From positions 27,990 through 91,989 of the forward strand of contig JAACZU010000013.1 of the NCBI GenBank assembly GCA_009996615.1: DNA of 64,000 nt, given 5' to 3'. Position numbers and translations under genes: made by a program. Numbering within the stretch: the first letter of the stretch is position 1; the number at the start of each line of letters is the position of its first letter. This document shows positions 1 to 64,000 of this stretch, in pieces. The stretch comes from Rhodanobacteraceae bacterium (GTDB lineage: Bacteria > Pseudomonadota > Gammaproteobacteria > Xanthomonadales > Rhodanobacteraceae). The notes below the pieces were generated by a model. That model saw nothing but the letters and a program-made list of their open reading frames with translations. It was not told where the DNA came from and made no database searches.

Positions 1-1
1 G

Positions 2-496
2 AACTGGACCAGCGCGCGCTTCGTCGACAACGGTCAGGTCGTGTGGCTGAAACTCTACAGCCAGGAGACCCTGATCGAACTCACCGTGATCGAGGAGAAA
101 CCGTTCCAGGCCTCGATCACGCCGCCGCAGGCCGATGCGCTGCGCGCCGCGCTCGACAAGGATGGCCGCGTCGCGCTGTACGTCAACTTCGATTTCGCCA
201 AGGCGACGCTGAAGCCGGATGCGCAGCCGGTCATCGAGCAGGTCGCCGCGATGCTGCAGGCCGACCCGGCGCTGCGCCTGTCGATCGAGGGCCACACCGA
301 CGACATCGGCGGCGCCGAGGCGAACCGCACGCTGTCGCAGCAGCGCGCGCAGGGCGTCGTCGCCGCGCTCGCCGCCAAGGGCATCGCCGCCGAGCGCCTG
401 TCAGCGGCTGGCTTCGGTGCCGACAAGCCGCTGGCCGGCAACGACAGCTCGGAAGGGCGCGCGAAGAACCGTCGCGTCGAGCTGGTGCGACGCTGA
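2..496 (+). CDS. OmpA-family protein, C-terminal peptidoglycan-binding OmpA-like domain (5' end outside window)
   Basis: Frame is open from the window edge. Translation contains LSIEGHTDDIGGAEANRTLSQQRAQGVVAAL...NRRVELV, typical of OmpA_C-like domains. Confidence 0.8.
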   Translation, partial: NWTSARFVDNGQVVWLKLYSQETLIELTVIEEKPFQASITPPQADALRAALDKDGRVALYVNFDFAKATLKPDAQPVIEQVAAMLQADPALRLSIEGHTDDIGGAEANRTLSQQRAQGVVAALAAKGIAAERLSAAGFGADKPLAGNDSSEGRAKNRRVELVRR

Positions 497-1017
497 GGCG
501 GGCGTCCGGTCCAGCGGGCCGGCGGTTCCTCGCTCGCATCTGGCCGCCGGCCTCCTGGGCAGGGGGCGACAGCGCCGAAGGCGCGCGTCCCGCCAGACGC
601 CTTGGTGGGACTCGCCGTCGGGAGGTTGCGCACTACCTCTCCGCGGTACGCGGCTGCGTCCCACCCTGCGTGATGGGGCGATCCTGCGAGTTGTCGTCGT
701 CTTCGAGAACGGTGCAGGGTGGGACAACAGCGGCGGGCGCGGCGTGTTGGGCGGCGAATGTGCGCCGGTTCACACGTACGGCGTGCGCGCGTCCCGGTGG
801 TGATCGACGCTTCGCGCACGGACTTCCACATCCGGAAACGACATCATTTCGTGGTCGGCGCACCGGGCAGACCGGGTACGCGCCGATCACGTCGCGCGTG
901 AGCGCCACGCACCGGTCTTCCAATAAAGGCCGGCACTCGCGCCGCATGAAGTGGCGCCGAAGGAACGATGGGCCATGGATGGTCGCCAGGACGGCTCCCC
1001 CTGACAACGAGACTTGG

Positions 1018-1055
1018 CCCCTGCCATGCGCGCCATGTGCAGGGGTTCTTTTTTT
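1018..1055 (+). terminator. Rho-independent terminator (+ strand)
   Basis: Stem CCCCTGCCATG / CATGTGCAGGGG followed by TTCTTTTTTT. No T-run on the opposite strand. Confidence 0.55.
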
Positions 1056-1180
1056 GCGCGGACCCTACTGAAGTCCCGATACCGTGGTCGATGGAGGGCA
1101 TCGCGGCTGAAGCCGCTACTGCGTCGCGCTGCATCGCCGTTGTGGGAGCACCGGCAGGCGCGATGCCTGTGCTTGCCGCG

Positions 1181-3076
1181 TCAGATCGCGCTGCGCAGCG
1201 CCGGTGTCGGGACCAGGTGGCCGAAGCGGGCGCGCACGCTCGCTTCGATGCCGGCGGCGTCGAGGCCGTCGCTGGCGAGCAGTTCCTCGCGCGCGGCGTG
1301 CTCGAGGAAGCGGTCGGACAGGCCCAGCTGCAGCAGCGGCACCTGCAGGCCGTGCGCGTTGAGCAGTTCGGCCACCGCGCTGCCGGCGCCGCCCATGAGC
1401 GCGTTGTCCTCGATCGTGACGAGCGCGCCGTGCGAGCGCGCCAGTTCCAGCACCAGCGCCTCGTCGAGCGGCTTGACGAAGCGCATGTTGACCAGCGTCG
1501 CGTCGAGCGCGTCGGCGACCTTCGCGCACGGCAGCACCATCGCGCCGAACGCGAGCAGCGCGATGCCGTGGCCGCGACGGCGCAACTCGGCCTTGCCGAT
1601 CGGCAGCGTGGTCAGCTCCTGCACCGGCACCACGCCGGTGCCACTGCCGCGCGGATAGCGCACCGCGGCCGGGCCTTCGTGCAGGAAGCCGGTGGTCAGC
1701 ATCTTGCGGCACTCGTCCTCGTCGGCCGGCGCCATCACGACCATGTTCGGGATGCAGCGCAGGTAGCTGAGGTCGAAGCTGCCGGCGTGCGTCGCGCCGT
1801 CCGGACCGACCAGGCCGGCGCGGTCGATCGCGAACGTGACGTCGAGCTTCTGCAGCGCGACGTCGTGGATCAGCTGGTCGTAGGCGCGCTGCAGGAAGGT
1901 CGAGTAGATCGCCACGACCGGCTTGGCGCCCTCGCAGGCCATGCCGGCGGCGAGCGTGACCGCGTGCTGCTCGGCGATCGCGACGTCGAAGTAGCGCTGC
2001 GGGTATTCCTGCGAGAAGCGCACCAGGCCCGAGCCCTCGCGCATCGCCGGCGTGATGCCGTACAGGCGCGGATCGGCCGCGGCCATGTCGCACAGCCAGT
2101 CGCCGAACACGTCGGTGTAGGTCGGCTTGCCTTTGCCGGGCTTCTTGACCACGCCGGCGGCCGGATCGAACGGACCGACCGCGTGGTATTCGATCTGCTC
2201 GCGCTCGGCCGGCGGGTAGCCCTTGCCCTTGGTCGTGATCACGTGCATCAGCTGCGGGCCCTTGAGCTCCTTGACCGTGCGCAGGGCCGACAGCAGTTGC
2301 GGCAGGTCGTGGCCGTCGATCGGCCCGGTGTAGTGGAAGCCGAGTTCCTCGAACAGCGTCGACGGCACGAACATGCCCTTGGCATGCTCCTCCCAGCGCT
2401 TGGTGAAGCGCCACAGCAGGCCGCCGCGCGGCATCGCGCGCTTGGCGCCCTCGCGCAGGCGGTTCAGCGTGCGGCTGGCCATCAGGCGCGCCAGCATCTT
2501 GGTCAACGCGCCGACGTTCTCGCTGATCGACATCTGGTTGTCGTTGAGGATGACCAGCATGTCCGGCTCGACGTCGCCGCCGTGGTTGAGCGCCTCGAAC
2601 GCCATGCCGGCGGTCATCGCGCCGTCGCCGATCACGGCGACGACCTTGCGGTGGTCGTCCTTGCGCTGCGCGGCGATCGCCATGCCGAGCGCGGCGCCGA
2701 TCGAGGTCGACGAATGGCCGACGCCGAACGTGTCGTACTCGCTCTCGTCGCGCTTAGGGAACGGCGCCACGCCGTCCTTCTTCTTGATCGTGGTGATGCG
2801 GTCGCGGCGGCCGGTCAGGATCTTGTGCGGATAGCACTGGTGGCCGACGTCCCACACGAGGCGGTCGATCGGCGTGTCGTACAGGTAATGCAGCGCGACG
2901 GTCAGCTCGATCACGCCGAGGTTGGCGCCGAAGTGGCCGCCCGAGGTCGCGACCGATTCGATCAGGTAGGTGCGCAGCTCGTCCGCCACCGCGCGCAGGT
3001 CCGCCTCGGGAATCTTGCGGAGGTCTGCGGGGCTCTCGATGTTCGCGAGGTGGGGATAGCGCCGGGAGTCGATCAT
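1181..3076 (-). CDS. dxs: 1-deoxy-D-xylulose-5-phosphate synthase
   Basis: 631-aa ORF starting [25 protein letters not shown]-binding region [20 protein letters not shown]. Full-length collinear DXS-like sequence. Confidence 0.97.
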
Positions 3077-3177
3077 GTCGGGAACTGCTTTGCGGGAGCG
3101 CTATTTTGGGCCGGATGCCTGCCCCCGGCAAGGAAACGGCCCGAAACGTGCGCGCCTCGGCGCGCAGCGCGGCGGGT

Positions 3178-5076
3178 TCATCCGCTGCGCAGCACGCCGC
3201 GCGCGACCAGCAGTTCGACGATGCGCGTGGCCGCGTCTTCCGGCGTGTCGGCCAGCGTGTCGATGCGCAGCTCCGGCATCTCCGGTGCTTCGTACGGCGA
3301 GTCGACGCCGGTGAAGTTGGCCAGCTCGCCGCGGCGTGCCTTGCGGTACAGGCCCTTCGGGTCGCGCTGTTCGGCCACCGCGAGCGGCGTGTCGACGAAG
3401 ATCTCGATGAACTCGCCGTCCTCGACCATGCCGCGCGCGAGCCGCCGCTCGGAGCGGAACGGCGAGATGAACGCGGTGATCACGATCAGGCCGGCGTCGA
3501 CCATGAGCCGGGCCACTTCGCCGATGCGGCGGATGTTCTCGACGCGGTCGGCGTCGGTGAAGCCGAGGTCGCGGCTGAGGCCGTGGCGCACGTTGTCGCC
3601 ATCGAGCAGGTAGGTGTGCGCGCCGCGCGCGTGCAGCTGGCGCTCGACGATGTTGGCGATGGTCGACTTGCCGCTGCCGGACAGGCCGGTCAGCCACAGC
3701 ACGCATGGCTTGTGGCCGTGCTGGCGCATGCGCGCCGCCTTGTCGACCTCGACCGCCTGCCAGTGGATGTTCTGCGAGCGGCGCAGCGCGAAGTGCAGCA
3801 GGCCCGCGCCGACGGTCTGGTTCGTGTAGCGGTCGATGACGATGAAGCTGCCCATGTCGCGGTTGACCGCGTACGGATCGAACGCGACCGCGCGGTCGAG
3901 CGTGAGGTTGGCGACGCCGATCTCGTTCAGCTCGAGCGTCTTCGCGGCCAGGTGCTCGAGGCTGTTCACGTCGAGGCGGTACTTGGGATGGCCGAACGAG
4001 GCGCCGAGCGTGCTCGCGCCCATCTTCACGAGGTATGGCCGGCCCGGCAGCATCGGTGCGTCGGCCATCCAGACCAGCGTCGCCTCGAACTGGTCGGCCA
4101 AGCCGGCAGGGTCGTCGGCCGCGCAGATCACGTCGCCGCGGCTGACGTCGATCTCGTCGGCGAGCGTCAGCGTGACCGACTGGCCCGCCCGCGCCTCGGG
4201 CAGGTCGCCGTCGAAGGTCACGATGCGCTCGATGCTCGACTCGCGCCCGGACGGCAGCACGCGCACGCGGTCGCCCGGCCGCACGCGCCCGCCGAGCAGG
4301 CGTCCGGCGAAGCCGCGGAAATCGGCGTTTGGCCGGTTGACCCATTGCACCGGCAGGCGCAGCGGCGTGGCCTCCGCGTCGGCACGGCCGGCCTCGACGC
4401 GTTCGAGGTGCTCGATCAGGCTCGGGCCCTCGTACCAGGGCGTGTACGTGCTTGGTGCGGCGATGTTGTCGCCGCGCAGCGCCGACAGCGGGATGCTGGT
4501 GACCCGCTCGATGCCGAGCGAGTGCGCGAACGCGCGGTAGTCGCGGTCGATCGCGGCGAACGTGTCCTGCGACCAGCCGGCCAGGTCGAGCTTGTTGACC
4601 GCCAGCACGATATCGCGGATGCCGAGCAGCGCGGCGAGGATGCCGTGCCGGCGCGTCTGCGTCAGCACGCCCTTGCGCGCGTCGACGAGGATCACGGCGA
4701 GGTCGGCGGTCGACGCGCCGGTGACCATGTTGCGCGTGTACTGCTCGTGGCCGGGCGTGTCGGCGACGATGAACTTGCGCCTGTCGGTCGCGAAGAAGCG
4801 ATAGGCGACGTCGATCGTAATGCCCTGTTCGCGCTCGGCCGACAGGCCGTCGACGAGCAGCGCGAAGTCCGGCTCGTCGCCCTGCGTGCCGTAGCGCTTC
4901 GAGTCGGCCGCCAGCGCGCCGAGCTGATCGTCGTACAGCGCCTGCGTCTCGTACAGCAGGCGGCCGATCAGCGTGCTCTTGCCATCGTCGACGCTGCCGC
5001 AGGTGATGAAGCGCAGCAGGCTCTTGTCGTGCCCGGCGGCGAGGCGGGCGTCGGTGTGCGGGGTGTCGGCGGCCAT
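3178..5076 (-). CDS. cysNC: Bifunctional sulfate adenylyltransferase subunit 1 / adenylylsulfate kinase (CysN-CysC fusion)
   Basis: ATG at 5076 overlaps the cysD stop (ATGA). GTPase motifs [15 protein letters not shown] and DTPGHEQY are followed by an APS-kinase P-loop [15 protein letters not shown]. The 957-aa track ORF is an upstream over-extension. Confidence 0.95.
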
Positions 5077-5978
5077 CAGAAATATCCCTCGATCTTCTTC
5101 TTCTCCATCGAGGCGCTGCCGTCGTAGTCGATCAGCCGGCCCTGGCGCTCGCTGGTGCGCGCGCGCAGCATCTCGTCGATGACGGCCGGCAGCGTGCGCG
5201 CGTTCGACTCGATCGCGCCGGTCAGCGGATAGCAGCCGAGCGTGCGGAAGCGCACGCTTCGCAGCTGCGGCACCTCGCCCTCGCGCAGCGGAAAGCGCGC
5301 GTCGTCGACCATCAGCAACTGGCCGTCGCGCTCGACCACCGGCCGTTCGTCCGCGAGGTACAGCGGCACGATCGGGATGTCCTCGCGCAGGATGTATTGC
5401 CAGATATCCAGCTCGGTCCAGTTCGACAGCGGGAACACGCGGATGCTCTCGCCCGGCTGCTTGCGCGCGTTGTACAGCCGCCACAGTTCCGGGCGCTGGT
5501 TCTTCGGGTCCCAGCGGTGCTGCGCCGAGCGGAACGAGAACACGCGCTCCTTCGCGCGCGAGGCTTCCTCGTCGCGCCGTGCGCCGCCGAAGGCGACGTC
5601 GAAGCCGTGCCGGTCCAGCGCCTGGCGCAGGCCCTGCGTCTTCCACAGGTCGGTGTGCAGCGCCGAGCCGTGCGTGAACGGATTGATGCCGCGCGCCTGC
5701 GCGTCCGGGTTGATGTGCACCAGCAACTCCATGCCGGCCTCGGCCGCCATGCGCGCGCGGAACGCGTACATCGCCTGGAACTTCCAGGTCGTGTCGATGT
5801 GCAGCAGCGGGAACGGCGGCCGCGCCGGGAAGAACGCCTTGCGCGCCAGGTGCAGCAGGACCGAGCTGTCCTTGCCGATCGAGTACAGCATGACCGGCCG
5901 CTCGGCCTCGGCGACGGCTTCGCGCAGGATGTCGATGCTTTCGGCTTCGAGGCGTTGCAGGTGGCTCAGTTCGGGCAT
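5076..5978 (-). CDS. cysD: Sulfate adenylyltransferase subunit 2
   Basis: Start taken at [22 protein letters not shown] (ATG 5978). Motif [15 protein letters not shown]-terminus EKKKIEGYF is typical of CysD. Confidence 0.95.
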
Positions 5979-6142
5979 GCGGGTCGGCGGTTGCGGAAAC
6001 GGGCGGCGGCGCAGTGTAAGGCGTCCGGCGTCCATCCCGCAGCCATGCCACACGGGGTCTTAACGATCGTCCATCGCGGATTTAACACAAGCCGGCCGAC
6101 GTGCGCGCAAAGTGGATCGGCAGCCGAACGGAGGGGTAGGTC

Positions 6143-6361
6143 ATGGCGACGAGCGGGTGGACGCCGACATCGGAAGCGCTGCCGGCGGAAGGCAACGAGG
6201 TCGAATTCGTGCTCGATTGCCGCGATCTGGCGATGACCGGCACCTATCACTGCTGCCATTTCGTCTCGCGCTGGAGCCAGTATTCGGCTGGCACGGTGCG
6301 CGAGTGGCGCAAGGTGCCGGCGGCCGAGGCACCGCGCGGCGAGTTTCGCGGACGCGCCTGA
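6143..6361 (+). CDS. Hypothetical small protein (72 aa)
   Basis: ORF divergent from cysD with GC-rich third positions. No recognisable motif. Confidence 0.35.
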   Translation: MATSGWTPTSEALPAEGNEVEFVLDCRDLAMTGTYHCCHFVSRWSQYSAGTVREWRKVPAAEAPRGEFRGRA

Positions 6362-6381
6362 ACTCGGGCGGCGGCGCGCGC

Positions 6382-7038
6382 TCAGCGCGACCGCCGCGCC
6401 ACGATCACGAAGCTGTTGAATGGCGTCACGCCCCACAGCGGACGCGTTTCCACGTCCAGGCCGGCCGCGCGGAGTGGCGCCTCGACTTCCTCGCGGCACG
6501 GGAAGTGTCGCGCCGGGCTGCACATCCAGCGCGTCGCATACAGGATCTTCTCCTCGACCACGGTCGCGCGAAAGCGCCAACTGCGGTCGCGCAGCACGTT
6601 GCGCACGATCAGCAGGGCGCCGGGTGCAACGCGCGCTGCGGCGGCGTGCAGCAGGCGAGCCTGGTCGGCATGGTGCAGGTAGTGCAGCACGTCGAGCAGC
6701 GCGACATGGCCGCGGAACGTCGGCAGCACGCTTGCATCCACGGCCTCGAAGCACAGATCCGCGTAGTGGCATGCGGCCGCGCGCGCGGCCGCGATCTTCG
6801 CCGCGTCGACGTCGACGCCGCGATAGGCGCCGCGGAAGCCGCATTCGCGCAGGTAGAAGCCGAGCAGGCCGATGCCGCAGCCGATGTCGAGCAGGTCGGT
6901 GTCGCTGTCGCCGAGCAGCCGGGCGACTTCCGCGTAGGCCGGATCGAAACGCAGCTTGCCGCGCGCGTAGTCGCGGTGCCCGCGCTGCAGGTGCGCGGTA
7001 ATGCGGCCGTGGATGGCGCGATGTCCGTCGGTGTCCAT
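6382..7038 (-). CDS. Class I SAM-dependent methyltransferase
   Basis: Start taken at MDTDGHRAIHG (ATG 7038). SAM-binding motif LLDIGCGIGLLG. Confidence 0.8.
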   Translation of the reverse strand: MDTDGHRAIHGRITAHLQRGHRDYARGKLRFDPAYAEVARLLGDSDTDLLDIGCGIGLLGFYLRECGFRGAYRGVDVDAAKIAAARAAACHYADLCFEAVDASVLPTFRGHVALLDVLHYLHHADQARLLHAAAARVAPGALLIVRNVLRDRSWRFRATVVEEKILYATRWMCSPARHFPCREEVEAPLRAAGLDVETRPLWGVTPFNSFVIVARRSR

Positions 7039-7199
7039 GTCGCTCACGCTCCTGTCGCAGGAGAGGTCGCTGCATCGGACCGCCCCGGGCTGCGGCATGC
7101 GTGGCGGGCAGGGCGGCCAGCCGCTGCAGCAGGGCGCGATGACGCCGCCACAGCCGGCTGCTATCCTGTCACGATTTTTTACGTTTTCGGAGTCCGGCA

Positions 7200-7688
7200 G
7201 TGAACATCGAAGCAAACAAGGTCGTCTCGTTCCACTACACCGTCAGCGACGGCGGCGAGACGCCGGTCGATTCCTCGCGCGAGCGCGGCGAGCCGCTGAC
7301 CGTGCTGATCGGCCACGGCAACATCATCCCGGGCCTGGAGAAGGCGCTGCTCGGCCATGCCGTCGGCGACCGCATCGAGGTCAGCGTGGCGCCGGCCGAG
7401 GCCTACGGCGAGCGCCGCGCGAACTTCACCCAGCGCGTGCCGAAGAAGTACTTCGAACATCCCGAGCTGCTGCGCCCGGGCATGAGCACGGTGCTGAACA
7501 CGCGCGAATCCGGCCCGCGCATGGTCGTCGTGCACAAGATCGGCTCCAGCGTGATCGACGTCGACCTCAACCATCCGCTCGCCGGCAAGACGCTCGCGTT
7601 CGACGTCGAGATCACGGCCATCCGCGACGCGACGCCGGAAGAGATCGAGCACCGCCACGCGCACGGCGCGGGCGGGCATGAGCACTGA
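7200..7688 (+). CDS. slyD: FKBP-type peptidyl-prolyl cis-trans isomerase SlyD
   Basis: GTG start. VSFHYTVSDGGE...IPGLEKALLG FKBP fold plus a His-rich tail EHRHAHGAGGHEH. Confidence 0.9.
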   Translation: MNIEANKVVSFHYTVSDGGETPVDSSRERGEPLTVLIGHGNIIPGLEKALLGHAVGDRIEVSVAPAEAYGERRANFTQRVPKKYFEHPELLRPGMSTVLNTRESGPRMVVVHKIGSSVIDVDLNHPLAGKTLAFDVEITAIRDATPEEIEHRHAHGAGGHEH

Positions 7689-7694
7689 AAGGCC

Positions 7695-7982
7695 GGGAAT
7701 CGGGATTCGGGATTCGGGAATCGGTAGAGCGGGGCTTCACCGCGCCGCACGCTTGCGCAAGCTCTGATCGAGTCGTCGTCCCGGCGAAAGCCGGGACCCA
7801 AGGTGCTGCGCTCCGGGCATGATTTGCGCCGGATCTTCCCCGCCGTGGCGCTCCGAATCCAGGGATGACGTCATTCCCGCGAAAGCGGGAATCCATCCTT
7901 GGAGACCGACCAAAGTGCGCAGGAGTTGGATCAGGCAAAGCGCCCGCTTTTCCCAATCCCCAATCCCGTCTCCCCAATCCCC
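7695..7982. repeat. Composite palindromic element with heptamer-array arms (G-rich left, C-rich right) and internal GC hairpins
   Basis: Left arm GGGAATCGGGATTCGGGATTCGGGAATCGG (7695-7724). Right arm CCCAATCCCCAATCCCGTCTCCCCAATCCCC (7952-7982). Internal hairpins TCCCGGCGAAAGCCGGGA (7779-7796) and ATTCCCGCGAAAGCGGGAAT (7873-7892). Confidence 0.85.
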
Positions 7983-7986
7983 GCTG

Positions 7987-8475
7987 TCAAAGCACCCTCT
8001 TGCCGTAGGCGAAGCGTTCGCGCCACCAGCCGCCGTCGAGGCTGTCCAGGCGCACGGTGCCGCCGCTGTTGGGCGCGTGCACGAAGCGGCGCTCGCCGAC
8101 GTAGATGCCGACGTGGCTGATGCGGCGGCCGTCTTCGAAGAACACCAGGTCGCCGGCCTGCAGCGCGTCGCCAGCCAGCTTGTGGCGGCCGAGGTCGGCC
8201 AGCTCGCCGGAGCTGCGCGGCAGCGCGACGCCGGCGGCGTCGCGGAAGACATAGCCGACCAGGCCGCTGCAGTCGAAGCCGCCTTCGGGCGTGTTGCCGC
8301 CGTAGCGGTACGGCGTGCCGACCAGCGCGATCGCGCGGAACAGCACCGCATTGGCGGCGTCGGCGCGCGGCGTGCCGGGAGCGGGCGAGGGCGACGGCGC
8401 GCGGCGTGGCGCGGAACCGCAGGCGGCGAGCAGGCAGGCGAGGGAAAGCAGGGCGAGCAGGCGGCGGATCGTCAT
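7987..8475 (-). CDS. NlpC/P60 (C40) family lipoprotein peptidase
   Basis: Start at MTIRRLLALLSLACLLAAC (lipobox). Catalytic region GTPYRYGGNTPEGGFDCSGLVGYVF. Confidence 0.85.
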   Translation of the reverse strand: MTIRRLLALLSLACLLAACGSAPRRAPSPSPAPGTPRADAANAVLFRAIALVGTPYRYGGNTPEGGFDCSGLVGYVFRDAAGVALPRSSGELADLGRHKLAGDALQAGDLVFFEDGRRISHVGIYVGERRFVHAPNSGGTVRLDSLDGGWWRERFAYGKRVL

Positions 8476-8532
8476 GCGCCTACCGTTCCCGATCGCGCCG
8501 CGGTCTGTCAACGGGCCGGCAGCGGCGCCGGC

Positions 8533-8844
8533 CTACGCCACATTGCCGCAAAGTGTCAGTTTGGGACGCGGCGCGGCCTCGGCGGCCGGCTCGGCTGCCG
8601 GCGCGACGAACAGCGAATGCAGGTCCTTGACCGTCTCCTCGAAGCGCTCGAGGCGTTCGTTGGCGGCCACGGCGACCGCGCCTGGCACGTGGCCGGCGTC
8701 GAGCAGCGCGCGCACCAGCCGGCGTTGCGGCTCGCCGAAATCCGGGTCCTGCAGCGCCTCGTCGAGCGCGCACACCAGCGCGGCCAGCCAGCCGGAGTTC
8801 GGGGCGCGCAGCGCGAGCAGCAGTTCGTGGGTGGATACCTTCAT
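8533..8844 (-). CDS. Hypothetical protein (103 aa)
   Basis: Start at MKVSTHELLLAL (ATG 8844). GC-rich third positions. No family recognised. Confidence 0.5.
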   Translation of the reverse strand: MKVSTHELLLALRAPNSGWLAALVCALDEALQDPDFGEPQRRLVRALLDAGHVPGAVAVAANERLERFEETVKDLHSLFVAPAAEPAAEAAPRPKLTLCGNVA

Positions 8845-8933
8845 GGCGGGTCTCGTTGGTGTCCTGTCCCGTCTCTGCACATTCGATGCCAGAGCCACCG
8901 GGCGAGCACGGCAAACCCGTACAATCGCGGCCC

Positions 8934-10187
8934 ATGACCATGCGGACATCGGATGTGCTGGTGCTGGGCGGCGGCGTGATCGGCCTCGCCTGCGCGTACT
9001 ACCTGCTCGAGAGCGGGCGCAGCGTGACCGTGCTCGAGCAGGGCACGGCCGGCTGCGGCAGCTCGCACGGCAACTGCGGCACGCTGACGCCGAGCCACGC
9101 CGCGCCGCTGGCGATGCCGGGCACGATCGGCACCGCGTTGCGCTGGCTGTTCAAGGCCGATGCGCCGCTGCGCATCAAGCCGCGCCTCGATCCGGATCTG
9201 CTGCGCTGGCTGCTCGGCTTCGCCGGTCGTTGCAACTGGCGCGCGTTCGAGCACGCGCTGCGCGCCAAGGCGCCGCTACTGCTGCGCTCGCGTGCGCTGA
9301 TCGAGGAGCTCGTGCGCACCGAGCGGCTCGACTGCGAGTTCGAGGCGCTCGGCACGCTCAACGTGTACCGCGACGCGGCGAACTTCGAGCACGCCTGCGC
9401 ATTGAACGAGCGCCTCGCCGCGGTCGGCCTGCGGGTCGAGGTGCTCGATGGCGCCACCACGCTCGCGCGCGAGCCGGCACTGAAACCCGGCGTCGCCGGC
9501 GCGCTGTTCCATCCGGGCGACGCGCAGCTGCGGCCGGACCGCTACGTGGCCGAGCTCGCGCGCATCGTGCGCGAGAAGGGCGGCCTCATTGTCGAGGGCG
9601 CGCGGGTCGAGGCCTGCGTGCGCGAAGGCACGCGCATCGCGAAGGTCGCCACGACGCAGGGCGAATTCGCCGGCCGCGACCTCGTGCTGGCGCTCGGCTC
9701 GTGGTCGCCGCTGCTCGCGCGCACGCTCGGCCTGCGCATCCCGATCCAGCCCGGCAAGGGGTACTCGATCACCTACACGCGGCCGGCGCGCTGCCCGCGC
9801 ATCCCGCTGACGCTGAAGGAGCCGAGCGTGTGCGTGACCGCCTGGGGCTCCGGCTACCGGCTCGGCAGTACGATGGAGTTTGCCGGTTACGACGCGACGC
9901 TCAACCGCACGCGGCTGGACGCGCTCAGGCGCGGAGCGGCGGCGTTCCTGCACGAGCCGGAAGGGCCGGCCGTGGTCGAGGAATGGTACGGCTGGCGGCC
10001 GATGACGCCGGACGACCTGCCGGTGCTCGGCCGCGCGCCCGGCCTCGACAACCTGGTCATCGCGACCGGCCACGGCATGCTCGGCGTGACGATGTCGGCC
10101 GGCACCGGCCAGCTGGTCGGCGAGCTCGTCGCCGGCCGGCCGCCATCGCTCGACCTCTCGCCGTTCGCGCCCGCGCGCTTCGGTTGA
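8934..10187 (+). CDS. FAD-dependent oxidoreductase (D-amino-acid dehydrogenase-like)
   Basis: Start at MTMRTSDVLVLGGGVIGLACAYYL (dinucleotide-binding GxGxxG). DAO-family length and C-terminal ATGHGMLG motif. Confidence 0.85.
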   Translation: MTMRTSDVLVLGGGVIGLACAYYLLESGRSVTVLEQGTAGCGSSHGNCGTLTPSHAAPLAMPGTIGTALRWLFKADAPLRIKPRLDPDLLRWLLGFAGRCNWRAFEHALRAKAPLLLRSRALIEELVRTERLDCEFEALGTLNVYRDAANFEHACALNERLAAVGLRVEVLDGATTLAREPALKPGVAGALFHPGDAQLRPDRYVAELARIVREKGGLIVEGARVEACVREGTRIAKVATTQGEFAGRDLVLALGSWSPLLARTLGLRIPIQPGKGYSITYTRPARCPRIPLTLKEPSVCVTAWGSGYRLGSTMEFAGYDATLNRTRLDALRRGAAAFLHEPEGPAVVEEWYGWRPMTPDDLPVLGRAPGLDNLVIATGHGMLGVTMSAGTGQLVGELVAGRPPSLDLSPFAPARFG

Positions 10188-10231
10188 ACCCACGCAGTCC
10201 TGCATCATCCGCTTTGGAAAACGGAGAGTCC

Positions 10232-12028
10232 ATGTCGCTTCGCTCCCGCCTCGCCGCCGTGCTGTTCGCGTTCGGCGCCCTCGGTCTCGCCGGCGCGCAG
10301 GCGGCCGAGCGTCCCGCCGACGTCGATTTCCAGTGGGGCGTGAAGATCCCGCTGCGCGACGGCGTCAAGCTCGCTGCGACGCTGTACCGGCCGCGCGACC
10401 AGCAGCAGCCGCTGCCTTGCGTGTTCACGCTGACGCCGTACATCGCGCAGAGCTACCACGCGCGCGGCATGTACTTCGCCACGCACGGCTACGTGTTCCT
10501 GACCGTCGATGTGCGCGGCCGCGGCAACTCGGAAGGGCAGTTCACGCCGCTGCTGCAGGAGGCTCAGGACGGCCATGACGTGGTCGAGTGGCTGGCCGCG
10601 CAGCCGTACTGCAACGGCAAGGTCGCGATGTGGGGCGGCTCGTATGCCGGCTACGACCAGTGGGCCAGCGCGAAGGAATTTCCGCCGCACCTGGCCACGA
10701 TCGTGCCGGTCGCCTCGCCCAAGCCCGGCGTCGACTACCCGATGCAGCACAACATGTTCTACGCCTACGCGATGCAGTGGCTGACGCTGGTCGGCGGCCG
10801 CGCCTCGCAGGAGGACATCTTCGGCGACATGGGCTTCTGGAGCGCGCAGTACCGGCGCTGGTACGAGGCCCGCGCGCCGTTCGCCGAACTCGACCGCTAC
10901 GTCGGCCATCCCTCGCCGATCTTCCAGACGTGGATCGCGCACCCGTCGCAGGACGCGTACTGGGACAGCTTCAGCCCGACGCCGCAGCAGCTCGCGCGGC
11001 TGGACCTGCCGATCCTGTCCGTCACCGGCCACTACGACGGCGACCAGGCCGGCGCGCTGGCCTACTACGGCGATCACATGCGCCACGGCTCGGCGGCGGC
11101 GACCGCGCGTCACTACCTCGTCATCGGCCCGTGGGACCATGCCGGCACGCGCACGCCGAAAGCGGAGGTCGGCGGCCTCAAGCTCGGCCAGGCCGCGCTG
11201 CTCGACATGAACGCGCTGCACAAGGCATGGTACGACTGGACCCTGAAGGACGGCGCCAAACCGGAGTTCCTGAAGGACCGCGTCGCCTACTACGTGACCG
11301 GCGAGGAAGCCTGGCGCTACGCGCCTACGCTCGAGGCCGCGACCGCGCGGCGCGAGGCGTGGTACCTCGATTCGGTCGCTTCGCGCGCGAACGACGTGTT
11401 CGCGTCCGGCGAGCTGAAGCCGGGCGCGCCCGGCCGCGGCCGTGCCGACCGCTACGTGCACGACCCGCTCGACACCAGCCCGGCGGCGTGGGAGCACGAC
11501 GAGTCGGCGGGCGGCGGCCTGACCGACCAGCGCGCCGCGCTGAACGCCGCCGGCAAGGCACTGTTCTACCACTCCGCGCCGCTCGCGCAGGACACCGACC
11601 TGGCCGGCTTCTTCCGCCTGTCCGCGTGGCTGTCGCTGGACCAGCCCGACACCGACATCGCGGTCAACCTGTACGAGATCCGCGCCGACGGCAGCAGCGT
11701 CTTCCTTGCCGGCGACGCGCTGCGTGCGCGCTACCGCCATGATCCGCGCACGGCGCGGCCGGTCACGCCCGGCGCGATCGAACGCTACGATTTCGATCGC
11801 TTCGGCTTCATCGCGCGGCGCCTGGCCAAGGGCAGCCGCCTGCGCCTGATGATCGCGCCGGTGAACTCGATGTACGCCGAGAAGAACTACAACGCGGGCG
11901 GCGTCGTTGCGGAGGAGTCCGGCAAGGACGCGCGCACCGTCACGGTCACGCTGTACCACGACAGGCAGCGCCCGAGTGCGCTGTCGCTGCCGATCGCGGC
12001 CGCCTCGTCGGTTGCACCGAAGCCGTAG
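10232..12028 (+). CDS. CocE/NonD family hydrolase (S15 X-Pro dipeptidyl-peptidase-like), secreted
   Basis: Signal peptide [35 protein letters not shown] and nucleophile motif GGSYAGY. Only the last 599 codons of the 1237-aa track ORF are taken as coding. Confidence 0.85.
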
Positions 12029-12040
12029 CAACAACCGCAA

Positions 12041-12086
12041 GGATCGGCGCGGATCACACGGCTTGGCCATCCGCGTTGATCCGTGG
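12041..12086. repeat. Short palindromic REP-like element (GATCCGCG family)
   Basis: GGATCGGCGCGGATCACACGG ... CCATCCGCGTTGATCCGTGG. Related to the arms at 40155-40188 and 40376-40421. Confidence 0.5.
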
Positions 12087-12132
12087 CCACATGGCATTGG
12101 CCGGGCCAGGGTACAGAGCGAGGAGCAGGGCG

Positions 12133-13479
12133 ATGACCGACGACCGTTACGACCTGGCCGTGATCGGCGCCGGCTCCGGCGGCATCGCGATGGCGATCCG
12201 CGCGGCGCGGCATGGCGCGCGCGTCGCGGTGTGCGAACCCGGCCTGCTCGGCGGCACCTGCGTCAACCTCGGCTGCGTGCCGAAGAAGGCGATGTGGCTG
12301 GCGGCCGAACTGGCCGAGGCACAGCGGCTTGCGCGCGAGGTCGGCTTCGACGTCGCGCCCGGCGCGCTCGACTGGCCGGCGTTCATCGAACATCGCAGCC
12401 GCTACATCGCCAACATCCACGCCAGCTACCGGCGCCGCTTCGACGAGCTCGGCATCGTGCTGATCGTCGAGCACGCGCGCTTCCTCGCGCCCGACTGCCT
12501 CGCCGCCGGCGAGCGCACGGTGCAAGCGGCGCACGTGCTGGTCGCGACCGGCGCGCGCCCGCAGCGGCTGGCGATCCCGGGTGGCGAACTCGGCATCGAC
12601 TCGGACGGTTTCTTCGCGCTGCGCGCGTGTCCGAAACGTGTCGCCGTGGTCGGCAGCGGCTACATCGCGGTCGAACTGGCCGGCGTGCTGCGCGCGCTCG
12701 GCGCCGACGTCACGCTGTTCGCGCGCAAGGAACGCCTGCTGCGCAGCTTCGACGCCGACCTTGGTACGGCGCTCGCCCAGGCGATGCGCGCGCAGGGCAT
12801 CGGCATCGCGCTCGGCCACGTGCCGGTGGCGGCGACCCGCGCGGCCGACGGCTACGCGCTCGAATTCGACAACGGCCTGCGCGCGAGCGGCTTCGACGAG
12901 TTGATCTGGGCCATCGGCCGCGAGCCGAACAGCGGCCGCCTCGGTGCGGACACGATCGGCCTGATGCGCGACGCGCGCGGCTACATCGCGATCGACGAGT
13001 GGCAGAACACGAACCTGCCGACCGTCTACGCGGTCGGCGACGTGACCGCCCGCCCGGCGCTGACGCCGGTCGCGATCGCCGCCTCGCGCCGCCTCGCCGA
13101 CCGCCTGTTCGGCGGCCAGCCCGAATCACGGCTCGACTACGCGAACATCCCGACCGTCGTGTTCTCGCACCCGCCGATCGGCACCGTCGGCCTGAGCGAA
13201 GAGGAGGCACGTTCGCAATACGGTGACGCGGTCAAGGTCTACCGCACCGGCTTCCGGCCGATGCTGGCCGCGCTCGCGCAGCGCGACGAACAGACGCTGA
13301 TGAAACTGGTCTGCGTCGGCCGCGACGAACGCCTGGTCGGCATCCACCTGCTCGGCCCCGCCGCCGACGAGATCCTGCAAGGCTTCGCCGTCGCGCTGAA
13401 GATGGGCGCGCGCAAGGCCGACCTCGACGCCACCGTCGCGATCCACCCGACTTCGGCGGAGGAGCTGGTGTTGATGTGA
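12133..13479 (+). CDS. gor: Glutathione-disulfide reductase
   Basis: Start at [19 protein letters not shown]. Redox-active disulfide motif [14 protein letters not shown]-terminal HPTSAEELV. Confidence 0.9.
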
Positions 13480-14038
13480 TGGTTGGCGGCTGGCAAGCAC
13501 ACAGCCAGTAGCCAATCCAGGCGGATGCCGCAGCTCGAGATGGCGACTTCGCGTCGCTGCGGTTCGTTGCTTGTGGCTCGTGCCACTCGGAGGTAGCGCT
13601 GCCGTCCCGGCGCTGTAGTGGGCGAACTCGCCGTACTCGATCGCAATCGTGCTGCCCCGGAAACTGCGTCGGAGTCCTGCGCATGCCATCGCGGCCGCAT
13701 CGCCGGCCCACATTCAAGACGGGCATGGCCGTGCGCTGGATGCCAAGGGATCAGCCATGCGCGCAGCGCTTTGGCATCAAAATGTACCGCCGCATCGGCT
13801 TATCGCGATTTCGCGAGGGCGCCACACTATGATGCGAACCTCGGCGAGGCGCTGCCGAGACTGTCAGATCGAGCTTGAGGGCAGGGCGTGTTGATGCTTC
13901 TTGCCGCGGCCGCGAGCGCGGACGTCGGCAGTCTTGAACGAATCACACTTTTCATCGCGTCCTGATCGGCGTCGCAGCCGGTCAAGTCGCGGTTCCAGCC
14001 TCGCTGCCGGCGAGGCATCACCAAGGGGGATTGAATCG

Positions 14039-15706
14039 ATGAGAGTAGACGCACGCCTGAACCTTCTTGCTTCCGCGATAGCGTTCGCTATCGCTTCGCC
14101 GATGGCCGTTGCGGCGGACACGTTCTACGAACCGTTCACGATTCCGCCGCAAGGTTGCCCTGTGAGCATTACTGACTATCCTGGCGGTCCGGGCACCTAT
14201 CCCTTCCCGCCCGGTTGGACCTTGTTCAACGTGGACGGGCGAACTCCGGCCGGCGCCGTCGCCTATGTCAATGATGCCTGGGAGGCGCGCGAGGATTTCA
14301 AGTTCAACACGGCAAACTGCGCTGTATTCAGCACCTCCTGGTACAACCCGCCGGGTCAGGCTGATGACTGGATGTGGTCGCCGCCCATCACGGTTCCGGC
14401 GAGCGCGGTGCTGTCGTGGAATGCCGTGGCGTACGACCCGGCGTATCGCGATGGCTACGAGGTCCGCGTGAAGACCGGCGCCGCGCCGACCTTGGCCAAT
14501 CAGCTGACGAGCACCACGGTGTACAGCAATCCTGCCGAAGAGGCGGTCTGGACGCAGCGCTCCGTCGACATTTCCAGCTATGGCGGCCAGACCGTCTACG
14601 TCGGCTTCCGCAACAACAGCAACGACAAGTTCCTGCTGCTGGTCGACGATGTGCGCGTGAGAGACGTCGCCGCCGATGTCGCCGCGGTCGCGCAGGTTCC
14701 GCCCTTCACCAGCGAGTACGCGCGCGCGCCCCTGGGCATGGATGTCATGCCGACGCTGGCGCTGGGCGCGACCAACTCCGGGGTCGGAGTGCTGACGAAT
14801 GTCGTCGCCATCGCGACCCCGATGCTCGACGGCAACATCGGCGGTCCTGGCGTCGTTTCGACGACGGTGCCCACGCTGCCCGCTGGCGACACCACGCCAT
14901 TGACGTTCGGTGCGCCTGCCGCCTATTCGGGAGCTGGCACATGGAGCACGCGATACACCGTCAGCGTCGACCAGACGGAACCCGACGTCGCGAACAACAC
15001 GGTCGAGGTACCTGGCACCACGATCGGCGGCAACGAATTCGCGCGCTGGGAAGGAGCCGCGAGCGGCGCGCTCGGCATCGGTGCCGGCAATGGCGGCGAA
15101 ATGGGCGTGTCCTTTACGCTTCCGGTTGCGGGGTTCTACGCCGGTGCGCACTTCGCGATGGCGCCGGTCCCCCCCGAAAGCGGCACGCCGCCGGTGCCGA
15201 ATGCGTGCCCCGGGTTTGACTATGTGCTCAACCTGCGTGCATTCGACACGGTCAACAACGTGCCCGGCGCCATCATCGACACCACCACGCCGATTCCATG
15301 CGAGTACGACAGCGGCGGCAGTTACGACGTCGCCTTCGTGCACGGCCAACACGAGCTTGCCGCGGGCACCTATGTGCTGACGGCGGTCGAGCCCGTCGGC
15401 GGACCGACTTTGACGCTGCTGCTGCATGACCAGCGGTTCGTCGACGGAACGACCTGGGTGAACTGGCCGACCAGTCCGTTCGGTGGCTGGGCGCACAACG
15501 AGGACTTCGGCGTCGCCGCTTTCAAGAAGACCTACGAGTTGTCGTTGCTGCAGGGTGAGGCGCCGATCTTCGCCGATGGATTCGACGGTGCCGCACCGGC
15601 CAAGCCGTCGTTCCGCCCGATGCACGGTCCCGCCCCGGCGATTGTCCGCGGACGGCCGACGCGCTCGGTGCCGCCGGTCCAGTTCGCGCCCTCGGGCAAT
15701 CCGTAG
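14039..15706 (+). CDS. Secreted protein with N-terminal choice-of-anchor J / cleaved-adhesin-like domain
   Basis: SD AAGGGGGA 9-10 nt upstream of ATG 14039. Signal peptide MRVDARLNLLASAIAFAIASPMAVAA. Motif QADDWMWSPPITVP...YVGFRN is typical of that domain family. Confidence 0.65.
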   Translation: MRVDARLNLLASAIAFAIASPMAVAADTFYEPFTIPPQGCPVSITDYPGGPGTYPFPPGWTLFNVDGRTPAGAVAYVNDAWEAREDFKFNTANCAVFSTSWYNPPGQADDWMWSPPITVPASAVLSWNAVAYDPAYRDGYEVRVKTGAAPTLANQLTSTTVYSNPAEEAVWTQRSVDISSYGGQTVYVGFRNNSNDKFLLLVDDVRVRDVAADVAAVAQVPPFTSEYARAPLGMDVMPTLALGATNSGVGVLTNVVAIATPMLDGNIGGPGVVSTTVPTLPAGDTTPLTFGAPAAYSGAGTWSTRYTVSVDQTEPDVANNTVEVPGTTIGGNEFARWEGAASGALGIGAGNGGEMGVSFTLPVAGFYAGAHFAMAPVPPESGTPPVPNACPGFDYVLNLRAFDTVNNVPGAIIDTTTPIPCEYDSGGSYDVAFVHGQHELAAGTYVLTAVEPVGGPTLTLLLHDQRFVDGTTWVNWPTSPFGGWAHNEDFGVAAFKKTYELSLLQGEAPIFADGFDGAAPAKPSFRPMHGPAPAIVRGRPTRSVPPVQFAPSGNP

Positions 15707-15724
15707 CACGCCAGGCCGCCGCGC

Positions 15725-17293
15725 ATGCAACCAGACCGTTATCGACGACGGCTCGAATCGCATGTCGCGCATGGCCGTTACGAAGCCGCCCTCGCCACGC
15801 TTTCCGCGTGGCGGGAGCGTGCGCCGGAACTGCTCGAGCCGGAGTTGCTGCATGCGCGCATCGATCTCGGGCGTGGCCGCTTGCGCGCGGCGCGCACGCG
15901 TGCATTGGCGGCCATCCGCACGCGCGATTGCCCGCCCGGACTGGCCATCGACGTCGTCCAATGCCTGCGCGTGCTGGTCGCCCACGACGCGCTGGTTGAA
16001 TGGGCGCGCGGATATCCACATCGCGCGGCGCTGACCGCGTCCGAGCGCGCGAACATCGTGGCGGCGCTGGAGTCGATCGGCGCGCACGCGATCGCGCGCG
16101 ACTGGATCGAGGCCGCTGTGCAGGACGCACCCGACGACGCCGCCGTGCGCGCCAATCGTGCGCTCACGCGAAGCTATGCCGGCGACTTCGACGGCGCGCG
16201 CGCCGATCTCGAACATGCGATCTCGAGCGCGCAGGATCCCGCGATCGCGCACTGGATGCTGTCGCGCCTGCAGCGCCAGACCGAGCGGACGAACCACGTC
16301 GAACGGCTGCGCGCGCGCATTGCAGCGGCGCACGGCGATGCACTGGATGGGGAATACCTGCAGTTCGCGCTGTTCAAGGAGCTTGACGATCTCGGCGATC
16401 ATGCGGCCGCGTGGCAGGCCCTCGACGAGGGCTGCCGCCTTGTGCGCGCACGCGCACCCTACGATCGCGCCGAGAGCGAGCGGCTGTTTGGTGCGATCAC
16501 GCGACGTTTCCCGCTCGATGCGCCGCAGGCACCGGTACTCTCCGGTGCACCGACGCCGATCTTCATCGTTGGCATGCACCGCTCAGGCACCACGTTGCTC
16601 GAGAGCATGCTCGCGGCGCATCCGCGCGTCTGCGCCTACGGCGAATCGCTGCGCCTCGCCGGCGCGTTGCGTCTGGCGGCCGACCAAGCCGGGAGCCGCA
16701 TGCTCGACGAGGCACTTGTCGCCGCGGCGGCATCGATGGATCCACTGCAGGTGCGCGACGCCTTCCTCGCGGAAGGCCGCTGGCGGATAGGCGCGTCCAC
16801 GCACGTCACCGAAAAGATGCCGACCTGCTTCCAGGCGATCGGCTTCATTCGCCATGCCTTTCCGGCGGCGAGGATCATCCATCTGCGGCGCGACCCGATG
16901 GACCTGTGCTTCGCGAATCTGCGCGAACTGTTTGCGAATGGCGTCGAACACAGTTATGCGCTCGAAGACGTCGCGCACTTCCACGCGCTCTACCTCGCCC
17001 TCATGCGCCATTGGCACGCGATCTATCCCGGCTTCGTATTGGATATCGACTACGAGGCGCTGGTGCGCGATCCGATCGCCGTATCGCAACGCGTGTTCGC
17101 GTTCTGCGATCTCGACTGGAGTGAGCGGGTGGTCGATCCGGCGGCCTGGTCGACACGCGCCGTCAATACGCTGAGTGCCGTACAGGTGCGCCAGGCGATC
17201 GGCACCGGCAGCATCGGGCGCTGGAAGTCGTATTCGCGCTGGTTGGAGCCGTTGCGCGCGGCGCTGGATGCGGCCCCCGCGGAAACCGCGTGA
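15725..17293 (+). CDS. TPR-like repeat / sulfotransferase family protein
   Basis: C-terminal half carries PAPS-binding motifs GMHRSGTTLLESML (5'-PSB) and IHLRRDPMDLCFANL (3'-PB). N-terminal half is helical-repeat-like. Confidence 0.8.
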   Translation: MQPDRYRRRLESHVAHGRYEAALATLSAWRERAPELLEPELLHARIDLGRGRLRAARTRALAAIRTRDCPPGLAIDVVQCLRVLVAHDALVEWARGYPHRAALTASERANIVAALESIGAHAIARDWIEAAVQDAPDDAAVRANRALTRSYAGDFDGARADLEHAISSAQDPAIAHWMLSRLQRQTERTNHVERLRARIAAAHGDALDGEYLQFALFKELDDLGDHAAAWQALDEGCRLVRARAPYDRAESERLFGAITRRFPLDAPQAPVLSGAPTPIFIVGMHRSGTTLLESMLAAHPRVCAYGESLRLAGALRLAADQAGSRMLDEALVAAAASMDPLQVRDAFLAEGRWRIGASTHVTEKMPTCFQAIGFIRHAFPAARIIHLRRDPMDLCFANLRELFANGVEHSYALEDVAHFHALYLALMRHWHAIYPGFVLDIDYEALVRDPIAVSQRVFAFCDLDWSERVVDPAAWSTRAVNTLSAVQVRQAIGTGSIGRWKSYSRWLEPLRAALDAAPAETA

Positions 17294-17403
17294 GCCGAGA
17301 GTGTTTGCGTGGCGCGTTCTGCTGCGCGGTCGTGCATCGCGGATACGCAGGCAGCGCTGTCAGGGACAAACGGGCCAGGGCGCACTTTCGGCAAGTCACG
17401 CCA

Positions 17404-17649
17404 TCAAGCGCGTTGCCCACGGTTTCCGCGCCCGCGCCGGCTCCACTGCCACCCCAGGCAGGCAGCCACGACCAAAGCGTAGGTCGCGTAGTAGCACCAC
17501 GTGGCCGGCCCGGAGTGGCCTATGGACTCGATGCCGGTGGCCTTTTCGAGCCACGACCACACCGGCCAAGCCACCACGGTGACGAGCGCCGAGACAGGCA
17601 GCAGCGCCAGCGCCCAGACGATCACGATGATGGTGGTCTTGATCGGCAT
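17404..17649 (-). CDS. Small membrane protein (81 aa, two hydrophobic segments)
   Basis: Start at MPIKTTIIVIVWALALLPV. Near-saturated GC3 in this frame. Confidence 0.55.
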   Translation of the reverse strand: MPIKTTIIVIVWALALLPVSALVTVVAWPVWSWLEKATGIESIGHSGPATWCYYATYALVVAACLGWQWSRRGRGNRGQRA

Positions 17650-17700
17650 GTGTGCAGTTCGTGGGGGTGTATGCGAACGATCGGTGGTGCTCACCAGGCC

Positions 17701-17811
17701 TTACGTGACGTGCGTGACATCGGTCTTGTGCCCGATCTTGCGGTGCTGCCGGTCGATCAGGTCAATGCCGATATCGAGATCACGCGTCCACGTCGCAGCA
17801 GCGCGCTTCAT
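17701..17811 (-). pseudogene. Truncated hemerythrin-like gene (N-terminal 36 codons only)
   Basis: MKRAAATWTRDLDIGIDLIDRQHRKI matches the bacteriohemerythrin N-terminal pattern (W..d...G...iD.qH+). The ATG overlaps the fnr stop (ATGA). A stop follows after 36 codons and no hemerythrin-like continuation exists in any frame. Confidence 0.45.
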
Positions 17812-18566
17812 CGCTGCAGGATCGGCCGCGCGAGATCGAACAGCGCCGCCGGCTTGGCGATCGCCACGTCGCGGCCGTCGACGTTGATCAGGCCCTGGTC
17901 CTGGAAGCGGCGCAGGACGCGGCTGACGGTTTCGGCGGCGAGGCGCAGGTAGTTGGCGATGTCGCCGCGCGACATCGCCAGGTGCAGCGTGTCGGCGGGG
18001 AAGCCGCGTTCGGCGTAGCGGCGGCCAAGGCCGATCAGGAACGCGGCGAGGCGTTCGTCGGCGGAGTAGTCGCCGGCGAGCAGGGCGGCGTTGCCGATGT
18101 CCTTGCTCAGGCGCCGGAACAGTTCCTGCTGGATGCCGGGCATGCGCGTGGCGAGCGTGGCCAGCGCCGGGAACGAGAAGCGGCAGACCTCGACCGTGTC
18201 GAGCGCGACCGCGTCGCACGGGTAGGACTCGGGATGGATCGCATTGAGGCCGACCAGCTCGCCCGGCAGGTAGAAGCCGAGCACAAGCTCGCGGCCGTCG
18301 ATGTCGACCAGGCGCGTCTTGACGGTGCCCGAACGCACCGCGTAGATCGCGCTGAAGCGCTCGCCGGTGCGGAAGATCGTCGTGCCGGGACGATAGTTGC
18401 CGACGTGCTCGACCAGGCAGTGCAGGTCGCGCAGCGCGATCTTGTCGACGCCGCTGCCGACGCAGACCGCGCCGAACGCGCAGGTGGAGCAGAAGCGGTA
18501 ATCGTCGCCGTCGTCGGCGATCGGATTCGGCGGCGCGATGCGCCCGTGTACCACGTCATGACCCAT
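17808..18566 (-). CDS. fnr: FNR/ANR-type oxygen-sensing transcription regulator (Crp/Fnr family)
   Basis: Start at MGHDVVHG (ATG 18566). N-terminal Cys cluster CSTCAFGAVC (C-X2-C-X5-C) plus a central Cys (ESYPCDA). HTH SRGDIANYLRLAAETVSRVL. Confidence 0.9.
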   Translation of the reverse strand: MGHDVVHGRIAPPNPIADDGDDYRFCSTCAFGAVCVGSGVDKIALRDLHCLVEHVGNYRPGTTIFRTGERFSAIYAVRSGTVKTRLVDIDGRELVLGFYLPGELVGLNAIHPESYPCDAVALDTVEVCRFSFPALATLATRMPGIQQELFRRLSKDIGNAALLAGDYSADERLAAFLIGLGRRYAERGFPADTLHLAMSRGDIANYLRLAAETVSRVLRRFQDQGLINVDGRDVAIAKPAALFDLARPILQR

Positions 18567-18592
18567 GCGCGACCCGTCTCCGCAAAGCGATC

Positions 18593-19993
18593 TCAGACGG
18601 CACGCGAGTAGCGGATGTCCGGGGTGTCGACGTAGGCGTCGAAGCACATCGCGATGTTGCGCAACAGGAACTGGCCGCGCGCGGTGACCGTGATGCGCTT
18701 CGGCGAGCACGTGACCAGTCCATCGGCTTCGAGCGGCCGCAGGCGATCGAGTGAACGCTGGAAGTAGCGCGGGAAGTCTACTAGATGGCGTTCCTCGAAG
18801 GCGCGGATGTCGAGCGAGCCGGCGCACATCAGGCGCTGGATCAGGTCGGCGCGCAGCAGGTCGTCGTCGCTCAGGCGCAGGCCGCGCACGGTCGGCAGGT
18901 GGCCGTTGTCGAGCGCGGCGTAGTAGCCGGTCAGGTCCTTGGCGTTCTGGCTGAACGTCGCGCCGACGTGGCTGATCGCGCTCATGCCGAAGCCGACCAG
19001 GTCGCAGGCGGCGTGCGTGGAATAGCCCTGGAAATTGCGCTGCAGCGTGCCGGCGTCGGCGGCGCGTGCGAGGTCGTCCTCGGGCAGCGCGAAATGGTCG
19101 ACGCCGATGTAGCGGTAGCCGGCGGCGGTGAGCGCCTCGACCGTCTGCTGCAGCAGGCCGAGCCGCGTGCTGGCGTCGGGCAGGTCGAACTTGTCGATCT
19201 GGCGCTGCGCCTTGAAGCGCTCGGGCAGGTGCGCGTAGCCGTAGGTGGCGATGCGCTCGGGGCGCAGCGCGATGACCTGGTCGAGCGTGCGTGCGAACGA
19301 GTCCTGCGTCTGCCGTGGCAGGCCGTAGATCAGGTCGAGGTTGATCGAGCGGATGCCGGCGGCGCGCGCGCCGTCCATCACGTCGCGCGTCTGCTCGACG
19401 CTCTGGATGCGGTTGATCGCGCGCTGCACGTCCGGGTCGAAGTCCTGCACGCCGATCGAGATGCGGTTGATGCCGGCTGCGGCGATGCGCCGCACGTAGT
19501 CGGCGTCGCAGAAACGCGGGTCGAGCTCGACGCCGAATTCGCGGTCGGGGCGCCGGCTGAACGAGAAGTGGCGGCCGAGCGTGTCGATCAGCTCGACCAG
19601 CTGGTCGGCGTCGAGGAAGTTCGGCGTGCCGCCGCCGAAGTGCAGCTGGGCGAGGCAGCGGTCGCGGTCGAACAGCGCCGACACGGCCTCGATCTCGCGG
19701 TACAGCCGCGCCAGGTACGGCCCGGCCTTGTCCTGGTCGCGCGTGATGATGCGGGCGCAGCCGCAGTAGAAGCACGGCGACAGGCAGAACGGGATGTGGA
19801 TGTAGGCGGAGATGTCGCGCGGGATCGGGTCCTCGTTCGACGCGCGGATCGCCTGGCGCAGCTCCGTTTCGCCAAAGTCGGCGCGGAAGTGCGGCGCGGT
19901 CGGGTAGGAGGTGTAGCGCGGGCCGTTGACGTCGTACTGGGCGACCAGCGCGCGGTCGAACTGGGCTACGGCGGGGGCGAGGGCGATGTTCAT
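18593..19993 (-). CDS. hemN: Oxygen-independent coproporphyrinogen III oxidase
   Basis: Start at MNIALAPAVAQFDRAL. GPRYTSYPTA and radical-SAM motif FCLSPCFYCGC. Confidence 0.93.
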   Translation of the reverse strand: MNIALAPAVAQFDRALVAQYDVNGPRYTSYPTAPHFRADFGETELRQAIRASNEDPIPRDISAYIHIPFCLSPCFYCGCARIITRDQDKAGPYLARLYREIEAVSALFDRDRCLAQLHFGGGTPNFLDADQLVELIDTLGRHFSFSRRPDREFGVELDPRFCDADYVRRIAAAGINRISIGVQDFDPDVQRAINRIQSVEQTRDVMDGARAAGIRSINLDLIYGLPRQTQDSFARTLDQVIALRPERIATYGYAHLPERFKAQRQIDKFDLPDASTRLGLLQQTVEALTAAGYRYIGVDHFALPEDDLARAADAGTLQRNFQGYSTHAACDLVGFGMSAISHVGATFSQNAKDLTGYYAALDNGHLPTVRGLRLSDDDLLRADLIQRLMCAGSLDIRAFEERHLVDFPRYFQRSLDRLRPLEADGLVTCSPKRITVTARGQFLLRNIAMCFDAYVDTPDIRYSRAV

Positions 19994-20027
19994 GGCGCCA
20001 TCGTGCGCGGTGCGGCGCGGCAATGCC

Positions 20028-20041
20028 TTGACCGCGGTCAA
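20028..20041. promoter_or_regulatory. Candidate FNR/ANR box upstream of hemN
   Basis: Perfect palindrome TTGAC-CGCG-GTCAA (consensus TTGAT-N4-ATCAA), centred about 41 nt upstream of the hemN ATG. Confidence 0.5.
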
Positions 20042-20054
20042 ACGCGGAGGGGCC

Positions 20055-20076
20055 GGGATTCGGGATTGGGGATTCG
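20055..20076. repeat. Solo G-rich heptamer arm
   Basis: GGGATTCGGGATTGGGGATTCG with no C-rich partner nearby. Confidence 0.7.
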
Positions 20077-20154
20077 CAGGCTGGGCGACACAGGTCGACC
20101 GGCGACAGCGTGCCGGCCGCGCGTTGCGCGTCCCGCCTACGTGAGCGTCGAGTC

Positions 20155-20535
20155 TCAGCCGGCGGGCGGCAGCATGATCGCCGCGACCACGCGGCGGCCT
20201 TCGCCGGCGAGCAGGTTGTAGGTGCGGCAGGCGGCGGCGTTGGTCATGACCTCGACGCCGATGCGCCGGCGCAGCAGCGCGACCTGCGCCTCGCGCGGCG
20301 GAAACACCTGGCGTTCGCCGGTGCCGAGCAGCACGACCTCCGGTTCGAGCGCGGCGATCGCCTCGGCTGCGGCGAGGTCGAACTGGCCGGCGTGGACGAC
20401 CGGCCAGTCCTCGACCAGGCGGTCCGGCGCGAGCAGGAAGCTGCGCGTCAGCACGCGGTCGACCACGGTCACCGCGTCCGCCGCGCAGGCGCGGAAGAAC
20501 AGGAAGCCCTCCGGCAGGTCCTGGCTCAGTTGCAT
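20155..20535 (-). CDS. Mth938-like / DUF498 (Xcc1710-like) protein
   Basis: 126 aa. [14 protein letters not shown]...[17 protein letters not shown] pattern typical of the family. Confidence 0.75.
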
Positions 20536-20545
20536 CGGTGCGGCC

Positions 20546-20842
20546 TCACTTGGGCAGCGTGTACGCGGCGCGGTCCGGGTTGCGCTTGTAGAAGCAGGCG
20601 ATCTTGCCGATCGTCTGCACCAGCTCGGCGCCGGAATGTTCGCGGATCTGCTCGATCGAGGCCGCGCGCGACTCGCGGTCGTCGTCGGCGAGCTTGACCT
20701 TGATCAGCTCGTGGTGCTCGAGCGCGCCGTCCAGCTCCTTGAGCAGGGCCGGCGTGACGCCCTTCTGGCCGACCAGGATCACCGGGTTCAGCGCATGCGC
20801 GAAGCCGCGCAGGTAGCGTTTTTGCGAGGACGAAAGGGGCAT
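20546..20842 (-). CDS. yhbY: Ribosome assembly RNA-binding protein YhbY (CRM domain)
   Basis: 98 aa. [28 protein letters not shown]...ELIKVK. Confidence 0.9.
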
Positions 20843-20950
20843 GAACGGAAACCGAATGGATTGCGGTGGCGCAGCATGGCGCGGCCGTACAGGTTATCAT
20901 GCGCCGTCAACCCCATCGAAACGGCGCGGCATCGCGTTGAGGCAGACGAG

Positions 20951-21571
20951 ATGGCGCGCAGCAAATCCAGTTCCCGCTGGCTGCGGGAACACTTCAGCGA
21001 TCCCTATGTCAAACGCGCGCAGGCCGAAGGCTGGCGTTCGCGCGCGGTGTTCAAGCTCGAGGAGCTGATCGACCGCGACCGCCTGCTCAAGCCCGGCATG
21101 ACCGTGGTCGACCTCGGCGCCGCGCCGGGCGGCTGGTCGCAAGTCGTGCGTGAGCGCCTCGGCGACAAGGGCCGCGTGATCGCGCTGGACATCCTGCCGA
21201 TGCAGGGCATCGGCGGGGTCGATTTCATCCACGGCGATTTCCGCGAGGAAAGCGTGCTGGCGCAGCTGAAGCAGGCGCTCGACGGCGCGCCGGTCGATCT
21301 TGTGCTTTCGGACATGGCCCCCAATCTCAGCGGCATGAGCGCGGTCGACCAGCCGCGCTCGATGTACCTCGTGGAGCTGGCCGAGGAATTCGCAACGGCG
21401 CACCTGCGGCCGGGCGGTTCGTTCCTGACCAAGGTGTTCCAGGGCGAGGGCTTCGACGATTTCGTGCGGCGCTTGCGCGCGTCCTATGAGCGCGTCAGCA
21501 TCCGTAAACCCAAGGCCTCGCGGGCGCGCAGCTCCGAGGTATATGCGCTGGCCACGGGCAAGCGTGCGTGA
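20951..21571 (+). CDS. rlmE: 23S rRNA (uridine2552-2'-O)-methyltransferase
   Basis: Start at [27 protein letters not shown] motif [14 protein letters not shown]. Confidence 0.93.
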
Positions 21572-21600
21572 TTTGAGAGAGGCCACAAGGCGAGCACTCC

Positions 21601-23541
<1,941 letters not shown>

Positions 23542-23563
23542 TCCTGACGCCACAGGCAAGTTC

Positions 23564-23595
23564 CGAAGGCCGCCGCAAGGCGGCCTTCGCTTTTG
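23564..23595 (+). terminator. Hairpin with a short T-run after ftsH (possible attenuating terminator)
   Basis: CGAAGGCCGCC GCAA GGCGGCCTTCG followed by CTTTTG. Confidence 0.45.
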
Positions 23596-23644
23596 CGCGC
23601 CGCGGCGCGCACGGGAAGCGCCGGCGCTCGGCTACACTGGCGCG

Positions 23645-24535
23645 ATGTTCACGCCCATCCTGCATTGCAACGGCCGCGACCTCGCGCTTGACCGCGTGCG
23701 CATCGCCGGCATCGTCAACATCACGCCCGATTCGTTCTCCGATGGCGGCGACTTCTTCGATCCGGCACGCGCGGTCGCGCACGGCCTGGCGCTGGTCGAT
23801 CAGGGCGCCGACCTGCTCGACGTCGGCGGCGAGTCGACGCGGCCCGGCGCGGCCGAGGTGTCGGCCGAGGACGAGATCGCGCGCGTGGTGCCGGTGATCG
23901 CCGCGCTGGCGCGGCAGACCCGCGTGCCGATCTCGATCGACACCTCGAAGCCCGAAGTCATGCGCGCCGCGGTCGCGGCCGGCGCCGGGCTGATCAACGA
24001 TGTCTACGCGCTGCGTCGCGACGGCGCGCTGGAGGCCGCGGCCGAACTCGGCGTGCCGGTCTGCCTGATGCACATGCAGGGCGAACCGCGCACGATGCAG
24101 GAAGCGCCGGAGTACGACGACGTGGTCGGCGAGGTGCACCGCTTCCTCGCCGAGCGGCTGTTCGCCTGCCAGCTGGCCGGCATCGACAAGAAGAACATCC
24201 TGGTCGACCCGGGCTTCGGCTTCGGCAAGACGCTCGAGCACAACCTCGCGCTGCTGCGCGCGCTGGGCCGCTTCGCGGAGCTGGCGCCGGTGCTGGTCGG
24301 GCTGTCGCGCAAGTCGATGATCGGCACGCTGACCGGCCGCCAGGAACCTTCCGCGCGCGCCGCCGGCTCGGCCGCCGCGGCGCTGATCGCGGCGCAGAAC
24401 GGCGCCGCGATCGTGCGCGTGCACGACGTCGCGATCACGCGCGACGCGCTGGCGGTATGGCAGGCGGTCGCCGCCGGTGCCGCGCCGGCGCGGCGCCCAG
24501 CGCCGAAGGCGGCGTCGCCGTGGGACGAGGACTGA
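23645..24535 (+). CDS. folP: Dihydropteroate synthase
   Basis: NITPDSFSDGG and DVGGESTRPG pterin-binding motifs. Confidence 0.93.
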   Translation: MFTPILHCNGRDLALDRVRIAGIVNITPDSFSDGGDFFDPARAVAHGLALVDQGADLLDVGGESTRPGAAEVSAEDEIARVVPVIAALARQTRVPISIDTSKPEVMRAAVAAGAGLINDVYALRRDGALEAAAELGVPVCLMHMQGEPRTMQEAPEYDDVVGEVHRFLAERLFACQLAGIDKKNILVDPGFGFGKTLEHNLALLRALGRFAELAPVLVGLSRKSMIGTLTGRQEPSARAAGSAAAALIAAQNGAAIVRVHDVAITRDALAVWQAVAAGAAPARRPAPKAASPWDED

Positions 24536-24571
24536 ACGGCAAGCCCACTGAGCGTGCCCCGGCACTCGGAC

Positions 24572-25774
24572 TCAATGCGCGAGCAGCCAGGTGGCGAGGC
24601 CGAGGAACAGCCCCAGGCTGGCGACGTCGGTGGCTTTGGTCAGGAAGATGCTCGATGCGGTGGCCGGGTCGGCGCCGCAGCGCTTGAGGATCTGCGGCAC
24701 GCCAGCGCCAACAATGCCGGCCAGCACGCAGCTGCCGGCCAGCGCGGCGAACGTGATCGCGGCCAGGCGTGGCGCCTGCGGGTTGCCCTGGTACCAGGCC
24801 AGGCCGAACATCGCCAGCGCGGCGACCACGCCGGTCAGTGCGCCGTTGAGGAAGCCGAGCCAGGCCTCCTTGGCCAGCAGTGCCCGGCCGCGCCCCGGCA
24901 GGAGTTCGCCGAATGTCAGGCCGCGCAGGGTGACCGCGAGCGCCTGGCTGCCGGTGTTGTTGCATTGGTCCGACAGCACCGGCAGGAATACCGCCAGCAG
25001 CACGATCTGGTTGATCGTGTCCTGGAACGAGCCGACCACGCTCGCGGTGATGAAGGTCGTGAGCAGGTTCACCTGCAGCCACGGGTTGCGGAAGCGCAGG
25101 CTGCGCGGCCACGGTGTGGCGAGGCGTTCCTCCTTCTCCACGCCGACCATCGAGCCGGCCTGCGCGCTGATCTCGAACGCCTGTTCCTCGAACAACACCG
25201 CGCCGCGCACGACGCCGAGCAGGCGGCCCTCCGCGTCGCAGACCGGGTAGACCGGGTAGTGGCGGCGCACGACCTCGCGCATCGCGTCGATGACCTTCAT
25301 GTCCGGGCGCAGCGCAAACGGCCGCGTGACCATGATCTCGGCCAGCGACTGCTCCGGGCGTGCGAAGGCAAGTTCGCGGAATGCGACCAGGCCATCGAGG
25401 CGGCGCTCGGCGCCGACGACGAAGATGTAGGTGACGAGCGTATGCGCGATGCGCGGCCGCAACCACTCGATCACCGCCGCCACGGTCGTTTCAGCCGTAA
25501 AGACGGCCGGAGGCGCCTCCATCAGGCGGCCGACGCTGCCGTCGGGCCAGGCTTGCCCGGCCAGCCACTGGCCGTCCTCGCCCTGACCGGCGGCGAAGGC
25601 GATGCGGCGGCGCCGGTCGGCGCCGAAGCGGTCGAGGATCGCGACCGCGCGCCCGGGCCCCAGCGCGTGCAGCAGGTCCGCGACCGAGGTGTCCGGCAGC
25701 GGTGCCAGGCGGTGCGCGGCATCGTCGGTGTCGAGCACGCGCAGGTCGTCGATCGTCACGGTTTCCGGCTGCAT
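24572..25774 (-). CDS. mgtE: Magnesium transporter MgtE
   Basis: N-terminal domain, CBS pair, then TM domain with NQIVLLAVFLPVLSD...GNTGSQA-like and ATASSIFLTKATDV motifs. Confidence 0.88.
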   Translation of the reverse strand: MQPETVTIDDLRVLDTDDAAHRLAPLPDTSVADLLHALGPGRAVAILDRFGADRRRRIAFAAGQGEDGQWLAGQAWPDGSVGRLMEAPPAVFTAETTVAAVIEWLRPRIAHTLVTYIFVVGAERRLDGLVAFRELAFARPEQSLAEIMVTRPFALRPDMKVIDAMREVVRRHYPVYPVCDAEGRLLGVVRGAVLFEEQAFEISAQAGSMVGVEKEERLATPWPRSLRFRNPWLQVNLLTTFITASVVGSFQDTINQIVLLAVFLPVLSDQCNNTGSQALAVTLRGLTFGELLPGRGRALLAKEAWLGFLNGALTGVVAALAMFGLAWYQGNPQAPRLAAITFAALAGSCVLAGIVGAGVPQILKRCGADPATASSIFLTKATDVASLGLFLGLATWLLAH

Positions 25775-25931
25775 GGTGTCGCTCCCAGGGCGCCGCGATT
25801 AGATCACAGCAGCGCGTGCGGCAGCATCCTCGCGCGTTCGCGCGGCAATGGTGCGCGCGAGAATCCCGTTCATCGCTTCTTTAGCATGGCAGGGCGACCA
25901 TCGAGTCCCCACCAAACAGGGTAGTCCGACG

Positions 25932-26408
25932 ATGAAGAGCCGATTCACCTCCATGACGCTCGCCGGTGCCGCCTGCATCGCGATGGCCGGCTGCGTCGCC
26001 ACGCCGCCGCGTACCCACTACGGCTACAACGATCCCTACTACCAGGGGCGCGACCAGCACTGCTCGACCTGCGGCGTGATCCGCGACGTCGGCCGCGTCT
26101 ACGTGCGTGACAACGCGACCAGCGGTGGCGGCGCGGTGCTCGGTGCGGTCATCGGCGGCGTGCTCGGCAGTACGCTCGGCCATGGCCGCGGCCGCACTGC
26201 GACGACGGTTGCCGGCGCGGTCGCCGGCGGCTTCGCCGGCAACGCGATCGAACGCAACCAGAACGGTGGCGGTGGCCGCGAGGCGTGGCAGTTCAACGTG
26301 CAGCTGGATGACGGCCGCTGGGCCACCGTCACGCAATGGAGCAACGACGACCTGCGTCCGGGCGATCGCGTGATGATCCGCGACGATCGGCTCTATCGCC
26401 TGCGCTGA
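25932..26408 (+). CDS. Glycine-zipper 2TM domain lipoprotein
   Basis: Lipobox LAGAACIAMAGC. Glycine zipper GAVIGGVLGSTLGHGRGRTATTVAGAVAGGFAGN. Confidence 0.75.
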   Translation: MKSRFTSMTLAGAACIAMAGCVATPPRTHYGYNDPYYQGRDQHCSTCGVIRDVGRVYVRDNATSGGGAVLGAVIGGVLGSTLGHGRGRTATTVAGAVAGGFAGNAIERNQNGGGGREAWQFNVQLDDGRWATVTQWSNDDLRPGDRVMIRDDRLYRLR

Positions 26409-26437
26409 ATTGCCGTCGGGGCTGCGACGAAACGGAA

Positions 26438-26470
26438 ACGGCGGGCAACGCGAGTTCCCCGCCGTTTTTC
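26438..26470 (+). terminator. Rho-independent terminator
   Basis: ACGGCGGG / CCCCGCCGT stem followed by TTTTTCTT. Confidence 0.55.
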
Positions 26471-26536
26471 TTGTCTGGTCTCCGTCGCTGCCAGCAGTGC
26501 GCGCGAGCACTGCAGCCGCGGCGGCACCAGGGAAGG

Positions 26537-26974
26537 TCAGTTGATGCGGTAGAAGCTGTGCGCGCCGATCGTCGCCAGCGGCGGCCCCTTTATCCAGCTC
26601 GGGGAGGTCGAGTCGGCCACGATGAAATGGTCGGCGTGCGGCACCACGAACTTGCGCTTGTCGTTCGGCAGTGTCCACGTCTCGATCGCGCGGTCGGCGA
26701 CCTGCCAGGCCTTCTGCCACGCCTTCGGGTTGGCCAGCACGTAGTTGAGGTTGGTGGTCGTGAGCGCGAACTGGCCGGGGGCGCGCACGACGTCGCATAC
26801 GGTCGAGCCCCATCGTCCCGCCTCGCGGCGCCGCAGCGCCACCTCCGCCACGGCCATCTGGCCGACCTGCGATTCGCTGCGGGCTTCGAGATAGATCGTC
26901 GTCGCCAGGCAGATATGGTCCGAAGCCGGTTGCGGCAGCATCGAAGCAAGCCACAGCAGGAACGAAAGTTTCAT
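26537..26974 (-). CDS. Cell wall hydrolase, SleB/Hydrolase_2 family
   Basis: Start at MKLSFLLWLASMLP (signal peptide). ATTIYLEARSESQVGQMAVAEVALRR...VVRAPGQFA. Confidence 0.75.
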   Translation of the reverse strand: MKLSFLLWLASMLPQPASDHICLATTIYLEARSESQVGQMAVAEVALRRREAGRWGSTVCDVVRAPGQFALTTTNLNYVLANPKAWQKAWQVADRAIETWTLPNDKRKFVVPHADHFIVADSTSPSWIKGPPLATIGAHSFYRIN

Positions 26975-27243
26975 CAGGCACCTCTCACGTCGTGGCGGCA
27001 GCGCACGCACGCGGGCAATACGCACCCGCGCTCGCCGCGCGCTTCCGCGCGACGCATGCATCCAGCCGCTCGAGTTGTCACAAACCGTGGCGCGCACGCG
27101 ATCGGGTCGCGCTGGTCAACGCCGCGTCGGTTTCGCCTGCCACCCCGGCAGTCGTTCCGACGTTTTGCGTACATCGCACCGGGAGGTCAGTCCCGATGTA
27201 CGGATCGCGCGATCGGTGCGGCGCGATCGATCGAATGTTCGCC

Positions 27244-27271
27244 AAAAAAAACGCCCTGACTGAGCAGGGCG
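27244..27271 (-). terminator. Rho-independent terminator (minus strand)
   Basis: On the minus strand, CGCCCTG CTCAGT CAGGGCG is followed by eight T. It lies about 115 nt downstream of the ygfZ stop. Confidence 0.6.
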
Positions 27272-27385
27272 GAACGGGAGACTACTCGAACGTCGAACGA
27301 TTGTCGCGTGACGTGTGCGTCTTTTGTTCAGCTTCGTGTAAGGAAGGGTTTTGTAGCTATCCCTTCCAACTATGTTTATAAATTG

Positions 27386-28222
27386 TTATGAATTGAAACA
27401 ATGTATAAATGTTCCTTCTTCCGTGCGCAGTGTGCGCTCGCCGGATTCGTCGATGAGCACGGCGAGCGCCTCGCTGGTGCCGGCATTCGCGCCGGTGGTG
27501 GCGTAAAGGATGCGGCCGACGCCGCTGCCGTCGCCGTCCACGATCGGTGTCGCGCAGGCCGGTGGCGCGCCGTCGACCCGCACGCGATGCGGATGCCGCT
27601 TGTTGCCGCCGCGGAAGTGCAGGCGCGCGACGATCTCCTGGCCCGGGTAGCAACCCTTGTCGAAACGGATCGCGTCGAGGCGCTCGAGATCGAGTGCCTG
27701 CGCGACGAACTCGCCCGCCAGTTCCGGTGCGAGCAGTGGCAGGCGCGCCGCGATGTCGGCGCGGCGCCAGCGTACGAGTTCGTCAGGATTCGCGGCTGCG
27801 CCCTCGACGTGGGCGAGCCAGGCGATGCGCGCCGGCTCGCCCGGTTGCAGGAACGCATAGCCGCCCATGTGCGTGACTACCGCGTCGGCGGCAGGTAACG
27901 CCATGTCGCCTGGTTCGAGCGCATGCAGCGTCCAGTCGGAGGCCGCTTCGACCTGCACCTTGGCGCGCAGCACGAAGCGGGCGAGCGCGTCGCGCATCGC
28001 CGTCGCCCCGCCGAGCGGCAGCCAAAGAAGCAGGCGTTCTGGTTCGACGCGCAATACGGCGAAGAACGCGCGCGCGCGCCCCTGCGGATCGAGCCATGTG
28101 CTCCATTGCCAGGCGCCGGTGGGCAGCGCGGCGATGTCGCTGGTGAACTGCGCATGCGCGAACGCGACGGCGTCGGCGCCGCTCAGGAAGATCAGCTCGG
28201 CGGGGCAGAGCGGAGTGGTCAT
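27386..28222 (-). CDS. ygfZ: Folate-binding Fe-S cluster repair / tRNA-modifying protein YgfZ
   Basis: Signature KGCYPGQE. Start taken at MTTPLCPAELIF (an alternative ATG lies 18 nt upstream). Confidence 0.85.
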   Translation of the reverse strand: MTTPLCPAELIFLSGADAVAFAHAQFTSDIAALPTGAWQWSTWLDPQGRARAFFAVLRVEPERLLLWLPLGGATAMRDALARFVLRAKVQVEAASDWTLHALEPGDMALPAADAVVTHMGGYAFLQPGEPARIAWLAHVEGAAANPDELVRWRRADIAARLPLLAPELAGEFVAQALDLERLDAIRFDKGCYPGQEIVARLHFRGGNKRHPHRVRVDGAPPACATPIVDGDGSGVGRILYATTGANAGTSEALAVLIDESGERTLRTEEGTFIHCFNS

Positions 28223-28512
28223 GCCGCGACTTCCATACATGGGCAAAAGGCGCCAAGACTCTAGCAGGATGTCGGGAGAGTGCTTTCCTGCACGCCCTCG
28301 CCCGGGCGAGTCAGGTGCACGCAGGGACTGGCTTGCGCCGGGCCATCTGGCGTGCGCCATCGATGCGCGGGCGATCCATGTGCATCACGCCGGCTGGCCG
28401 CCTGCCAGCCGGCGCCGTTTGGCCATCCAGCGGGGCATGCCGGACAGGCGCGAAAACGCGCCGATGTTGTCACCCAAGGCGCCAGGGTTTAACCTTCGCG
28501 TCGCACTGCACC

Positions 28513-28680
28513 ATGTCCGAACCCCGCTCTCCCGCGCCCGAACCGACCACTCCGCCGACGCCGAGCGCGCCGGCGGCGCCGCCGGCTTCTCCGGCGGTCG
28601 AGATCGGCGGGCGCACGACCGGCCTCGACCCGACCCGCTACGGCGATTGGGAAAAGGACGGGCGCTGCATCGACTTCTGA
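28513..28680 (+). CDS. DUF1674 (SDHAF4-like) small protein
   Basis: C-terminus PTRYGDWEKDGRCIDF is the DUF1674 signature. Sits directly upstream of sdhC. Confidence 0.65.
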   Translation: MSEPRSPAPEPTTPPTPSAPAAPPASPAVEIGGRTTGLDPTRYGDWEKDGRCIDF

Positions 28681-28742
28681 TGCGTTCCGCGCGATATCGC
28701 GCGGTGGGGTTCCAACAACACGTTTGAACGAGCGAGCGAGCC

Positions 28743-29138
28743 ATGCCAGCCACTGCGCGTCCCTTGTCACCGCACATCTCGATCTACCGATGGCAGATCC
28801 AGATGGTCACCTCGATCCTGCACCGTGCGACCGGCATCGCCCTGGCGTTCGGCACGATCCTGCTCTGCGCCGCGCTGCTGGCGCTGGCGGCCGGGCCGGA
28901 CGCGTTCGCCGCGGTACGCGCGTTCTGCGGCTCGTGGCTCGGCACGCTCCTGCTGCTCGGCTGGAGCTGGGCGCTCTGCTACCACCTGCTCAACGGCCTG
29001 CGCCACTTGCTGCAGGACGTCGGCATGGGTTTCCGCATCGAACAGTTCGTGCGCAACGGTTGGCTGGTCTCGATCGGCAGCCTCGTGCTGACCGGCCTGG
29101 TCTGGGCCTGCGTGATCGCGCAGCGGGGTGGCGCATGA
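28743..29138 (+). CDS. sdhC: Succinate dehydrogenase cytochrome b556 subunit
   Basis: RPLSPHISIYRWQIQMVTSILHRATG motif and three TM segments. Confidence 0.9.
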   Translation: MPATARPLSPHISIYRWQIQMVTSILHRATGIALAFGTILLCAALLALAAGPDAFAAVRAFCGSWLGTLLLLGWSWALCYHLLNGLRHLLQDVGMGFRIEQFVRNGWLVSIGSLVLTGLVWACVIAQRGGA

Positions 29139-29518
29139 GCCAGCTGCGCACTCCGCTGAAGAAGGCGTTAGGCCTGGGCTCGGCCAAGCATGGCGTGCAG
29201 CACTTCATCACCCAGCGCGTGACCGCGGTCGCGCTGCTGCTGCTGGCCGGGTGGTTCCTCTGGACCGTGCTGAGCGTGCTGCACCTCGACTACGCTGGCG
29301 CGCGCGCGCTCGTCGCGCAGCCGCTCAACGCGGTGCTGATGCTTGCGTTCGTCGTGGCGGTCTTCTGGCACGCGCAGCTCGGCCTGCAGGTCGTGATCGA
29401 GGATTACGTGCATACGCACGGCCTCCAGATCGTGCTGCAGATCGCGGTCAAGTTCCTCTGTTTCCTCGGTGCCGCAGCCAGCGTGCTCGCGGTGATCCGC
29501 ATCGCACTGCAAGGCTGA
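29135..29518 (+). CDS. sdhD: Succinate dehydrogenase hydrophobic membrane anchor subunit
   Basis: ATGA overlap with sdhC. GSAKHGVQHFITQRVTAV and three TM segments. Confidence 0.88.
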   Translation: MSQLRTPLKKALGLGSAKHGVQHFITQRVTAVALLLLAGWFLWTVLSVLHLDYAGARALVAQPLNAVLMLAFVVAVFWHAQLGLQVVIEDYVHTHGLQIVLQIAVKFLCFLGAAASVLAVIRIALQG

Positions 29519-29521
29519 CAC

Positions 29522-31309
29522 ATGGCTGGCTACAAGATCCAGGAACACAAGGTCGACATCGTCGTCGTCGGCGCCGGCGGCGCCGGCCTGCGCGCCACCT
29601 TCGGCCTTGCCGCAACCGGCCTGCAGACGGCCTGCATCACCAAGGTCTTCCCGACGCGCTCGCATACCGTGGCCGCGCAGGGTGGCATCTCGGCCGCGCT
29701 CGGCAACATGGGCGAGGATGACTGGCGCTTCCACTTCTACGACACGATCAAGGGCTCCGACTGGCTCGGCGACCAGGACGCGATCGAGTACATGTGCAAG
29801 GAGGCGCCGGCCGCGATCATCGAGCTCGAGCACTACGGCGTGCCGTTCTCGCGCACCGACGAGGGCAAGATCTACCAGCGCCCGTTCGGCGGCATGACCA
29901 CGCACTACGGCAAGGGCACCGCGCAACGCACCTGCGCCGCGGCCGACCGCACCGGCCACGCGATCCTGCACACGCTCTACCAGCAGTCGCTCAAGCACGA
30001 CGCGCGCTTCTTCATCGAGTACTTCGCGCTCGACCTGATCTTCGACGACGAAGGCGCCTGCCGCGGCGTGCTCGCGCTCGACATGGCCGAAGGCACGCTG
30101 CACCTGTTCCGCGCGCACGGCGTCGTGCTGGCGACCGGCGGGTACGGCCGCGCCTACTTCAGCGCGACCTCGGCGCATACCTGCACCGGCGACGGCGGCG
30201 GCCTTGCGCTGCGCGCCGGCCTGCCGCTGCAGGACATGGAGTTCGTGCAGTTCCACCCGACCGGCATCTACGGCTCGGGCTGCCTGATCACCGAAGGCTC
30301 GCGCGGCGAGGGCGGCTACCTCACCAACTCGAAGGGCGAGCGCTTCATGGAGCGCTACGCGCCGAACGCGAAGGACCTCGCCTCGCGCGACGTCGTGTCG
30401 CGCTCGATGACGATCGAGATCCGCGAAGGCCGCGGCGTCGGCGAGCACCAGGACCACATCAACCTGAACCTGATGCACCTCGGCGCCGAGGTGCTGCACG
30501 AGAAGCTGCCGGGCATTTCCGAGTCCGCGCGCATCTTCGCCGGCGTCGACGTGACCAAGGAGCCGATTCCGGTCATCCCGACCGTGCACTACAACATGGG
30601 CGGCGTGCCGACCAACTACCACGGCGAAGTCGTGCGCAAGGTCGGCGACAACCCGGACGCGGTCGTGCCGGGCCTGTACGCGATCGGCGAGGCGGCCTGC
30701 GTGTCGGTGCATGGCGCCAACCGCCTCGGCTCCAACTCGCTGCTGGACCTGGTCGTGTTCGGCCGCGCGGTCGCACAGCGCTGCGCGGCGACGATCAAGC
30801 CGGGCCAGCCGCACAAGGAACTGCCGGCCTCGGCCTGCGACCAGGCGCTGGCGAACCTCGACCGCCTGCGCAATGCGAACGGCTCGACGCCGACTGCCGA
30901 GATCCGCCTGACGATGCAGAAGACGATGCAGGCCGATGCGGCGGTGTTCCGCACCGCCAGCACGCTGCAGGAAGGCTGCGCGAAGATGGACAAGGTGTTC
31001 GCCTCGTTCGAGGACGTGCGCGTGTCGGACCGCTCGCTGGTCTGGAACTCGGACCTGATCGAGACGCTGGAACTGCAGAACCTGCTCTACAACGCGGTCG
31101 CGACGATCAACTCGGCCGAGCAGCGCCACGAGAGCCGCGGCGCGCATGCGCGCGAGGACTTCCCGGAGCGCGACGACGAGAACTGGATGAAGCACACGCT
31201 GGTCACGGTCGATGCGAAGGGCAAGTGTGCATTCGACTTCCGCCCGGTGCACATGAACACGCTGACCAGCGACGTCGAGCCGGTGCCGCCGAAGAAGCGC
31301 GTCTACTGA
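29522..31309 (+). CDS. sdhA: Succinate dehydrogenase flavoprotein subunit
   Basis: [12 protein letters not shown], covalent-FAD region SHTVAAQGG, and [13 protein letters not shown]. Confidence 0.97.
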
Positions 31310-31313
31310 AGAG

Positions 31314-31391
31314 CCGGGATTCGGGATGAGGGACGGGATTCGTTTCCGGCCCGCTTTTTCCGAATCCCGAATCTCGAATCCCGAATCCCGG
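31314..31391. repeat. Minimal heptamer-arm hairpin element between sdhA and sdhB
   Basis: CCGGGATTCGGGATGAGGGACGGGATTCG ... CCGAATCCCGAATCTCGAATCCCGAATCCCGG. The outer ~14 bp are perfectly complementary. The right arm ends 8 nt before the sdhB ATG. Confidence 0.85.
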
Positions 31392-31398
31392 AATCAAC

Positions 31399-32184
31399 AT
31401 GGCCGAATTCACGCTTCCCAAGAACTCCAAGATCAAGGCTGGCAAGCACTTCCCGGCGCCGGCCGGTGCGAGCAACGTGCGCACGTTCCGCATCTATCGC
31501 TGGAGCCCGGACGACGGCGCGAACCCGCGTGTGGACACCTACGACGTCGACCTGTCGACCTGCGGGCCGATGGTTCTCGACGCGCTGATCAAGATCAAGA
31601 ACGAGATCGACCCGACGGTGACGTTCCGCCGCTCGTGCCGCGAGGGCATCTGCGGCTCGTGCGCGATGAACATCGACGGTACCAACACGTTGGCCTGCAC
31701 CAAGGCGATCGCCGACTGTCCGTCCGGCGACGTCAAGATCTACCCGCTGCCGCACATGCCGGTGGTCAAGGACCTGGTGCCGGACCTGACGCAGTTCTAT
31801 GCGCAGTACGCCTCGATCAAGCCGTGGATCCGCACGCAGACGCCCCCGCCGCCGGACAAGGAGCGCCTGCAGTCGAAGGAAGACCGCGCCAAGCTCGACG
31901 GCCTGTACGAGTGCATCCTGTGCGCCTGCTGCACGACCTCGTGCCCGAGCTACTGGTGGAACAGCGACCGCTACCTCGGCCCGGCCGTGTTGCTGCAGGC
32001 CTACCGCTGGATCGTCGACTCGCGCGACGAGGACACCGGCGCGCGCCTGGACGAGCTGGAAGACCCGTTCAAGCTGTACCGCTGCCACACGATCATGAAC
32101 TGCGCGCGGACCTGCCCGAAGGGCCTGAATCCGGCCAAGGCGATCGCCGAGATCAAGAAGCTGATCGTCGAGCGCACGACCTGA
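31399..32184 (+). CDS. sdhB: Succinate dehydrogenase iron-sulfur subunit
   Basis: Cluster motifs [21 protein letters not shown] and [12 protein letters not shown]. Confidence 0.97.
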
Positions 32185-32209
32185 TCGGCGCAGGGAAGGG
32201 CGTCCGGCG

Positions 32210-32452
32210 ATGAGTACGGAAAGCCGCCTGCGCTGGCGCGCCCGCCGCGGCACGCGCGAGCTCGATGCCGTGCTCGGCTGGTGGCTGGATGCGCGCTATG
32301 CGCAGGCCGACGCCACCACCCGGCAGGACTTCGAGGCGCTGCTGGACACGCCCGATCCGGACCTGTGGGACTGGCTGACCGGGCACGCGCGGCCGAGCGA
32401 TCCGCGCTTCGCCGCGCTCGTCGATGAAATCCGCGCCCACCATCGAGTTTGA
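32210..32452 (+). CDS. sdhE: FAD assembly factor SdhE
   Basis: 80 aa. RLRWRARRGTRELD...DPDLWDWL pattern of the SdhE/YgfY family. Confidence 0.85.
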   Translation: MSTESRLRWRARRGTRELDAVLGWWLDARYAQADATTRQDFEALLDTPDPDLWDWLTGHARPSDPRFAALVDEIRAHHRV

Positions 32453-32837
32453 CTACCGGCCCTCGCGCCGGGTAGGCGCCCTCGCCGCCGTGGTCGCCGC
32501 CACCGCCGCGCTGGCGCCGTGGCTGACCGGCCTGCCGTGGTCACTGTGCGCGGTGCTGTCGCTGCTCGCCGTCGTGCTCGGCGCCGTGGCGCTGCATCGC
32601 TTCCGGCATCCGCCGTTCCGCCGCATCGCGCGCCGCGACGCCGGCTGGCTTCTCGTCGACGCGGCCGGCGACGAGCACGCCGCCGAACTGAAAGCACATG
32701 CGCGCCTCGGCGCATTGATCACGCTGGATTTGCGCCTCGAGCGCGGGCCGCGCTTCCGCGCATTGCTCGCGCCCGACAACCTCGATGCCGACACGCGGCG
32801 GCGACTGGTGCTGGTACTGGCGCGCGAGCCCGTCTGA
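32424..32837 (+). CDS. YgfX/CptA-like inner-membrane protein
   Basis: Position directly after sdhE as in E. coli ygfY-ygfX. Two TM segments then a soluble tail. The start overlaps sdhE by 29 nt. Confidence 0.55.
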   Translation: MKSAPTIEFDYRPSRRVGALAAVVAATAALAPWLTGLPWSLCAVLSLLAVVLGAVALHRFRHPPFRRIARRDAGWLLVDAAGDEHAAELKAHARLGALITLDLRLERGPRFRALLAPDNLDADTRRRLVLVLAREPV

Positions 32838-32839
32838 GC

Positions 32840-32950
32840 CCTCCCCTTCAAGGGGAGGGTTGGGTGGGGATGGTGTTCGGTTTTCGCGTCATCGTCTCCG
32901 CGAAAACCGACCCGCATCCATGCGTTTTCCGCTCGCATCCCTGCGAGCGG
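32840..32950. repeat. Cluster of REP-like GC hairpins
   Basis: CCCTCCCCTTCAAGGGGAGGG followed by GTTGGGTGGGGATGG. Also CGGTTTTCGCG...CGCGAAAACCG and CCGCTCGCATCCCTGCGAGCGG. Confidence 0.6.
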
Positions 32951-33228
32951 GTGGACACCCCAACAGCGGCGCCCTCCGGGCATCCTGCCCTGAGGGTGCG
33001 TGGTCGCCGGCCGGGGTTCGCCGACGGCACATCCTGTGCCTGCGGCGAACGCGCGCGCATCGTGCGCGCGCCCCTGCGGGCTGATCCGTCCGGCGCCCAC
33101 CGCCGCTGAACGGGGCCCCGGAAAAGCAGCGCGCTCCTGCGCGCAGAAGCCGAGGCGGAAAAGCAGCGTCGCGTCGGGCATGCCGTGCTTGTCTCCTGCG
33201 GCAGGATGAGCGCCCATGCTTGGCAAGC

Positions 33229-33819
33229 TCAGGGGAGCGTGATTCCCGCCGCGCGCAACAAGCGCGCCAGCGCAATCAACGGTAGTCCGATCAGTGCGCT
33301 CGGATCGTCATTCTCTATGCGCTCGAACAGGGTGATGCCGAGGCTTTCGGCCTTAAAGCTGCCGGCGCAGTCGAGCGGCTGCTCGATCGCGACGTAACGC
33401 GCGATCTCGCCGTGTGTGAGGTCGCGGAACACCACGCGCGTGGCATCGATCGCGGCCCAGGTACGCACCGCCGCGCCGCGCGTGTCGAGCAGGCACAGCG
33501 CCGTGTGGAACGTGACGTGGCGGCCCGAGCAGGCGGCGAGCTGCGCACAGGCCGCTTCGGCCGTGCCGGGTTTGCCGAGCAGGCGGCCGTCGCACTCGGC
33601 GACCTGGTCGCTGCCGACAATGAGTGCGTCCGGGCAACGTGTGGCGACCGCCAGCGCCTTGGCCTGAGCCAGCCGCGCGGCGAGTGCCGGCGCCGTTTCA
33701 CCGGGACGCGCGGTTTCGTCCACGTCCGCGGCGATCGTGCGGAACGGCCGGCCCAGGCGCGCGAGCAGCTCGCGCCGGTAGCGCGAGGTCGAGGCGAGCA
33801 CGAGGTCGACGTCGGCCAT
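33229..33819 (-). CDS. maf: Maf-like nucleoside triphosphate pyrophosphatase (YceF-type)
   Basis: Start at MADVDLVLASTSRYRRELL. GSDQV...GKP and CAGSFKAE motifs. Confidence 0.88.
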   Translation of the reverse strand: MADVDLVLASTSRYRRELLARLGRPFRTIAADVDETARPGETAPALAARLAQAKALAVATRCPDALIVGSDQVAECDGRLLGKPGTAEAACAQLAACSGRHVTFHTALCLLDTRGAAVRTWAAIDATRVVFRDLTHGEIARYVAIEQPLDCAGSFKAESLGITLFERIENDDPSALIGLPLIALARLLRAAGITLP

Positions 33820-33821
33820 CG

Positions 33822-34289
33822 TCAGCGTGCCGGAGGCGGCGCGCCGTGCGTGACGCGGGCGTGCTCGAAGTCGGCGCGCACGTCGGCCAGCCGCGCCAAT
33901 TGCAGCTCCAGCGACGCGCGCGTCGCGGCCAGCGCGTCGCGCGCGTGGCCGAGCTCCGCCAGCGTGGCGCGGCGCGCGTTGTCCTGCAGCCACAGCCGAT
34001 GCGCGAGCAGGTCGCGCAGGGCGTCCTGCACCTGCGGCTCGGCCGCCAGCGTGGCGCGCGCCGACAGCGATTCGGACGGCGGCAGGTGCGCGGTGAGTGC
34101 CGGCAACTCGCGCAGGCGCGCGCGGCATTCGAGCAGGTCGCGCTCCAGCGCGTCGGCCAGGTCGAGGATTTCCGCGAGCAGGCGCGGCCGGCGCCGCAGC
34201 GCGGTTTCGCGCGCCCAGGCGAGCAGCACGATCGCCGCCGCGACGGCGGCACAGACGAGCAGGAGGGTCACGGTATTCTTGGCGGTCAA
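33822..34289 (-). CDS. Hypothetical membrane-anchored coiled-coil protein (non-ATG start, boundary uncertain)
   Basis: Near-saturated GC3 in this frame over about 155 codons. TM segment TLLLVCAAVAAAIVLLAW then a Leu/Arg/Ala-rich helical region. The stop lies 2 nt before the maf ATG. Candidate starts are TTG 34289 or GTG 34271. Confidence 0.45.
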   Translation of the reverse strand: MTAKNTVTLLLVCAAVAAAIVLLAWARETALRRRPRLLAEILDLADALERDLLECRARLRELPALTAHLPPSESLSARATLAAEPQVQDALRDLLAHRLWLQDNARRATLAELGHARDALAATRASLELQLARLADVRADFEHARVTHGAPPPAR

Positions 34290-34384
34290 GGCGTCGGGCG
34301 AGTGTAGCCTGCGCGCATCCCCATGCGGCAAATCGCGCGCTTGCGGTTGACAGCGGCGGGGCCGGCACCTACCATCGCGCGCCC

Positions 34385-34888
34385 ATGTCCTCAGCCCTGC
34401 CAGATCGCGTGGATGTTGCGCGCCAGGTGCAGGCGCGACGCACGTTCCAAGGTTCGCTGCCGCTCGCCACGATGCACCGCTTGCGCGGCAGCCTCGCGTC
34501 GGACGCCGGCGAGGCGCGCTATGTGCTCGAGTTCGGCAAGGACAGCCTGGGCATTTCCTGGCTCGACCTGAAGGTCGAGGCGGGATTGCCACTGGTCTGC
34601 CAGCGCACGCTCGAGACGTTCGTGCATCCGGTGTCGATCGACCAGCGCATGGGGTTGATCGCGGACGAGAGCGGGGAGGCCGCGCTGCCGCCCGGTTACG
34701 AGCCTCTGCTCGTGCCGGAGGGCGAGCTCGGCCTCGCCGACGTGATCGAGGACGAGCTGATTCTCGCGTTGCCGGTGGTGCCGCTGAAGCCCGGCGCGCC
34801 GCTGGAGTGGAAGGATCCGTCGGACGACGTGTCCGAAGTCGAGCCGACCAGCCCGTTCGCGGTGCTCGGGACGCTGAAAAAACATTGA
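34385..34888 (+). CDS. yceD: 23S rRNA accumulation protein YceD (DUF177)
   Basis: Position upstream of rpmF. VCQRTLE...[12 protein letters not shown] pattern. Confidence 0.85.
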
Positions 34889-34901
34889 ACTGGAGAGTGT
34901 C

Positions 34902-35093
34902 ATGGCAGTCGCCAAGAGCCGTAAAACCCCGTCCACCCGTGGCATGCGTCGTTCGCACGACGCGCTGACCGCCAAGCAGCTGTCGACCGATCCGACCTCG
35001 GGCGAGGTGCACGTGCGTCATCACGTGACCAAGGACGGCTACTACCGCGGCAAGAAGGTCATCGAGACCAAGCAGGTCCGCGGCGAGGGCTGA
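34902..35093 (+). CDS. rpmF: 50S ribosomal protein L32
   Basis: [22 protein letters not shown]. Confidence 0.95.
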
Positions 35094-35267
35094 GGCCCTG
35101 TCGCTGGCGCGATGCGCTCGTCGCATCGCGCCGCTGAAGGCCGCGGGCCGGATGTCCGCGGCATGCTCACCTGAGGCGAGCCTGGAAGGGCGTGGTCCGG
35201 TCGCGCCGCGGCATGCGGGCAGGCGAACGGGCGCGCGTCGCCCGCTTCCGCAACCATGGGAAGGGGA

Positions 35268-36245
35268 ATGACCCCGATCTATTCACGCATCGCCGGCACC
35301 GGCAGCTACCTGCCGGAGAAGATCGTCACCAACGCCGACCTCGAGAAGCTCGTCGACACCACCGACGAATGGATCGCCTCGCGCACCGGCATCCGCGAAC
35401 GGCGCATGGCCGCCGCCGGCGAGACCACTGGCGACCTCGCGTTCTACGCCGCCACGCACGCGCTCGATGCGGCCGGCATCAAGGGCTCCGATCTCGACCT
35501 GATCGTGCTCGGCACGACCACGCCGGACATCATCTTCCCGTCGACCGCCTGCCTGCTTCAGCACCGCCTCGGCGCGAACGGCTGCGCCGCGTTCGACGTC
35601 AATGCGGCCTGCTCGGGCTTCATGTACGCGCTCGGCATCGCCGACCAGTTCATCCGCAGCGGCCAGGTCAAGCGCGCGCTCGTCGTCGGCGCCGAGACGC
35701 TGACGCGCATGCTCGACTGGAGCGACCGCTCGACTTGCGTGCTGTTCGGCGACGGCGCCGGCGCGGTCGTGCTTGAGGCATCGAGCGAGCCCGGCATCAT
35801 CACGACCAAGCAGCACGCCGACGGTGCCTACAAGCACCTGCTGTACAACCCGGTCGGCGTGTCCGCCGGCTTCCAGCTCGACCAGCCGAACGCCGGCGTG
35901 CGCGTGCTGATGACCGGCAACGAGGTGTTCAAGGTCGCGGTCAAGACGCTCGACCGCATCGTCGAGGAGACGCTCGAAGCGGCCGGCATGCACGAGTCGG
36001 ACATCGACTGGCTGATCCCGCACCAGGCCAACCTGCGCATCATCGAGGCGACCGCCAAGCGTTTGAAGCTGTCGATGGACCGCGTGATCGTGACCGTCGA
36101 CCGCCACGGCAACACCTCCTCCGGCTCGGTGCCGCTCGCCCTCGACGAGGCGGTCCGCTCGGGCAAGGTGCAGCGCGGCCAGACCCTGCTGCTGGAGGCG
36201 TTCGGCGGCGGCTTCACCTGGTCGTCGGCGCTGCTGAAGTACTGA
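35268..36245 (+). CDS. fabH: 3-oxoacyl-ACP synthase III
   Basis: Start at [17 protein letters not shown] with an AAGGGGA SD. Active-site Cys in [11 protein letters not shown]. Confidence 0.93.
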
Positions 36246-36251
36246 AGCGCC

Positions 36252-36510
36252 GGGATTGGGGATTGGGGATTGGGGATTCGGCGTTTTGCGGCGTGAATCC
36301 TCGCTCGATACCCAGATGATTGCTCTTGCTCGTCATCCCGGCGAAAGCCGGGATCCAGCGTCTGGCTCTTCAGGCGCCTGAAGGCACCGGAGTCCCCCGT
36401 CTGCCGCGACGGGCCGGGGATTTCGAGGCATCCTCTTACCCGTTATGTCATCGAAGCGGATCACGATGAGCGAGCTTTTCCCCAATCCCCAATCCCCAAT
36501 CTCCAATCTC
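36252..36510. repeat. Composite heptamer-arm element between fabH and fabD
   Basis: Left arm GGGATTGGGGATTGGGGATTGGGGATTCGG (36252-36281). Internal hairpin ATCCCGGCGAAAGCCGGGAT (36335-36354). Right arm CCCCAATCCCCAATCCCCAATCTCCAATCTC (36480-36510). Confidence 0.85.
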
Positions 36511-37434
36511 GGCTTCGTGTTTCCCGGCCAAGGCTCGCAGTCGCTCGGCATGCTGGCCGAACTGGCCGCCGCGCATGCCGGCGTGCGCGAAACCTTCGCC
36601 GAGGCGTCCGAGGGCGCCGGCGTCGACCTGTGGACGCTGGCGCAGGACGGCCCGGAAGCGCAGCTCAACCGCACCGAATTCACCCAGCCGGCACTGCTCG
36701 CGGCCGGCGTGGCGGTCTGGCGCGCGTGGCTGGCGGCTGGCGGCCCGGTGCCGGCGCGGCTGGCCGGGCACAGCCTCGGCGAATACACCGCGCTGGTCGC
36801 GGCCGGCGTGCTCTCGCTGCACGATGCGGCGCGCCTCGTGCGCCTGCGCGGCCAGTTGATGCAGGACGCGGCGCCGGAAGGCGTCGGCGCGATGGCGGCC
36901 GTGCTCGGCGCAGACGATGCGCTGGTCGAGGAGGTCTGCCGCGAGGTCTCCGGCGACCACGTGGTGACGCCGGCGAACTACAACTCGCCCGGCCAGATCG
37001 TGATCGGCGGCCATGCGCAGGCGGTCGATGCGGCGCTGGCTAAGCTGTCCGAGCGCGGCGTGCGCAAGGCGGTCAAGCTCGCCGTCAGCGTGCCCTCGCA
37101 CACGCCGCTGATGCGCGGGGCGGCCAACCGGCTGGCCGAGGCGATCGAGGGTTACGCCTGGAGCCAGCCGCAGATCCCGGTCGTGCAGAATGTCGATGCG
37201 CGCGTGCACGCGGACCTCGCCGGGATCCGCGATGCGCTGGTGCGCCAGCTCTACCTGCCGGTGCGCTGGACCGAATGCGTGCAGGCGCTCGCCGCCGCCG
37301 GCGCGACGCGCATCGCCGAATGCGGTCCGGGCAAGGTGCTCGCCGGCCTGGTCAAGCGCATCGACAAGACGCTCGACGGCCGCGCGCTCGGCACGCCGGG
37401 CGACTTCGACGCCGCGCTGGCCGACTGGCGCTAG
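36445..37434 (+). CDS. fabD: Malonyl CoA-ACP transacylase
   Basis: FVFPGQGSQS and GHSLGEYTAL motifs. The only in-frame ATGs (36445, 36466) lie upstream of or inside the repeat right arm, so the start is uncertain. Confidence 0.9.
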   Translation: MSSKRITMSELFPNPQSPISNLGFVFPGQGSQSLGMLAELAAAHAGVRETFAEASEGAGVDLWTLAQDGPEAQLNRTEFTQPALLAAGVAVWRAWLAAGGPVPARLAGHSLGEYTALVAAGVLSLHDAARLVRLRGQLMQDAAPEGVGAMAAVLGADDALVEEVCREVSGDHVVTPANYNSPGQIVIGGHAQAVDAALAKLSERGVRKAVKLAVSVPSHTPLMRGAANRLAEAIEGYAWSQPQIPVVQNVDARVHADLAGIRDALVRQLYLPVRWTECVQALAAAGATRIAECGPGKVLAGLVKRIDKTLDGRALGTPGDFDAALADWR

Positions 37435-37440
37435 CGAGAC

Positions 37441-37500
37441 GAGAAAAGAGTGCGGAGGAGTGAGAAACGAGTCCGCTTTCTGCTGGTTTCCCACTTCTCT
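37441..37500. repeat. GAGAAAC-type palindromic element
   Basis: GGAGTGAGAAACGAGT (left) and GGTTTCCCACTTCTC (right). The same 16-17-mer recurs in inverted orientation at 50559-50596. Confidence 0.6.
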
Positions 37501-37587
37501 TGACTGTTTTCTGCGTTCTGCGCGCTCTACGCGCGGCGGCGCATTTCTTGTAAGGTTCGCGGCCTCGATTCACTGAAGGCGGACACG

Positions 37588-38331
37588 ATGGGCAAGATCC
37601 TGGAAGGCGAAGTCGCGCTGGTCACCGGCGCCAGCCGCGGCATCGGCGCGGCGATCGCGGACGAACTCGCCGCGCTCGGCGCGAAGGTCATCGGCACCGC
37701 GACGACCGAGTCCGGCGCGCAGGCGATCGGCGAGCGCCTCGCCGCGCACGGCGGCGTCGGCCGCGTGCTCGACGTCACCGACGGCGCCGCGGTCGAGGCC
37801 CTGATCGAGGCGATCGGCAAGGAATTCGGCGCCGTCTCGGTCCTCGTCAACAACGCCGGCATCACGCGCGACCAGCTCCTGATGCGCATGAAGGACGAGG
37901 ACTGGCAGGCGATCCTCGACACCAACCTCAGCTCGGTCTACCGCTGCTCGAAGGCGGTGCTGCGCGGCATGATGAAGGCGCGCAAGGGCCGCATCATCTC
38001 GATCGCCTCGGTGATCGGCCTGACCGGCAACCCGGGCCAGGCGAACTATGCCGCGGCGAAGGCCGGCATCATCGCGTTCTCCAAGTCGCTCGCGCGCGAG
38101 ATCGGCACGCGTGGCATCACCGTCAACGTGGTCGCGCCCGGCTTCATCGACACCGACATGACGCGCGCGCTGCCCGAGGCGCAGCGCGAGGCGCTGCTCG
38201 GCCAGATCGCGCTCGGCCGCCTCGGCGCGGCCGACGACATCGCCAAGGCGGTCGCGTTCCTCGCCTCGCCGGCGGCAGCCTACATCACCGGCGAGACCCT
38301 GCACGTCAACGGCGGCATGTACATGCCCTGA
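37588..38331 (+). CDS. fabG: 3-oxoacyl-ACP reductase
   Basis: [12 protein letters not shown] and YAAAKAG catalytic motifs. Confidence 0.95.
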
Positions 38332-38477
38332 GGCGGCAGCGGCCGGCGCAGGGGGCGGTTGCCCACCCCCTCGCCGCTCGCCCCCGGCTTCATCTACAAT
38401 GGGCGGGTTTGCAGGGGGCGCGGTACCCGTGCGGTCCCGCGAGCAAGCAAGAATTCCGATTGGAGGTAATCAAACAC

Positions 38478-38717
38478 ATGAGCACTATCGAAGAGCGCGT
38501 CAAGAAGATCGTTGTCGAGCAGCTGGGCGTGAAGGAAGACGAGGTCACGCCAACCGCGTCGTTCGTCGACGACCTGGGCGCCGATTCGCTGGATACCGTC
38601 GAGCTGGTAATGGCGCTCGAGGAAGAGTTCGAGTGCGAAATCCCGGACGAGGAAGCCGAGAAGATCACGACGGTGCAGCAGGCCATCGACTACGTGAAGG
38701 CCCACGTCAAGGCCTGA
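38478..38717 (+). CDS. acpP: Acyl carrier protein
   Basis: Start at [12 protein letters not shown] with a GGAGG SD. Phosphopantetheine site [11 protein letters not shown]. Confidence 0.97.
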
Positions 38718-38743
38718 TTCCGGCCGGACAAGCGTCAAGCGAT

Positions 38744-38772
38744 GCTGCGCCTTCGGGCGCAGCTTTCGTTTT
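38744..38772 (+). terminator. Hairpin plus T-run between acpP and fabF (attenuating terminator)
   Basis: GCTGCGCC TTCG GGCGCAGC followed by TTTCGTTTT. Confidence 0.6.
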
Positions 38773-38867
38773 GGCCCCGCGCAACACACGCCCGCGTATG
38801 TGATCGCCATGTGCGGGCGGCGGGGTCGCCCCATCCTCGAGCGATCTGAATTGCACAGGTAATCCGT

Positions 38868-40106
<1,239 letters not shown>

Positions 40107-40140
40107 ACCGGCCGCGTCGGCACCTGGCGTGCCGTCTCAA

Positions 40141-40421
40141 GGAAAAGCGAAGCTGGACACGGATCGACGCGGAAAGACGCGGATAAAGCATTTCGGTGTG
40201 TTGATCCACGTCAGCCGCTTGAAGCCCCTCTCCCTCCGGGAGAGGGGTTGGGGAGAGGGTTCGGGCGAAGCACGACGCGCAACTCTTGCGTATGCCCCAA
40301 CCCTCTACGTCGCCCGAACCCTCATCCGGCCCTTCGGGCCACCTTCTCCCGAAGGGAGAAGGAAAAGGCCCGCGAGATCCAATCCGTGTCCATCCGCGTT
40401 GATCCGCGTCCAGGCGTTTCC
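40141..40421. repeat. Composite REP/MITE-like element with GATCCGCG-type inverted ends and internal CCCTCTCC hairpins
   Basis: Ends GGACACGGATCGACGCGGA (left) and TCCGCGTTGATCCGCGTCC (right) are inverted. Internal CCCCTCTCCCTCCGGGAGAGGGG followed by TTGGGGAGAGGGTTCGGGCGA, with its inverted copy TCGCCCGAACCCTC. Confidence 0.7.
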
Positions 40422-40441
40422 TGCTTGATCCGAGCGCGTCG

Positions 40442-41797
40442 ATGATCCACCACGTCAGCCGCGAAATCGCCGGCATCCGCGACCTGCTGCCGCTCGCCGC
40501 CGCGCAGCCGCAGCGTTATCCGGGCCTGCTCGAGAGCGTCGCGCGCGGCAACGCGCGCGCGCGCCACGACATCCTGTTCGCGTTTCCGGAGGATGTGCTG
40601 CGGCTGGACGCCGACGGCGTGCGCGATGCGCACGGCCGGCCGGCCGGCGCGCGTTTCCTCGAGGCGCTCGACGCGCACTGGCAGGCCGCGCGCCTGCCGC
40701 GCGGCGACGCGCTCGAACTGCCGTTCCGCGGCGGCTGGCTGCTGTACCTGGGCTACGAACTCGCCGCCGAGGTCGAGCCGAGCCTGCGCCTGCCGGCGCC
40801 GCGCACGCCATTGCCGACCGCGCTCGCGCTGCGCTGTCCGGCCGCGATCATCGTCGACCACGAGCGCGGCTCGACCTGGCTGGTCGCCGAGCCCGGCCGC
40901 GCGGAGCTGCTCGATCGGCTGCAGGCCGATCTCGATGCGCCCGCCGCCGCGGTCGAGGCCGCGCCGCTGGCGGCCGCGCTCGACGAGGACGCACCGCAGG
41001 CATTCCTCGATGGCGTCGCGCGCGTGCACGAGCACCTGCGCGCCGGCGACGTGTTCCAGGTCAACCTGTCGCGCGAATGGCGCGCGCGCTGCGCGCCGGC
41101 GCCGCCGCCGGCCGCGTTGTACGCCGCATTGCGGCGCGCGAACCCGGCGCCGTTCGCGGCGCTGCTGCAGGCCGAGGAGTGGGCCATCGCCAGTTCCTCG
41201 CCCGAGCGCCTGATCGAGATCCGCGGCGACATCGCGCAGACGCGGCCGATCGCCGGCACGCGCCCGCGCGCGAGCGGCGAGGCCGACGCGGCGAACCTGC
41301 GCGAGCTGGTCGGCCATCCAAAGGAGCGCGCCGAGCACGTCATGCTGATCGATCTCGAACGCAACGACCTCGGCCGCATCTGCGTGCCGGGCAGCGTCGT
41401 CGTCGACGAGGTCATGGTGGTCGAAAGCTACGCGCACGTGCACCACATCGTCTCCAACGTGCGCGGCCGCCTGCAGGGCGGCGTCACGCCGGGCGAGGCG
41501 ATCCGCGCGGTATTCCCGGGCGGCACGATTACCGGCTGCCCGAAGGTGCGCTGCATGCAGATCATCGCCGCGCTCGAGCAGGTCGGCCGCGGCGCCTACA
41601 CCGGCTCGCTCGGCTACCTCAACCGCGACGGTGACCTCGACCTCAACATCCTGATCCGCACGCTGACCCTGCACGGCGACACCGTCAGCCTGCGCGCCGG
41701 CGCCGGCATCGTGGTCGACTCGATCGCCGAGCGCGAGCTCGACGAAACGCGCGCGAAGGCGCGCGGCATGCTGAGAGCGTTGGGGGCTGGGGATTAG
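40442..41797 (+). CDS. pabB: Aminodeoxychorismate synthase component I
   Basis: Chorismate-binding C-terminal motifs PGGTITGCPK and GAYTGSLGY. 451 aa. Confidence 0.85.
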   Translation: MIHHVSREIAGIRDLLPLAAAQPQRYPGLLESVARGNARARHDILFAFPEDVLRLDADGVRDAHGRPAGARFLEALDAHWQAARLPRGDALELPFRGGWLLYLGYELAAEVEPSLRLPAPRTPLPTALALRCPAAIIVDHERGSTWLVAEPGRAELLDRLQADLDAPAAAVEAAPLAAALDEDAPQAFLDGVARVHEHLRAGDVFQVNLSREWRARCAPAPPPAALYAALRRANPAPFAALLQAEEWAIASSSPERLIEIRGDIAQTRPIAGTRPRASGEADAANLRELVGHPKERAEHVMLIDLERNDLGRICVPGSVVVDEVMVVESYAHVHHIVSNVRGRLQGGVTPGEAIRAVFPGGTITGCPKVRCMQIIAALEQVGRGAYTGSLGYLNRDGDLDLNILIRTLTLHGDTVSLRAGAGIVVDSIAERELDETRAKARGMLRALGAGD

Positions 41798-41929
41798 GGT
41801 TGGGGGCTGGGGCGCGAAGACTGGCGACCGGACCAAGCTGGCAGCGGTGCTATAAGTGCCGTGCACAGCAAGTCCTGAAACGGCGCGCGGTTGTCGAGCC
41901 CCAACGCCCAGCCCCTAGCCCCTAACCCC
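41782..41929. repeat. Variant heptamer-arm element (GGGGCTR/GGGATTA type)
   Basis: Left arm GGGGGCTGGGGATTAGGGTTGGGGGCTGGGG (41782-41812). Right arm CCCCAACGCCCAGCCCCTAGCCCCTAACCCC (41899-41929). Confidence 0.8.
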
Positions 41930-41953
41930 TGGCTGCGGTTACGCTGGCACGCT

Positions 41954-43006
41954 ATGTCGAGATTCCGAACCCTTCCGCGCCGCGCCGGCGGCGGCGCCGT
42001 GCTGCGCGTCCTGATCGTGCTCGTGCTGCTCGGCGTCGTCGGCCTCGGCATCGCCGTCTGGCGCGACTACCGTCACTTCACCGATTCGCCGCTGCCCGGT
42101 GCGCGCGCCGACGCGACGATCGACATCGCGCGTGGCGCGAGTTATCGCGACATCGTGCGCCAGCTGCGCCGCGAGCGCGTCAGTCGCGCCGCGCCGCTGT
42201 ACTGGCGCGTGCTCGGTCGCGAGCTCGGCGTCGCCGGGCGCCTGCATGCGGGCGAGTACGCGCTGCCGCCCGGCCTGACGCCGCGCGAAATGCTGCGCCG
42301 GATGGCCGCCGGCGAGGTGGTGCAGCACCGCTTCACGATCGTCGACGGCTGGACGTTCCGCCAGCTGCGCCTGGCGCTGGCGAACGAGAGCGGCCTTGCG
42401 CAGACGCTGCCGGGCCTGTCCGACGAGGAGATCGCGCGCCGCGTCGGCATCGACGACGGCCGCGCCGAGGGCTGGTTCCTGCCCGAGACCTACGCCTGGG
42501 TGAAGGGCGAGCGCGATATCGACGTAGTCGCGCGCGCGCACGCGGCGATGCGCAAGGCGCTCGACCGGCTGTGGGCCGCGCGCGCCGCCGACGTGAAGCT
42601 CGACACGCCGTACCAGGCGCTGATCCTCGCCTCGATCGTCGAGAAGGAGACCGGCCGTGCCGAGGAGCGCCCGCTGATTGCCGGCGTGTTCATGCGCCGG
42701 CTCAAGTTCGGCATGCGCCTGCAGACCGATCCGACCGTGATCTACGGCATGGGCGAGGGCTACGACGGCAACATCCGCCGGCGCGACCTGGAGACCGACA
42801 CGCCCTACAACACCTACACGCGCGACGGCCTGCCGCCGACGCCGATCGCCCTGCCGGGCCTGCCGGCGCTGGAAGCGGCGCTGCGTCCGGCGCCGGGCGA
42901 TGCGTTGTACTTCGTCGCGCGCGGCGACGGCAGCCACGAATTCTCGCCGACGCTCGACGCGCACAACCGCGCCGTGCGGCAGTATCAGTTGCGCAAGACG
43001 CCATGA
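41954..43006 (+). CDS. mltG: Endolytic murein transglycosylase MltG (YceG-like)
   Basis: Start at MSRFRTLPRR. TM anchor. LASIVEKETG and DTPYNTY motifs. Confidence 0.9.
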   Translation: MSRFRTLPRRAGGGAVLRVLIVLVLLGVVGLGIAVWRDYRHFTDSPLPGARADATIDIARGASYRDIVRQLRRERVSRAAPLYWRVLGRELGVAGRLHAGEYALPPGLTPREMLRRMAAGEVVQHRFTIVDGWTFRQLRLALANESGLAQTLPGLSDEEIARRVGIDDGRAEGWFLPETYAWVKGERDIDVVARAHAAMRKALDRLWAARAADVKLDTPYQALILASIVEKETGRAEERPLIAGVFMRRLKFGMRLQTDPTVIYGMGEGYDGNIRRRDLETDTPYNTYTRDGLPPTPIALPGLPALEAALRPAPGDALYFVARGDGSHEFSPTLDAHNRAVRQYQLRKTP

Positions 43007-43638
43007 GCGGCCGCCTGGTCACGCTGGAGGGAGGCGAGGGCGCCGGCAAGAGCACGGTGCTCGCGGCCGTGCAGGCGCGCCTGCTCGAACGCGGCATCGA
43101 CGTGGTGGTCACGCGCGAGCCGGGCGGCACCGCGTTCGGCGAGGCGGTGCGCGCGCTCGTGCTCGATCCGGCGCGCCCGGAGCTGTGCGCCGAGAGCGAA
43201 CTGCTGCTGATGTTCGCCGCCCGCGCACAGCTCGTGCGCGAGCTGATCGCGCCGGCGCTGGCGGCCGGCCGCTGGGTATTGTCGGACCGCTACACCGATG
43301 CGAGCTATGCCTACCAGGGCGGCGGCCGCGGCCAGCCGGTCGCGCGCATTGCCGAGCTCGAGGCGTGGGCCGCGCCGATCCAGCCCGACCTGACCCTGCT
43401 GCTCGACCTGCCGGTCGCGCAGGGCCTCGCGCGCGCCGCCGGTCGCGGCGCACCCGACCGCATCGAGCGCGAGAACGGCGATTTCTTCGAGCGCGTGCGC
43501 GCGGCCTACCGCGCACGCGCGGCGGCCGAGCCGGCGCGCTTCCGCGTGATCGATTCGAGCCAGCCGGTCGAGGCGGTGCGCACGGCAGCCTGCGCCGCGA
43601 TCGACGCCTTCGTCGACGCGCAGGAGGCACGCGCGTGA
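43003..43638 (+). CDS. tmk: Thymidylate kinase
   Basis: ATGA overlap with mltG. P-loop LEGGEGAGKST. Confidence 0.92.
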   Translation: MSGRLVTLEGGEGAGKSTVLAAVQARLLERGIDVVVTREPGGTAFGEAVRALVLDPARPELCAESELLLMFAARAQLVRELIAPALAAGRWVLSDRYTDASYAYQGGGRGQPVARIAELEAWAAPIQPDLTLLLDLPVAQGLARAAGRGAPDRIERENGDFFERVRAAYRARAAAEPARFRVIDSSQPVEAVRTAACAAIDAFVDAQEARA

Positions 43639-44609
43639 GCCCGCTGGCGCCGTGGCTCGCCGATGCCTGGCGCACGCTGGCCGGCGCGCTCGCCGGCGGC
43701 CGCCTGCACCACGGCCTGCTGCTGGCCGCGCCGGCCGGTTACGGCAAACGCGCGTTGGCCGATGCGCTGGTCGCCGCCGCGTTGTGCCAGGACCGCGGTC
43801 CGGACGGCCACGCCTGCGGCCGCTGCCGGGCCTGCACCTTGCTCGCCGCCGGCACGCATCCCGACCGCGTGCACATCACCTTCGAGGTCAACCCCAAGAC
43901 CGACAAACTGCGCACCGAGATCGTCATCGAGCAGATCCGCGACCTGTCGCAGCGGCTGGCGCTGTCGAGCCAGTTCGGCGGCCTGCAGCTCGCGATCGTG
44001 GAGCCGGCCGATCGCCTCAACGCGGCCGCGGCCAATGCGCTGTTGAAGACGTTGGAGGAGCCGGCCGCGAACACCGTGATCGTGCTGGTGGCGGACGAAC
44101 CGGCGCGCCTGCCGGCGACGATCCGCAGCCGCTGCCAGCGCATCGACATCCGCCCGCCGGCGCCGGACGAGGCGCTGGCCTGGCTGCGCGGGCAGGGCAT
44201 CGCGGCCGAGCGCGCCGCGGCCGCGTTCGAGGCGAGCCTGGGCAATCCCGGTCGCGCGCTGGCGTGGTGCGCCGACGACACGCTCGCCGTACGCAGCGGC
44301 TGCGCCGACGACCTCGCCGCATTGGCGCAGGGGCGCCGCACCGCAACCGAAATCGCCGACCGCTGGGTCGCCGACCAGCCCGAGACGCGCCTGTGGTTCG
44401 CCGCCGCGCTCGCGCGCGACGAGGCGCAGCGCCTCGCGCGTGGTGAAACGGGACGGTTTGGCTTGACCACGCGCGATGAAATCCCGAAGCTTGCGGCGTG
44501 GTTCGGGCGCGCCAATGCCGCGCGCGGCCTGCTGGCGACGACGCTGCGTGCGGACCTGGTCCTGCTGGACCTGCTGCGCACTTGGCCGGTGCGCGGCGCA
44601 CCGCATTGA
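43635..44609 (+). CDS. holB: DNA polymerase III delta' subunit
   Basis: GTG start overlapping the tmk stop. GYGKRALA, Zn module HACGRCRACTLL, and SRC motif TIRSRCQ. Confidence 0.85.
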   Translation: MSPLAPWLADAWRTLAGALAGGRLHHGLLLAAPAGYGKRALADALVAAALCQDRGPDGHACGRCRACTLLAAGTHPDRVHITFEVNPKTDKLRTEIVIEQIRDLSQRLALSSQFGGLQLAIVEPADRLNAAAANALLKTLEEPAANTVIVLVADEPARLPATIRSRCQRIDIRPPAPDEALAWLRGQGIAAERAAAAFEASLGNPGRALAWCADDTLAVRSGCADDLAALAQGRRTATEIADRWVADQPETRLWFAAALARDEAQRLARGETGRFGLTTRDEIPKLAAWFGRANAARGLLATTLRADLVLLDLLRTWPVRGAPH

Positions 44610-44638
44610 CCACCGACACGAGAGCGGAGAGTTCGAGC

Positions 44639-45004
44639 ATGGCCACGCCGGCAATGGGCGGAGCACCGCGACAGGGCATCCTGTCGCTCGCGATCAAGGA
44701 CAAGGGCGCGCTGTTCAACGCCTACATGCCGTTCGTGCGCGGCGGCGGCCTGTTCGTGCCGACCGCCAAGCGCTACAGCCTCGGCGACGAGGTGTTCATC
44801 CTGTTGTCGCTGATGGACGAGAAGGATCGCCTGCCGGTCGCCGGCAAGGTCATCTGGATCACCCCGCCCGGCGCGCAGGGCAACCGCATGGCCGGCATCG
44901 GCGTGCAGTTCAACGACTCCGCCGACGGCGAAGCCGCGCGCACCAAGATCGAATCGATCCTCGCCGGCATCCTGACCCAGGAACGGCCGACGCATACGAT
45001 GTAA
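44639..45004 (+). CDS. pilZ: Type IV pilus assembly protein PilZ
   Basis: QGILSLAIKDKGALFNAYMPFVRGGGLFVPT...VIWITPPGAQGNRMAGIGVQF resembles Xanthomonas PilZ as I recall it. Same position after holB. Confidence 0.8.
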   Translation: MATPAMGGAPRQGILSLAIKDKGALFNAYMPFVRGGGLFVPTAKRYSLGDEVFILLSLMDEKDRLPVAGKVIWITPPGAQGNRMAGIGVQFNDSADGEAARTKIESILAGILTQERPTHTM

Positions 45005-45009
45005 AGACC

Positions 45010-45197
45010 GGGATTGGGGATTCGGGATTGGGGATTCGGAAGAGCCTCACACCCTCGTCGTCCCGGCGAAGGCCGGGACCCAGTGTCTTCGATCCACAGC
45101 AAGGCCAGGAGCTGGATCCCGGCCTTCGCCGGGACGACGGAGTGGAAGGTGGCGACGGAGTCGGGAGCTTTAGCCAATCCCGAATCCCCAATCCCGG
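45010..45197. repeat. Composite heptamer-arm element (complete copy)
   Basis: Left arm GGGATTGGGGATTCGGGATTGGGGATTCGG (45010-45039). Internal mutually inverted hairpins TCCCGGCGAAGGCCGGGA (45061-45078) and TCCCGGCCTTCGCCGGGA (45117-45134). Right arm CCAATCCCGAATCCCCAATCCCGG (45174-45197). Confidence 0.85.
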
Positions 45198-45202
45198 CCC
45201 TT

Positions 45203-45637
45203 CTACAATGCCGCGCGCGCGTACTGGCGGATCTTCTCCAGCATCGCCGCGAAGCCGTTCGAGCGCGTCGGCGACAGGTGCTTGGCGAGGCCGATCGCCT
45301 CGATGAAGTGCGGTTCGGTGGCGAGGATCTCCTCGGCCGAGCGGCCCGAATACACGCGCAGCAGCAGCGCGATCAGGCCGGACACGATCGACGAGTCGCT
45401 GATCGCCTCGAACTCGAGGCGGTGCGCGTCGCCGTGCGGGACCAGCCAGACCTGCGACTGGCAGCCGCTGACCTTCCATTGATCGATCTTCGCGGCCTCC
45501 GGGAACGGAGGCAGCTTGCGGCCGAGGTCGATCAGGTACTGGTAGCGCTCGGTCCAGTCGCCGAAGAAACCGAACTCCTCGACGATCGCGGCCTGCGCTT
45601 CCTCGGCGCTGGCGGTGGTTTCAAGCGGGGCATTCAT
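45203..45637 (-). CDS. sufE: SufE-family cysteine desulfuration protein
   Basis: Conserved Cys in [11 protein letters not shown]. Confidence 0.88.
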
Positions 45638-47018
45638 CGGCGTTCACCACTTTCCAGCGGGTGCCCTGGGCACCGTCCTCGATCACCACGCCCTGGGCCG
45701 CCAGCTCCTGGCGGATCGCATCGGCGCGCGCGAAGTCCTTCGCCGCGCGCGCGGCCTTGCGCTCGTCCAGCAGGCGTTCGACCCACGCCGCATCGACCTC
45801 GGCGCCGCCGGCGACCTGCTTGAACCAGGCTTCCGGCTCGGCCTGCAGCAGGCCGAGCAGCTCGCCGGCGCCGAGCAGGGCGGCCTTGGCCTCGCGGCGC
45901 GCCTCCGGCGTCGCTGCGGCACGCGCGGCGGCGGCAAGGCCGGCCACGACCGCGAACGCCTCGGGCGTGTTCAGGTCGTCCAGCAGCGCCGCTTCCAGCG
46001 CCGCGGGCACCGTGCGCTGCGCGACGTCGACCTCGGCCAGGTCGCGCAGCACGCCGTACCAGCCGTCCAGCGTCGCGCGCGCCTGCTGCAGCGCCGCATC
46101 GGACCAGTCCAGCGGCTGCCGGTAGTGCGCCTTCAGCAGCAGGAAGCGCAGCACCTCGGCCGGGTACTTCTGCAGCAGCTCGTGCAACACCATCACGTTG
46201 CCGAGCGACTTGGACATCTTGCGACCTTCGAAGGTCAGCATGCCGTTGTGCAGCCAGTAGCGCGCGAAGGTCTTGCCGCCGTGCGCGCAGGTGCTCTGCG
46301 CGATCTCGTTCTCGTGGTGCGGGAACATCAGGTCGTTGCCGCCGGCGTGGATGTCGATCGTCTCGCCCAGGTGCTTTTCGGCCATCGCCGAGCATTCGAT
46401 GTGCCAGCCCGGCCGGCCGCGGCCCCACGGGCTGTCCCAGCCGGGCAGCTCGGGCGTCGACGGCTTCCACAGCACGAAATCGGCCGGATTCTTCTTGTAC
46501 GGGGCGACCTCGACGCGCGCGCCGGCGATCATGTCCTCGGTCGAGCGGCCGGACAGCGCGCCATAGGCGGGGAAGGCCCCCACGTCGAACAGCACGTGGC
46601 CCTCGGCCGCGTAGGCGTGGCCACTTGCGATCAGGCGCTCGCACATCGCGACGATCTCGCCGATGTGCGCGGTCGCCTGCGGTGCCACGTCCGGTTCGTC
46701 GGCGCCGAGCTTGGCCATGTCCTCGCGATAGGCGGCCGTGTAGCGCGTGGTGATCGCGTCGATCGGCACGCCGGCTTGCTGCGCCGCGGCGTTGATCTTG
46801 TCGTCGACATCGGTGATGTTGCGCGCGTAGACCACGTTCGGATACAGGCGCTTGAGCAGCCGGGCGAGCAGGCCGAACACGACCGGCGGGCGCGCATTGC
46901 CGATGTGCACGTAGTTGTAGACGGTCGGCCCGCACACGTACATCGTCACCCGGTCTGGATCGGCCGGGACGAAGTCTTCGGTACGACGGGTGAGGCTGTT
47001 GTGGAGTTTGAGCGGCAT
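45621..47018 (-). CDS. cysS: Cysteine-tRNA ligase
   Basis: [16 protein letters not shown] (HIGH-type) and KMSKSLGN motifs. Confidence 0.96.
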
Positions 47019-47225
47019 CGGGCGGGCCTCTGTGGACCGACGATGATAACAGCAGCCCGCGCCGCGCCTGCGCCCCTGTTCCCGTACGCCTGCGCCGTCC
47101 GCGCGCGGCTCTTAGGACGGGTTCAGCGATCGACTGGTTTAATTGGTGTGAAATCAACAAGCCCCGCGCGACGAGAACAAGCCGGCAAACTGCCCCGGCG
47201 CGAGGCCTTGCAGTGGAGACAGTAG

Positions 47226-47756
47226 ATGAAAGTGATGGTTTTGGCGGCGACGGCGCTGCTCCTGGCGGGAACCCAGGCCAGCGCGCAGGACCGTGACTAC
47301 GATGACCATGGCAACGTCAAGGTGGCGTGGGCCGACGTGCTGCGCGTCGACCCGATCTACGACCGCGTGCAGACCAGCAGTCCGCGCGAAGTCTGCGAGG
47401 ACATTCCGGTCGAGCACCGCGTCGACAACGGCAACAAGGCAGCCGGCACCGTGATCGGCGCGATCGTCGGCGGCGTGCTCGGCAGCACGGTCGGCAAGGG
47501 CGACGGCCGCAAGGCGGCGACTGTGGCCGGCGCGGTCGTCGGCGGCGCGGTCGGCAACAACGTCGCGCAGGGCGGCGAGACCTATTACAGCGGCACCGAA
47601 CGCCGCTGCCACCTGGTGCACGACGTGCGCGAGGAGCGCCGCGTCGTCGCCTACGACGTGCAGTACCGCTACCGCGGAGACGTCTACATGTCGCGCCTGG
47701 ACTACGATCCGGGTGACCGCCTGCGCGTGCGCGTCAGCATCACGCCGGCCGAGTAG
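47226..47756 (+). CDS. Glycine-zipper 2TM domain protein (secreted; paralogue of 25932..26408)
   Basis: Signal peptide MKVMVLAATALLLAGTQASA. Zipper GAIVGGVLGSTVGKGDGRKAATVAGAVVGGAVGN. Confidence 0.75.
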   Translation: MKVMVLAATALLLAGTQASAQDRDYDDHGNVKVAWADVLRVDPIYDRVQTSSPREVCEDIPVEHRVDNGNKAAGTVIGAIVGGVLGSTVGKGDGRKAATVAGAVVGGAVGNNVAQGGETYYSGTERRCHLVHDVREERRVVAYDVQYRYRGDVYMSRLDYDPGDRLRVRVSITPAE

Positions 47757-47770
47757 GCCCGATTCGATTG

Positions 47771-47799
47771 TTGCAACGCCGCAGGTTTGGCGGTAAGTT
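47771..47799 (+). promoter_or_regulatory. Candidate sigma70 promoter (TTGCAA-N17-TAAGTT)
   Basis: -35 TTGCAA (47771-47776), 17-nt spacer, -10 TAAGTT (47794-47799). Lies 25 nt upstream of the short ORF at 47824. Confidence 0.35.
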
Positions 47800-47823
47800 G
47801 CGCGCCTTCGACGTGAGAACCCG

Positions 47824-47928
47824 ATGAACCGAATCGCCGTCCAGCCGCAGATCGTCACCAGCGCCCGCATGGCCGCTGGCATGACCTCGCGCGCGCGTCG
47901 ACCGGAAATCCGCATTCCGGCCGGGTAG
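47824..47928 (+). CDS. Candidate leader peptide (34 codons, MNRIAVQPQIVTSARMAAGMTSRARRPEIRIPAG)
   Basis: ATG to TAG with GC-rich third positions. Arg codons at positions 23, 25, 26 and 30. The 3' end overlaps alternative pairing segments of the downstream terminator. The SD is weak. Confidence 0.35.
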   Translation: MNRIAVQPQIVTSARMAAGMTSRARRPEIRIPAG

Positions 47929-47958
47929 GCTGTCGCACGTCTTTAACGAGTTTCGACG

Positions 47959-47995
47959 AAAAACCCGGCCCGCGTGCCGGGTTTTTTGTTTTTGG
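47959..47995 (+). terminator. Strong rho-independent terminator upstream of the arg operon
   Basis: AAACCCGGC CCGCGT GCCGGGTTT followed by TTTGTTTTT. Confidence 0.7.
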
Positions 47996-48023
47996 ATTTC
48001 TTTGGACGCTTTCTCTTCCCGGG

Positions 48024-48127
48024 TTTACCTCTGCGCGGCTCCCTCCGCGCAAGAGCAAAACCGGCCATCCATGGATTTACCTGTGCGCGGATCCATCCAC
48101 GCAAAGAAAAACTGGCCATCCATGGCC
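48024..48127. repeat. Imperfect tandem duplication (2 x ~52 bp) upstream of argF'
   Basis: TTTACCTCTGCGCGGCTCCCTCCGCGCAAGAGCAAAACCGGCCATCCATGGA followed by TTTACCTGTGCGCGGATCCATCCACGCAAAGAAAAACTGGCCATCCATGGCC. Confidence 0.75.
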
Positions 48128-48156
48128 AGACTCCTCAATAAGAGCGGCAGACTGCG

Positions 48157-49194
48157 ATGACAACTCGACATTTCCTCAGCACCCAGGACTGGTCCCGCGC
48201 CGAGCTCGACGCGCTGCTCGCGCAGGCGGCCGCGTTCAAGCGTTCCAGGGCCGGCAGCCAGCTCGCCGGCAAGTCGATCGCGCTGCTGTTCTTCAACCCC
48301 TCGATGCGCACGCGCACCAGCTTCGAGCTCGGCGCGTTCCAGCTCGGCGGCCACGCGATCGTGCTGCAGCCGGGCAAGGACGCGTGGCCGATCGAGTTCG
48401 AGGTCGGCACGGTCATGGACGGCGAGGCGGAGGAACACGTCGCCGAGGTCGCGCGCGTGCTGTCGCGCTACGTCGACCTGATCGGCGTGCGCGCGTTCCC
48501 GAAGTTCCAGGACTGGTCGGTCGACCGCGAGGACCGCGTGATCCACGCGTTCGCGAAGCATTCGACGGTGCCGGTGATCAACATGGAGACGATCACGCAC
48601 CCGATGCAGGAGCTGGCTCACATCCAGGCGCTGTGGCAGCACTTCGGCGGCGCCACCCCGGGCGAGGCGCTGCGCGGCAGGAAGTACGTATTGACCTGGA
48701 CGTACCACCCCAAGCCCCTGAACACCGCGGTCGCGAACTCCGCGCTGCAGATCGCCACGCGCTACGGCATGGACGTGACCTTGCTGTGCCCGACCGAGGA
48801 CTACCTGCTCGATCCGCGCTACATGGAGTTCGCGAAGCAGAACGTCGCCGACAACGGCGGCTCGCTGACGATCAGCCACGACCCGGCGAGCGCCTACCGC
48901 GGCGCGCACGTCGTCTACGCCAAGAGCTGGGGCGCGCTGCCGTACTTCGGCCGCTGGGCCGACGAAAAGCCGATCCGCGATGCGCACAAGCACTTCATCG
49001 TCGACGAAGCCAAGATGGCGCTGACTGACCACGGCGTGTTCAGCCACTGCCTGCCGCTGCGCCGCAACGTCAAGGCGACCGACGCGGTCATGGACTCGCC
49101 CGCGTGCATCGCGATCGACGAGGCCGAGAACCGGTTGCATGTGCAGAAAGCGGTGATGGCGCAGCTTGCTGCGCAAGCAGGGAATCGGGAATAG
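48157..49194 (+). CDS. argF: N-acetylornithine carbamoyltransferase (AOTCase-type ArgF')
   Basis: FFNPSMRTRTSFELGAFQLGGHA, PVINMETITHP.QELAH, LTWTYHPKPLNTAVANSAL and HCLPLRRNVKATD are nearly collinear with the X. campestris AOTCase as I recall it. The stop TAG lies inside a repeat arm. Confidence 0.9.
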   Translation: MTTRHFLSTQDWSRAELDALLAQAAAFKRSRAGSQLAGKSIALLFFNPSMRTRTSFELGAFQLGGHAIVLQPGKDAWPIEFEVGTVMDGEAEEHVAEVARVLSRYVDLIGVRAFPKFQDWSVDREDRVIHAFAKHSTVPVINMETITHPMQELAHIQALWQHFGGATPGEALRGRKYVLTWTYHPKPLNTAVANSALQIATRYGMDVTLLCPTEDYLLDPRYMEFAKQNVADNGGSLTISHDPASAYRGAHVVYAKSWGALPYFGRWADEKPIRDAHKHFIVDEAKMALTDHGVFSHCLPLRRNVKATDAVMDSPACIAIDEAENRLHVQKAVMAQLAAQAGNRE

Positions 49195-49315
49195 GGAATA
49201 GGGAATCGTCAAAGCAGGCTTTCGTACGCATCAGTCTCTACTTCATTTCACCCATCTCTCGGACGCCGTCATGTCGAACGCTTCCACCATTCCCCATTCC
49301 CAATTCCCAATTCCC
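49180..49315. repeat. Heptamer-arm element (GGGAATA/GGGAATC type) bridging argF' and argG
   Basis: Left arm GGGAATCGGGAATAGGGAATAGGGAATCG (49180-49208). Right arm CCATTCCCCATTCCCAATTCCCAATTCCC (49287-49315). Confidence 0.85.
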
Positions 49316-50521
49316 GCCTCCGGAGAGCGCCAAGACATAGTCTTGGCGTTCTCCGGAGGATTGGACACCAGCTTCTGCGTGCCCTACCTGAAGGAGCGCG
49401 GCTGGGCCGTGCACACGGTGTTCGCCGACACCGGTGGCGTCGACGCGGAGGAGCGCGCGTACATCGAGCAGCGCGCGCACGAACTCGGCGTCGCCTCGCA
49501 CGTGACCGTCGACGGCGGTCCGGCGATCTGGGACGGCTTCGTCAAGCCGTTCGTCTGGGCCGGCGAGGGTTATCAAGGCCAGTATCCGCTGCTGGTGTCG
49601 GACCGCTACCTGATCGTCGACGCCGCGCTCAGGCGCTGCGCCGAGCTCGGCACGCGCGCGATCGCGCACGGCTGCACCGGCATGGGCAACGACCAGGTGC
49701 GCTTCGACCTCGCGGTCAAGGCGCAGGGCGACTACGAGATCGTCGCGCCGATCCGCGAGATCCAGAAGGAGCACACCGAGGTGCGCGCGTACGAACAGAA
49801 GTACCTCGAAGAGCGCGGCTTCGGCGTGCGCGCCAAGCAGAAGGCCTACACGATCAACGAGAACCTGCTTGGACTCACGATGTCCGGCGGCGAGATCGAC
49901 CGCTGGCAGGCGCCGGGCGAGGGCGCGCGTGGCTGGTGCAAGTCGCGCGCGGAATGGCCGACCGCGCCGCTGCGCGTGAAGCTGACCTTCGCCCACGGCG
50001 AGGCGGTCGCGCTCGACGGCGCGAAGATCGCCGGCCACGAACTGCTGGCCAGGCTCAACGGCCTGTTCGCGCAGTACGGCGTCGGCCGCGGTATCTACAC
50101 CGGCGACACGACGATCGGCCTCAAGGGTCGCATCATCTTCGAGGCGCCCGGCCTGGTCGCGCTGCTGACCGCGCATCGCGCGCTGGAAGAGGCGGTGCTG
50201 ACCAAGCAGCAGAACCGCTTCAAGCCCGACGTCGCGCGCAAGTGGGTCGAGCTGGTCTACGAAGGCTTCTTCCACGATCCGCTCAAGACCGACCTCGAGG
50301 CGTTCCTTGCCTCGAGCCAGGTCACGGTCAACGGCGACGTCGTGCTCGAGACCAGCGGCGGCAGCGTCAGCGCGGTCGCAATCGAGTCGAAGCACATCCT
50401 CAACGCCAAGGGCGCGACCTATGCGCAGGCCGCCGACTGGGGCGTCGCCGAGGCCGAAGGCTTCATCAAGCTGTTCGGCATGAGCTCGACGTTGTGGGCG
50501 CAGGTGAATGCGAAGGAATGA
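49271..50521 (+). CDS. argG: Argininosuccinate synthase
   Basis: [19 protein letters not shown]-binding motif. 416 aa. N-terminal codons 6-15 are repeat-derived. Confidence 0.94.
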
Positions 50522-50596
50522 GTGGGAGAAGTGAGAAACGAGAGAAAGCGGTGATGCCCCGTCACTCGTTTCTCACTCCTCTTCACTCGTTTCTCC
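50522..50596. repeat. GAGAAAC-type palindromic element between argG and argE
   Basis: GAGAAGTGAGAAACGAGAGAAAG ... CACTCGTTTCTCACTCCTCTTCACTCGTTTCTCC. AGTGAGAAACGAG pairs with CTCGTTTCTCACT. Confidence 0.7.
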
Positions 50597-50608
50597 GACA
50601 AGAGAACA

Positions 50609-51703
50609 ATGATGCTCAAGGAAACACTGGCTCATCTGAGGCACCTCGTCGCCTTCGACACGCGCAATCCGCCGCGCGCGATCGGCACCGGCGGCATCTT
50701 CGACTACCTGCGCGCGAACCTGCTGGGCTTCGAGGTCACCGTCACCGACCACGGCGCCGGCGCCGTCAGCCTGTATGCAGTGCGCGGCCAGCCGAAGCTG
50801 CTGTTCAACGTGCACTTGGACACCGTGCCCGATTCGCCGCACTGGAGCGCGAGTCCGTTCGAGCTGCGCGTGACCGAGGATCGGGCAATCGGCCTCGGCG
50901 CCTGCGACATCAAGGGCGCCGCGGCGGCGCTGCTCGCTGCCGCGCAGGCCAGCGACGGCGATGCCGCATTCCTGTTCACGACCGACGAGGAAGCGAACGA
51001 CCCGCGTTGCATCGCGGCGTTCCTGCGCGAGGCGCCCGCATTCGATGCCGTGCTGGTGGCCGAGCCGACCAAGGGCGAAGCCGTGCTCGCGCACCGCGGC
51101 ATCAGTTCGGTGCTGATGCGCTTCGCCGGCCGTGCCGGCCACGCCTCGGGCGAGCAGCAGCTCTCGGACAGCGCGCTGCACCAGGCGCTGCGCTGGGGTG
51201 CGTGTGCGCTCGACCAGGTCGAGTCGCTCGCGCATGCGCGCTTCGGCGGCCTGACCGGCCTGCGTTTCAACATCGGCCGCGTCGAAGGCGGCATCAAGGC
51301 CAACGTGATCGCGCCGGCGGCGGAGCTGCGCTTCGGCTTCCGCCCGCTGCCGTCGATGGACACCGACGAACTGCTGGCGACGTTCCGCGGCCTCGCCGAG
51401 GTCGCGCCGGCCGAGTTCACCGAAACCTTCCGCGGCCCGTCGCTGCCGGCCGGCGACATCGCCACCGCCGAGGCGCGCCGGCTCGCCGCGCGCGACGTCG
51501 CCGACGCGCTGGAGCTGCCGATCGGCAGCGCGGTCGATTTCTGGACCGAGGCCTCGCTGTTCTCGCAGGCCGGCTACACCGCACTCGTCTACGGCCCCGG
51601 CGACATCGCGCAGGCGCACAGCGCCGACGAGTGGGTCGCGCTCGAACAGTTGCAGCGCTACGCCGAAACCGTCCACCGCATCCTCACCCGACAGACTCCA
51701 TGA
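50609..51703 (+). CDS. argE: M20-family acetylornithine/acetylcitrulline deacetylase
   Basis: [18 protein letters not shown] and FTTDEE metal-binding pattern. Position within the arg cluster. Confidence 0.85.
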
Positions 51704-53022
51704 ACGCCGAAACGCATCTGCAAATGCGCCAGACCATCCTGCGCCTGCTCTCGAGCATGGCCAGCGCGCGCGAGATCGACCAGTACCTCAAGCGTTTCTC
51801 GCAGCTCGATGCGAAGCGCTTCGCCGTGGTCAAGGTCGGCGGCGCGGTGCTGCGCGACGACCTCGACGCGCTGACCTCGTCGCTGGCATTCCTGCAGCAG
51901 GTCGGACTAACGCCGATCGTCGTGCACGGCGCCGGCCCCCAGCTCGACGAGGAACTGGCCGCGGCCGGCATCGCCAAACAGACCGTCAACGGCCTGCGCG
52001 TGACCTCGGCGGAAACGCTGGCGATCGTGCGGCGCGTGTTCCAGACGCAGAACCTGAACCTGGTCGAGGCGCTGCAGGAAGTCGACGCGCGCGCGACCTC
52101 GGTGCTGTCGGGCGTGTTCGAGGCCGAGTTCATCGACCAGGACGCGCTCGGCCTGGTCGGCCGCGTCGCGCGCGTGAACCTCGCGCCGATCGAGGCGTCG
52201 CTGCGCGCCGGCTCCATTCCGGTGATCGCCTCGCTCGGCGAAACCGCGGGCGGGCAGATCGTCAATATCAACGCCGACTTCGCCGCGAACGAGCTCGTGC
52301 GCGTGCTCAAGCCCTACAAGATCATCTTCCTGACCGGCACCGGCGGCCTGCTCGACGAGAACGGCCGCATCATCGACTCGATCAACCTCAGCACCGAGTA
52401 CGCGCACCTGATCGCGCAGCCGTGGATCAACGGCGGCATGCGCGTGAAGATCGAGCAGATCAAGGAATTGCTCGACCACTTGCCGCTGTCGTCGTCGGTG
52501 TCGATCACCAGGCCGGACGAACTGGCCAAGGAACTGTTCACGCACAAGGGCTCGGGCACGCTGGTACGGCGCGGCGAGCGCGTCGACGTGCATGCGTCGT
52601 GGGACGCGCTCGACCTCGAGCGCCTGCGCGCGCTGATCGAAGCCGGCTTCGGCCGCAAGTTGGTGCCCGCCTATTTCGAGCAGACCCGGCTGTTCAAGGC
52701 CTACGTCAGCGAGAACTACCGCGCCGCGCTGATCCTGACCCAAGAGGATGGCTTCGCCTACCTCGACAAGTTCGCGGTCGCCGAGGACGCGCAGGGCGAG
52801 GGCCTCGGCCGCGCCGCGTGGCAGGTCATGCGCGCGGACAATCCGCAGCTGTTCTGGCGCTCGCGCCGGCGCAACGTGATCAATGCGTTCTACGACGCCG
52901 AATGCGACGGCAGCATCAAGGAGCCGACCTGGAAGGTGTACTGGTACGGCATCGACGACTTCAAGGACATCGAGCGCTGCGTCGTGCATTGCCGCACGCG
53001 CCTGCCGACGTTGACGGACTGA
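51700..53022 (+). CDS. argAB: Bifunctional N-acetylglutamate synthase/kinase (ArgA/B type)
   Basis: ATGA overlap with argE. N-terminal amino-acid-kinase domain ([17 protein letters not shown]) plus a C-terminal GNAT-like domain ([19 protein letters not shown]). Confidence 0.88.
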
Positions 53023-53026
53023 AACG

Positions 53027-53974
53027 ATGAAGGAAACGAAGACTCTCGGCATCGTTGGCGCGCGCGGCCACACCGGCGCGGAGCTGATTCGCCTCGTCGC
53101 GCGGCATCCGCGGCTCGAACTCGCGTTCGTGTCCTCGCGCGAGCTGGACGGCCAGCGCGTGCACGACCACGTGCCCGACTACGACGGCGTACTGCGCTAC
53201 GAGAACCTCGCGCCCGAGGCGGTCGCGGCGAAGCGGGCCGATGCGGTCGTGCTGGCGCTGCCGAATGGCAAGGCGGCCGAGTTCGTCGCCGCGATCGACG
53301 CGCTCAAGGCCGATCCGGTCATCGTCGACCTGTCCGCCGACTACCGCTTCGACGAGGCTTGGTACTACGGCCTGCCGGAGCTGACGCGCACGCGCTACGC
53401 GGGGCAGAAGCGCATCAGCAATCCGGGCTGCTACGCGACCGCGATGCAGCTCGCGATCGCGCCGCTGAAGGACCGCCTCGCCGCGCCGCCGGCCTGCTTC
53501 GGCGTGTCCGGCTACTCCGGCGCCGGCACCACGCCGTCGGACAGGAACGATCCGGACAAGCTGCGCGACAACCTGATGCCGTACGCGCTGGTCGACCACC
53601 TGCACGAGCGCGAGGTCACGCGCCAGCTCGGCCTGCCGGTCGAGTTCATGCCGCACGTCGCGCCGCATTTCCGCGGCATCACGATGACGGTGAACCTGTG
53701 GCTCACGCAGGCGGCCAAGCGCGACGACATCCTCGCGCGCTACCGCGAGTTCTACGCCAACGAGCCCCTCGTGCGCATCGTCGACGAGGCACCTTGGGTC
53801 AGCGCGATTGCCGGAAAGCATCATGCGGAAATCGGCGGCTTCGCGGTCGCGCCGGGCGGCAAGCGCGTCGTCGTCGTCGCGACGCTCGACAACCTGCTCA
53901 AGGGCGCCGCGACGCAGGCGATGCAGAACCTCAACCTCGCGTTCGGCTTCGACGAACTGAGCGCGATCCAGTAG
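53027..53974 (+). CDS. argC: N-acetyl-gamma-glutamyl-phosphate reductase
   Basis: [13 protein letters not shown]. Catalytic Cys in [10 protein letters not shown]. Confidence 0.93.
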
Positions 53975-54012
53975 CCCGCCAGCTTCGGTGAGCTGGCAGC
54001 AGTAGCTCGTCG

Positions 54013-54216
54013 CCCCGGCGAAGGCCGGGGCCCAGTGCCTCTCCAGATCGCTGAAGACGCTGGGTCCCGGCCTTCGCCGGGACGACGAGAATGTAGGCTT
54101 TCGCAAATCCGCATTCCCCAATCCCCAACCCGAACCCTGCTTTTTCGCCCCAAGCGCGAAACGGAGCACCGATGAACGGCTCTTCCGAATCCCCAATCCC
54201 GAATCCCGAATCCCGG
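54013..54216. repeat. Partial composite element: two internal hairpins plus two C-rich arms, no G-rich arm
   Basis: Hairpins CCCCGGCGAAGGCCGGGG (54013-54030) and TCCCGGCCTTCGCCGGGA (54065-54082). C-rich arms at 54105-54137 and 54185-54216. Confidence 0.8.
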
Positions 54217-55497
54217 CTCCTATGGCAAAAAGAAGGCACCCGCACCGACGAGCGCATCATGCGTTTCCTCGCCGGTGACGACGTGATCCTCGACCGCGAG
54301 TTCTTCCTGCACGACATCGAGGCGAGCCAGGCGCACGTCGGCGGGCTCGCCAACATCGGCATCATCAGCGACGACGAGCGCGCCACGATCGTGCGCGAGC
54401 TCGAGGTGCTCGCCGACGACTTCCGCGCCGGCCGCTTCGTGCTCGACGAGCGCTACGAGGACGGCCATTCGGCGATCGAGGCGCGCCTGACCGAGCGCCT
54501 GGGCGATGCCGGCCGCAAGGTGCACACCGGGCGCAGCCGCAACGACCAGATCCTGGTCGCCACGCGCCTGTGGCTGAAGGCCAAGCTGGCCGAGCTGTTC
54601 GAGGCCTGCCGCGCCGCGGCGCAGGTCTGCCTCGAGCGCGCTGCCGGCGAGGCGCTGCCGCTGCCGGGCTACACGCACCTGCAGCGCGCGGTGGTGTCGT
54701 CGACCGCGCTGTGGTTCGCCGGCTTCGCCGAAGCGTTCATCGACGACGCCCGTCGCGCGCGCGACACGCTGGCCTGGCTCGACGCGAACCCGCTCGGTAC
54801 CGCGGCCGGCTATGGCGTGAACCTGCCGCTCGACCGCGCGCACACGACGCAGGCGCTCGGCTTCGCGCGCATGCAGGTCAACCCGGTCTACGCGCAGCTC
54901 TCGCGTGGCAAGTTCGAGATCGGCGCGCTCGACGCGCTCGGCAGTGCGCTGCTCGACCTGCGCCGGCTGGCCTGGGACCTGTCGCTGTTCACGACCGCCG
55001 AATACGGCTTCGTGCAGCTGCCGGCCGAGTACACGACCGGCAGTTCGATCATGCCGAACAAGCGCAATCCCGACGTGGTCGAGCTGATGCGCGCGAGCTA
55101 TGCCAGCGTCGCCGCGGCGCGCACCGAGATCGAGCAGCTGCTGTCGCTGCCGTCCGGCTACCAGCGCGACCTGCAGTTCTCCAAGGGCGCGATCTTCCAC
55201 GGCTTCCATCGTGGTCTCGACGCGCTCGCGTTGCTGCCGGACCTGCTCGCGCGGATGCAGTGGAACGCACCGGCAATGCGCGCGGCGATCGAGCCGTCGA
55301 TGTACGCGACCGACGTCGCGATCGAGCAGGCCGCCGCCGGCGTGCCGTTCCGCGAGGCATACCGCCAGGCGGCCGAAGCCGCGGCGACGGCCGGGCAGGG
55401 GCGCACGCCGGAAACGAGCCTGGCCGCGCGCGTGTCACCCGGTGCGACGGCCGACCTTTGCCTCGACGAGCTGCGCGCGCGGCTGGCCGCCTTGTAG
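54172..55497 (+). CDS. argH: Argininosuccinate lyase
   Basis: TGRSRNDQ and the [12 protein letters not shown] signature. N-terminal [11 protein letters not shown] is encoded by a repeat arm. Confidence 0.93.
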
Positions 55498-55555
55498 GCC
55501 ACGCGCCAATGGTGGGACTCGCGCCTTCGGCGCTGCGGCCCACCCTACGGGTGCG

Positions 55556-56884
55556 TCATCGCGTCAGCCATCCCTGCGCGCGCGCCGTGCACAGCGCATA
55601 CGGGAAGATCCAGAACAGCGCGAACGCCGAGAAGAACGCGTAGCCGATGCCGTAGACGAAGTCCCAGCTGCGTTCGCTGCGCAGGTAGTAGAGCATGTTG
55701 AATGCCGACACCAGCAGCAGCGCGCAGCAGAAGCGCAGCAGCACCTCCGGGTGCACCGGCAGCATCGCCACCAGCAGCGCCAGCGTGGCCCAGCCGATCG
55801 GGTAGCGCAGGTTCGTGATCGCGACGTCGGCGAGCGTGATCGCGCGCGCGAACGGCGGCCGCTTCCACACGATGCGGCCGACGTAGCGCAGCTCCTCGCG
55901 CACGTAGCTGCGGTCCCAGCGCAGGAACATCTTGCACAGGCGCGCGTAGGTCGTCGGCACCAGCGTGTGCACGACCGCCGCGCGCTGGTAGATGCAGTCG
56001 TAGCCCTGGCCGAGGATGTCGTTGGTCAGCGCGCGGTCTTCGCCGTAGGTGCAGGCGCGGCCGAGGAAGCGCTGCCCGAGCCACGCGTCGAGCACGCGGC
56101 GCACGGCATGCGTGCGGTAGGCGGCGAGCGCGCCGGGGCAGCAGTAGACCGTGCCGTAGGTGCTCTGCACCGCGCGCAGGAAGTCGAACGACAGCGCGAA
56201 GCGCACCTTCAGCATGCGCGGGATCAGCCCGCTTTCGCGGTTGAACACGCCGACCTTGCCGGCGACTGCGCCAACGCGCGGGTCGCGGAACGGCCCGGCC
56301 ATCGCCAGCAGCGTCTGCGGCTCGATCACGCTGTCCGAATCGATCGTGACCATGACCTCGCCGCGCCCGCGCTCGAAGCCGGCCGCGAGTGCCGCGCGCT
56401 TGCCGCGGTTGCGCTCGAAGCGCAGCGGCGTGACGAGGTCGGGAAAGCGCGCGGCTGCACGCTGGATGTGCTCCCAGGTGTCGTCGCGGCTGCCGTCGTC
56501 GACGACGACGATCTCCAGCCGGTCGTGCGGGTAGTGCGCGTGCGCGACCGACTCGATCGAGCGCGCGACCATCGCGCCCTCGTTGTAGGCCGGGATGATC
56601 ACGGTCATCGCCGGCGCGTCGTCGAACGCGGCCAGCGGCGGCGTGCGGTAGCGAAACCACAGCAGCGTGCGGAACAGCAGCAGCGCCAGTCCCAGGCCGC
56701 TCCACAGCAGCGCCGGGCCGACCAGGAAGCGGCCCCATTCGTGGTGGCGCGCCGCGCCGACCACGCCATGGAACACGTGGAAGCGCCAGCTGGCGTACAG
56801 CAGCAGCGCGAAACCGAACAGGATCAGCGCGCGGTAGAACGCATCGTCCGCGCGTTCGCGATAGTCGTGCAGCGGCGTCATCAT
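55556..56884 (-). CDS. Membrane-embedded family-2 glycosyltransferase, HAS/NodC/chitin-synthase-like
   Basis: Start at MMTPLHDY. VIIPAYNEG, VVDDGSRDDT, TIDSDS, FLGRACTYGEDRALTN and FLRWDRSYVRE (QxxRW-like) motifs. Hydrophobic segments at both ends. Confidence 0.85.
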   Translation of the reverse strand: MMTPLHDYRERADDAFYRALILFGFALLLYASWRFHVFHGVVGAARHHEWGRFLVGPALLWSGLGLALLLFRTLLWFRYRTPPLAAFDDAPAMTVIIPAYNEGAMVARSIESVAHAHYPHDRLEIVVVDDGSRDDTWEHIQRAAARFPDLVTPLRFERNRGKRAALAAGFERGRGEVMVTIDSDSVIEPQTLLAMAGPFRDPRVGAVAGKVGVFNRESGLIPRMLKVRFALSFDFLRAVQSTYGTVYCCPGALAAYRTHAVRRVLDAWLGQRFLGRACTYGEDRALTNDILGQGYDCIYQRAAVVHTLVPTTYARLCKMFLRWDRSYVREELRYVGRIVWKRPPFARAITLADVAITNLRYPIGWATLALLVAMLPVHPEVLLRFCCALLLVSAFNMLYYLRSERSWDFVYGIGYAFFSAFALFWIFPYALCTARAQGWLTR

Positions 56885-57023
56885 GGCAGGGCGGGGCAGC
56901 GAAGGCGCGATCTTTGCGGCGCCTGGAAGAACCGGGTCTGAACGACGGTTCACGTGCCGGTAAGCCGCCGGCAAGGCGCCTGCGGCATCGTGGCGGCCCA
57001 GGGACACGGAGCGCGGGAGGCGG

Positions 57024-58688
57024 ATGGAAGCGGGACTGCAGATGGCGTATCCGCGCCGCTGGCTGGTGGCGCTCGCGCTGACCGCGGCGGCGATCCTGCT
57101 GCTCGCCCTGCGCGTGAAGACCGCGTTGACGCTCGCGATGAACTCGGACGAGCCGCAGCACCTGCACGTCGTGTGGGCGTGGACGCAGGGGCTGCTGCCG
57201 TACCGCGACGTGTTCGACAACCACGCGCCGTTGTTCGGCTGGTTGTGCGCGCCGCTGCTCGCGTGGCTTGGCGAGCGCGCCGACATCGTTGCGCTGATGC
57301 GCCTGGCGATGATCCCGCTGTATTTCGCCGCGCTGGCGCTGACCTGGTGGATCGGCCGCCTGATATGGTCGTCGCGGACAGGGCTGGCCGCGGTCGCGCT
57401 GCTCGCGCTGGCGCCGCCGTTCTTCGGCGTGACGGCGCAGTTCCGGCCCGACGACCTGTGGATGCTGCTCTGGCTCGGTGCGGTGGCGGCCGTGCTGACG
57501 CGGCCGTTCGGCGTGCGCCAGGCGTTCGTCGCTGGCCTGCTGCTCGGCGCCGCGTTCGCGGTATCGCTCAAGACGCTGCTGCTGTTGCTCACCGCGGTGC
57601 TGGCGGCGACGACGCTGTGGGCGATCCGCCGGCTGGCCGGTGCGCGCCGCATGCCGGTGCGACCGGCGGCGCTGCTGGCGGCGCTTGCCGGCGCGCTGCT
57701 GGTGCCGGGCGCGTTCGCCGCGTACCTGTTCGCCGAAGGCGCCGCGCGTGACGCGCTCTACTGCCTGTTCACGCACAACGTCGTGCCGGGGCTGGGCCAC
57801 TGGGGCACGGCCAGCGGCTGGCACCGGCTGGTGTTTCCGCTGGGCTACGCGGGCGCGACCCTGCTGGCCTGGCGCGCCCGCCACGCCGGCGAGCCGGATG
57901 TCGCGTGGCGGCGCCGCTGGCTGCTGCTGTCGCTGTGCGCCTACCTGTTCGCGCTGTACTCGTACTGGCCGCTGTTCACGCGCCAGGACGTGCTGCCGGT
58001 GTTGCCGCTGCTGGCGCTGGCGCTGGCCGCCTGGCTGACCCGGGTGCCGGCGCCGCCGCGCGCGCTCCGCTACGCGGTCGTGGCATTCCTCGCCGGCCTC
58101 GTCACGGTGCACCAGGCGCAACTGGCGTGGATGGGGGATGCCTTGCGCGTGCCGGCGCAGCGCCTGGCGACCGTGCTGGCGCTGACGCGCCCGGGCGAGC
58201 CGGTGATGGATGCGAAGGGCGAGGCGATCTTCCGGTCGCGCCCGCTGTACTGGGTGCTGGAGGGCGTCACGCAGCGGCGCATGGCGATCGGCCTGATCCC
58301 CGACGACATCGCCGAGCGGCTGGCCGCGACGGCGACGCCGCTGGTCATCGGCGACCGCCTGCCGCCGCGCGACGCGGCCTTCGTCGCCGCGAACTACCTG
58401 CCGATCGGGCAGAAGCTGTGGCTGCTCGGACAGCGCCTGGGCACGCTGCGCGCCGGCGAGCGCGTGCGCTTCGAGATCGCCGTGCCGGCGACCTACAGCG
58501 CGGTGACGGCGCGTGGGTCGGCGGCCGGCACGCTCGACGACGGCGCCGCCGCCACCGCGCGCGCGCTCGATGCCGGTTCGCACAGTTTCACGGCCGCCGC
58601 CGACGGCGCAGTTGCGCTAGTCTGGACGCCGGCCCTTGCGCGCGGCCTGCACACCGAACTCCTGTTTGCCGGAACCGACCCGCGATGA
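57024..58688 (+). CDS. Polytopic GT-C-type glycosyltransferase (ArnT/PMT_2-like)
   Basis: At least 10 hydrophobic segments. Acidic loop motif NSDEPQH after TM1. About 180-aa C-terminal soluble region. The start could be 57024 or 57042. Confidence 0.65.
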   Translation: MEAGLQMAYPRRWLVALALTAAAILLLALRVKTALTLAMNSDEPQHLHVVWAWTQGLLPYRDVFDNHAPLFGWLCAPLLAWLGERADIVALMRLAMIPLYFAALALTWWIGRLIWSSRTGLAAVALLALAPPFFGVTAQFRPDDLWMLLWLGAVAAVLTRPFGVRQAFVAGLLLGAAFAVSLKTLLLLLTAVLAATTLWAIRRLAGARRMPVRPAALLAALAGALLVPGAFAAYLFAEGAARDALYCLFTHNVVPGLGHWGTASGWHRLVFPLGYAGATLLAWRARHAGEPDVAWRRRWLLLSLCAYLFALYSYWPLFTRQDVLPVLPLLALALAAWLTRVPAPPRALRYAVVAFLAGLVTVHQAQLAWMGDALRVPAQRLATVLALTRPGEPVMDAKGEAIFRSRPLYWVLEGVTQRRMAIGLIPDDIAERLAATATPLVIGDRLPPRDAAFVAANYLPIGQKLWLLGQRLGTLRAGERVRFEIAVPATYSAVTARGSAAGTLDDGAAATARALDAGSHSFTAAADGAVALVWTPALARGLHTELLFAGTDPR

Positions 58689-59737
58689 GCGCAATGCAAT
58701 TGTCCAGCAGCGATCGCGTGCTGATCTTTTCGCCGCATCCGGACGACGAGACGCTCGCCGCCGGCGAGGCGGTCCAACTAGCGCTCGCGGCCGGCGCCGC
58801 GGTGCGCGTCGTGTTCGCGACCGACGGCGACAACAATCCGTGGCCGCAGCGCTGGCTCGAGCGGCGCTGGCACATCGATGCGGCCGCGCGCGCGCGCTGG
58901 GGCGCACGCCGGCGGCGCGAGGCGCTGGCCGCACTGGCCGTGCTCGGCGTCACCGATGCATCGACGGTCGCCTTCCTTGGCTGGCCCGACCAGGGCCTGA
59001 CCGCTTGCCTGATGCGCGACGACGCGGCGGTCGCGGCGCTCGCGCGCGAGATCGCCGCGTTCGCGCCGAGCCACGTGCTGATGCCGGCGCTCGGCGACCT
59101 GCATCCGGACCACAGTGCGCTGCGCGTGATGCTCGACCTCGCGCTGGCGCGCTGTGGCAGCGCCGCCGTGCGCCTCGGCTACGTCGTGCACGGCGCGGCC
59201 GTCGCGGCGCGCGCGTGCATGGTCGCGCCCGACGCCGTGCGGCGCGCGCACAAGCGGCGCGCGCTGTTCGAGCACGCCAGCCAGATCGCGTTGAGCCGGC
59301 GTCGCCTGCTCGAGCTGGCCGGTCGCACCGAACGGTTCGAGGCCGCCGCCGCGCCGGCGCCGGTGCGGCTCGACGTGGCGACGGTCGTGCGCATCGCGCA
59401 GCGCGCCGGCGCACCGCTGCGCCGCCGCCGCGAGCTGTTGCTGGTGCTGGCGACGCGCGCGCGCACGCAGCGCCTGCGCCTCGCGCTGCCGCGCTGGCCG
59501 CACGGCCGCACCGTGCTGGCCAGCGGCGAGGGAGCGGCCGAGGTCGCGATCGAATGGGCCGGCGATGCGTGGCTGCTGCAATTGCCGCCGCTGCCGTCGC
59601 CGCTGGTCGGGCTGTACGCGAAACTCGACCGCGCCTGGCCGCGCCTGGTCGTCTTCGACGACGAGCCTTGGCACGACCTCGGCGACCTGCTGCCGGGCGC
59701 CCATCCGGCGCTCGCGCCGCATCCGGCCACGGCGTGA
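58685..59737 (+). CDS. PIG-L/LmbE family N-acetylglucosaminyl deacetylase with C-terminal extension
   Basis: ATGA overlap with the upstream gene. Motifs SPHPDDETLAAG and LHPDH. No signal peptide. Confidence 0.8.
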   Translation: MSAMQLSSSDRVLIFSPHPDDETLAAGEAVQLALAAGAAVRVVFATDGDNNPWPQRWLERRWHIDAAARARWGARRRREALAALAVLGVTDASTVAFLGWPDQGLTACLMRDDAAVAALAREIAAFAPSHVLMPALGDLHPDHSALRVMLDLALARCGSAAVRLGYVVHGAAVAARACMVAPDAVRRAHKRRALFEHASQIALSRRRLLELAGRTERFEAAAAPAPVRLDVATVVRIAQRAGAPLRRRRELLLVLATRARTQRLRLALPRWPHGRTVLASGEGAAEVAIEWAGDAWLLQLPPLPSPLVGLYAKLDRAWPRLVVFDDEPWHDLGDLLPGAHPALAPHPATA

Positions 59738-59741
59738 GCGG

Positions 59742-60626
59742 ATGAGCGAGGCGCGATCCGGCGACGCGGGCGCGGCGATGATCGAAAGCCTGCGCGTGAC
59801 CGCCGCCGACGGCGCCGGCGCCGACCTGCAGTGCGTGTATCCGGACGGCCCGGTGCATGACGTCGTGCTGTGGCTGCCGGCGCTCGGCGTCAGCGCACGC
59901 AAGTACCTGCCACTGGCGACGGCGCTGGCCGGGCGCGGCATTGCCGTCGCGCTGCACGAATGGCGTGGCCTTGGTTCGAGCGATCGCCGCGCCGGCTTCC
60001 GCTGCGACTGGGGCTATCGCGAACTGCTGCTGCAGGACCTGCCGGCCAGCCTCGCGGCCGTGCGCGCGGCGTGTCCACAGGCACGCATCTGGTTCGGCGG
60101 ACACAGCCTCGGCGGCCAGCTGGCAATGCTGTTCGCCGCGCTGCAGGCGGCGCCGCCGGCCGGCCTGCTGCTGGTCGGCAGCGGCGCGCCTTACTGGCGC
60201 GTGTTTTCGCGCCGCTGGCTGATCGGCGCCGCGCTCGTGCTGGTGCCGGCGATCGCGCGGCTGTGCGGCCACCTCCCCGGGCGCCGGTTGGGCTTCGGCG
60301 GCCGCGAGGCGCGCAGCGTGATGGCGGACTGGGCGCGCAGCGGCCGCAGCGGGCGCTACGCGGCGGCCGGGCTGGCAGTCGACCTGGAGGCGGCCTGCGC
60401 GCGCCTGCGCCTGCCGGTGCTCGCGCTGCGGCTGCGCGACGACTGGCTCGGGCCGGCCGCCGCGCTGGCGTGGCTGCTCGGCAAGATGCCGCAGGCTGCG
60501 GCGGACGTGCGCGTGCTGGGGCCGGACGTGCTCGGCACGGCGGCCGACCACTTCGGCTGGATGCAGGCGCCGCACGCCGTGGCCGCCGCGCTGGCCGCCG
60601 GCATCGACGCAAAAACGGCGAAATAA
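59742..60626 (+). CDS. Alpha/beta hydrolase
   Basis: 4-nt gap after the deacetylase gene. Nucleophile elbow GHSLGG. Confidence 0.75.
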   Translation: MSEARSGDAGAAMIESLRVTAADGAGADLQCVYPDGPVHDVVLWLPALGVSARKYLPLATALAGRGIAVALHEWRGLGSSDRRAGFRCDWGYRELLLQDLPASLAAVRAACPQARIWFGGHSLGGQLAMLFAALQAAPPAGLLLVGSGAPYWRVFSRRWLIGAALVLVPAIARLCGHLPGRRLGFGGREARSVMADWARSGRSGRYAAAGLAVDLEAACARLRLPVLALRLRDDWLGPAAALAWLLGKMPQAAADVRVLGPDVLGTAADHFGWMQAPHAVAAALAAGIDAKTAK

Positions 60627-60722
60627 CAGAATCTTACAAGGGGGCTGTCATACTCGCGGGCTACCGCGCGCTGGTGCCGCCCGCACCGCATGCGCGGCCG
60701 TCTGAGGAGGACACAGCAACCC

Positions 60723-61073
60723 ATGACTTACGATATCGGAATTGGACGCTGCACGGAGGTCGATGGCGACACCGTGGTCGTCAAGCTCGAAAGCGTGATG
60801 GTGCAGCGCCTGTCGCCCGACCAGCCGTGGCGGCGCTCGGGAACGAGCGTGCTGCGCCTGAACCGCAAACTGTGCAGTCCCCGGCGTCCGCCCGAGCCCG
60901 ACCGCGAGCTTTACCTCGATCGTGCGGCGCTGAGCAAGCGCTCGATCGGCGCGCTCGACCTTGGCGGCGGCGGCGAGACGATCTCGGTGGACCTGCGCGC
61001 GCTGCTCGACGGCCTCGATCCGCAGCCGTCGGCCGGGCCGCAGCCCAAGGGGCGCGGCGGCGCGAAACGCTGA
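60723..61073 (+). CDS. Hypothetical protein (116 aa)
   Basis: GAGGAGG SD 12 nt upstream of ATG 60723. GC-rich third positions. No family recognised. Confidence 0.5.
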   Translation: MTYDIGIGRCTEVDGDTVVVKLESVMVQRLSPDQPWRRSGTSVLRLNRKLCSPRRPPEPDRELYLDRAALSKRSIGALDLGGGGETISVDLRALLDGLDPQPSAGPQPKGRGGAKR

Positions 61074-61092
61074 CCGCCATGCGGACCGCAGG

Positions 61093-61130
61093 AACAGGAA
61101 ACCCGGCGCAAGGCCGGGTTTCCTGTTTCT
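61093..61130. terminator. Bidirectional hairpin terminator between convergent genes
   Basis: AACAGGAAACCCGG / CCGGGTTTCCTGTT stem with a T-run on the + strand. Confidence 0.6.
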
Positions 61131-61152
61131 GGCTGGCGTCGCGACGCGCGGA

Positions 61153-61488
61153 TCAGCCCGCGGCGTCCTTGAGCTTCTTCAGCGGGCGCACCTTCACCTT
61201 CACGCTCGCCGGCTTGGCGGCGAACCAGCGCTCTTCCTTGGTGAACGGATCGATGCCCTTGCGCTTGGGCTTGGCCGGCACCGCGGTCGCGGTAATCTTG
61301 AGCAGGCCCGGCAGCGTGAAATGGCCCACGCCCTTCTTGTGCATCGAGCCGGCGATGGCCTGCTCCAGCGCCTCGAGCACGCCCTTCGCCGTGCGCTTGT
61401 CGGTGCCGGCCTCATCGGCCAGGTGCGCCACGAGCGCGGTCTTCGACAGCGCTTCGGTGATGGGCTTGGTCTTCTTGGCAGTTGCCAT
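61153..61488 (-). CDS. HU/IHF-family DNA-binding protein with Lys-rich tail
   Basis: Start at MATAKKTKPITEAL. HU-fold pattern ...GHFTLPGLLKI...RKGIDPFTKEE...KVKVRPLKKLKDA. Confidence 0.8.
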   Translation of the reverse strand: MATAKKTKPITEALSKTALVAHLADEAGTDKRTAKGVLEALEQAIAGSMHKKGVGHFTLPGLLKITATAVPAKPKRKGIDPFTKEERWFAAKPASVKVKVRPLKKLKDAAG

Positions 61489-61671
61489 GCGTATTCCTCG
61501 CTGGTTGGGTAAAGGGAATGGTAGGGCTTCCCACCCGGTTGCCCGCAACCGCTGCAGGACGCTCCCGCCGCGGGCCGGCAGACCGTGCCACATCGCCCTG
61601 CGCGGATCGTAGCAGCGATCCTGCCCGCGGATGCACAGGTTCGATCAGTTTGCCGTGCATCGTGCAGCGCA

Positions 61672-62526
61672 TCATCCGGCGGGCGCGTGTGCGGCGTCAT
61701 GCCCGGCCAGGTGGTCGCCCAGGCGCATCAGCGTGACGACGTCCTGGCGGTTGTGCTCGAGAACGCGCGCGAGGTTGCGGCTGGATTCGCCGCGCAGGAA
61801 CGAAAGCCACGCGGCCGGCGCCTCGGATCCGGGCAGGTCGTCCTCGCGCACGACGCGCAGCACCTCGCGCTCGATCGTGGCGAGCTTGCAGTTGGCGAAC
61901 ACGCCGCGGTAGCGCCGGCGCACCGGATGCAGCCAGTCCAGGTGCGGCAGTTCGGCCAGGCGGTGCTCGACGCGATTCAGGCGCAGGCGTCCCTTGAGCA
62001 GGGGCGCGTCGTAGCTCTTGCCGTTGTAGCTGACCAGGATCGTGTCCGCGCGCAGCCAGCTTGCGAACATTTCCAGCATCGCCGCCTCGCCGGCGAGCGT
62101 GGTGAGATAGAGCTGGCGCACGCTGAGGCGACCGTCCTGCCACGCGGCCGCGCCAATCATGAATGCGCGCGTGCCGACGCCGCCGGCCAGACCCGTGGTC
62201 TCGGTGTCGAAGCAGAGCAGGCGCTCGCGTTCGATCGGCTCGGCCAGCGCCGGCAGCGCGAGCCGCGGCGCGGCCGGGTAGGCGAACGAGCGCTCGACAT
62301 AGCGCACGCCGGGCGCGATCTCCTCACCGGCCGGCGCGGCCAGCGGCGCGCGCGGTGGTGTGCGGCGCAGCTCGCGCGCGCGGACGAGTTCGCGCAGCGC
62401 GTCGAATGCGGCGTGTCCGCGTGCGGGCGCCGCTCCCGCTGTGCGTGCCGGCGGCGGTTCGACGCGCGGCGCGGCTACGCCCGCGTCGGCGCGCAGGCGC
62501 GCGAGGCGTTCGGCCAGCGCGTTCAT
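61672..62526 (-). CDS. RNase H-like (YprB/MrfB-like) exonuclease domain protein
   Basis: ATGA overlap with the upstream helicase. LLCFDTETTGL and VSYNGKSYDAPLL motifs. Confidence 0.8.
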   Translation of the reverse strand: MNALAERLARLRADAGVAAPRVEPPPARTAGAAPARGHAAFDALRELVRARELRRTPPRAPLAAPAGEEIAPGVRYVERSFAYPAAPRLALPALAEPIERERLLCFDTETTGLAGGVGTRAFMIGAAAWQDGRLSVRQLYLTTLAGEAAMLEMFASWLRADTILVSYNGKSYDAPLLKGRLRLNRVEHRLAELPHLDWLHPVRRRYRGVFANCKLATIEREVLRVVREDDLPGSEAPAAWLSFLRGESSRNLARVLEHNRQDVVTLMRLGDHLAGHDAAHAPAG

Positions 62527-64000
62527 GCGCCGAGCAGCGCCAGCACGGTTGCGGCGAGTTCGCGCTGCGTCGATCCGCCACCGTCGTCGCCGGCCAGCAC
62601 CGGTCCGATGCAGGCCGGGCAGCCGCCGCTGCACTCGCAGGCCTCGACGAGGTCGAGCGCCGCGCGTACCAGCGCCGGCGCGCTGCGGAACAACGGCTCG
62701 GACAGGCCGATGCCGCCGGGGAAGTTGTCGTACAGGAACAGCGTCGGATGGAACGCGGCGGCCGCGTCCGGATCGGCCGGGCGGCCCTCGCCGTCGCGCC
62801 ACTGGCCGCGGCCCTGCGCATCGCGCGTGGCGAACCAGGCCGCGTCGCCCGAGCCGACTGCCTTCTGCACGTCGCGGCCGTCGGCCATCACGCGCACCTG
62901 CGCGACCGTGTGCAGCGCGTAGGCGGCGCCGAGGAAGCCGTCGAGCGCGTCCTGGCGGCTGGCGAACGCGCCATCGAGCACGGCCTGGCCGAGCTGCCAC
63001 CACAGCGCGGTCGTATGCAGTTCCTGGTCGGGCAGGTTGACCGGGCCGTAGCCGATGTTCTCGTGGCTGTAGAAGCGGATCTTCTTGTAGCCGGACACGC
63101 GCCGCACGACGTGCACCTCGCCGTGGTGGCAGGTGCCCTGGCCGGCGTTGGCGCCGTCGAAGCGGTCGAGCACCTTGAGCTTGGTGTAGTCGATCGCGTC
63201 GGTGTAGTAGTCGGCCTGCGTCGCGGTCACGAACGCCTTGCGGCCGTCCCAGTCGAGCCGCTCGACCTGGTACGGGCGCGACTGCACCATGTAGATCGCG
63301 CCTTCGTACAGCGTCAGCGCGGCGCTCGAATAGTCGACCTCGGCGATGATCGTCTGGCGGCCGTCCGTGCGGTCGACCACGACGAAGTTGCCGTCGGCGA
63401 CCGAGCGCAGGCTGACCGCGCCAGCCGGGTATGAATCGGCGATCCAGTCCCAGCGCGTGCCTTCCTGGTGCAGCACGCCCGACTCGGCCAACACGGCGAG
63501 GAAATCGTCGACGACGGTCTCGCCGAAGCGGTCGCCGGAGGCGAACGGCAGCTCGAACGCGGCGCAGCGAATGTGGTCGAGCAGGATCAGCAGCTGGTCC
63601 GGCGCGATGCGCGCCTGCTCGGGCGGCGCCGCGTCGAAGAACTCCGGATGGCGCACGACATACTGGTCGAGCGGCGCGCTGGTCGCGACCATCACGCCGA
63701 GCGAAGGCTGCTGGCGGCGGCCGGCGCGGCCGAGGCGCTGCCAGGTCGCCGCGATCGAGCCGGGGAAGCCGTTCAGGATCGCCACGTCGAGCGCACCGAT
63801 GTCGACGCCGAGCTCGAGTGCCGAGGTGCTGACCACGCCGTCGATCGTGCCGCTGCGCAGCGCGCGTTCGGTCTGGCGCCGCTCGGTCGGCAGATAGCCG
63901 CCGCGGTAGGCGCGGATGCGCTCGGGCTTGCGCGGATCGTGGTCGAACACGTCCTTCAGGTACTTCGTGAGCACCTCGACCATCAGGCGCGATTGCGCGA
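62523..64000 (-). CDS. DEAD/DEAH-box helicase with C-terminal DUF1998/MZB domain (YprA/MrfA-like); 5' end outside window
   Basis: Frame is open to the window edge. Helicase motif VI QRLGRAGRR. C-terminal four-Cys cluster CECSGGCPAC. Confidence 0.85.
   Translation of the reverse strand, partial: AQSRLMVEVLTKYLKDVFDHDPRKPERIRAYRGGYLPTERRQTERALRSGTIDGVVSTSALELGVDIGALDVAILNGFPGSIAATWQRLGRAGRRQQPSLGVMVATSAPLDQYVVRHPEFFDAAPPEQARIAPDQLLILLDHIRCAAFELPFASGDRFGETVVDDFLAVLAESGVLHQEGTRWDWIADSYPAGAVSLRSVADGNFVVVDRTDGRQTIIAEVDYSSAALTLYEGAIYMVQSRPYQVERLDWDGRKAFVTATQADYYTDAIDYTKLKVLDRFDGANAGQGTCHHGEVHVVRRVSGYKKIRFYSHENIGYGPVNLPDQELHTTALWWQLGQAVLDGAFASRQDALDGFLGAAYALHTVAQVRVMADGRDVQKAVGSGDAAWFATRDAQGRGQWRDGEGRPADPDAAAAFHPTLFLYDNFPGGIGLSEPLFRSAPALVRAALDLVEACECSGGCPACIGPVLAGDDGGGSTQRELAATVLALLGA

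Follow-up and report, generated by a model that had tools for sequence, protein, structure and literature searches.

The stretch at 7695-7982, which lies between two convergent genes and holds an array of G-rich heptamers, an imperfect C-rich counterpart and two GC hairpins, raises the question of what kind of arrangement this is, which of its properties is conserved and whether it belongs to a repeat family that has already been described. The initial annotation regarded it as the archetype of a REPIN/MITE-like family of palindromic elements with G-quadruplex (G4)-competent arms, without deciding whether the family had been described. We have analysed the locus together with the rest of the window, i.e., the whole 64-kb stretch of DNA, and with loci from related bacteria (referred to by L numbers). 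The interpretation given in the annotation is, as a whole, partly supported.

Anatomy of the locus between slyD and the nlpC/P60 gene

The locus takes up the whole gap (7689-7986) between slyD, which encodes an FKBP-type SlyD-like isomerase (7200-7688, + strand, stop codon 7686-7688) and forms the left flank, and an nlpC/P60 lipoprotein gene (7987-8511, - strand, stop codon 7987-7989), which forms the right flank. The G-rich arm module (7689-7733, + strand) begins 1 nt past the slyD stop and consists, on the + strand, of an outer cap AAGGCC (7689-7694), the four units GGGAATC GGGATTC GGGATTC GGGAATC (7695-7722) and, directly 3' of the units, an inner cap GGTAGAGC with which the module ends at 7733. 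The partner, C-rich arm module (7943-7986, G-rich on the - strand) ends 1 nt short of the nlpC/P60 stop. On the - strand, the module opens with CAGC after the nlpC stop, succeeded by the units GGGGATT GGGGAGA CGGGATT GGGGATT (7952-7982) and then by GGGAAAAGC, its inner cap reading GCTTTT on the + strand, where the same array (7952-7982) is of the CCCAATC type with a period of 7 and 4.4 copies. An inverted-repeat search paired 7692-7733 with 7943-7984 over 42 nt at 76% complementarity, with 209 nt between them. Nested between the arms are two REP-type GC hairpins, viz. GTCGTCCCGGCGAAAGCCGGGACCC (7775-7799, + strand) and GTCATTCCCGCGAAAGCGGGAATCC (7870-7894, + strand), both in the same orientation. 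No intrinsic-terminator-like site (a GC-rich stem followed by a T/U run) was found in 7600-8100 on either strand.

The description in the initial annotation of a (GGGAWTC)4 left arm and an imperfect C-rich complement enclosing two GC hairpins is borne out by these coordinates. Its treatment of 7695-7982 as one archetypal element is not, as the locus is a composite of two arm modules, flush with the slyD and nlpC/P60 stops, and of two separate REP-type hairpins located between them.

Heptamer arms across the window

Our analyses have identified 15 arms in the window, forming 6 inverted pairs and 3 singles, and an arm is present at every site where the initial annotation had placed its approximately 15 related copies. 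Thirteen of the arms are period-7 arrays detected by TRF and two more were recognised by eye. The period-7 units reported by TRF are CGGGAAT, GGGATTG, CCGAATC and similar; copy number in the 13 TRF arms is 3.0-5.0 (3.9-4.4 in 8 of the 13), with a mode of four units, and the commonest units in the window are GGGATTG and GGGATTC, not GGGAATC. The two-unit pattern GGGRWTBGGGRWTB (at most 1 mismatch) has 47 matches in the window compared with 0.9 for shuffled sequence, and the canonical G4 motif (G3+N1-7 x4) occurs 15 times against 2.2 +/- 1.6, with 13 of the 15 motifs being arms. A single arm is itself a direct tandem array lacking self-complementarity, and complementarity is found only between one arm and another. 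The 5' arm is G-rich in 6 of the 6 pairs, on either strand, as had been claimed for complete copies. The spacing between arms varies from 14 to 230 nt, and the inter-arm sequence is unrelated from copy to copy.

The arrays occupy 6 co-directional and 2 convergent gaps and none of the approximately 9 divergent gaps in the window, which is a small sample. Arms begin 4-7 nt past the stops at 7688, 31309, 36245 and 45004 and, on the - strand, at 7987 and 45203; the stop codon falls within the arm at 41797 and 49194, and C arms lie at or within the starts of sdhB, fabD, argG and argH.

The sdhA-sdhB gap contains a minimal pair (31314-31395), with a G arm at 31314-31345, a 14-nt loop and a C arm at 31360-31395, flanked by the sdhA stop (31307-31309) and the sdhB ATG (31399); its predicted RNA fold has a dG of -48.9 kcal/mol (z -4.4). 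The fabH-fabD pair (36252-36508) has a G arm at 36252-36279, which reads (GGGATTG)3 GGGATTC, a REP hairpin at 36332-36356 and a C arm at 36479-36508 that lies within the fabD ORF (ATG 36466, sequence MSELFPNPQSPISNLGFVFPGQG). The pabB-mltG pair (41782-41930) is of a GGGGCT/GGGGTT subtype and has the pabB stop TAG (41795-41797) inside its G arm. The pair between the pilZ-domain gene and sufE (45010-45196) lies between convergent genes (pilZ stop 45002-45004; sufE stop 45203-45205, - strand) and contains an inverted doublet of REP hairpins (45057-45081, + strand; 45114-45138, - strand), and the argF-argG pair (49180-49315) is of a GGGAAT subtype, with a G arm at 49180-49207 and a C arm at 49288-49315. 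Among the single arms, a three-unit arm at 20055-20075 (+ strand) is C-rich on the - (sense) strand just 5' of a hemN-like gene, in a co-directional gap after a DUF498 gene. The other two are on the - strand and C-rich on the + strand: a degenerate arm (54106-54137) located 5' of argH, next to a REP-hairpin doublet (54009-54033, + strand; 54062-54086, - strand), and an arm (54185-54215) within the argH ORF, whose ATG at 54172 is preceded by GGAG.

Relationship to a published repeat family and identity of the host

A search of the whole window at Rfam gathering thresholds matched no family. However, heptamer repeats of the type GGGAATC/(GGGANTN)n have been described from Xanthomonas campestris and X. 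axonopodis by Rehm, Wurmthaler, Li, Frickey and Hartig (PLoS ONE 2015; PMC4692102), with a consensus GGGANTN in which positions 1-4 and 6 are conserved and at least 2 units are present. The two Xanthomonas genomes contain 186 (Xcc) and 183 copies, most often of four units, and 70 and 75 convergent inverted pairs (Rehm et al., 2015; PMC4692102). The G-rich strand is located there within 50 nt past stops (sense) or within 50 nt 5' of ORFs (antisense), some of the repeats overlap stop codons, and repeats are scarce between divergent ORFs (Rehm et al., 2015; PMC4692102). Because the unit, the four-unit mode, the convergent pairs, the placement at stops and starts and the absence from divergent gaps all match, the locus very probably belongs to this xanthomonad GGGNATC heptamer-repeat family. 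The competition between stem-loop and G4 was explicitly raised by these authors, who left the function open (Rehm et al., 2015; PMC4692102), and no functional follow-up was found among the papers citing their work. The heptamer arms, their palindromic pairing, their G4/i-motif competence and the competition between folds were thus all published in 2015, and our finding of them is a rediscovery. The proposal in the initial annotation of a dispersed inverted-array family with a C-rich partner, in which arm pairing would compete with G4 folding, is accordingly supported but had already appeared in that paper, and the question of a previous description, which the annotation had left open, is answered, as the repeat is in substance already catalogued there. 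The same units GGGAATC and GGGATTC are also listed in Xanthomonas MLVA schemes as polymorphic 7-nt repeats which change by single units. Among the intergenic repeats of prokaryotes, a period of seven is the most abundant, for a reason that is stated to be open (PMC6344855).

The FabF protein of the window is 93% identical to that of Dokdonella MAGs, and the gene order fabH-fabD-...-fabF-pabB-mltG-...-pilZ is common to Dokdonella, Rudaea and other Rhodanobacteraceae. The identification of the host, a soil bacterium, as a Dokdonella-like member of the Rhodanobacteraceae (order Lysobacterales), and not as Xanthomonas, is well supported by these sequence comparisons. The genome of Xcc is approximately 5.1 Mb in size, and its 186 repeats correspond to a density of approximately 0.04 per kb, against approximately 0.23 arms per kb in the window, which is about 5-fold higher. 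Since Rehm et al. (2015; PMC4692102) reported that they had not found the repeats in other gamma-proteobacteria, the window extends the host range of the family beyond Xanthomonas, with blooms in certain lineages. Over 21 kb, the window and a JGI contig (L165) are 100% identical, and no within-species polymorphism in array copy number was seen, the arrays of L081, L082 and L165 being identical.

Arm modules, caps and inner hairpins

Twenty arms from the window and from relatives were aligned at their array boundaries. This alignment revealed an outer cap consisting of a purine-rich run ending in GCC, with a C at position -1 in 19 of the 20 arms, and an inner cap GGNAARGC located 3' of the array. 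The caps are common to the Rudaea-type GGGACTC arrays (L007) and the Luteimonas GTGATTC array, and searches with the cap patterns GCCGGGWWTBGG and GGGWWTBGGNAARGC gave matches beside full arrays only, with no one-unit "proto-elements". An arm module is made up of a purine-rich outer cap ending in GCC, 3-5 GKGA-NNN heptamers and the inner cap GGNAARGC, and two such modules stand convergently, flush with the ORF ends of a co-directional or convergent gap, the material between them, REP-type GC hairpins included, being unrelated. The GC hairpin GTCRTYCCSGCGAARGCSGGRAYCC occurs 7 times in the window against 0 expected, in every case in an array-bearing gap, and forms two inverted doublets; the hairpin of the fabH-fabD gap is absent from L163 and L166. 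These inner GC hairpins are a REP-type family separate from the heptamer arms and placed in their loops.

Arms read as coding sequence

Arms extend across start and stop codons, and the C arms are predicted from their reading frames to encode N-terminal codons of FabD, ArgG and ArgH. In argG (ATG 49271), the C arm at 49288-49315 corresponds to codons 7-15, and the native start region of this gene is enclosed by the arms of the argF-argG pair. The G arm of the same pair (49180-49207) supplies the stop of the argF-like (OTCase-family) gene, the predicted C-terminus being …AQAGNRE* in the window, …QRGSGIGD* in L164 and …AHQ* in the array-free L001. In argH, the native ATG is retained 3' of the arm in L164; the window has lost approximately 17 nt including that ATG, and the gene starts at ATG 54172. 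The reading frame from the upstream ATG is kept in 4 of 4 array-bearing variants of FabD and 3 of 3 of ArgG. One example of an arm-encoded peptide predicted among FabD, ArgG and ArgH is SELFPNPQSPISN.

The overrun of start and stop codons, with the putative translation of the arms, is an addition to the published description of the family and it also affects annotation, as the starts of one and the same argG and fabD sequences differ between the JGI and NCBI gene calls. The NCBI calls correspond to the extended proteins; on identical DNA, the JGI calls give a truncated ArgG (386 aa), in which the strand bearing the SGGLDTS motif is lost, and a longer FabD. In L013, the ATG at 14808 leaves 84 nt to the motif.

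Presence and absence of arms in relatives

The number of arms is 15 in the 64 kb of the window and 4 in 13 kb of L164, which is approximately 88-90% identical to the window at the nucleotide level, and none are present in 21 kb of the syntenic Dokdonella soli. In L001 and L029, no arrays were found in the gaps syntenic to array-bearing ones; the fabH-fabD gap is 5 nt long in L029 (TGAGCCCATG) versus >200 nt in the window. The slyD-nlpC gap is reduced to 3 nt in L096, holds GC-hairpin-plus-T-run terminators in L083 and L086, partial arms in L093-L095, a minimal pair in L103 (four units, 38 nt, four units) and, in L087, two paired arms of AGGGGCT units around a REP hairpin. Other sites at which arrays recur are the N-terminus of fabD in Rudaea (L006), the N-terminus of argG in Luteimonas terrae (L013) and the 3' end of pilZ in L004. 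Presence/absence polymorphism at orthologous sites, which the initial annotation had proposed to look for, is real, and it is accompanied by a lineage-specific bloom.

The bloom and the caps together indicate a sequence family that is copied by some route, and the main rival explanation is that the arms belong to non-autonomous mobile elements (MITE- or REPIN-like), the heptamer arrays serving as terminal inverted repeats for a transposase encoded elsewhere in the genome. This explanation would account for the bloom in the window and L164 as against Dokdonella soli, L001 and L029, for the patchy presence at slyD-nlpC, for non-repeat caps that are conserved across loci and taxa and never occur without arrays, and for the location of 7 of 7 REP hairpins in array-bearing gaps. 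We nevertheless consider it unlikely, as comparisons of filled with empty sites revealed no target-site duplication at fabH-fabD (filled in the window, L163 and L166; empty in L029), at argF-argG (filled in the window and L164; empty in L001 and L167) or at slyD-nlpC (window, L103 and L094 versus L096, L083 and L086). The inter-arm sequences are, moreover, unrelated among copies and non-homologous between relatives with 97-99% identity in the flanking genes, the loops of the window, L163 and L166 failing to align despite flanks that are 94-99% identical, and arms bracket native sequence such as the argG start region. Single arms are common, neither a transposase nor a RAYT (IS200/IS605-like TnpA) gene was seen adjoining any arm of the window in a non-exhaustive scan, and in Xanthomonas 83-90% of the positions are conserved between Xcc and Xac, without any association with IS elements (Rehm et al., 2015; PMC4692102).

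The REPIN/MITE-like inference drawn in the initial annotation is not supported, in view of the lack of target duplications, the non-homologous loops and the native start codons found within arms. A single insertion bounded by terminal inverted repeats (i.e., a MITE) is rejected because target duplications are lacking and native start regions lie between the arms, and the conserved internal sequence or discrete length class of a MITE is likewise not seen (14-230 nt, unrelated loops). Nor are the arms REPs, an arm being a direct tandem array and not a short imperfect palindrome; the nested GC hairpins do have this palindromic feature.

Pairing of arms versus G-quadruplex formation

All of the pairs fold arm-to-arm in the predicted minimum free energy structure. 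For the 304-nt slyD-nlpC gap, dG is -157 kcal/mol on the + strand and -162 kcal/mol on the - strand (z -6.9 and -7.3), and the z-scores of the other pairs range from -4.4 to -10.9. Across 14 pairs from the window and relatives, the complementarity of arms to their own partners exceeds that of 100000 of 100000 random re-pairings; pair-specific subtypes among the window pairs alone are not significant (73 of 720 permutations). Both arms have changed together at fabH-fabD, where the unit is GGGATT in the window and L163 and GGGAAT in L166, and at argF-argG, where it is GGGAAT in the window and GGGATT in L164. Relatives also contain inverted pairs that are incompetent for G4, viz. GTGATTC in Luteimonas terrae (L013), GTGAGAC in Rudaea (L006), and GTGAGTA and GTGAAAC in L150, in which complementarity is kept, approximately 3-4 units are present and the arms are flush with stops or starts. 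The GTGATTC array of L013 has the same inner cap as the GGG-type arms, and no further arrays of this unit were found beyond its argF-argG site among 166 loci. The core GKGA is common to all of the GGG- and GTGA-type units, and in every array with an inverted partner, in the window and in relatives, the arm richer in G than in C is 5', with zero exceptions.

These comparisons point to arm-to-arm pairing, and not G4, as the property that is conserved among relatives. The existence of natural variants that are G4-dead and keep pairing, orientation and placement, which is a second addition to the published description, makes it more likely that the function resides in the stem than in the quadruplex. 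The initial annotation had stated that the G-rich arms match the canonical G4 motif, and 13 of the 15 do, where chance would give 2.2 motifs over the window as a whole. A role for G4 (with the i-motif) as the selected property, acting on DNA or RNA near ORF ends, for example by pausing or terminating RNA polymerase or ribosomes, with pairing being secondary, would also accord with the mode of four units, the fewest that can form an intramolecular G4, and with circular dichroism, by which Rehm et al. (2015; PMC4692102) observed a K+-dependent G4 of (GGGAATC)4 and i-motif-like spectra of the C strand, the oligonucleotides being (GGGAATC)4 and (GGGAATC)3GGG and not the GGGATTG/GGGATTC units that prevail in the window. 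We regard this explanation as quite unlikely, as the G4-incompetent GTGA-type pairs share the architecture, the orientation rule, the number of approximately four units and the inner cap (L013), and selection for G4 does not require that both arms change in concert. With a partner arm nearby, a duplex of at least 28 bp would form and, after synthesis of both arms, should prevail over a three-tetrad G4. In addition, RNA-seq data for Xac show transcript starts and stops to be enriched at repeats of at least 4 units irrespective of the transcribed strand, G-rich or C-rich (Rehm et al., 2015; PMC4692102), a pattern that agrees more readily with a duplex than with an RNA G4.

It is very unlikely that the arrays are a neutral by-product without function, accumulating where they are tolerated in genomes with a tendency to 7-nt replication slippage. 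Xanthomonas does contain many heptamer microsatellites, of diverse unit sequence, that change by single units, and heptamers are the predominant intergenic period of prokaryotes (PMC6344855), but slippage alone gives no inverted partners with matched units and leaves the strict G-first orientation, the caps, the placement near stops and the absence from divergent gaps unexplained. A sponge of GGA sites for CsrA/RsmA was considered, but the GTGA-type relatives are devoid of GGA, and an explanation of the arm orientation in terms of telomere-like ends or cassette boundaries has no support.

Proposed explanation

Our best reading of the paired arms is that they constitute a transcribed intergenic stem-loop module; to the explanation as a whole, comprising family identity, anatomy, mechanism and evolution, we assign a probability of roughly 55%. 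The gap would be transcribed together with the neighbouring genes, and the G-rich arm, emerging first, would pair with the C-rich arm in a stem of approximately 30-40 bp, by which the intergenic RNA would be sealed off. Such a stem may act in the manner of REP/BIME elements as a 3'-end barrier, a processing site or a terminator substitute for the upstream cistron and, where it abuts a start codon, may modulate translation of the downstream gene, with G4 competence presumably being incidental to the GGG-type units and not the conserved feature. The arrays would change via 7-nt slippage, the complementarity of the arms could be kept by selection or by hairpin-templated correction, and arms would at times overrun stop or start codons and so be translated. 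REP/BIME elements have roles in the protection of mRNA 3' ends, RNase III has a length requirement for double-stranded RNA, and quasipalindromes are known to be corrected by template switching. That the modules function through an RNA stem, by analogy with REP/BIME, has in our view slightly less than an even chance. A role as terminator substitute is supported by the slyD-nlpC gap, which in the relatives noted above holds ordinary terminators or is only 3 nt long and in the window lacks a terminator-like site.

Several observations count against this stem model. Stems with 200-nt loops fold slowly and a G4 could form first, and pairing is not available to the three single arms of the window. 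The bloom, like the conserved caps, points to the copying of a sequence family, which slippage plus selection leave unexplained, and a trans factor of defined sequence specificity could lie behind the GKGA core that is common to all unit types. A broader and more speculative proposal, which is probably incorrect as a whole, is that the GGG-type arrays are one branch of a wider Lysobacterales class of capped, inverted GKGA-NNN pairs that spread in blooms, with their complementarity kept through a sequence-specific factor that recognises GKGA or through active, templated maintenance; these pairs would clamp the intercistronic RNA, setting the upstream stop beside the downstream start, and would time and again overrun coding ends and rewrite protein termini. 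If true, such a class would offer a concrete handle on why heptamers are so abundant between prokaryotic genes (PMC6344855).

Comparison with known systems

The REP/BIME elements and REPINs of Enterobacteria and Pseudomonas resemble the arms in being dispersed, transcribed, extragenic palindromes that lie past stops in co-directional or convergent gaps, are avoided in promoter regions and are species-specific. However, a REP is a hairpin of 20-35 nt and a REPIN consists of two REPs at a fixed spacing that are mobilised by a RAYT, whereas the arms described here are tandem arrays at variable spacing with no known RAYT, and it is the nested GTCRTYCCSGCGAARGCSGGRAYCC hairpins, not the arms, that are the REP-like family of these gaps. 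Bacterial MITEs (e.g., the Correia elements of Neisseria) share with the arms terminal inverted repeats, intergenic sites, many copies and presence/absence differences; unlike them, the present pairs have no target-site duplication, conserved interior or size class, they enclose native start regions, and solo arms are frequent.

The name STRR (short tandemly repeated repetitive) originated with the heptamers of Calothrix. Cyanobacterial STRR heptamers, such as GGGGA(C/T)T in Nostoc PCC 7120, are likewise intergenic, tandem, G-run heptamers with G4 competence and they have been analysed alongside the Xanthomonas family; those of Nostoc PCC 7120 differ in having few inverted pairs and a much larger intragenic fraction, in their unrelated host and in showing no evidence of common caps. 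The MLVA (VNTR) loci of Xanthomonas have the same units as the window, but they have been treated solely as markers, with pairing and placement unconsidered.

The closest system is that of the Xanthomonas repeats (Rehm et al., 2015; PMC4692102), with which the window agrees in the unit GGG(A)(W)T(N), the four-unit mode, the convergent pairs, the placement and the G4/i-motif competence (here as a sequence motif only), and from which it differs in host, in density and in the prevalence of GGGATTG/GGGATTC units. The caps, the G4-incompetent relatives, the concerted switching of both arms, the predicted translation of arms and the nested REP hairpins are features that the published description of that family does not contain.

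REP-type hairpins in the array-bearing gaps

Our analyses have identified a family of GC hairpins of the REP type (GTCRTYCCSGCGAARGCSGGRAYCC) that is present in 7 copies in the window, where 0 are expected. All 7 copies are confined to four gaps, each of which also carries heptamer arrays: two are located in the slyD-nlpC gap (7775-7799 and 7870-7894), one in the fabH-fabD gap (36332-36356), and the remaining four form two inverted doublets (45057-45081 with 45114-45138 on the minus strand, and 54009-54033 with 54062-54086 on the minus strand), an arrangement that is REPIN-like. Related copies of this hairpin are found in three other loci (viz. L087, L106, and L164), and the close relatives L163 and L166 lack the fabH-fabD copy. 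Comparison of L166 (432-1468) with the window (36481-37517) reveals mosaic identity, fabD being 93.5% identical vs. 98-99% for the flanking fabH and fabG-acpP stretches, which suggests that a segment including the repeat-bearing gap was imported by recombination.

Heptamer arrays at gene boundaries

The start codons of argG (49271-50521; proteins P0024/P0028) and fabD (36466-37434; proteins P0019/P0022) are ambiguous because heptamer arrays sit in the 5' ends of these genes. For the same DNA, the NCBI and JGI calls place different starts, giving ArgG proteins of 416 and 386 aa and FabD proteins of 322 and 329 aa, respectively; the 386 aa ArgG call loses the conserved AFSGGLDTS strand. At argH, about 17 nt holding the native start (ATGACCGACCT) in the relative L164 (12010-12080) are missing from the window (54172-54230), where the reading frame instead begins further upstream, at 54172, and runs across the C-rich array. 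Also in the arginine cluster, a 52-nt tandem duplication (48024-48125; 2 copies, 86% matches), each copy containing a short GCGCGG…CCGCGC inverted repeat, is located upstream of an OTCase-family gene and may represent a regulator binding region.

L150, a metagenomic relative that is more distant (60% identity in SlyD), has arrays at 8256-8319, 9767-9949, and 14821-14846: inverted heptamer pairs with a different unit at each locus (GTGAAAC, GTGAGTA) flank an ntrC-like gene, one pair overlapping its stop codon, and a lone CTCGGGA array lies 3' of a different stop codon.

Other G-rich hairpin elements

Further dispersed G-rich hairpin elements occur in the window at 32838-32875 and 40225-40360. 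One element of this kind, CCCTCCCCTTCAAGGGGAGGGTTGGGTGGGGATGG, lies directly 3' of a stop codon and another, CCCTCTCCCTCCGGGAGAGGGGTTGGGGAGAGGG, has its partner downstream; these two explain both of the G4-motif matches in the window that fall outside the arms. Near-identical counterparts are present in L106 and in the G4 list for Xanthomonas campestris (Rehm et al., 2015; PMC4692102).

What the first reader, a model, noticed from the sequence alone, without database searches (positions are those of the whole stretch)
47771..47995. Candidate Arg-codon leader-peptide attenuator in front of the arginine biosynthesis operon
Seen, promoter and ORF: (1) TTGCAA-N17-TAAGTT lies at 47771-47799. (2) A 34-codon ORF (47824-47928) encodes MNRIAVQPQIVTSARMAAGMTSRARRPEIRIPAG, with Arg at codons 23, 25, 26 and 30. 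Seen, pairings: (3) segment 1, CCGGAA (47902-47907), pairs with segment 2, TTCCGG (47915-47920). (4) GGCCGGGT (47919-47926), which overlaps segment 2 and the last codons, is identical to the 3' half of the terminator stem, so it can pair with ACCCGGCC (47963-47970). That gives an 8-bp antiterminator mutually exclusive with both the 1:2 pairing and the terminator. (5) The terminator is AAACCCGGC/GCCGGGTTT plus a T-run (47961-47993). (6) The arg operon starts 160 nt later. Inference: this is classic trp/his-type logic. A ribosome stalled at the RARR codons would cover segment 1 and free segment 2 for antitermination, while a ribosome reaching the stop would cover segment 2 and allow termination. 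Established: leader-peptide attenuation is known for trp, his, leu, thr, ilv and phe operons. As far as I know, arginine operons are usually ArgR-controlled. Caveats: the SD is weak, there are only four Arg codons in the critical stretch, and the terminator could simply end the upstream glycine-zipper gene.
Basis: inference. Interest (0 to 1): 0.7.

Follow-up and report, generated by a model that had tools for sequence, protein, structure and literature searches.

The report
Arginine-operon leader peptide transcription attenuator
A 34-codon mini-gene and a switchable RNA terminator sit in front of the arginine-synthesis genes here and in about 150 related loci from Xanthomonas-group bacteria and metagenomes, and most likely turn the operon on when arginine runs short; the Xanthomonas copy was published as a "small RNA" of unknown function.

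Summary
Comparative data show they are not chance.

- **Conservation.** All 78 relatives with enough upstream DNA, plus 68 of 69 metagenome loci, carry the same small ORF, on the same strand, upstream of argF'-argG-argE-argB-argC-argH.
- **Translation.** An ATG sits 17-19 codons before a near-invariant core, (T/S)SA(R)MAAGMTSRARRP. In the AAGMTSRARRP part, departures from consensus at codon positions 1/2/3 are 12/6/224, so the peptide itself is under selection.
- **Arg codons.** The three Arg codons are only CGC or CGT, then an invariant CGA. CGA is about 1% of Arg codons in the window's genes.
- **RNA switch.** The ORF's last codons, GCCGGG-UAG, pair with the terminator's 5' arm. This antiterminator is kept in 93% of cells and co-varies with both terminator arms (CG 67, UA 11, none broken).
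- **Known relative.** The Xanthomonas homologue is Rfam Xoo5 (sRNA-Xoo5). Its 5'-RACE end lies 2 nt before the ATG.

Best reading: ribosome-mediated attenuation that senses arginine supply. The conserved nascent peptide is an extra, unexplained layer. No experiment on arginine response exists.

The parts
47771..47799 (+). Promoter-like element TTGCAA-N17-TAAGTT. The predicted TSS is near 47806, giving a 5' UTR of about 17 nt with a GAGA SD-like motif 5 nt before the ATG.
   Evidence: Sequence. A TTGC(R)N-N17-(T/C/G)ANNNT element lies at the equivalent place in nearly all of 74 relatives. In Xanthomonas the homologous promoter fits the published 5'-RACE end.
47824..47928 (+). Leader ORF of 34 codons plus TAG: MNRIAVQPQIVTSARMAAGMTSRARRPEIRIPAG.
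   Evidence: An in-frame ATG lies 17-19 codons before the core in 74 of 78 loci, and a GTG in some others. No in-frame stop occurs in 79 of 79, whereas the antisense frame that shares third positions is broken in 42 of 79.
47857..47904 (+). Conserved peptide core, codons 12-27 (TSARMAAGMTSRARRP).
   Evidence: the amino acids are invariant or nearly so while third positions vary freely; departures from consensus at codon positions 1/2/3 are 12/6/224 for AAGMTSRARRP. Across the 16 core codons there are 236 synonymous and 74 non-synonymous codon changes.
47890..47901 (+). Regulatory Arg codons CGC-(GCG)-CGT-CGA (R23, A24, R25, R26), followed by Pro CCG at 47902-04.
   Evidence: codon 23 is CGC 43 / CGT 36, codon 25 is CGC 52 / CGT 26, and codon 26 is CGA in 78 of 79. 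CGG never occurs. CGA is 2 of 181 Arg codons in 7 window genes. In a hisL attenuator assay CGA was the slowest codon read by the CGU/CGC/CGA tRNA (PMC4046918).
47919..47926 (+). Antiterminator 5' strand GGCCGGGT. It covers the last two sense codons and the first base of the stop codon.
   Evidence: it pairs with 47963-47970 and is 93% paired over 78 sequences. Pair 178/245 is CG 67 / UA 11 with none broken; slid controls give 23-56%. Variants in which the stop moves keep the strand (L075, L117, L130).
47931..47958 (+). Inner hairpin (UGUCG 47931-35 with CGACG 47954-58). It stacks inside the antiterminator and is compatible with either state.
   Evidence: per-sequence MFE folds show a bipartite hairpin in most loci. 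The sequences differ between clades. This helix was not resolved by RNAalifold.
47960..47993 (+). Intrinsic terminator: AAAACCCGGC, loop CCGCGT, GCCGGGTTTT, then a T-run. Its 5' arm (47963-47970) is shared with the antiterminator.
   Evidence: compensatory pairs 245/256 (GC 66 / AU 11) and 241/260 (AU 69 / GC 8). Present in 78 of 78 aligned loci.
48157..55497 (+). Regulated operon: argF' (48157-49194), argG (49271-50521), argE (50609-51703), argB (about 51751-53022), argC (53027-53974), argH (54172-55497).
   Evidence: NCBIfam matches above the curated cut-offs.

Best explanation
This is a ribosome-mediated (leader-peptide) transcription attenuator of the arginine biosynthesis operon.

Transcription starts at the TTGCAA-N17-TAAGTT promoter, and a ribosome translates the 34-codon leader. 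What happens next depends on arginine supply.

- **Arginyl-tRNA(ICG) scarce.** The ribosome lingers on CGC-GCG-CGU-CGA. The last codon is the slowest one read by that tRNA, and it is followed by Pro. Stalled there, the ribosome's front edge ends about 8 nt short of GCCGGGU, which starts 21 nt downstream of CGA. That strand pairs with ACCCGGC as it emerges and forms a bipartite antiterminator of about -22 kcal/mol. The terminator cannot form, and RNA polymerase reads into argF'GEBCH.
- **Arginine plentiful.** The ribosome runs to the stop codon and sits on GCCGGG-UAG while polymerase transcribes the next 56 nt or so. The terminator folds and transcription ends. This releases a short leader RNA, which is what was cloned in Xanthomonas as sRNA-Xoo5.

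What is shown: the ORF, peptide-level and codon-level selection, the two mutually exclusive helices with covariation, the constant spacing, and the exclusive link to argF'.

What is inferred: that Arg-tRNA charging is the signal, the ribosome-masking geometry, and the kinetic coupling.

The 16-residue conserved peptide is not explained by codon sensing alone. I take it to tune pausing from inside the exit tunnel.
For: **Distribution**
- 78 of 78 Xanthomonadales loci with enough upstream DNA carry the ORF upstream of argF' on the same strand.
- 68 of 69 pattern-selected metagenome loci, and 4 of 4 peptide-selected places (three proteins looked up), have argF' directly downstream.

**Translation**
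- The ATG lies at a fixed distance of 17-19 codons.
- Frame 0 is open in 79 of 79.
- Variation has period 3: 12/6/224.
- The antisense alternative is excluded.

**Arg codons**
- They are invariant and restricted to CGC/CGU plus an invariant CGA, which is 1% of genomic Arg usage.
- CGA is decoded slowest and de-attenuates a hisL reporter (PMC4046918).

**Terminator and antiterminator**
- The terminator shows compensatory changes.
- The antiterminator is 93% paired, with three-way covariation between the ORF end and both terminator arms.
- All 7 antiterminator pairs form in the MFE of 67 of 78 sequences once the 3' arm is left out. Mean energy is -21.6 kcal/mol against -16.3 for the terminator.

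**Geometry**
- CGA to the antiterminator strand is 21 nt in 73 of 78.
- The stop codon abuts or overlaps the strand even in variant leaders.

**Experimental anchor in a homologue**
- sRNA-Xoo5 lies immediately upstream of PXO_00353, which is N-acetylornithine carbamoyltransferase.
- Its 5'-RACE end is 2 nt before the ATG and 8 nt after the -10 box.
- Short transcripts of about 130 and 100 nt were seen (PMC3039613).
- A TSS was also seen for the Xcv homologue (PMC3300014).
Against: - There is no experimental link to arginine in any species.
- Only three regulatory Arg codons are present.
- No conserved anti-antiterminator (1:2) or pause hairpin was found. An untranslated leader would therefore read through, unlike trp.
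- The strong amino-acid conservation of MAAGMTS...P is not required by a hungry-codon model.
- Covariation rests mainly on one base-pair position, which changed in only a few lineages (11 sequences).
- One extra locus, L084, has a C·A mismatch there.
- The cloned 3' end of Xoo5 (124 nt) lies just 5' of the terminator hairpin rather than at its T-run.
- Whether these genomes have ArgR was not tested.
Confidence: 0.62

Rival explanations
1. A ligand-sensing arrest peptide. The conserved nascent chain (SARMAAGMTSRARRP) in the exit tunnel would bind free arginine or a pathway intermediate. It would hold the ribosome at the Arg-Arg-Pro site or at the stop codon. Held at the stop, the ribosome masks GCCGGGU and promotes termination. 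This would be a bacterial functional analogue of the fungal arginine attenuator peptide, TnaC or SpeFL, with the same RNA switch as output.
For: - The peptide is under selection, with departures of 12/6/224 by codon position, while its N-terminal 11 and C-terminal 5 residues vary freely.
- When the stop codon is in the A site, the conserved block lies 8-23 residues from the peptidyl-transferase centre, which is inside the tunnel.
- Stop codons are skewed to UAG/UAA (68 of 73), against mostly UGA in window ORFs.
- There is precedent for a conserved-domain leader that combines Arg codons with metabolite sensing: orf34/SpeFL (PMC6386406).
Against: - There is no sequence similarity to any known arrest peptide, and no Pfam or NCBIfam hit.
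- Invariant rare-codon choice (CGA, never CGG) points to tRNA-level sensing.
- Variants that end 2 codons early, or right after Pro (L117, L130, L116), change the distance between the conserved block and the stop.
- No stalling data exist.
Confidence: 0.2
2. A primarily trans-acting small RNA (sRNA-Xoo5 as published), or a functional micropeptide. On this reading the position in front of argF' is incidental and the terminator is simply the end of the sRNA gene.
For: - It was detected as a discrete short transcript in Xoo, and it is in Rfam as a 'Gene; sRNA'.
- Attenuator RNAs and leader peptides can have trans functions, for example rnTrpL/peTrpL (PMC7968998, listed).
- Strong peptide conservation would fit a micropeptide.
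Against: - It is linked to argF' on the same strand in about 150 loci.
- No separate promoter for argF' is evident in loci where only 67-100 nt separate the ORF stop from argF'.
- Period-3 variation contradicts a non-coding RNA.
- The conserved alternative helix that overlaps the terminator has no role in a plain sRNA gene.
- A trans role could exist in addition, but would not replace the cis role.
Confidence: 0.08
3. Chance ORF plus the ordinary terminator of the upstream glycine-zipper gene (47226-47756). The arg operon would be regulated elsewhere, for example by ArgR.
For: - The upstream gene has no terminator of its own before the leader promoter, with only 14 nt between its stop and the -35 box.
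- That gene is syntenic in 66 of 78 loci, so the terminator probably also ends its transcripts.
Against: - Leader and terminator are retained in 11 loci where that gene is absent or not adjacent, and in L084, where the upstream neighbour is on the other strand.
- The conservation and coding signature of the ORF, together with the covarying antiterminator, are incompatible with chance.
Confidence: 0.03

Closest known systems
Classical leader-peptide attenuators of amino-acid operons (trpL, hisL, pheL, leuL, thrL, ilvL of Proteobacteria)
   Same: - A short ORF in the 5' leader of a biosynthetic operon carries codons for the end-product amino acid.
- An intrinsic terminator competes with an antiterminator that shares its 5' arm.
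- The stop codon is placed so that a terminating ribosome masks the antiterminator strand.
- Rare or slow cognate codons are used, as with CUA in leuL (from my own knowledge).
   Different: - The amino acid is arginine. I found no described bacterial arg-biosynthesis leader peptide in ten literature searches.
- There are only three cognate codons.
- No conserved 1:2 anti-antiterminator or pause hairpin exists.
- Sixteen residues are conserved at the peptide level across the whole order.
- The ORF is leaderless or nearly so in about half of the lineages.
sRNA-Xoo5 / Rfam RF02242 (Xanthomonadaceae sRNA Xoo5; Liang et al. 2011, PMC3039613)
   Same: This is the same locus in Xanthomonas. It lies between PXO_00354 and PXO_00353 (argF'). 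The Rfam model starts 2 nt before the leader ATG and spans the ORF. The window matches it with E = 1e-7.
   Different: - It was published and curated as an sRNA gene, with no mention of an ORF, arginine or attenuation.
- The Rfam model stops before the terminator and gives a secondary structure that ignores the antiterminator/terminator switch.
- The window scores 42.9 bits, below the gathering score of 50.
- Only Xanthomonas-type loci pass.
orf34 / SpeFL leader of speF (Salmonella, E. coli; PMC6386406)
   Same: It is a 34-codon leader ORF with a conserved peptide domain and consecutive Arg codons. Ribosome pausing at those codons when arginine is absent changes the downstream mRNA structure.
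   Different: - There is no sequence similarity.
- It controls ornithine decarboxylase, not arginine synthesis.
- Its outputs are Rho-dependent termination, RBS unmasking and RNase G decay, not an intrinsic terminator/antiterminator pair.
Fungal arginine attenuator peptide (arg-2 / CPA1 uORF; Pfam Leader_CPA1) and TnaC
   Same: These are conserved leader peptides upstream of an arginine-pathway gene (AAP), or peptides that act from inside the ribosome tunnel at or near the stop codon in response to a free amino acid. This comparison is from my own knowledge.
   Different: - No Pfam match was found.
- AAP acts on eukaryotic scanning and NMD, and TnaC acts by blocking Rho.
- Ligand-dependent stalling is untested here.

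Membership tests
Ribosome-mediated (leader-peptide) transcription attenuator | A short translated ORF in the leader of an amino-acid biosynthetic operon | tested here: met
   A 34-codon ORF lies 228 nt upstream of argF'. The start is conserved, the frame is open in 79 of 79, and variation has period 3. Translation itself was not measured.
Ribosome-mediated (leader-peptide) transcription attenuator | Codons for the cognate amino acid are concentrated at a defined site in the ORF | tested here: met
   R-A-R-R: three Arg codons in four positions, invariant in 78-79 of 79, with restricted codon choice. This is fewer than in his or phe and similar to trp, which has two.
Ribosome-mediated (leader-peptide) transcription attenuator | An intrinsic terminator between the leader ORF and the first structural gene | tested here: met
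   47960-47993. Conserved, with compensatory changes, in 78 of 78.
Ribosome-mediated (leader-peptide) transcription attenuator | An antiterminator helix mutually exclusive with the terminator, with its 5' strand at the end of the ORF | tested here: met
   47919-26 pairs with 47963-70. It is 93% paired, with CG 67 / UA 11 covariation and slid controls of 23-56%. It forms in the MFE in 67 of 78.
Ribosome-mediated (leader-peptide) transcription attenuator | An anti-antiterminator (1:2) or pause hairpin that sequesters the antiterminator strand | tested here: not met
   The proposed CCGGAA/TTCCGG is 64.5% paired, no better than controls. Per-sequence folds pair the strand with varied partners. This feature is typical of trp-type attenuators but is not needed for a two-state, ribosome-masked switch.
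Ribosome-mediated (leader-peptide) transcription attenuator | Read-through increases on starvation for the cognate amino acid or its charged tRNA | not testable with these tools
   This needs Term-seq, Northern blots or reporter assays with and without arginine.
Rfam RF02242 Xoo5 | A covariance-model score at or above the gathering threshold (50 bits) | tested here: not met
   The window scores 42.9 bits, E = 1e-7. Xanthomonas loci score 97-149 bits and L067 scores 53. Homology is nevertheless clear from the continuous series of intermediates, the shared peptide core and synteny.
Nascent-peptide (arrest-peptide) metabolite sensors (TnaC, SpeFL, fungal AAP) | A leader peptide conserved at the amino-acid level beyond the cognate codons | tested here: met
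   The core (T/S)SA(R)MAAGMTSRARRP is conserved, with 236 synonymous against 74 non-synonymous codon departures.
Nascent-peptide (arrest-peptide) metabolite sensors (TnaC, SpeFL, fungal AAP) | Sequence or profile similarity to a known arrest peptide family | tested here: not met
   No Pfam or NCBIfam family matches at E <= 10 or <= 1.
Nascent-peptide (arrest-peptide) metabolite sensors (TnaC, SpeFL, fungal AAP) | Ligand-dependent ribosome arrest | not testable with these tools
   This needs toeprinting or an in vitro translation arrest assay with arginine, ornithine, citrulline or acetylated intermediates.

The most novel reading that the evidence does not exclude
The conserved 16-residue leader peptide is a bacterial arginine-sensing (or arg-intermediate-sensing) arrest peptide. 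Inside the ribosomal tunnel it would respond to the free metabolite and set how long the ribosome masks the antiterminator strand. The arg operon of a whole bacterial order would then be controlled by a nascent-peptide sensor coupled to an intrinsic terminator. That would be a convergent counterpart of the fungal arginine attenuator peptide, layered on hungry-codon sensing.
Probability: 0.2. Interest if true: 0.85.

Novelty: new variant of a known kind. Interest (0 to 1): 0.62.

Why it matters
**Arginine regulation.** Arginine biosynthesis is the textbook case of repressor (ArgR) control. Leader-peptide attenuation has been described for trp, his, phe, leu, thr and ilv, but I could not find it described for a bacterial arg operon. 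Here an entire order appears to use it. That order includes the plant pathogens Xanthomonas, along with Lysobacter, Rhodanobacter, Dyella and Dokdonella. This would explain how the unusual argF' (acetylornithine transcarbamylase) operon is regulated.

**A published sRNA.** The finding reinterprets a published and Rfam-curated 'sRNA' (Xoo5) as an attenuator leader transcript.

**A testable system.** The element combines hungry rare codons (an invariant CGA), a leaderless start in many lineages, and a strongly conserved nascent peptide. That makes it a compact, directly testable system for asking how codon-level and peptide-level sensing cooperate.

**Practical uses.**
- It flags a 34-aa ORF that annotation pipelines call 'hypothetical protein' or miss.
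- It offers a small arginine-responsive switch for high-GC hosts.

Tried and rejected
1. **Known RNA families.** In the Rfam E-value scan, only Xoo5 was meaningful. The rnk_pseudo, STnc420 and JPX hits are the terminator hairpin or noise. No riboswitch or T-box was found.

2. **Whole-leader fold.** The z-score was -0.5, so single-sequence folding is uninformative at 70% GC.

It is not conserved. A search for any conserved partner of the antiterminator strand inside the leader gave varied partners.

4. **RNA-level explanations for the conserved core.**
   - The Rfam hairpin GGCAUG/CGUGCC and the CCAGC/GCUGG hairpin show no covariation with the variable third positions. I checked this by inspecting.
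   - CGUCGA could pair with the downstream UCGACG, but CGC/CGU alternate without any compensating change.

5. **Antisense coding.** It was rejected.

6. **RNAalifold on the stop-to-terminator spacer.** The inner hairpin could not be resolved because the alignment there is poor. Per-sequence folds were used instead.

7. **Protein family libraries.** Pfam and NCBIfam gave nothing for the peptide. The 5.8-billion-protein search returned 261 clusters, and every source name among the 120 listed is 'hypothetical protein'.

8. **Literature.** Ten searches found no description of an arg leader peptide in these bacteria.

9. **ArgR.** Leyn et al. 2016 (PMC5343134) lists ArgR regulons in 6 gammaproteobacterial groups, but the text I retrieved does not name Xanthomonadales.
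Full report
**Observation.**
- TTGCAA (47771-76), a 17-nt spacer, then TAAGTT (47794-99).
- An ATG-initiated 34-codon ORF at 47824-47928, encoding MNRIAVQPQIVTSARMAAGMTSRARRPEIRIPAG.
- CCGGAA (47902-07) and TTCCGG (47915-20).
- GGCCGGGT (47919-26), complementary over 8 bp to ACCCGGCC (47963-70).
- A strong intrinsic terminator, AAAACCCGGC-CCGCGT-GCCGGGTTTT plus a T-run (47960-93), which the terminator scan picked up.
- The ORF at 48157, which is N-acetylornithine carbamoyltransferase, argF' (NF003384, 596 bits).

Downstream of argF' come argG, argE, argB, argC and argH. Upstream lie a glycine-zipper protein gene on the same strand (47226-47756) and cysS on the other strand. There are two small corrections. 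GGCCGGGT matches the terminator 3' arm at 7 of 8 positions. Arg also occurs at codons 3 and 15.

**Is it more than chance?** A single-sequence fold is uninformative in this 70% GC DNA (z = -0.5), so I turned to relatives.
- A scan of one genome per species with the ArgF' protein returned 80 loci. They came from Dokdonella (92% identity, so the window is Dokdonella-like), Rudaea, Rhodanobacter, Frateuria, Dyella, Luteibacter, Lysobacter, Arenimonas and Xanthomonas.
- In all 78 loci with more than about 100 nt of upstream sequence, a small ORF with the core (V/I)L(T/S)SA(R)MAAGMTSRARRP lies 67-307 nt upstream of argF' on the same strand.
- The reverse test also holds. A 19-specified-base pattern from the core was scanned over metagenome contigs and gave 80 loci. 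Of the 69 that carry the leader and have at least 450 nt of room, 68 have an ArgF' homologue next on the same strand.
- Four places found through the peptide alone (three proteins looked up) all sit before OTCace-ArgG-ArgE.
- Each locus has exactly one copy, and so does the window.

**It is translated, and the peptide itself is under selection.**
- An ATG lies exactly 18 codons before the Gly of GMTSR in 62 loci, and 17-19 codons before it in 74 of 78. Some of the rest have a GTG there.
- The 11 N-terminal residues and the 5 residues after Pro vary freely, but the frame is never broken: 0 of 79 have a stop. The +1 frame always has one.
- In the core, the amino acids are invariant while third positions run through the synonymous alternatives. 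Ala is GCC 54 / GCG 15 / GCT 7 / GCA 3. Gly is GGC 53 / GGG 16 / GGA 8 / GGT 2. Thr is ACC 37 / ACT 21 / ACG 21.
- For AAGMTSRARRP, departures from consensus at codon positions 1/2/3 number 12/6/224. Over the 16 core codons there are 236 synonymous and 74 non-synonymous departures.
- The one antisense frame that would share third positions is interrupted by stops within the span in 42 of 79 loci.
- Gene callers independently predict the ORF in 261 protein clusters. Every source name among the 120 listed is 'hypothetical protein', and no Pfam or NCBIfam model matches.

**Codon-level selection at the Arg codons.**
- Arg23 is CGC 43 / CGT 36.
- Arg25 is CGC 52 / CGT 26.
- Arg26 is CGA in 78 of 79. 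CGG never occurs at any of the three.
- In seven genes of the window, Arg usage is CGC 145, CGG 15, CGT 13, AGG 6 and CGA 2.
- It is established knowledge that in bacteria one inosine-containing tRNA reads all three of the codons used here.
- In a Salmonella hisL attenuator assay, CGA was read significantly more slowly than CGU and CGC, and CGA-containing pairs caused de-attenuation (PMC4046918).
- So the leader places the slowest codon of that tRNA last, directly before a Pro codon.

**The RNA switch.**
- In a 78-sequence alignment (A1), RNAalifold recovers the terminator with compensatory pairs: GC 66 / AU 11 at one position and AU 69 / GC 8 at another.
- The ORF's last two sense codons and the first base of the stop codon (GCCGGG-U) pair with the terminator's 5' arm. 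Over 8 pairs, 93% of cells are standard pairs, against 23-56% when the partner is slid by 1-3 columns.
- Where the terminator is CCCAGC/GCUGGG (Xanthomonas, Lysobacter, Arenimonas and a Pseudolysobacter), the ORF ends GCUGGG. That gives CG 67 / UA 11 with none broken.
- This is effectively a three-way covariation. It rests on one position that changed in few lineages, and an extra locus (L084) has a C·A mismatch there.
- Folding each sequence from the codon after Pro to the end of the terminator's 5' arm gives all seven core pairs in the MFE in 67 of 78, and at least five pairs in 77 of 78. The structure is a bipartite hairpin enclosing a small inner hairpin. Mean energy is -21.6 kcal/mol, against -16.3 for the terminator.
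- The conserved 'AG' at the peptide C-terminus reflects this RNA strand rather than the peptide. In L075, L117, L130 and L091 the stop falls earlier, yet GCUGGGU is kept, overlapping or just after the stop.

**Spacing.**
- CGA to the first base of the strand is 21 nt in 73 of 78.
- The stop to ACCCGGC is a median of 36 nt.
- The stop to the end of the 3' arm is a median of 56 nt.
- A ribosome protects roughly 12-13 nt 3' of the A-site codon (established knowledge).
- A ribosome paused on the Arg codons therefore leaves the strand free. A ribosome at the stop codon holds it. This step is an inference.

**What did not hold.**
- In per-sequence folds of the leader alone, the strand pairs with varied partners.
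- I found no conserved anti-antiterminator. Without translation the default would therefore be read-through, unlike trp.

**Promoter and start.**
- A TTGC(R)N-N17-(T/C/G)ANNNT element lies upstream of the ORF in nearly every locus, in two spacing classes.
- In one class the -10 box ends 22-28 nt before the ATG. The window belongs here, at 24 nt with a GAGA motif; Frateuria and Dyella have a GGAA motif.
- In the other class it ends only 6-10 nt before the ATG, which implies a leaderless or near-leaderless ORF. Xanthomonas is in this class, at 9 nt.
- The Rfam Xoo5 model was built on the 5'-RACE-mapped sRNA-Xoo5 of X. oryzae. It starts 2 nt before the ATG and 8 nt after GAGGAT in X. arboricola.
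- Schmidtke et al. saw a TSS for the Xcv homologue. They also report that 14% of Xcv mRNAs are leaderless and that there is no SD consensus (PMC3300014).
- This removes the 'weak SD' objection.

**Relation to what is known.**
- The window hits Rfam RF02242 (Xoo5) at 42.9 bits, E = 1e-7, below the gathering score of 50. Xanthomonas loci score 97-149 bits.
- Liang et al. 2011 place sRNA-Xoo5 between PXO_00354 and PXO_00353. Their proteomics table names PXO_00353 as N-acetylornithine carbamoyltransferase.
- They report a 124-nt RNA with bands of about 130 and 100 nt, and never mention an ORF, arginine or attenuation (PMC3039613).
- The cloned 3' end lies just upstream of the terminator hairpin, so the cloned species is probably a trimmed or partial product. 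I leave this as a loose end.
- Ten literature searches found no description of a leader-peptide attenuator for a bacterial arginine biosynthesis operon.
- The nearest functional precedent for Arg-codon sensing in a conserved 34-codon leader is orf34/SpeFL of speF. It is unrelated in sequence and works through Rho, RBS masking and RNase G (PMC6386406).

**Rivals.**
- 'Terminator of the upstream gene' is at most a secondary role. The glycine-zipper gene is adjacent in 66 of 78 loci and has no terminator of its own. But leader and terminator persist in the 11 loci where that gene is absent or distant, and in L084, where the neighbour is divergent.
- A purely non-coding sRNA is contradicted by the period-3 substitution pattern.
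- The serious rival, or complement, is a nascent-peptide sensor. The conserved block would lie 8-23 residues from the peptidyl-transferase centre when the stop codon is in the A site. Stop codons are skewed to UAG/UAA (68 of 73), against mostly UGA in window ORFs. Nothing tested here distinguishes this from peptide-tuned hungry-codon pausing.

**Verdict.** This is a real and very well conserved cis-regulatory element. It is best read as a leader-peptide transcription attenuator for the argF'GEBCH operon of Xanthomonadales. I put about 0.85 on the class and 0.62 on Arg-tRNA sensing as the main signal. It is a new variant of a known kind for four reasons:
- It has a new amino-acid specificity.
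- It has no 1:2 hairpin.
- It often has a leaderless start.
- It has an unusually conserved leader peptide.

The arginine response itself remains untested.

Noticed in passing
window 48019-48125: Two tandem copies of a 52-nt unit (48021-48074 and 48073-48125, 84-90% identical) lie between the attenuator terminator and argF'. Each is an imperfect hairpin with 20-nt arms, followed by GGCCATCCATGG. Similar GC-rich hairpins (GCGCGG...CCGCGC, GGCCATCCATGGCC, TGCCATGGATGGCA) occupy the same spacer in some other loci (L001, L010, L016, L019, L028, L036, L038, L048, L050) but not all. They look like REP-type insertions. A role as an operator or RNA element was not examined.
   Followed up: partly
window 47926-47928 and alignment A1 columns 182-184: The leader's stop codon is TAG in 53, TAA in 15 and TGA in 5 of 73 canonical leaders. 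Crude high-GC3 ORFs of the window end in TGA 15, TAG 5, TAA 2. TGA leaders occur only in the Xanthomonas clade. The reason for the skew towards RF1-readable stops is unknown; release kinetics or an RNA constraint are possibilities.
   Followed up: partly
L002, L004, L005, L008, L016, L019, L026, L030, L037, L041, L056, L061 and others (upstream of the leader ATG): In roughly half of the lineages the -10 hexamer ends only 6-10 nt before the leader ATG, which implies a leaderless or 2-4-nt-leader mRNA. In the other half, including the window, the gap is 22-28 nt and an SD-like GGAA or GAGA is present. So the same attenuator appears to use two different modes of translation initiation.
   Followed up: partly
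L117, L130, L091, L116, L153, L075, L058: These are variant leaders. In some the stop falls 2 codons early, so that TAG overlaps the antiterminator strand (TAGCTGGGT). In L116 the stop comes right after Pro. In L075 and L058 the C-terminus is frame-shifted. Most keep the GCYGGGU strand and the terminator. L058 has a poor T-run and may be decaying.
   Followed up: partly
L042, L047, L066: This sub-family has no ATG at the usual position (a GTG about 20 codons upstream is possible). It has Asn (AAC) instead of Pro after CGA: ...SSARMASGMTSRARRNETDIRAG*. The Arg codons, antiterminator strand and terminator are kept. Pro27 is therefore not strictly required.
   Followed up: no
L156 (metagenome contig Ga0079215_10164021): This is the only leader-plus-terminator locus with room downstream where no ArgF' homologue follows on the same strand. 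It may be a rearrangement or an assembly chimera.
   Followed up: no
window 47757-47770: The upstream glycine-zipper gene (PRK11280-like, 47226-47756) ends 14 nt before the leader's -35 box and has no terminator of its own. Its transcripts must run into the leader and be subject to the same terminator. The order cysS(-), glycine-zipper(+), leader, argF' is conserved in 66 of 78 loci.
   Followed up: partly
window 47824-47928; alignment of 79 leaders: The leader uses T-ending codons far more often than the genes of the window. ACT is 21 of 79 in the leader against 5 of 127 Thr codons in the genes. GCT is 26 of 79 against 8 of 379 Ala codons. CGT is 36 of 79 and 26 of 79 at the two positions, against 13 of 181 Arg codons. 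This suggests relaxed or reversed codon-usage selection, possibly for slow translation, across the whole leader and not only at the Arg codons.
   Followed up: no
L061 3737-3860 (X. arboricola), corresponding to window 47828-47943: The published 3' end of sRNA-Xoo5 (model position 124) lies about 5 nt upstream of the terminator hairpin, and the Northern bands are about 130 and 100 nt. A transcript ending at the T-run would be about 157 nt. The abundant species may be processed, or the clone may have been truncated by the stable hairpin.
   Followed up: no

Follow-up and report, generated by a model that had tools for sequence, protein, structure and literature searches.

Several described systems place amino sugars on envelope glycans by a common logic, in which a lipid-linked N-acyl sugar is converted into a free amine and then transferred on the periplasmic side. 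The arn pathway (ArnC/ArnD/ArnE-F/ArnT), the Bordetella lgm system (LgmA/B/C) and the FlmF2–NaxD–FlmK system of Francisella and Acinetobacter all combine an ArnT-fold GT-C glycosyltransferase with a cytoplasmic de-N-acylase. The latter is the CE4-like ArnD in arn and NaxD, a YdjC-family enzyme whose substrate is Und-P-GalNAc, in Flm. In the mycobacterial PpgS (Rv3631)/Rv3779 system, which adds galactosamine to arabinogalactan, the donor polyprenyl-P-HexNAc would end as HexN on the wall glycan via a GT-C (in part according to reviews).

A different group of deacetylases, the LmbE family, comprises MshB, BshB, eukaryotic PIG-L, the archaeal diacetylchitobiose deacetylases and teicoplanin Orf2*. 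These enzymes are cytoplasmic and act on conjugate-borne GlcNAc. To our knowledge, none of them has a GT-C genomic partner in bacteria, and we know of no PIG-L partner described for the PpgS/Rv3779 system. Here, we describe a locus in which a PIG-L/LmbE deacetylase is coupled to an ArnT-fold GT-C, within a 64-kb stretch of DNA (the window).

Organisation of the Locus

The locus comprises four genes and one divergent intergenic region:

55556–56884, minus strand: HAS/NodC-like membrane GT2, 442 aa (Pfam GT2 families and Chitin_synth_2)
56885–57023, no strand: divergent intergenic region between GT2 and GT-C, 139 nt
57024–58688, plus strand: ArnT-fold GT-C glycosyltransferase, 554 aa (AF2 model and Foldseek)
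58685–59737, plus strand: signal-less PIG-L/LmbE deacetylase, 350 aa (Pfam PF02585, 84 bits)
59742–60626, plus strand: alpha/beta hydrolase, 294 aa (Hydrolase_4, GHSLGG nucleophile elbow)

The genes, motifs and junctions given in the preliminary description were all confirmed from the coordinates and translations, and the same four genes were recovered when the source contig was annotated independently, with the PIG-L start placed 6 nt later (347 aa). The start of PIG-L overlaps the GT-C stop as ATGA, an arrangement predictive of translational coupling, and a gap of 4 nt separates PIG-L from the hydrolase. The GT2/GT-C intergenic region is presumed to be a shared regulatory region; a promoter scan of its 139 nt found no sigma-70 consensus, a result that is uninformative at 72% G+C.

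The GT-C Transferase and the PIG-L Deacetylase

The GT-C protein has about 11–12 TM helices and ends in a periplasmic domain rich in beta structure. Its only Pfam match is PMT_2, below threshold (17.3 bits, with the cut-off at 26.1), and a profile search returned no PDB match by sequence. Its AlphaFold (AF2) model (pLDDT 86.7) has ArnT (5ezm) as the top Foldseek match over the full length (TMq TM-score 0.58, 557 columns, 14% identity). The window protein thus shares the fold of ArnT at only about 14% identity and differs in its beta-rich periplasmic domain. The motif NSDEPQH follows the first TM segment in the translation, and in the first periplasmic loop the acidic pair D42-E43 of NSDEPQHLH is invariant. 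The model and the motif together bear out the GT-C identity and the acidic first-loop motif reported before.

The PIG-L protein matches PF02585 at 1.5e-23, carries PHPDDE and HPDH in its translation, and has invariant catalytic/metal residues at H18, D20, D21, H140, D142 and H143. Among the proteins of similar fold are BC1534, BshB, MshB and diacetylchitobiose deacetylase, in line with the His/Asp motifs that it shares with the LmbE family. Nevertheless, it scores far under the cut-offs of all LmbE-family equivalog models, and the N-terminal LmbE domain (~1–215) is followed by an extra conserved C-terminal beta-sandwich of about 120 aa (~217–330) that gave no match to a known structure. The translation and a hydropathy scan revealed no N-terminal hydrophobic signal, so the cytoplasmic placement proposed earlier for this deacetylase holds as a prediction.

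This placement bears on the second option of the preliminary description, a secreted, partially de-N-acetylated GlcNAc polymer of the PNAG type. A deacetylase gene does lie near a GT2 with similarity to PgaC/IcaA (123 bits). However, polymers of that type are first exported and then deacetylated in the periplasm by CE4 enzymes, a poor fit for a signal-less enzyme of the cytoplasmic LmbE family. The PgaC score is also far under its cut-off of 422, and no PgaA-, PgaB- or PgaD-like genes were found. We regard this option as highly improbable.

Conservation of the GT-C/PIG-L Pair across Phyla

A total of 531 stretches related to the GT-C were found in species-representative genomes. PIG-L directly adjoins the GT-C in 45 of 85 GT-C-anchored loci; when only loci whose downstream sequence extends for 1.5 kb or more are counted, the figure is 40 of 73. 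In 31 of the 85, the GT-C has no PIG-L or GT2 nearby. The pair is carried by Lysobacterales/Rhodanobacteraceae, Verrucomicrobia (Chthoniobacterales), Methylophilaceae and Nitrospirae, and also by Eisenbacteria, Binatota, Acidobacteria and Dormibacterota. In a close relative, the GT-C/PIG-L junction is covered by a metatranscriptome contig, which is weak evidence of coupling. A two-component system is located upstream in 8–11 loci, with one annotated example, which is verrucomicrobial; such control is likewise known from the arn/lgm/Flm systems.

The four genes had been presented as one unit. They are not co-conserved as such: the GT-C and PIG-L are kept across phyla, the GT2 is a neighbour in one clade only and the hydrolase recurs once. 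By comparative genomics, GT-C/PIG-L appears to be the only widely conserved pair at the locus. No paper describing this pairing was found, in agreement with the earlier remark that the combination was not recognised as a characterised system.

In four loci, the GT-C is followed by a PIG-L::GT2 fusion (L040, 615 aa; L038, 597 aa; L033, 590 aa; L073, 588 aa). The carriers are Methylophilaceae and one Nitrospirae MAG, and the L073 fusion comes from an isolate, Novimethylophilus kurashikiensis La2-4. For L040 and L038, the two fusions searched against NCBIfam, the GT2 domains match best to AglJ, the polyprenyl-phospho-GalNAc synthase PpgS and dolichyl-P hexose transferase. Their PpgS scores are 73 and 76 bits, respectively, short of the equivalog cut-off of 370. 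Furthermore, a GT2 of the polyprenyl-phosphate/DPM-like kind lies right after PIG-L in about 13 loci; in L012 (Chthoniobacteraceae), this GT2 has a GtrA/DPMS TM domain. A polyprenyl-phosphate-type GT2 is therefore found in loci related to the window as it is in arn, lgm and Flm, and these fusions and neighbours point to a route in which polyprenyl-P-HexNAc is made, N-deacetylated in the cytoplasm and used by the GT-C, which would transfer the amino sugar to a periplasmic acceptor.

The HAS/NodC-like GT2

The GT2 beside the window pair is of another type. Its translation contains DDGSRDDT, TIDSDS, FLGRACTYGEDRALTN and FLRWDRSY, and its motifs are DDGSRDD, DSD, GEDR, M-F-L-R-W (a QxxRW variant) and a C-terminal GWLTR. 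The best Pfam match is Glycos_transf_2 (6.9e-35), with further matches to Glyco_tranf_2_3, Glyco_trans_2_3 and Chitin_synth_2. The best PDB match is the Chlorella-virus hyaluronan synthase (4e-30), in an alignment that includes FLG..CTYGEDR.LTN and RW..S..RE, and the best NCBIfam match is NodC, over the whole length. ArnC matches more weakly (1.6e-12), and the reported resemblance to hyaluronan and Nod-factor synthases rather than ArnC is thus upheld. A hydropathy scan placed TM segments at both ends (15–33, 53–71, 365–383 and 409–427; two N-terminal and two to four C-terminal), as had been claimed; this layout, like the GWLTR motif, is shared with class I HAS and NodC. On the other hand, the protein is shorter than HAS, and its NodC score of 163 bits falls far short of the 550 that the equivalog model requires. 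In addition, all members of the family have Met in place of the Gln of QxxRW, a feature overlooked in the preliminary description.

The GT2s that are at least 70% identical to that of the window occur in 14 loci, all of which also have a GT-C and/or PIG-L, in at least three arrangements with the GT-C on either side of the GT2. These loci belong to one Xanthomonadales-like clade, and all the adjacencies occur at one chromosomal site, next to argH of the arg operon, so that inherited synteny could explain them. The GT2 family is much better conserved than its neighbours, with 63–85% identity across 22 members against 37–55% for the GT-C, which counts against a functional link. In favour of one, no GT-C among the 85 anchored loci has both a HAS/NodC-like and a PpgS-like GT2 nearby.

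The GT2 could be a mere syntenic neighbour with an independent function. On this view, it occupies a variable site just past the arg genes, into which the GT-C/PIG-L genes, TspO and the hydrolase would also have been inserted in one lineage. In 16 more distant loci (at most 69% identity), the GT2 stands alone with no recurrent neighbour. The argH site is indeed variable, holding only PIG-L in L172 and TspO with GT-C in L083, and the G+C content of the 58–60 kb stretch (0.756) exceeds that of the arg genes (0.68–0.70). Against this, the GT-C and/or PIG-L remain immediate neighbours in all 14 clade loci despite rearrangements, and the GT2 diverges from the pair across only 139 nt. We consider such independence unlikely, while giving it real weight.

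Alternatively, the GT2 might polymerise and export a GlcNAc-containing glycan to which the GT-C adds an amino sugar in the periplasm from polyprenyl-P-HexN, a donor supplied by PIG-L and an unlinked lipid-phosphate GT2, resembling Gtr- or GacL-type side-chain addition. Polymer decoration by GT-C enzymes that use lipid-phosphate donors is established. The HAS-like layout of the GT2 (TM segments at both ends, GEDR, RW and GWLTR) and the position of the GT-C on either side of it in different clade genomes agree with this scheme. It is rather improbable, however, as the GT2 occurs with PIG-L in three loci that have no GT-C (L088, L103 and L173), the GT-C/PIG-L pair occurs in many phyla without a HAS/NodC-like GT2, and the export, porin and regulatory genes that usually accompany synthase-dependent polymers are absent from the window.

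The same three loci would suit a cytoplasmic route of the Nod-factor kind, assembled from non-homologous components. Here, the NodC-like GT2 would make short chito-oligosaccharides, PIG-L would take the NodB role by deacetylating the non-reducing GlcNAc, the hydrolase would re-acylate or trim the product, and the GT-C would stand outside the pathway. NodC is the best NCBIfam match to the whole GT2, and the fold matches of PIG-L include BC1534 and the archaeal diacetylchitobiose deacetylases, which deacetylate non-reducing GlcNAc. L088 and L103 have the arrangement GT2, PIG-L, and L173 has GT2, PIG-L and hydrolase. Nevertheless, the two-domain PIG-L is tied to the GT-C across phyla and fused to lipid-phosphate GT2s, and a GT-C may be encoded elsewhere in genomes where the site has none. 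The low NodC score and the lost Gln also count against this route, as do the hydrolase, present in only one other locus, and the Pfam-annotated genes around the locus, which include no NodA-type acyltransferase or NodIJ-type exporter. We judge this route decidedly doubtful. Nor does a NodB or a UDP-GlcA supply gene lie near the GT2, a further difference from the HAS and NodC systems.

The Alpha/Beta Hydrolase

The assignment of the last gene as a GHSLGG hydrolase is secure, with the motif read in the translation and a Hydrolase_4 match at 2.6e-14; there is weak similarity to monoglyceride lipases. The translation and hydropathy scan gave no N-terminal hydrophobic signal. With copies of the window set aside, 83 GT-C-anchored loci remain, none of which has a homologue; the one orthologue, in L173, is 63% identical and lies directly after PIG-L. 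From this distribution, the hydrolase appears to be a sporadic accessory gene that is rarely conserved.

Proposed Function in Envelope Aminosugar Decoration

The GT-C/PIG-L pair has about an even chance, in our estimate, of representing an uncharacterised form of the aminosugar decoration by way of polyprenyl phosphate that is known from arn, lgm, flm/NaxD and PpgS–Rv3779. A cytoplasm-facing GT2 would move GlcNAc or GalNAc from a UDP-sugar onto polyprenyl phosphate. At the cytoplasmic face of the membrane, the signal-less PIG-L/LmbE enzyme would then de-N-acetylate the lipid-linked sugar, and the resulting lipid-linked HexN would be flipped. Finally, the amino sugar, by now cationic, would be transferred by the ArnT-fold GT-C to a periplasmic acceptor.

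The families assigned by the Pfam and structure checks (GT2, PIG-L and Hydrolase_4, with GT-C by the ArnT-fold model) hold, and so does the earlier analogy with arn, lgm and flm by way of a different deacetylase family. The idea that a lipid-linked GlcNAc unit is N-deacetylated and transferred by the GT-C is favoured by the comparative evidence for the pair, but not for a four-gene unit. A HAS/NodC-type GT2 is not supported as part of the widely conserved module, in which the GT2s fused to PIG-L are PpgS/AglJ/DPM-like instead; it also differs from the ArnC-type GT2 of arn. No flippase gene is conserved in the GT-C/PIG-L module, a further difference from the arn, lgm and Flm systems. Compared with PpgS/Rv3779, which is mycobacterial, the carriers are mostly diderm bacteria.

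The first step is unaccounted for in the window, because no polyprenyl-phosphate-type GT2 is present anywhere in its 64 kb. In the window clade, where no such GT2 lies near the pair, the HAS/NodC-like GT2 may substitute for it as the source of a lipid-linked GlcNAc unit or oligomer, may make the decorated glycan, or may be a mere syntenic neighbour; its functional link to the pair stands at roughly even odds.

Some carriers are labelled Chloroflexota-like (Limnocylindrales and Dormibacterota), groups that may be without LPS. If LPS is missing in these carriers, lipid A cannot be the universal acceptor. The amino sugar would most likely be transferred to lipid A/LPS or to another envelope glycan.

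The Four-Gene Locus and Its Chromosomal Context

The preliminary description had proposed a divergent locus in which a HAS/NodC-like GT2 gene faces three tightly coupled genes encoding a GT-C transferase, a PIG-L deacetylase and an alpha/beta hydrolase. Gene prediction carried out independently for the source contig recovered the same four genes, and all of the quoted motifs were found in the window proteins. Together with the family assignments, these matches confirm the observation.

Features of the locus and its flanks (window positions)
48142–55497, plus strand: complete arginine biosynthesis block, directly upstream of the locus
55556–56884, minus strand: GT2, 442 aa
GT2 to GT-C: divergent intergenic region of 139 nt
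57024–58688, plus strand: GT-C, 554 aa
58685–59737, plus strand: PIG-L, 350 aa, with an ATGA overlap with the GT-C stop
59742–60626, plus strand: alpha/beta hydrolase, 294 aa, after a 4-nt gap from PIG-L
60690–61073, plus strand: ORF 3´ of the hydrolase, 127 aa when read from the first ATG and 116 aa as annotated by JGI

The arginine block comprises argF, argG, an argE-like M20 peptidase gene, a fused N-acetylglutamate kinase/NAT gene, argC and argH. It also flanks the GT2/GT-C/PIG-L site in five homologous loci gathered elsewhere (L083, L087, L088, L172 and L173), which marks the position after argH as a site of variable insertion in this clade. The window, whose gene order is that of a Xanthomonadales/Lysobacterales-type chromosome and which stems from a soil metagenome, has a G+C content of about 70%. 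Positions 56001–62000 differ from the arg genes both in G+C content (0.72–0.76 versus 0.68–0.70) and in AT skew (−0.10 to −0.12 versus +0.05 to +0.07). Such a difference would fit either a later arrival of the stretch or other constraints of strand or codon use.

The ORF downstream of the hydrolase is present on both source contigs and gave no Pfam match and no TM segment. Beyond it, the minus strand of 61153–63998 encodes three further proteins: one HU-like and DNA-binding, one with an RNase_H_2 fold, and a DEAD/Helicase_C/MZB helicase whose length on the source contig is 796 aa. The RNase_H_2-fold protein and the helicase resemble a repair pair of nuclease and helicase, and they appear unrelated to the four-gene locus. 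A 1012-aa ORF at 55545–58583 on the minus strand, antisense to GT-C and out of frame across GT2, was discarded as a shadow ORF of high-G+C DNA. Transcript support is minimal and weak: a single metatranscriptome contig from a close relative spans the GT-C/PIG-L junction, while the alignments to RNA runs were mostly short, spurious and G+C-rich, and one of the runs, though labelled RNA, may include DNA.

Conservation of the GT-C/PIG-L Pair

A scan of a species-representative genome collection with the GT-C alignment returned 531 related stretches, from which 80 loci were retained, each with flanks of 10 kb or less on either side; a few loci from metagenome look-ups brought the set to 85. Shadow ORFs, which arise in high-G+C DNA, introduced noise into all-against-all ORF clustering, and only clusters with high bit scores were used. 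PIG-L directly adjoins GT-C in 45 of these 85 loci, and in 40 of the 73 whose downstream sequence extends for 1.5 kb or more. The pair occurs in Lysobacterales/Rhodanobacteraceae, Chthoniobacterales and other Verrucomicrobia, Methylophilaceae, Nitrospirae, Eisenbacteria, Binatota, Acidobacteria and Dormibacterota.

Apart from PIG-L, no broadly conserved neighbour was found across the 85 loci. The HAS/NodC-like GT2 adjoins GT-C in only about 11 of them, all gammaproteobacterial, and a homologue of the window hydrolase (Hydrolase_4 in Pfam) was found in none of 83 (the 85 less two window copies). The proposed four-gene unit thus holds for the GT-C/PIG-L adjacency but not for the GT2 or the hydrolase. 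An orthologue of the hydrolase does follow PIG-L in L173, so that the gene is rarely conserved rather than never.

A response regulator and a histidine kinase lie directly upstream of GT-C–PIG-L, on the same strand, in 8–11 loci, the one annotated example being the verrucomicrobial L084 (5896–7939). By analogy with PmrAB and arn, this arrangement suggests that the envelope modification would be regulated. Several Chthoniobacter loci (L029, L062, L076 and L077) carry tandem GT-C paralogues, two each.

An ArnT-Fold Transferase and an LmbE-Type Deacetylase

The GT-C protein was placed only by fold search, since its profile found no relative among PDB sequences. Its AF2/AlphaFold model (pLDDT 86.7) comprises a multi-TM core and a periplasmic C-terminal domain, and Foldseek returned ArnT 5ezm as the top match (TMq 0.58, 557 columns), with ALG9, STT3 and PMT next in rank. 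The score of the window protein for Pfam PMT_2 (17.3) stays below the gathering threshold of 26.1; a homologue, P0010, reaches 29.6, and PF13231 is precomputed for many relatives. In the first periplasmic loop (NSDEPQHLH), D42 and E43 are invariant in 21 sequences. As modelled, GT-C belongs to the ArnT-like fold, though not by way of sequence thresholds.

The deacetylase is a member of the PIG-L/LmbE family, scoring 84.1 bits against PF02585 (threshold 28.2). Its model (pLDDT 85.8) shows an N-terminal domain of LmbE fold, for which target-normalised TM-scores against BC1534, BshB, MshB and Dac reach 0.72. The metal and catalytic residues H18, D20, D21, H140, D142 and H143 do not vary in any of 24 sequences. 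The conserved C-terminal beta-sandwich, of about 120 residues, gave no structural match. The preliminary description had also considered a partially deacetylated GlcNAc polymer system, here read as PNAG-like. This idea sits badly with a deacetylase that is signal-less and of the LmbE family, and no Pga-type partners are present either; we regard it as very improbable indeed.

One homologous protein, P0042 (877 aa, on a 242-kb ENA contig), was initially read as a GT-C::PIG-L fusion and as Rosetta-stone evidence. It was rejected as a frameshift artefact of long-read assembly, because the end of GT-C and the C-terminal portion of PIG-L have given way to Arg-rich sequence read out of frame, and because a C-terminal fusion would place PIG-L in the periplasm.

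PIG-L::GT2 Fusions and a Putative Aminosugar Pathway

The gene after GT-C encodes a single protein of 588–615 aa in four loci, one from Nitrospirae (L040) and three from Methylophilaceae (L038, L033 and L073, the last from the isolate Novimethylophilus kurashikiensis La2-4). In these fusions a two-domain PIG-L is followed by a GT2 domain. The GT2 domains of L040 and L038, the two run against NCBIfam, are not HAS/NodC-like and most closely resemble AglJ, PpgS (polyprenyl-phospho-N-acetylgalactosaminyl synthase), dolichyl-phosphate hexose transferase and ArnC. In two Chthoniobacteraceae loci, L012 (3676–5625, plus strand) and L017 (12820–14741), PIG-L is followed by a GT2 with a GtrA/DPMS TM domain, and a second PMT_2-type GT-C region is joined to this GT2, as in L012, or follows it. 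Altogether, a polyprenyl-phosphate-type GT2 stands directly after PIG-L in about 13 loci.

The fusions tie PIG-L to a loader of HexNAc on polyprenyl phosphate, and the constant GT-C ties it to a user of polyprenyl-phosphate sugars on the outer face of the membrane. From these two ties we infer a pathway in which HexNAc would be loaded on polyprenyl phosphate, PIG-L would deacetylate the resulting polyprenyl-P-HexNAc to polyprenyl-P-HexN, this product would be flipped across the membrane and GT-C would transfer HexN to an acceptor on the outer face. This polyprenyl-phosphate aminosugar route is the best account of the GT-C/PIG-L core, and we give it about an equal chance of being correct. Lipid A/LPS is the obvious candidate acceptor in diderm carriers; a few Chloroflexota-like carriers warn against taking it as the universal one.

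It is proposed, by analogy, that the GT-C/PIG-L system works like arn, lgm and flm, the known lipid A aminosugar systems. The arn system, Bordetella lgm and the NaxD system of Francisella and Acinetobacter, in which NaxD, of the YdjC family, deacetylates Und-P-GalNAc, share the logic of the putative pathway but differ in deacetylase family. They use ArnD (CE4-like) or NaxD as de-N-acylase, whereas the window encodes a PIG-L/LmbE enzyme, which may play the same role, family aside. The window thus lacks two defining features of these systems, the ArnD/NaxD-type deacylase and the ArnC-type GT2. No ArnC/DPMS/PpgS-type GT2 was found in the 64-kb window, where the only GT2 is the HAS/NodC-type one; among the relatives, this feature is present by fusion or adjacency in L033, L038, L040, L073, L012 and L017. 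No flippase gene (ArnE/F or GtrA-like) was found in the window and none is conserved in the loci, the GtrA/DPMS TM domain being seen in L012. Pseudomonas aeruginosa DnpA is a PIG-L protein in an LPS core cluster, without a GT-C partner. Full-text literature searches turned up no paper that connects enzymes of the LmbE/PIG-L family with ArnT/GT-C transferases, and none that characterises the system.

The HAS/NodC-like GT2 and Its Link to the Pair

The GT2 is of HAS/NodC type at the superfamily level, as judged by sequence, with an altered QxxRW motif. It comes closest to hyaluronan synthases among PDB entries (4e-30) and to NodC among NCBIfam models, ArnC-type enzymes being much weaker matches, and Pfam assigns GT2 families and Chitin_synth_2. 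It falls outside both the NodC equivalog (TIGR04242, 163.3 versus a cut-off of 550) and the PgaC equivalog (TIGR03937, 123.4 versus 422.3).

The 22 family members share 63–85% identity with the window protein (mean column identity, 74%). DDGSRDD, DSD and GEDR are invariant in all 22, and the GT-A motifs align to Cv-HAS. R322 and W323 are also invariant, and the Gln position of QxxRW holds an invariant Met (M319-F-L-R-W). Hydropathy peaks for TM segments flank the catalytic domain (15–33, 53–71, 365–383 and 409–427); these regions are kept across the family, as are W439, T441 and R442 of the C-terminal GWLTR, a probable counterpart of the WGT(R/K)-like motif.

Among the 80 loci listed by a metagenome search with the GT2 alignment, in which one pattern was generic, only 14 were true members of the family. 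The neighbourhood depends on identity. In the 14 loci with a GT2 at least 70% identical to that of the window, it always lies beside the arg operon and is directly adjoined by GT-C, PIG-L or both. In 16 loci with a GT2 59–69% identical, including MAGs labelled Gammaproteobacteria and Polyangiaceae, no GT-C, PIG-L or recurrent neighbour was found. As a pattern, then, the link between GT2 and the pair is real, but it is limited to one clade and to a single chromosomal site.

Arrangements at the site
GT2 divergent from GT-C–PIG-L: window, L002, L003, L054, L087
GT-C convergent with GT2, without PIG-L: L014, L015, L018, L025/L083, L039, L043
GT2 divergent from PIG-L, without GT-C: L088, L103
GT2 divergent from PIG-L–hydrolase, without GT-C: L173 (hydrolase 63% identical to that of the window)
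PIG-L alone after argH: L172 (3.6-Mb contig)

Whether this pattern reflects a functional link stands at about even odds. Such a link is favoured because the adjacency survives rearrangements, with GT-C on either side of GT2, and because the HAS/NodC-like and PpgS-like GT2s never co-occur near GT-C in the 85 loci. Mere synteny is favoured by the single site, the single clade, the much higher conservation of the HAS/NodC-like GT2 and its solitary copies elsewhere; that the GT2 is simply an unrelated neighbour seems rather unlikely. It is also improbable, to a slightly greater degree, that GT-C decorates a polymer built by the GT2.

Loci without GT-C, together with a PIG-L fold resembling diacetylchitobiose deacetylases, would suit a cytoplasmic, Nod-factor-like route formed by GT2, PIG-L and the hydrolase. 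The coupling of GT-C to PIG-L across phyla argues against this route, and we hold it to be distinctly improbable. Moreover, the Nod factor core combines NodC with NodB (CE4) and the NodA acyltransferase, whereas no NodA or NodB family match was found beside the GT2, whose neighbours are PIG-L and the alpha/beta hydrolase. A narrower proposal, which we rate as a long shot, is that in the Xanthomonadales-like clade GT2, PIG-L and the hydrolase form a non-homologous Nod-factor-like pathway or make a GPI-like GlcN-glycolipid. In the first version, GT2 may make a chito-oligomer from which PIG-L removes the terminal N-acetyl group before the hydrolase re-acylates it; in the second, a GlcNAc-lipid may be converted into a GlcN-lipid that GT-C then extends or transfers. 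Either version, if true, would mean that soil bacteria outside the rhizobia make GlcN-terminated lipo-oligosaccharides of a new class.

Where the MxxRW GT2, as the family with this Met may be called, stands alone, it often lies beside lipid-type enzymes (L089, L091, L090 and L083): an alpha/beta hydrolase (that of L089 being unrelated to the window hydrolase), a fatty-acid desaturase, an epoxide hydrolase and short-chain dehydrogenases. None of these neighbours recurs consistently; they may hint at a lipid acceptor.

Biological Significance

Decorating the envelope with cationic sugars is one of the main ways in which bacteria withstand polymyxins and the cationic peptides of hosts or competitors, and it also shapes lipid A sensing. 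To our knowledge, the characterised systems all rely on ArnD-type or YdjC-type deacylases. The MxxRW GT2 is a highly conserved synthase family, not yet characterised and worth assaying, while the PIG-L::GT2 fusions of culturable Methylophilaceae provide a direct handle for biochemistry on the polyprenyl-phosphate aminosugar route. The chemistry predicted for the GT-C/PIG-L pair, if not surprising, is plausible for a widespread module, the GT-C family counting about 530 stretches in species-representative genomes from many soil and water phyla. A PIG-L/LmbE enzyme working with a divergent ArnT-fold transferase would add a third deacetylase family to the paradigm, and it offers a testable function for two large annotation groups, ‘hypothetical’ and ‘PIG-L family’.
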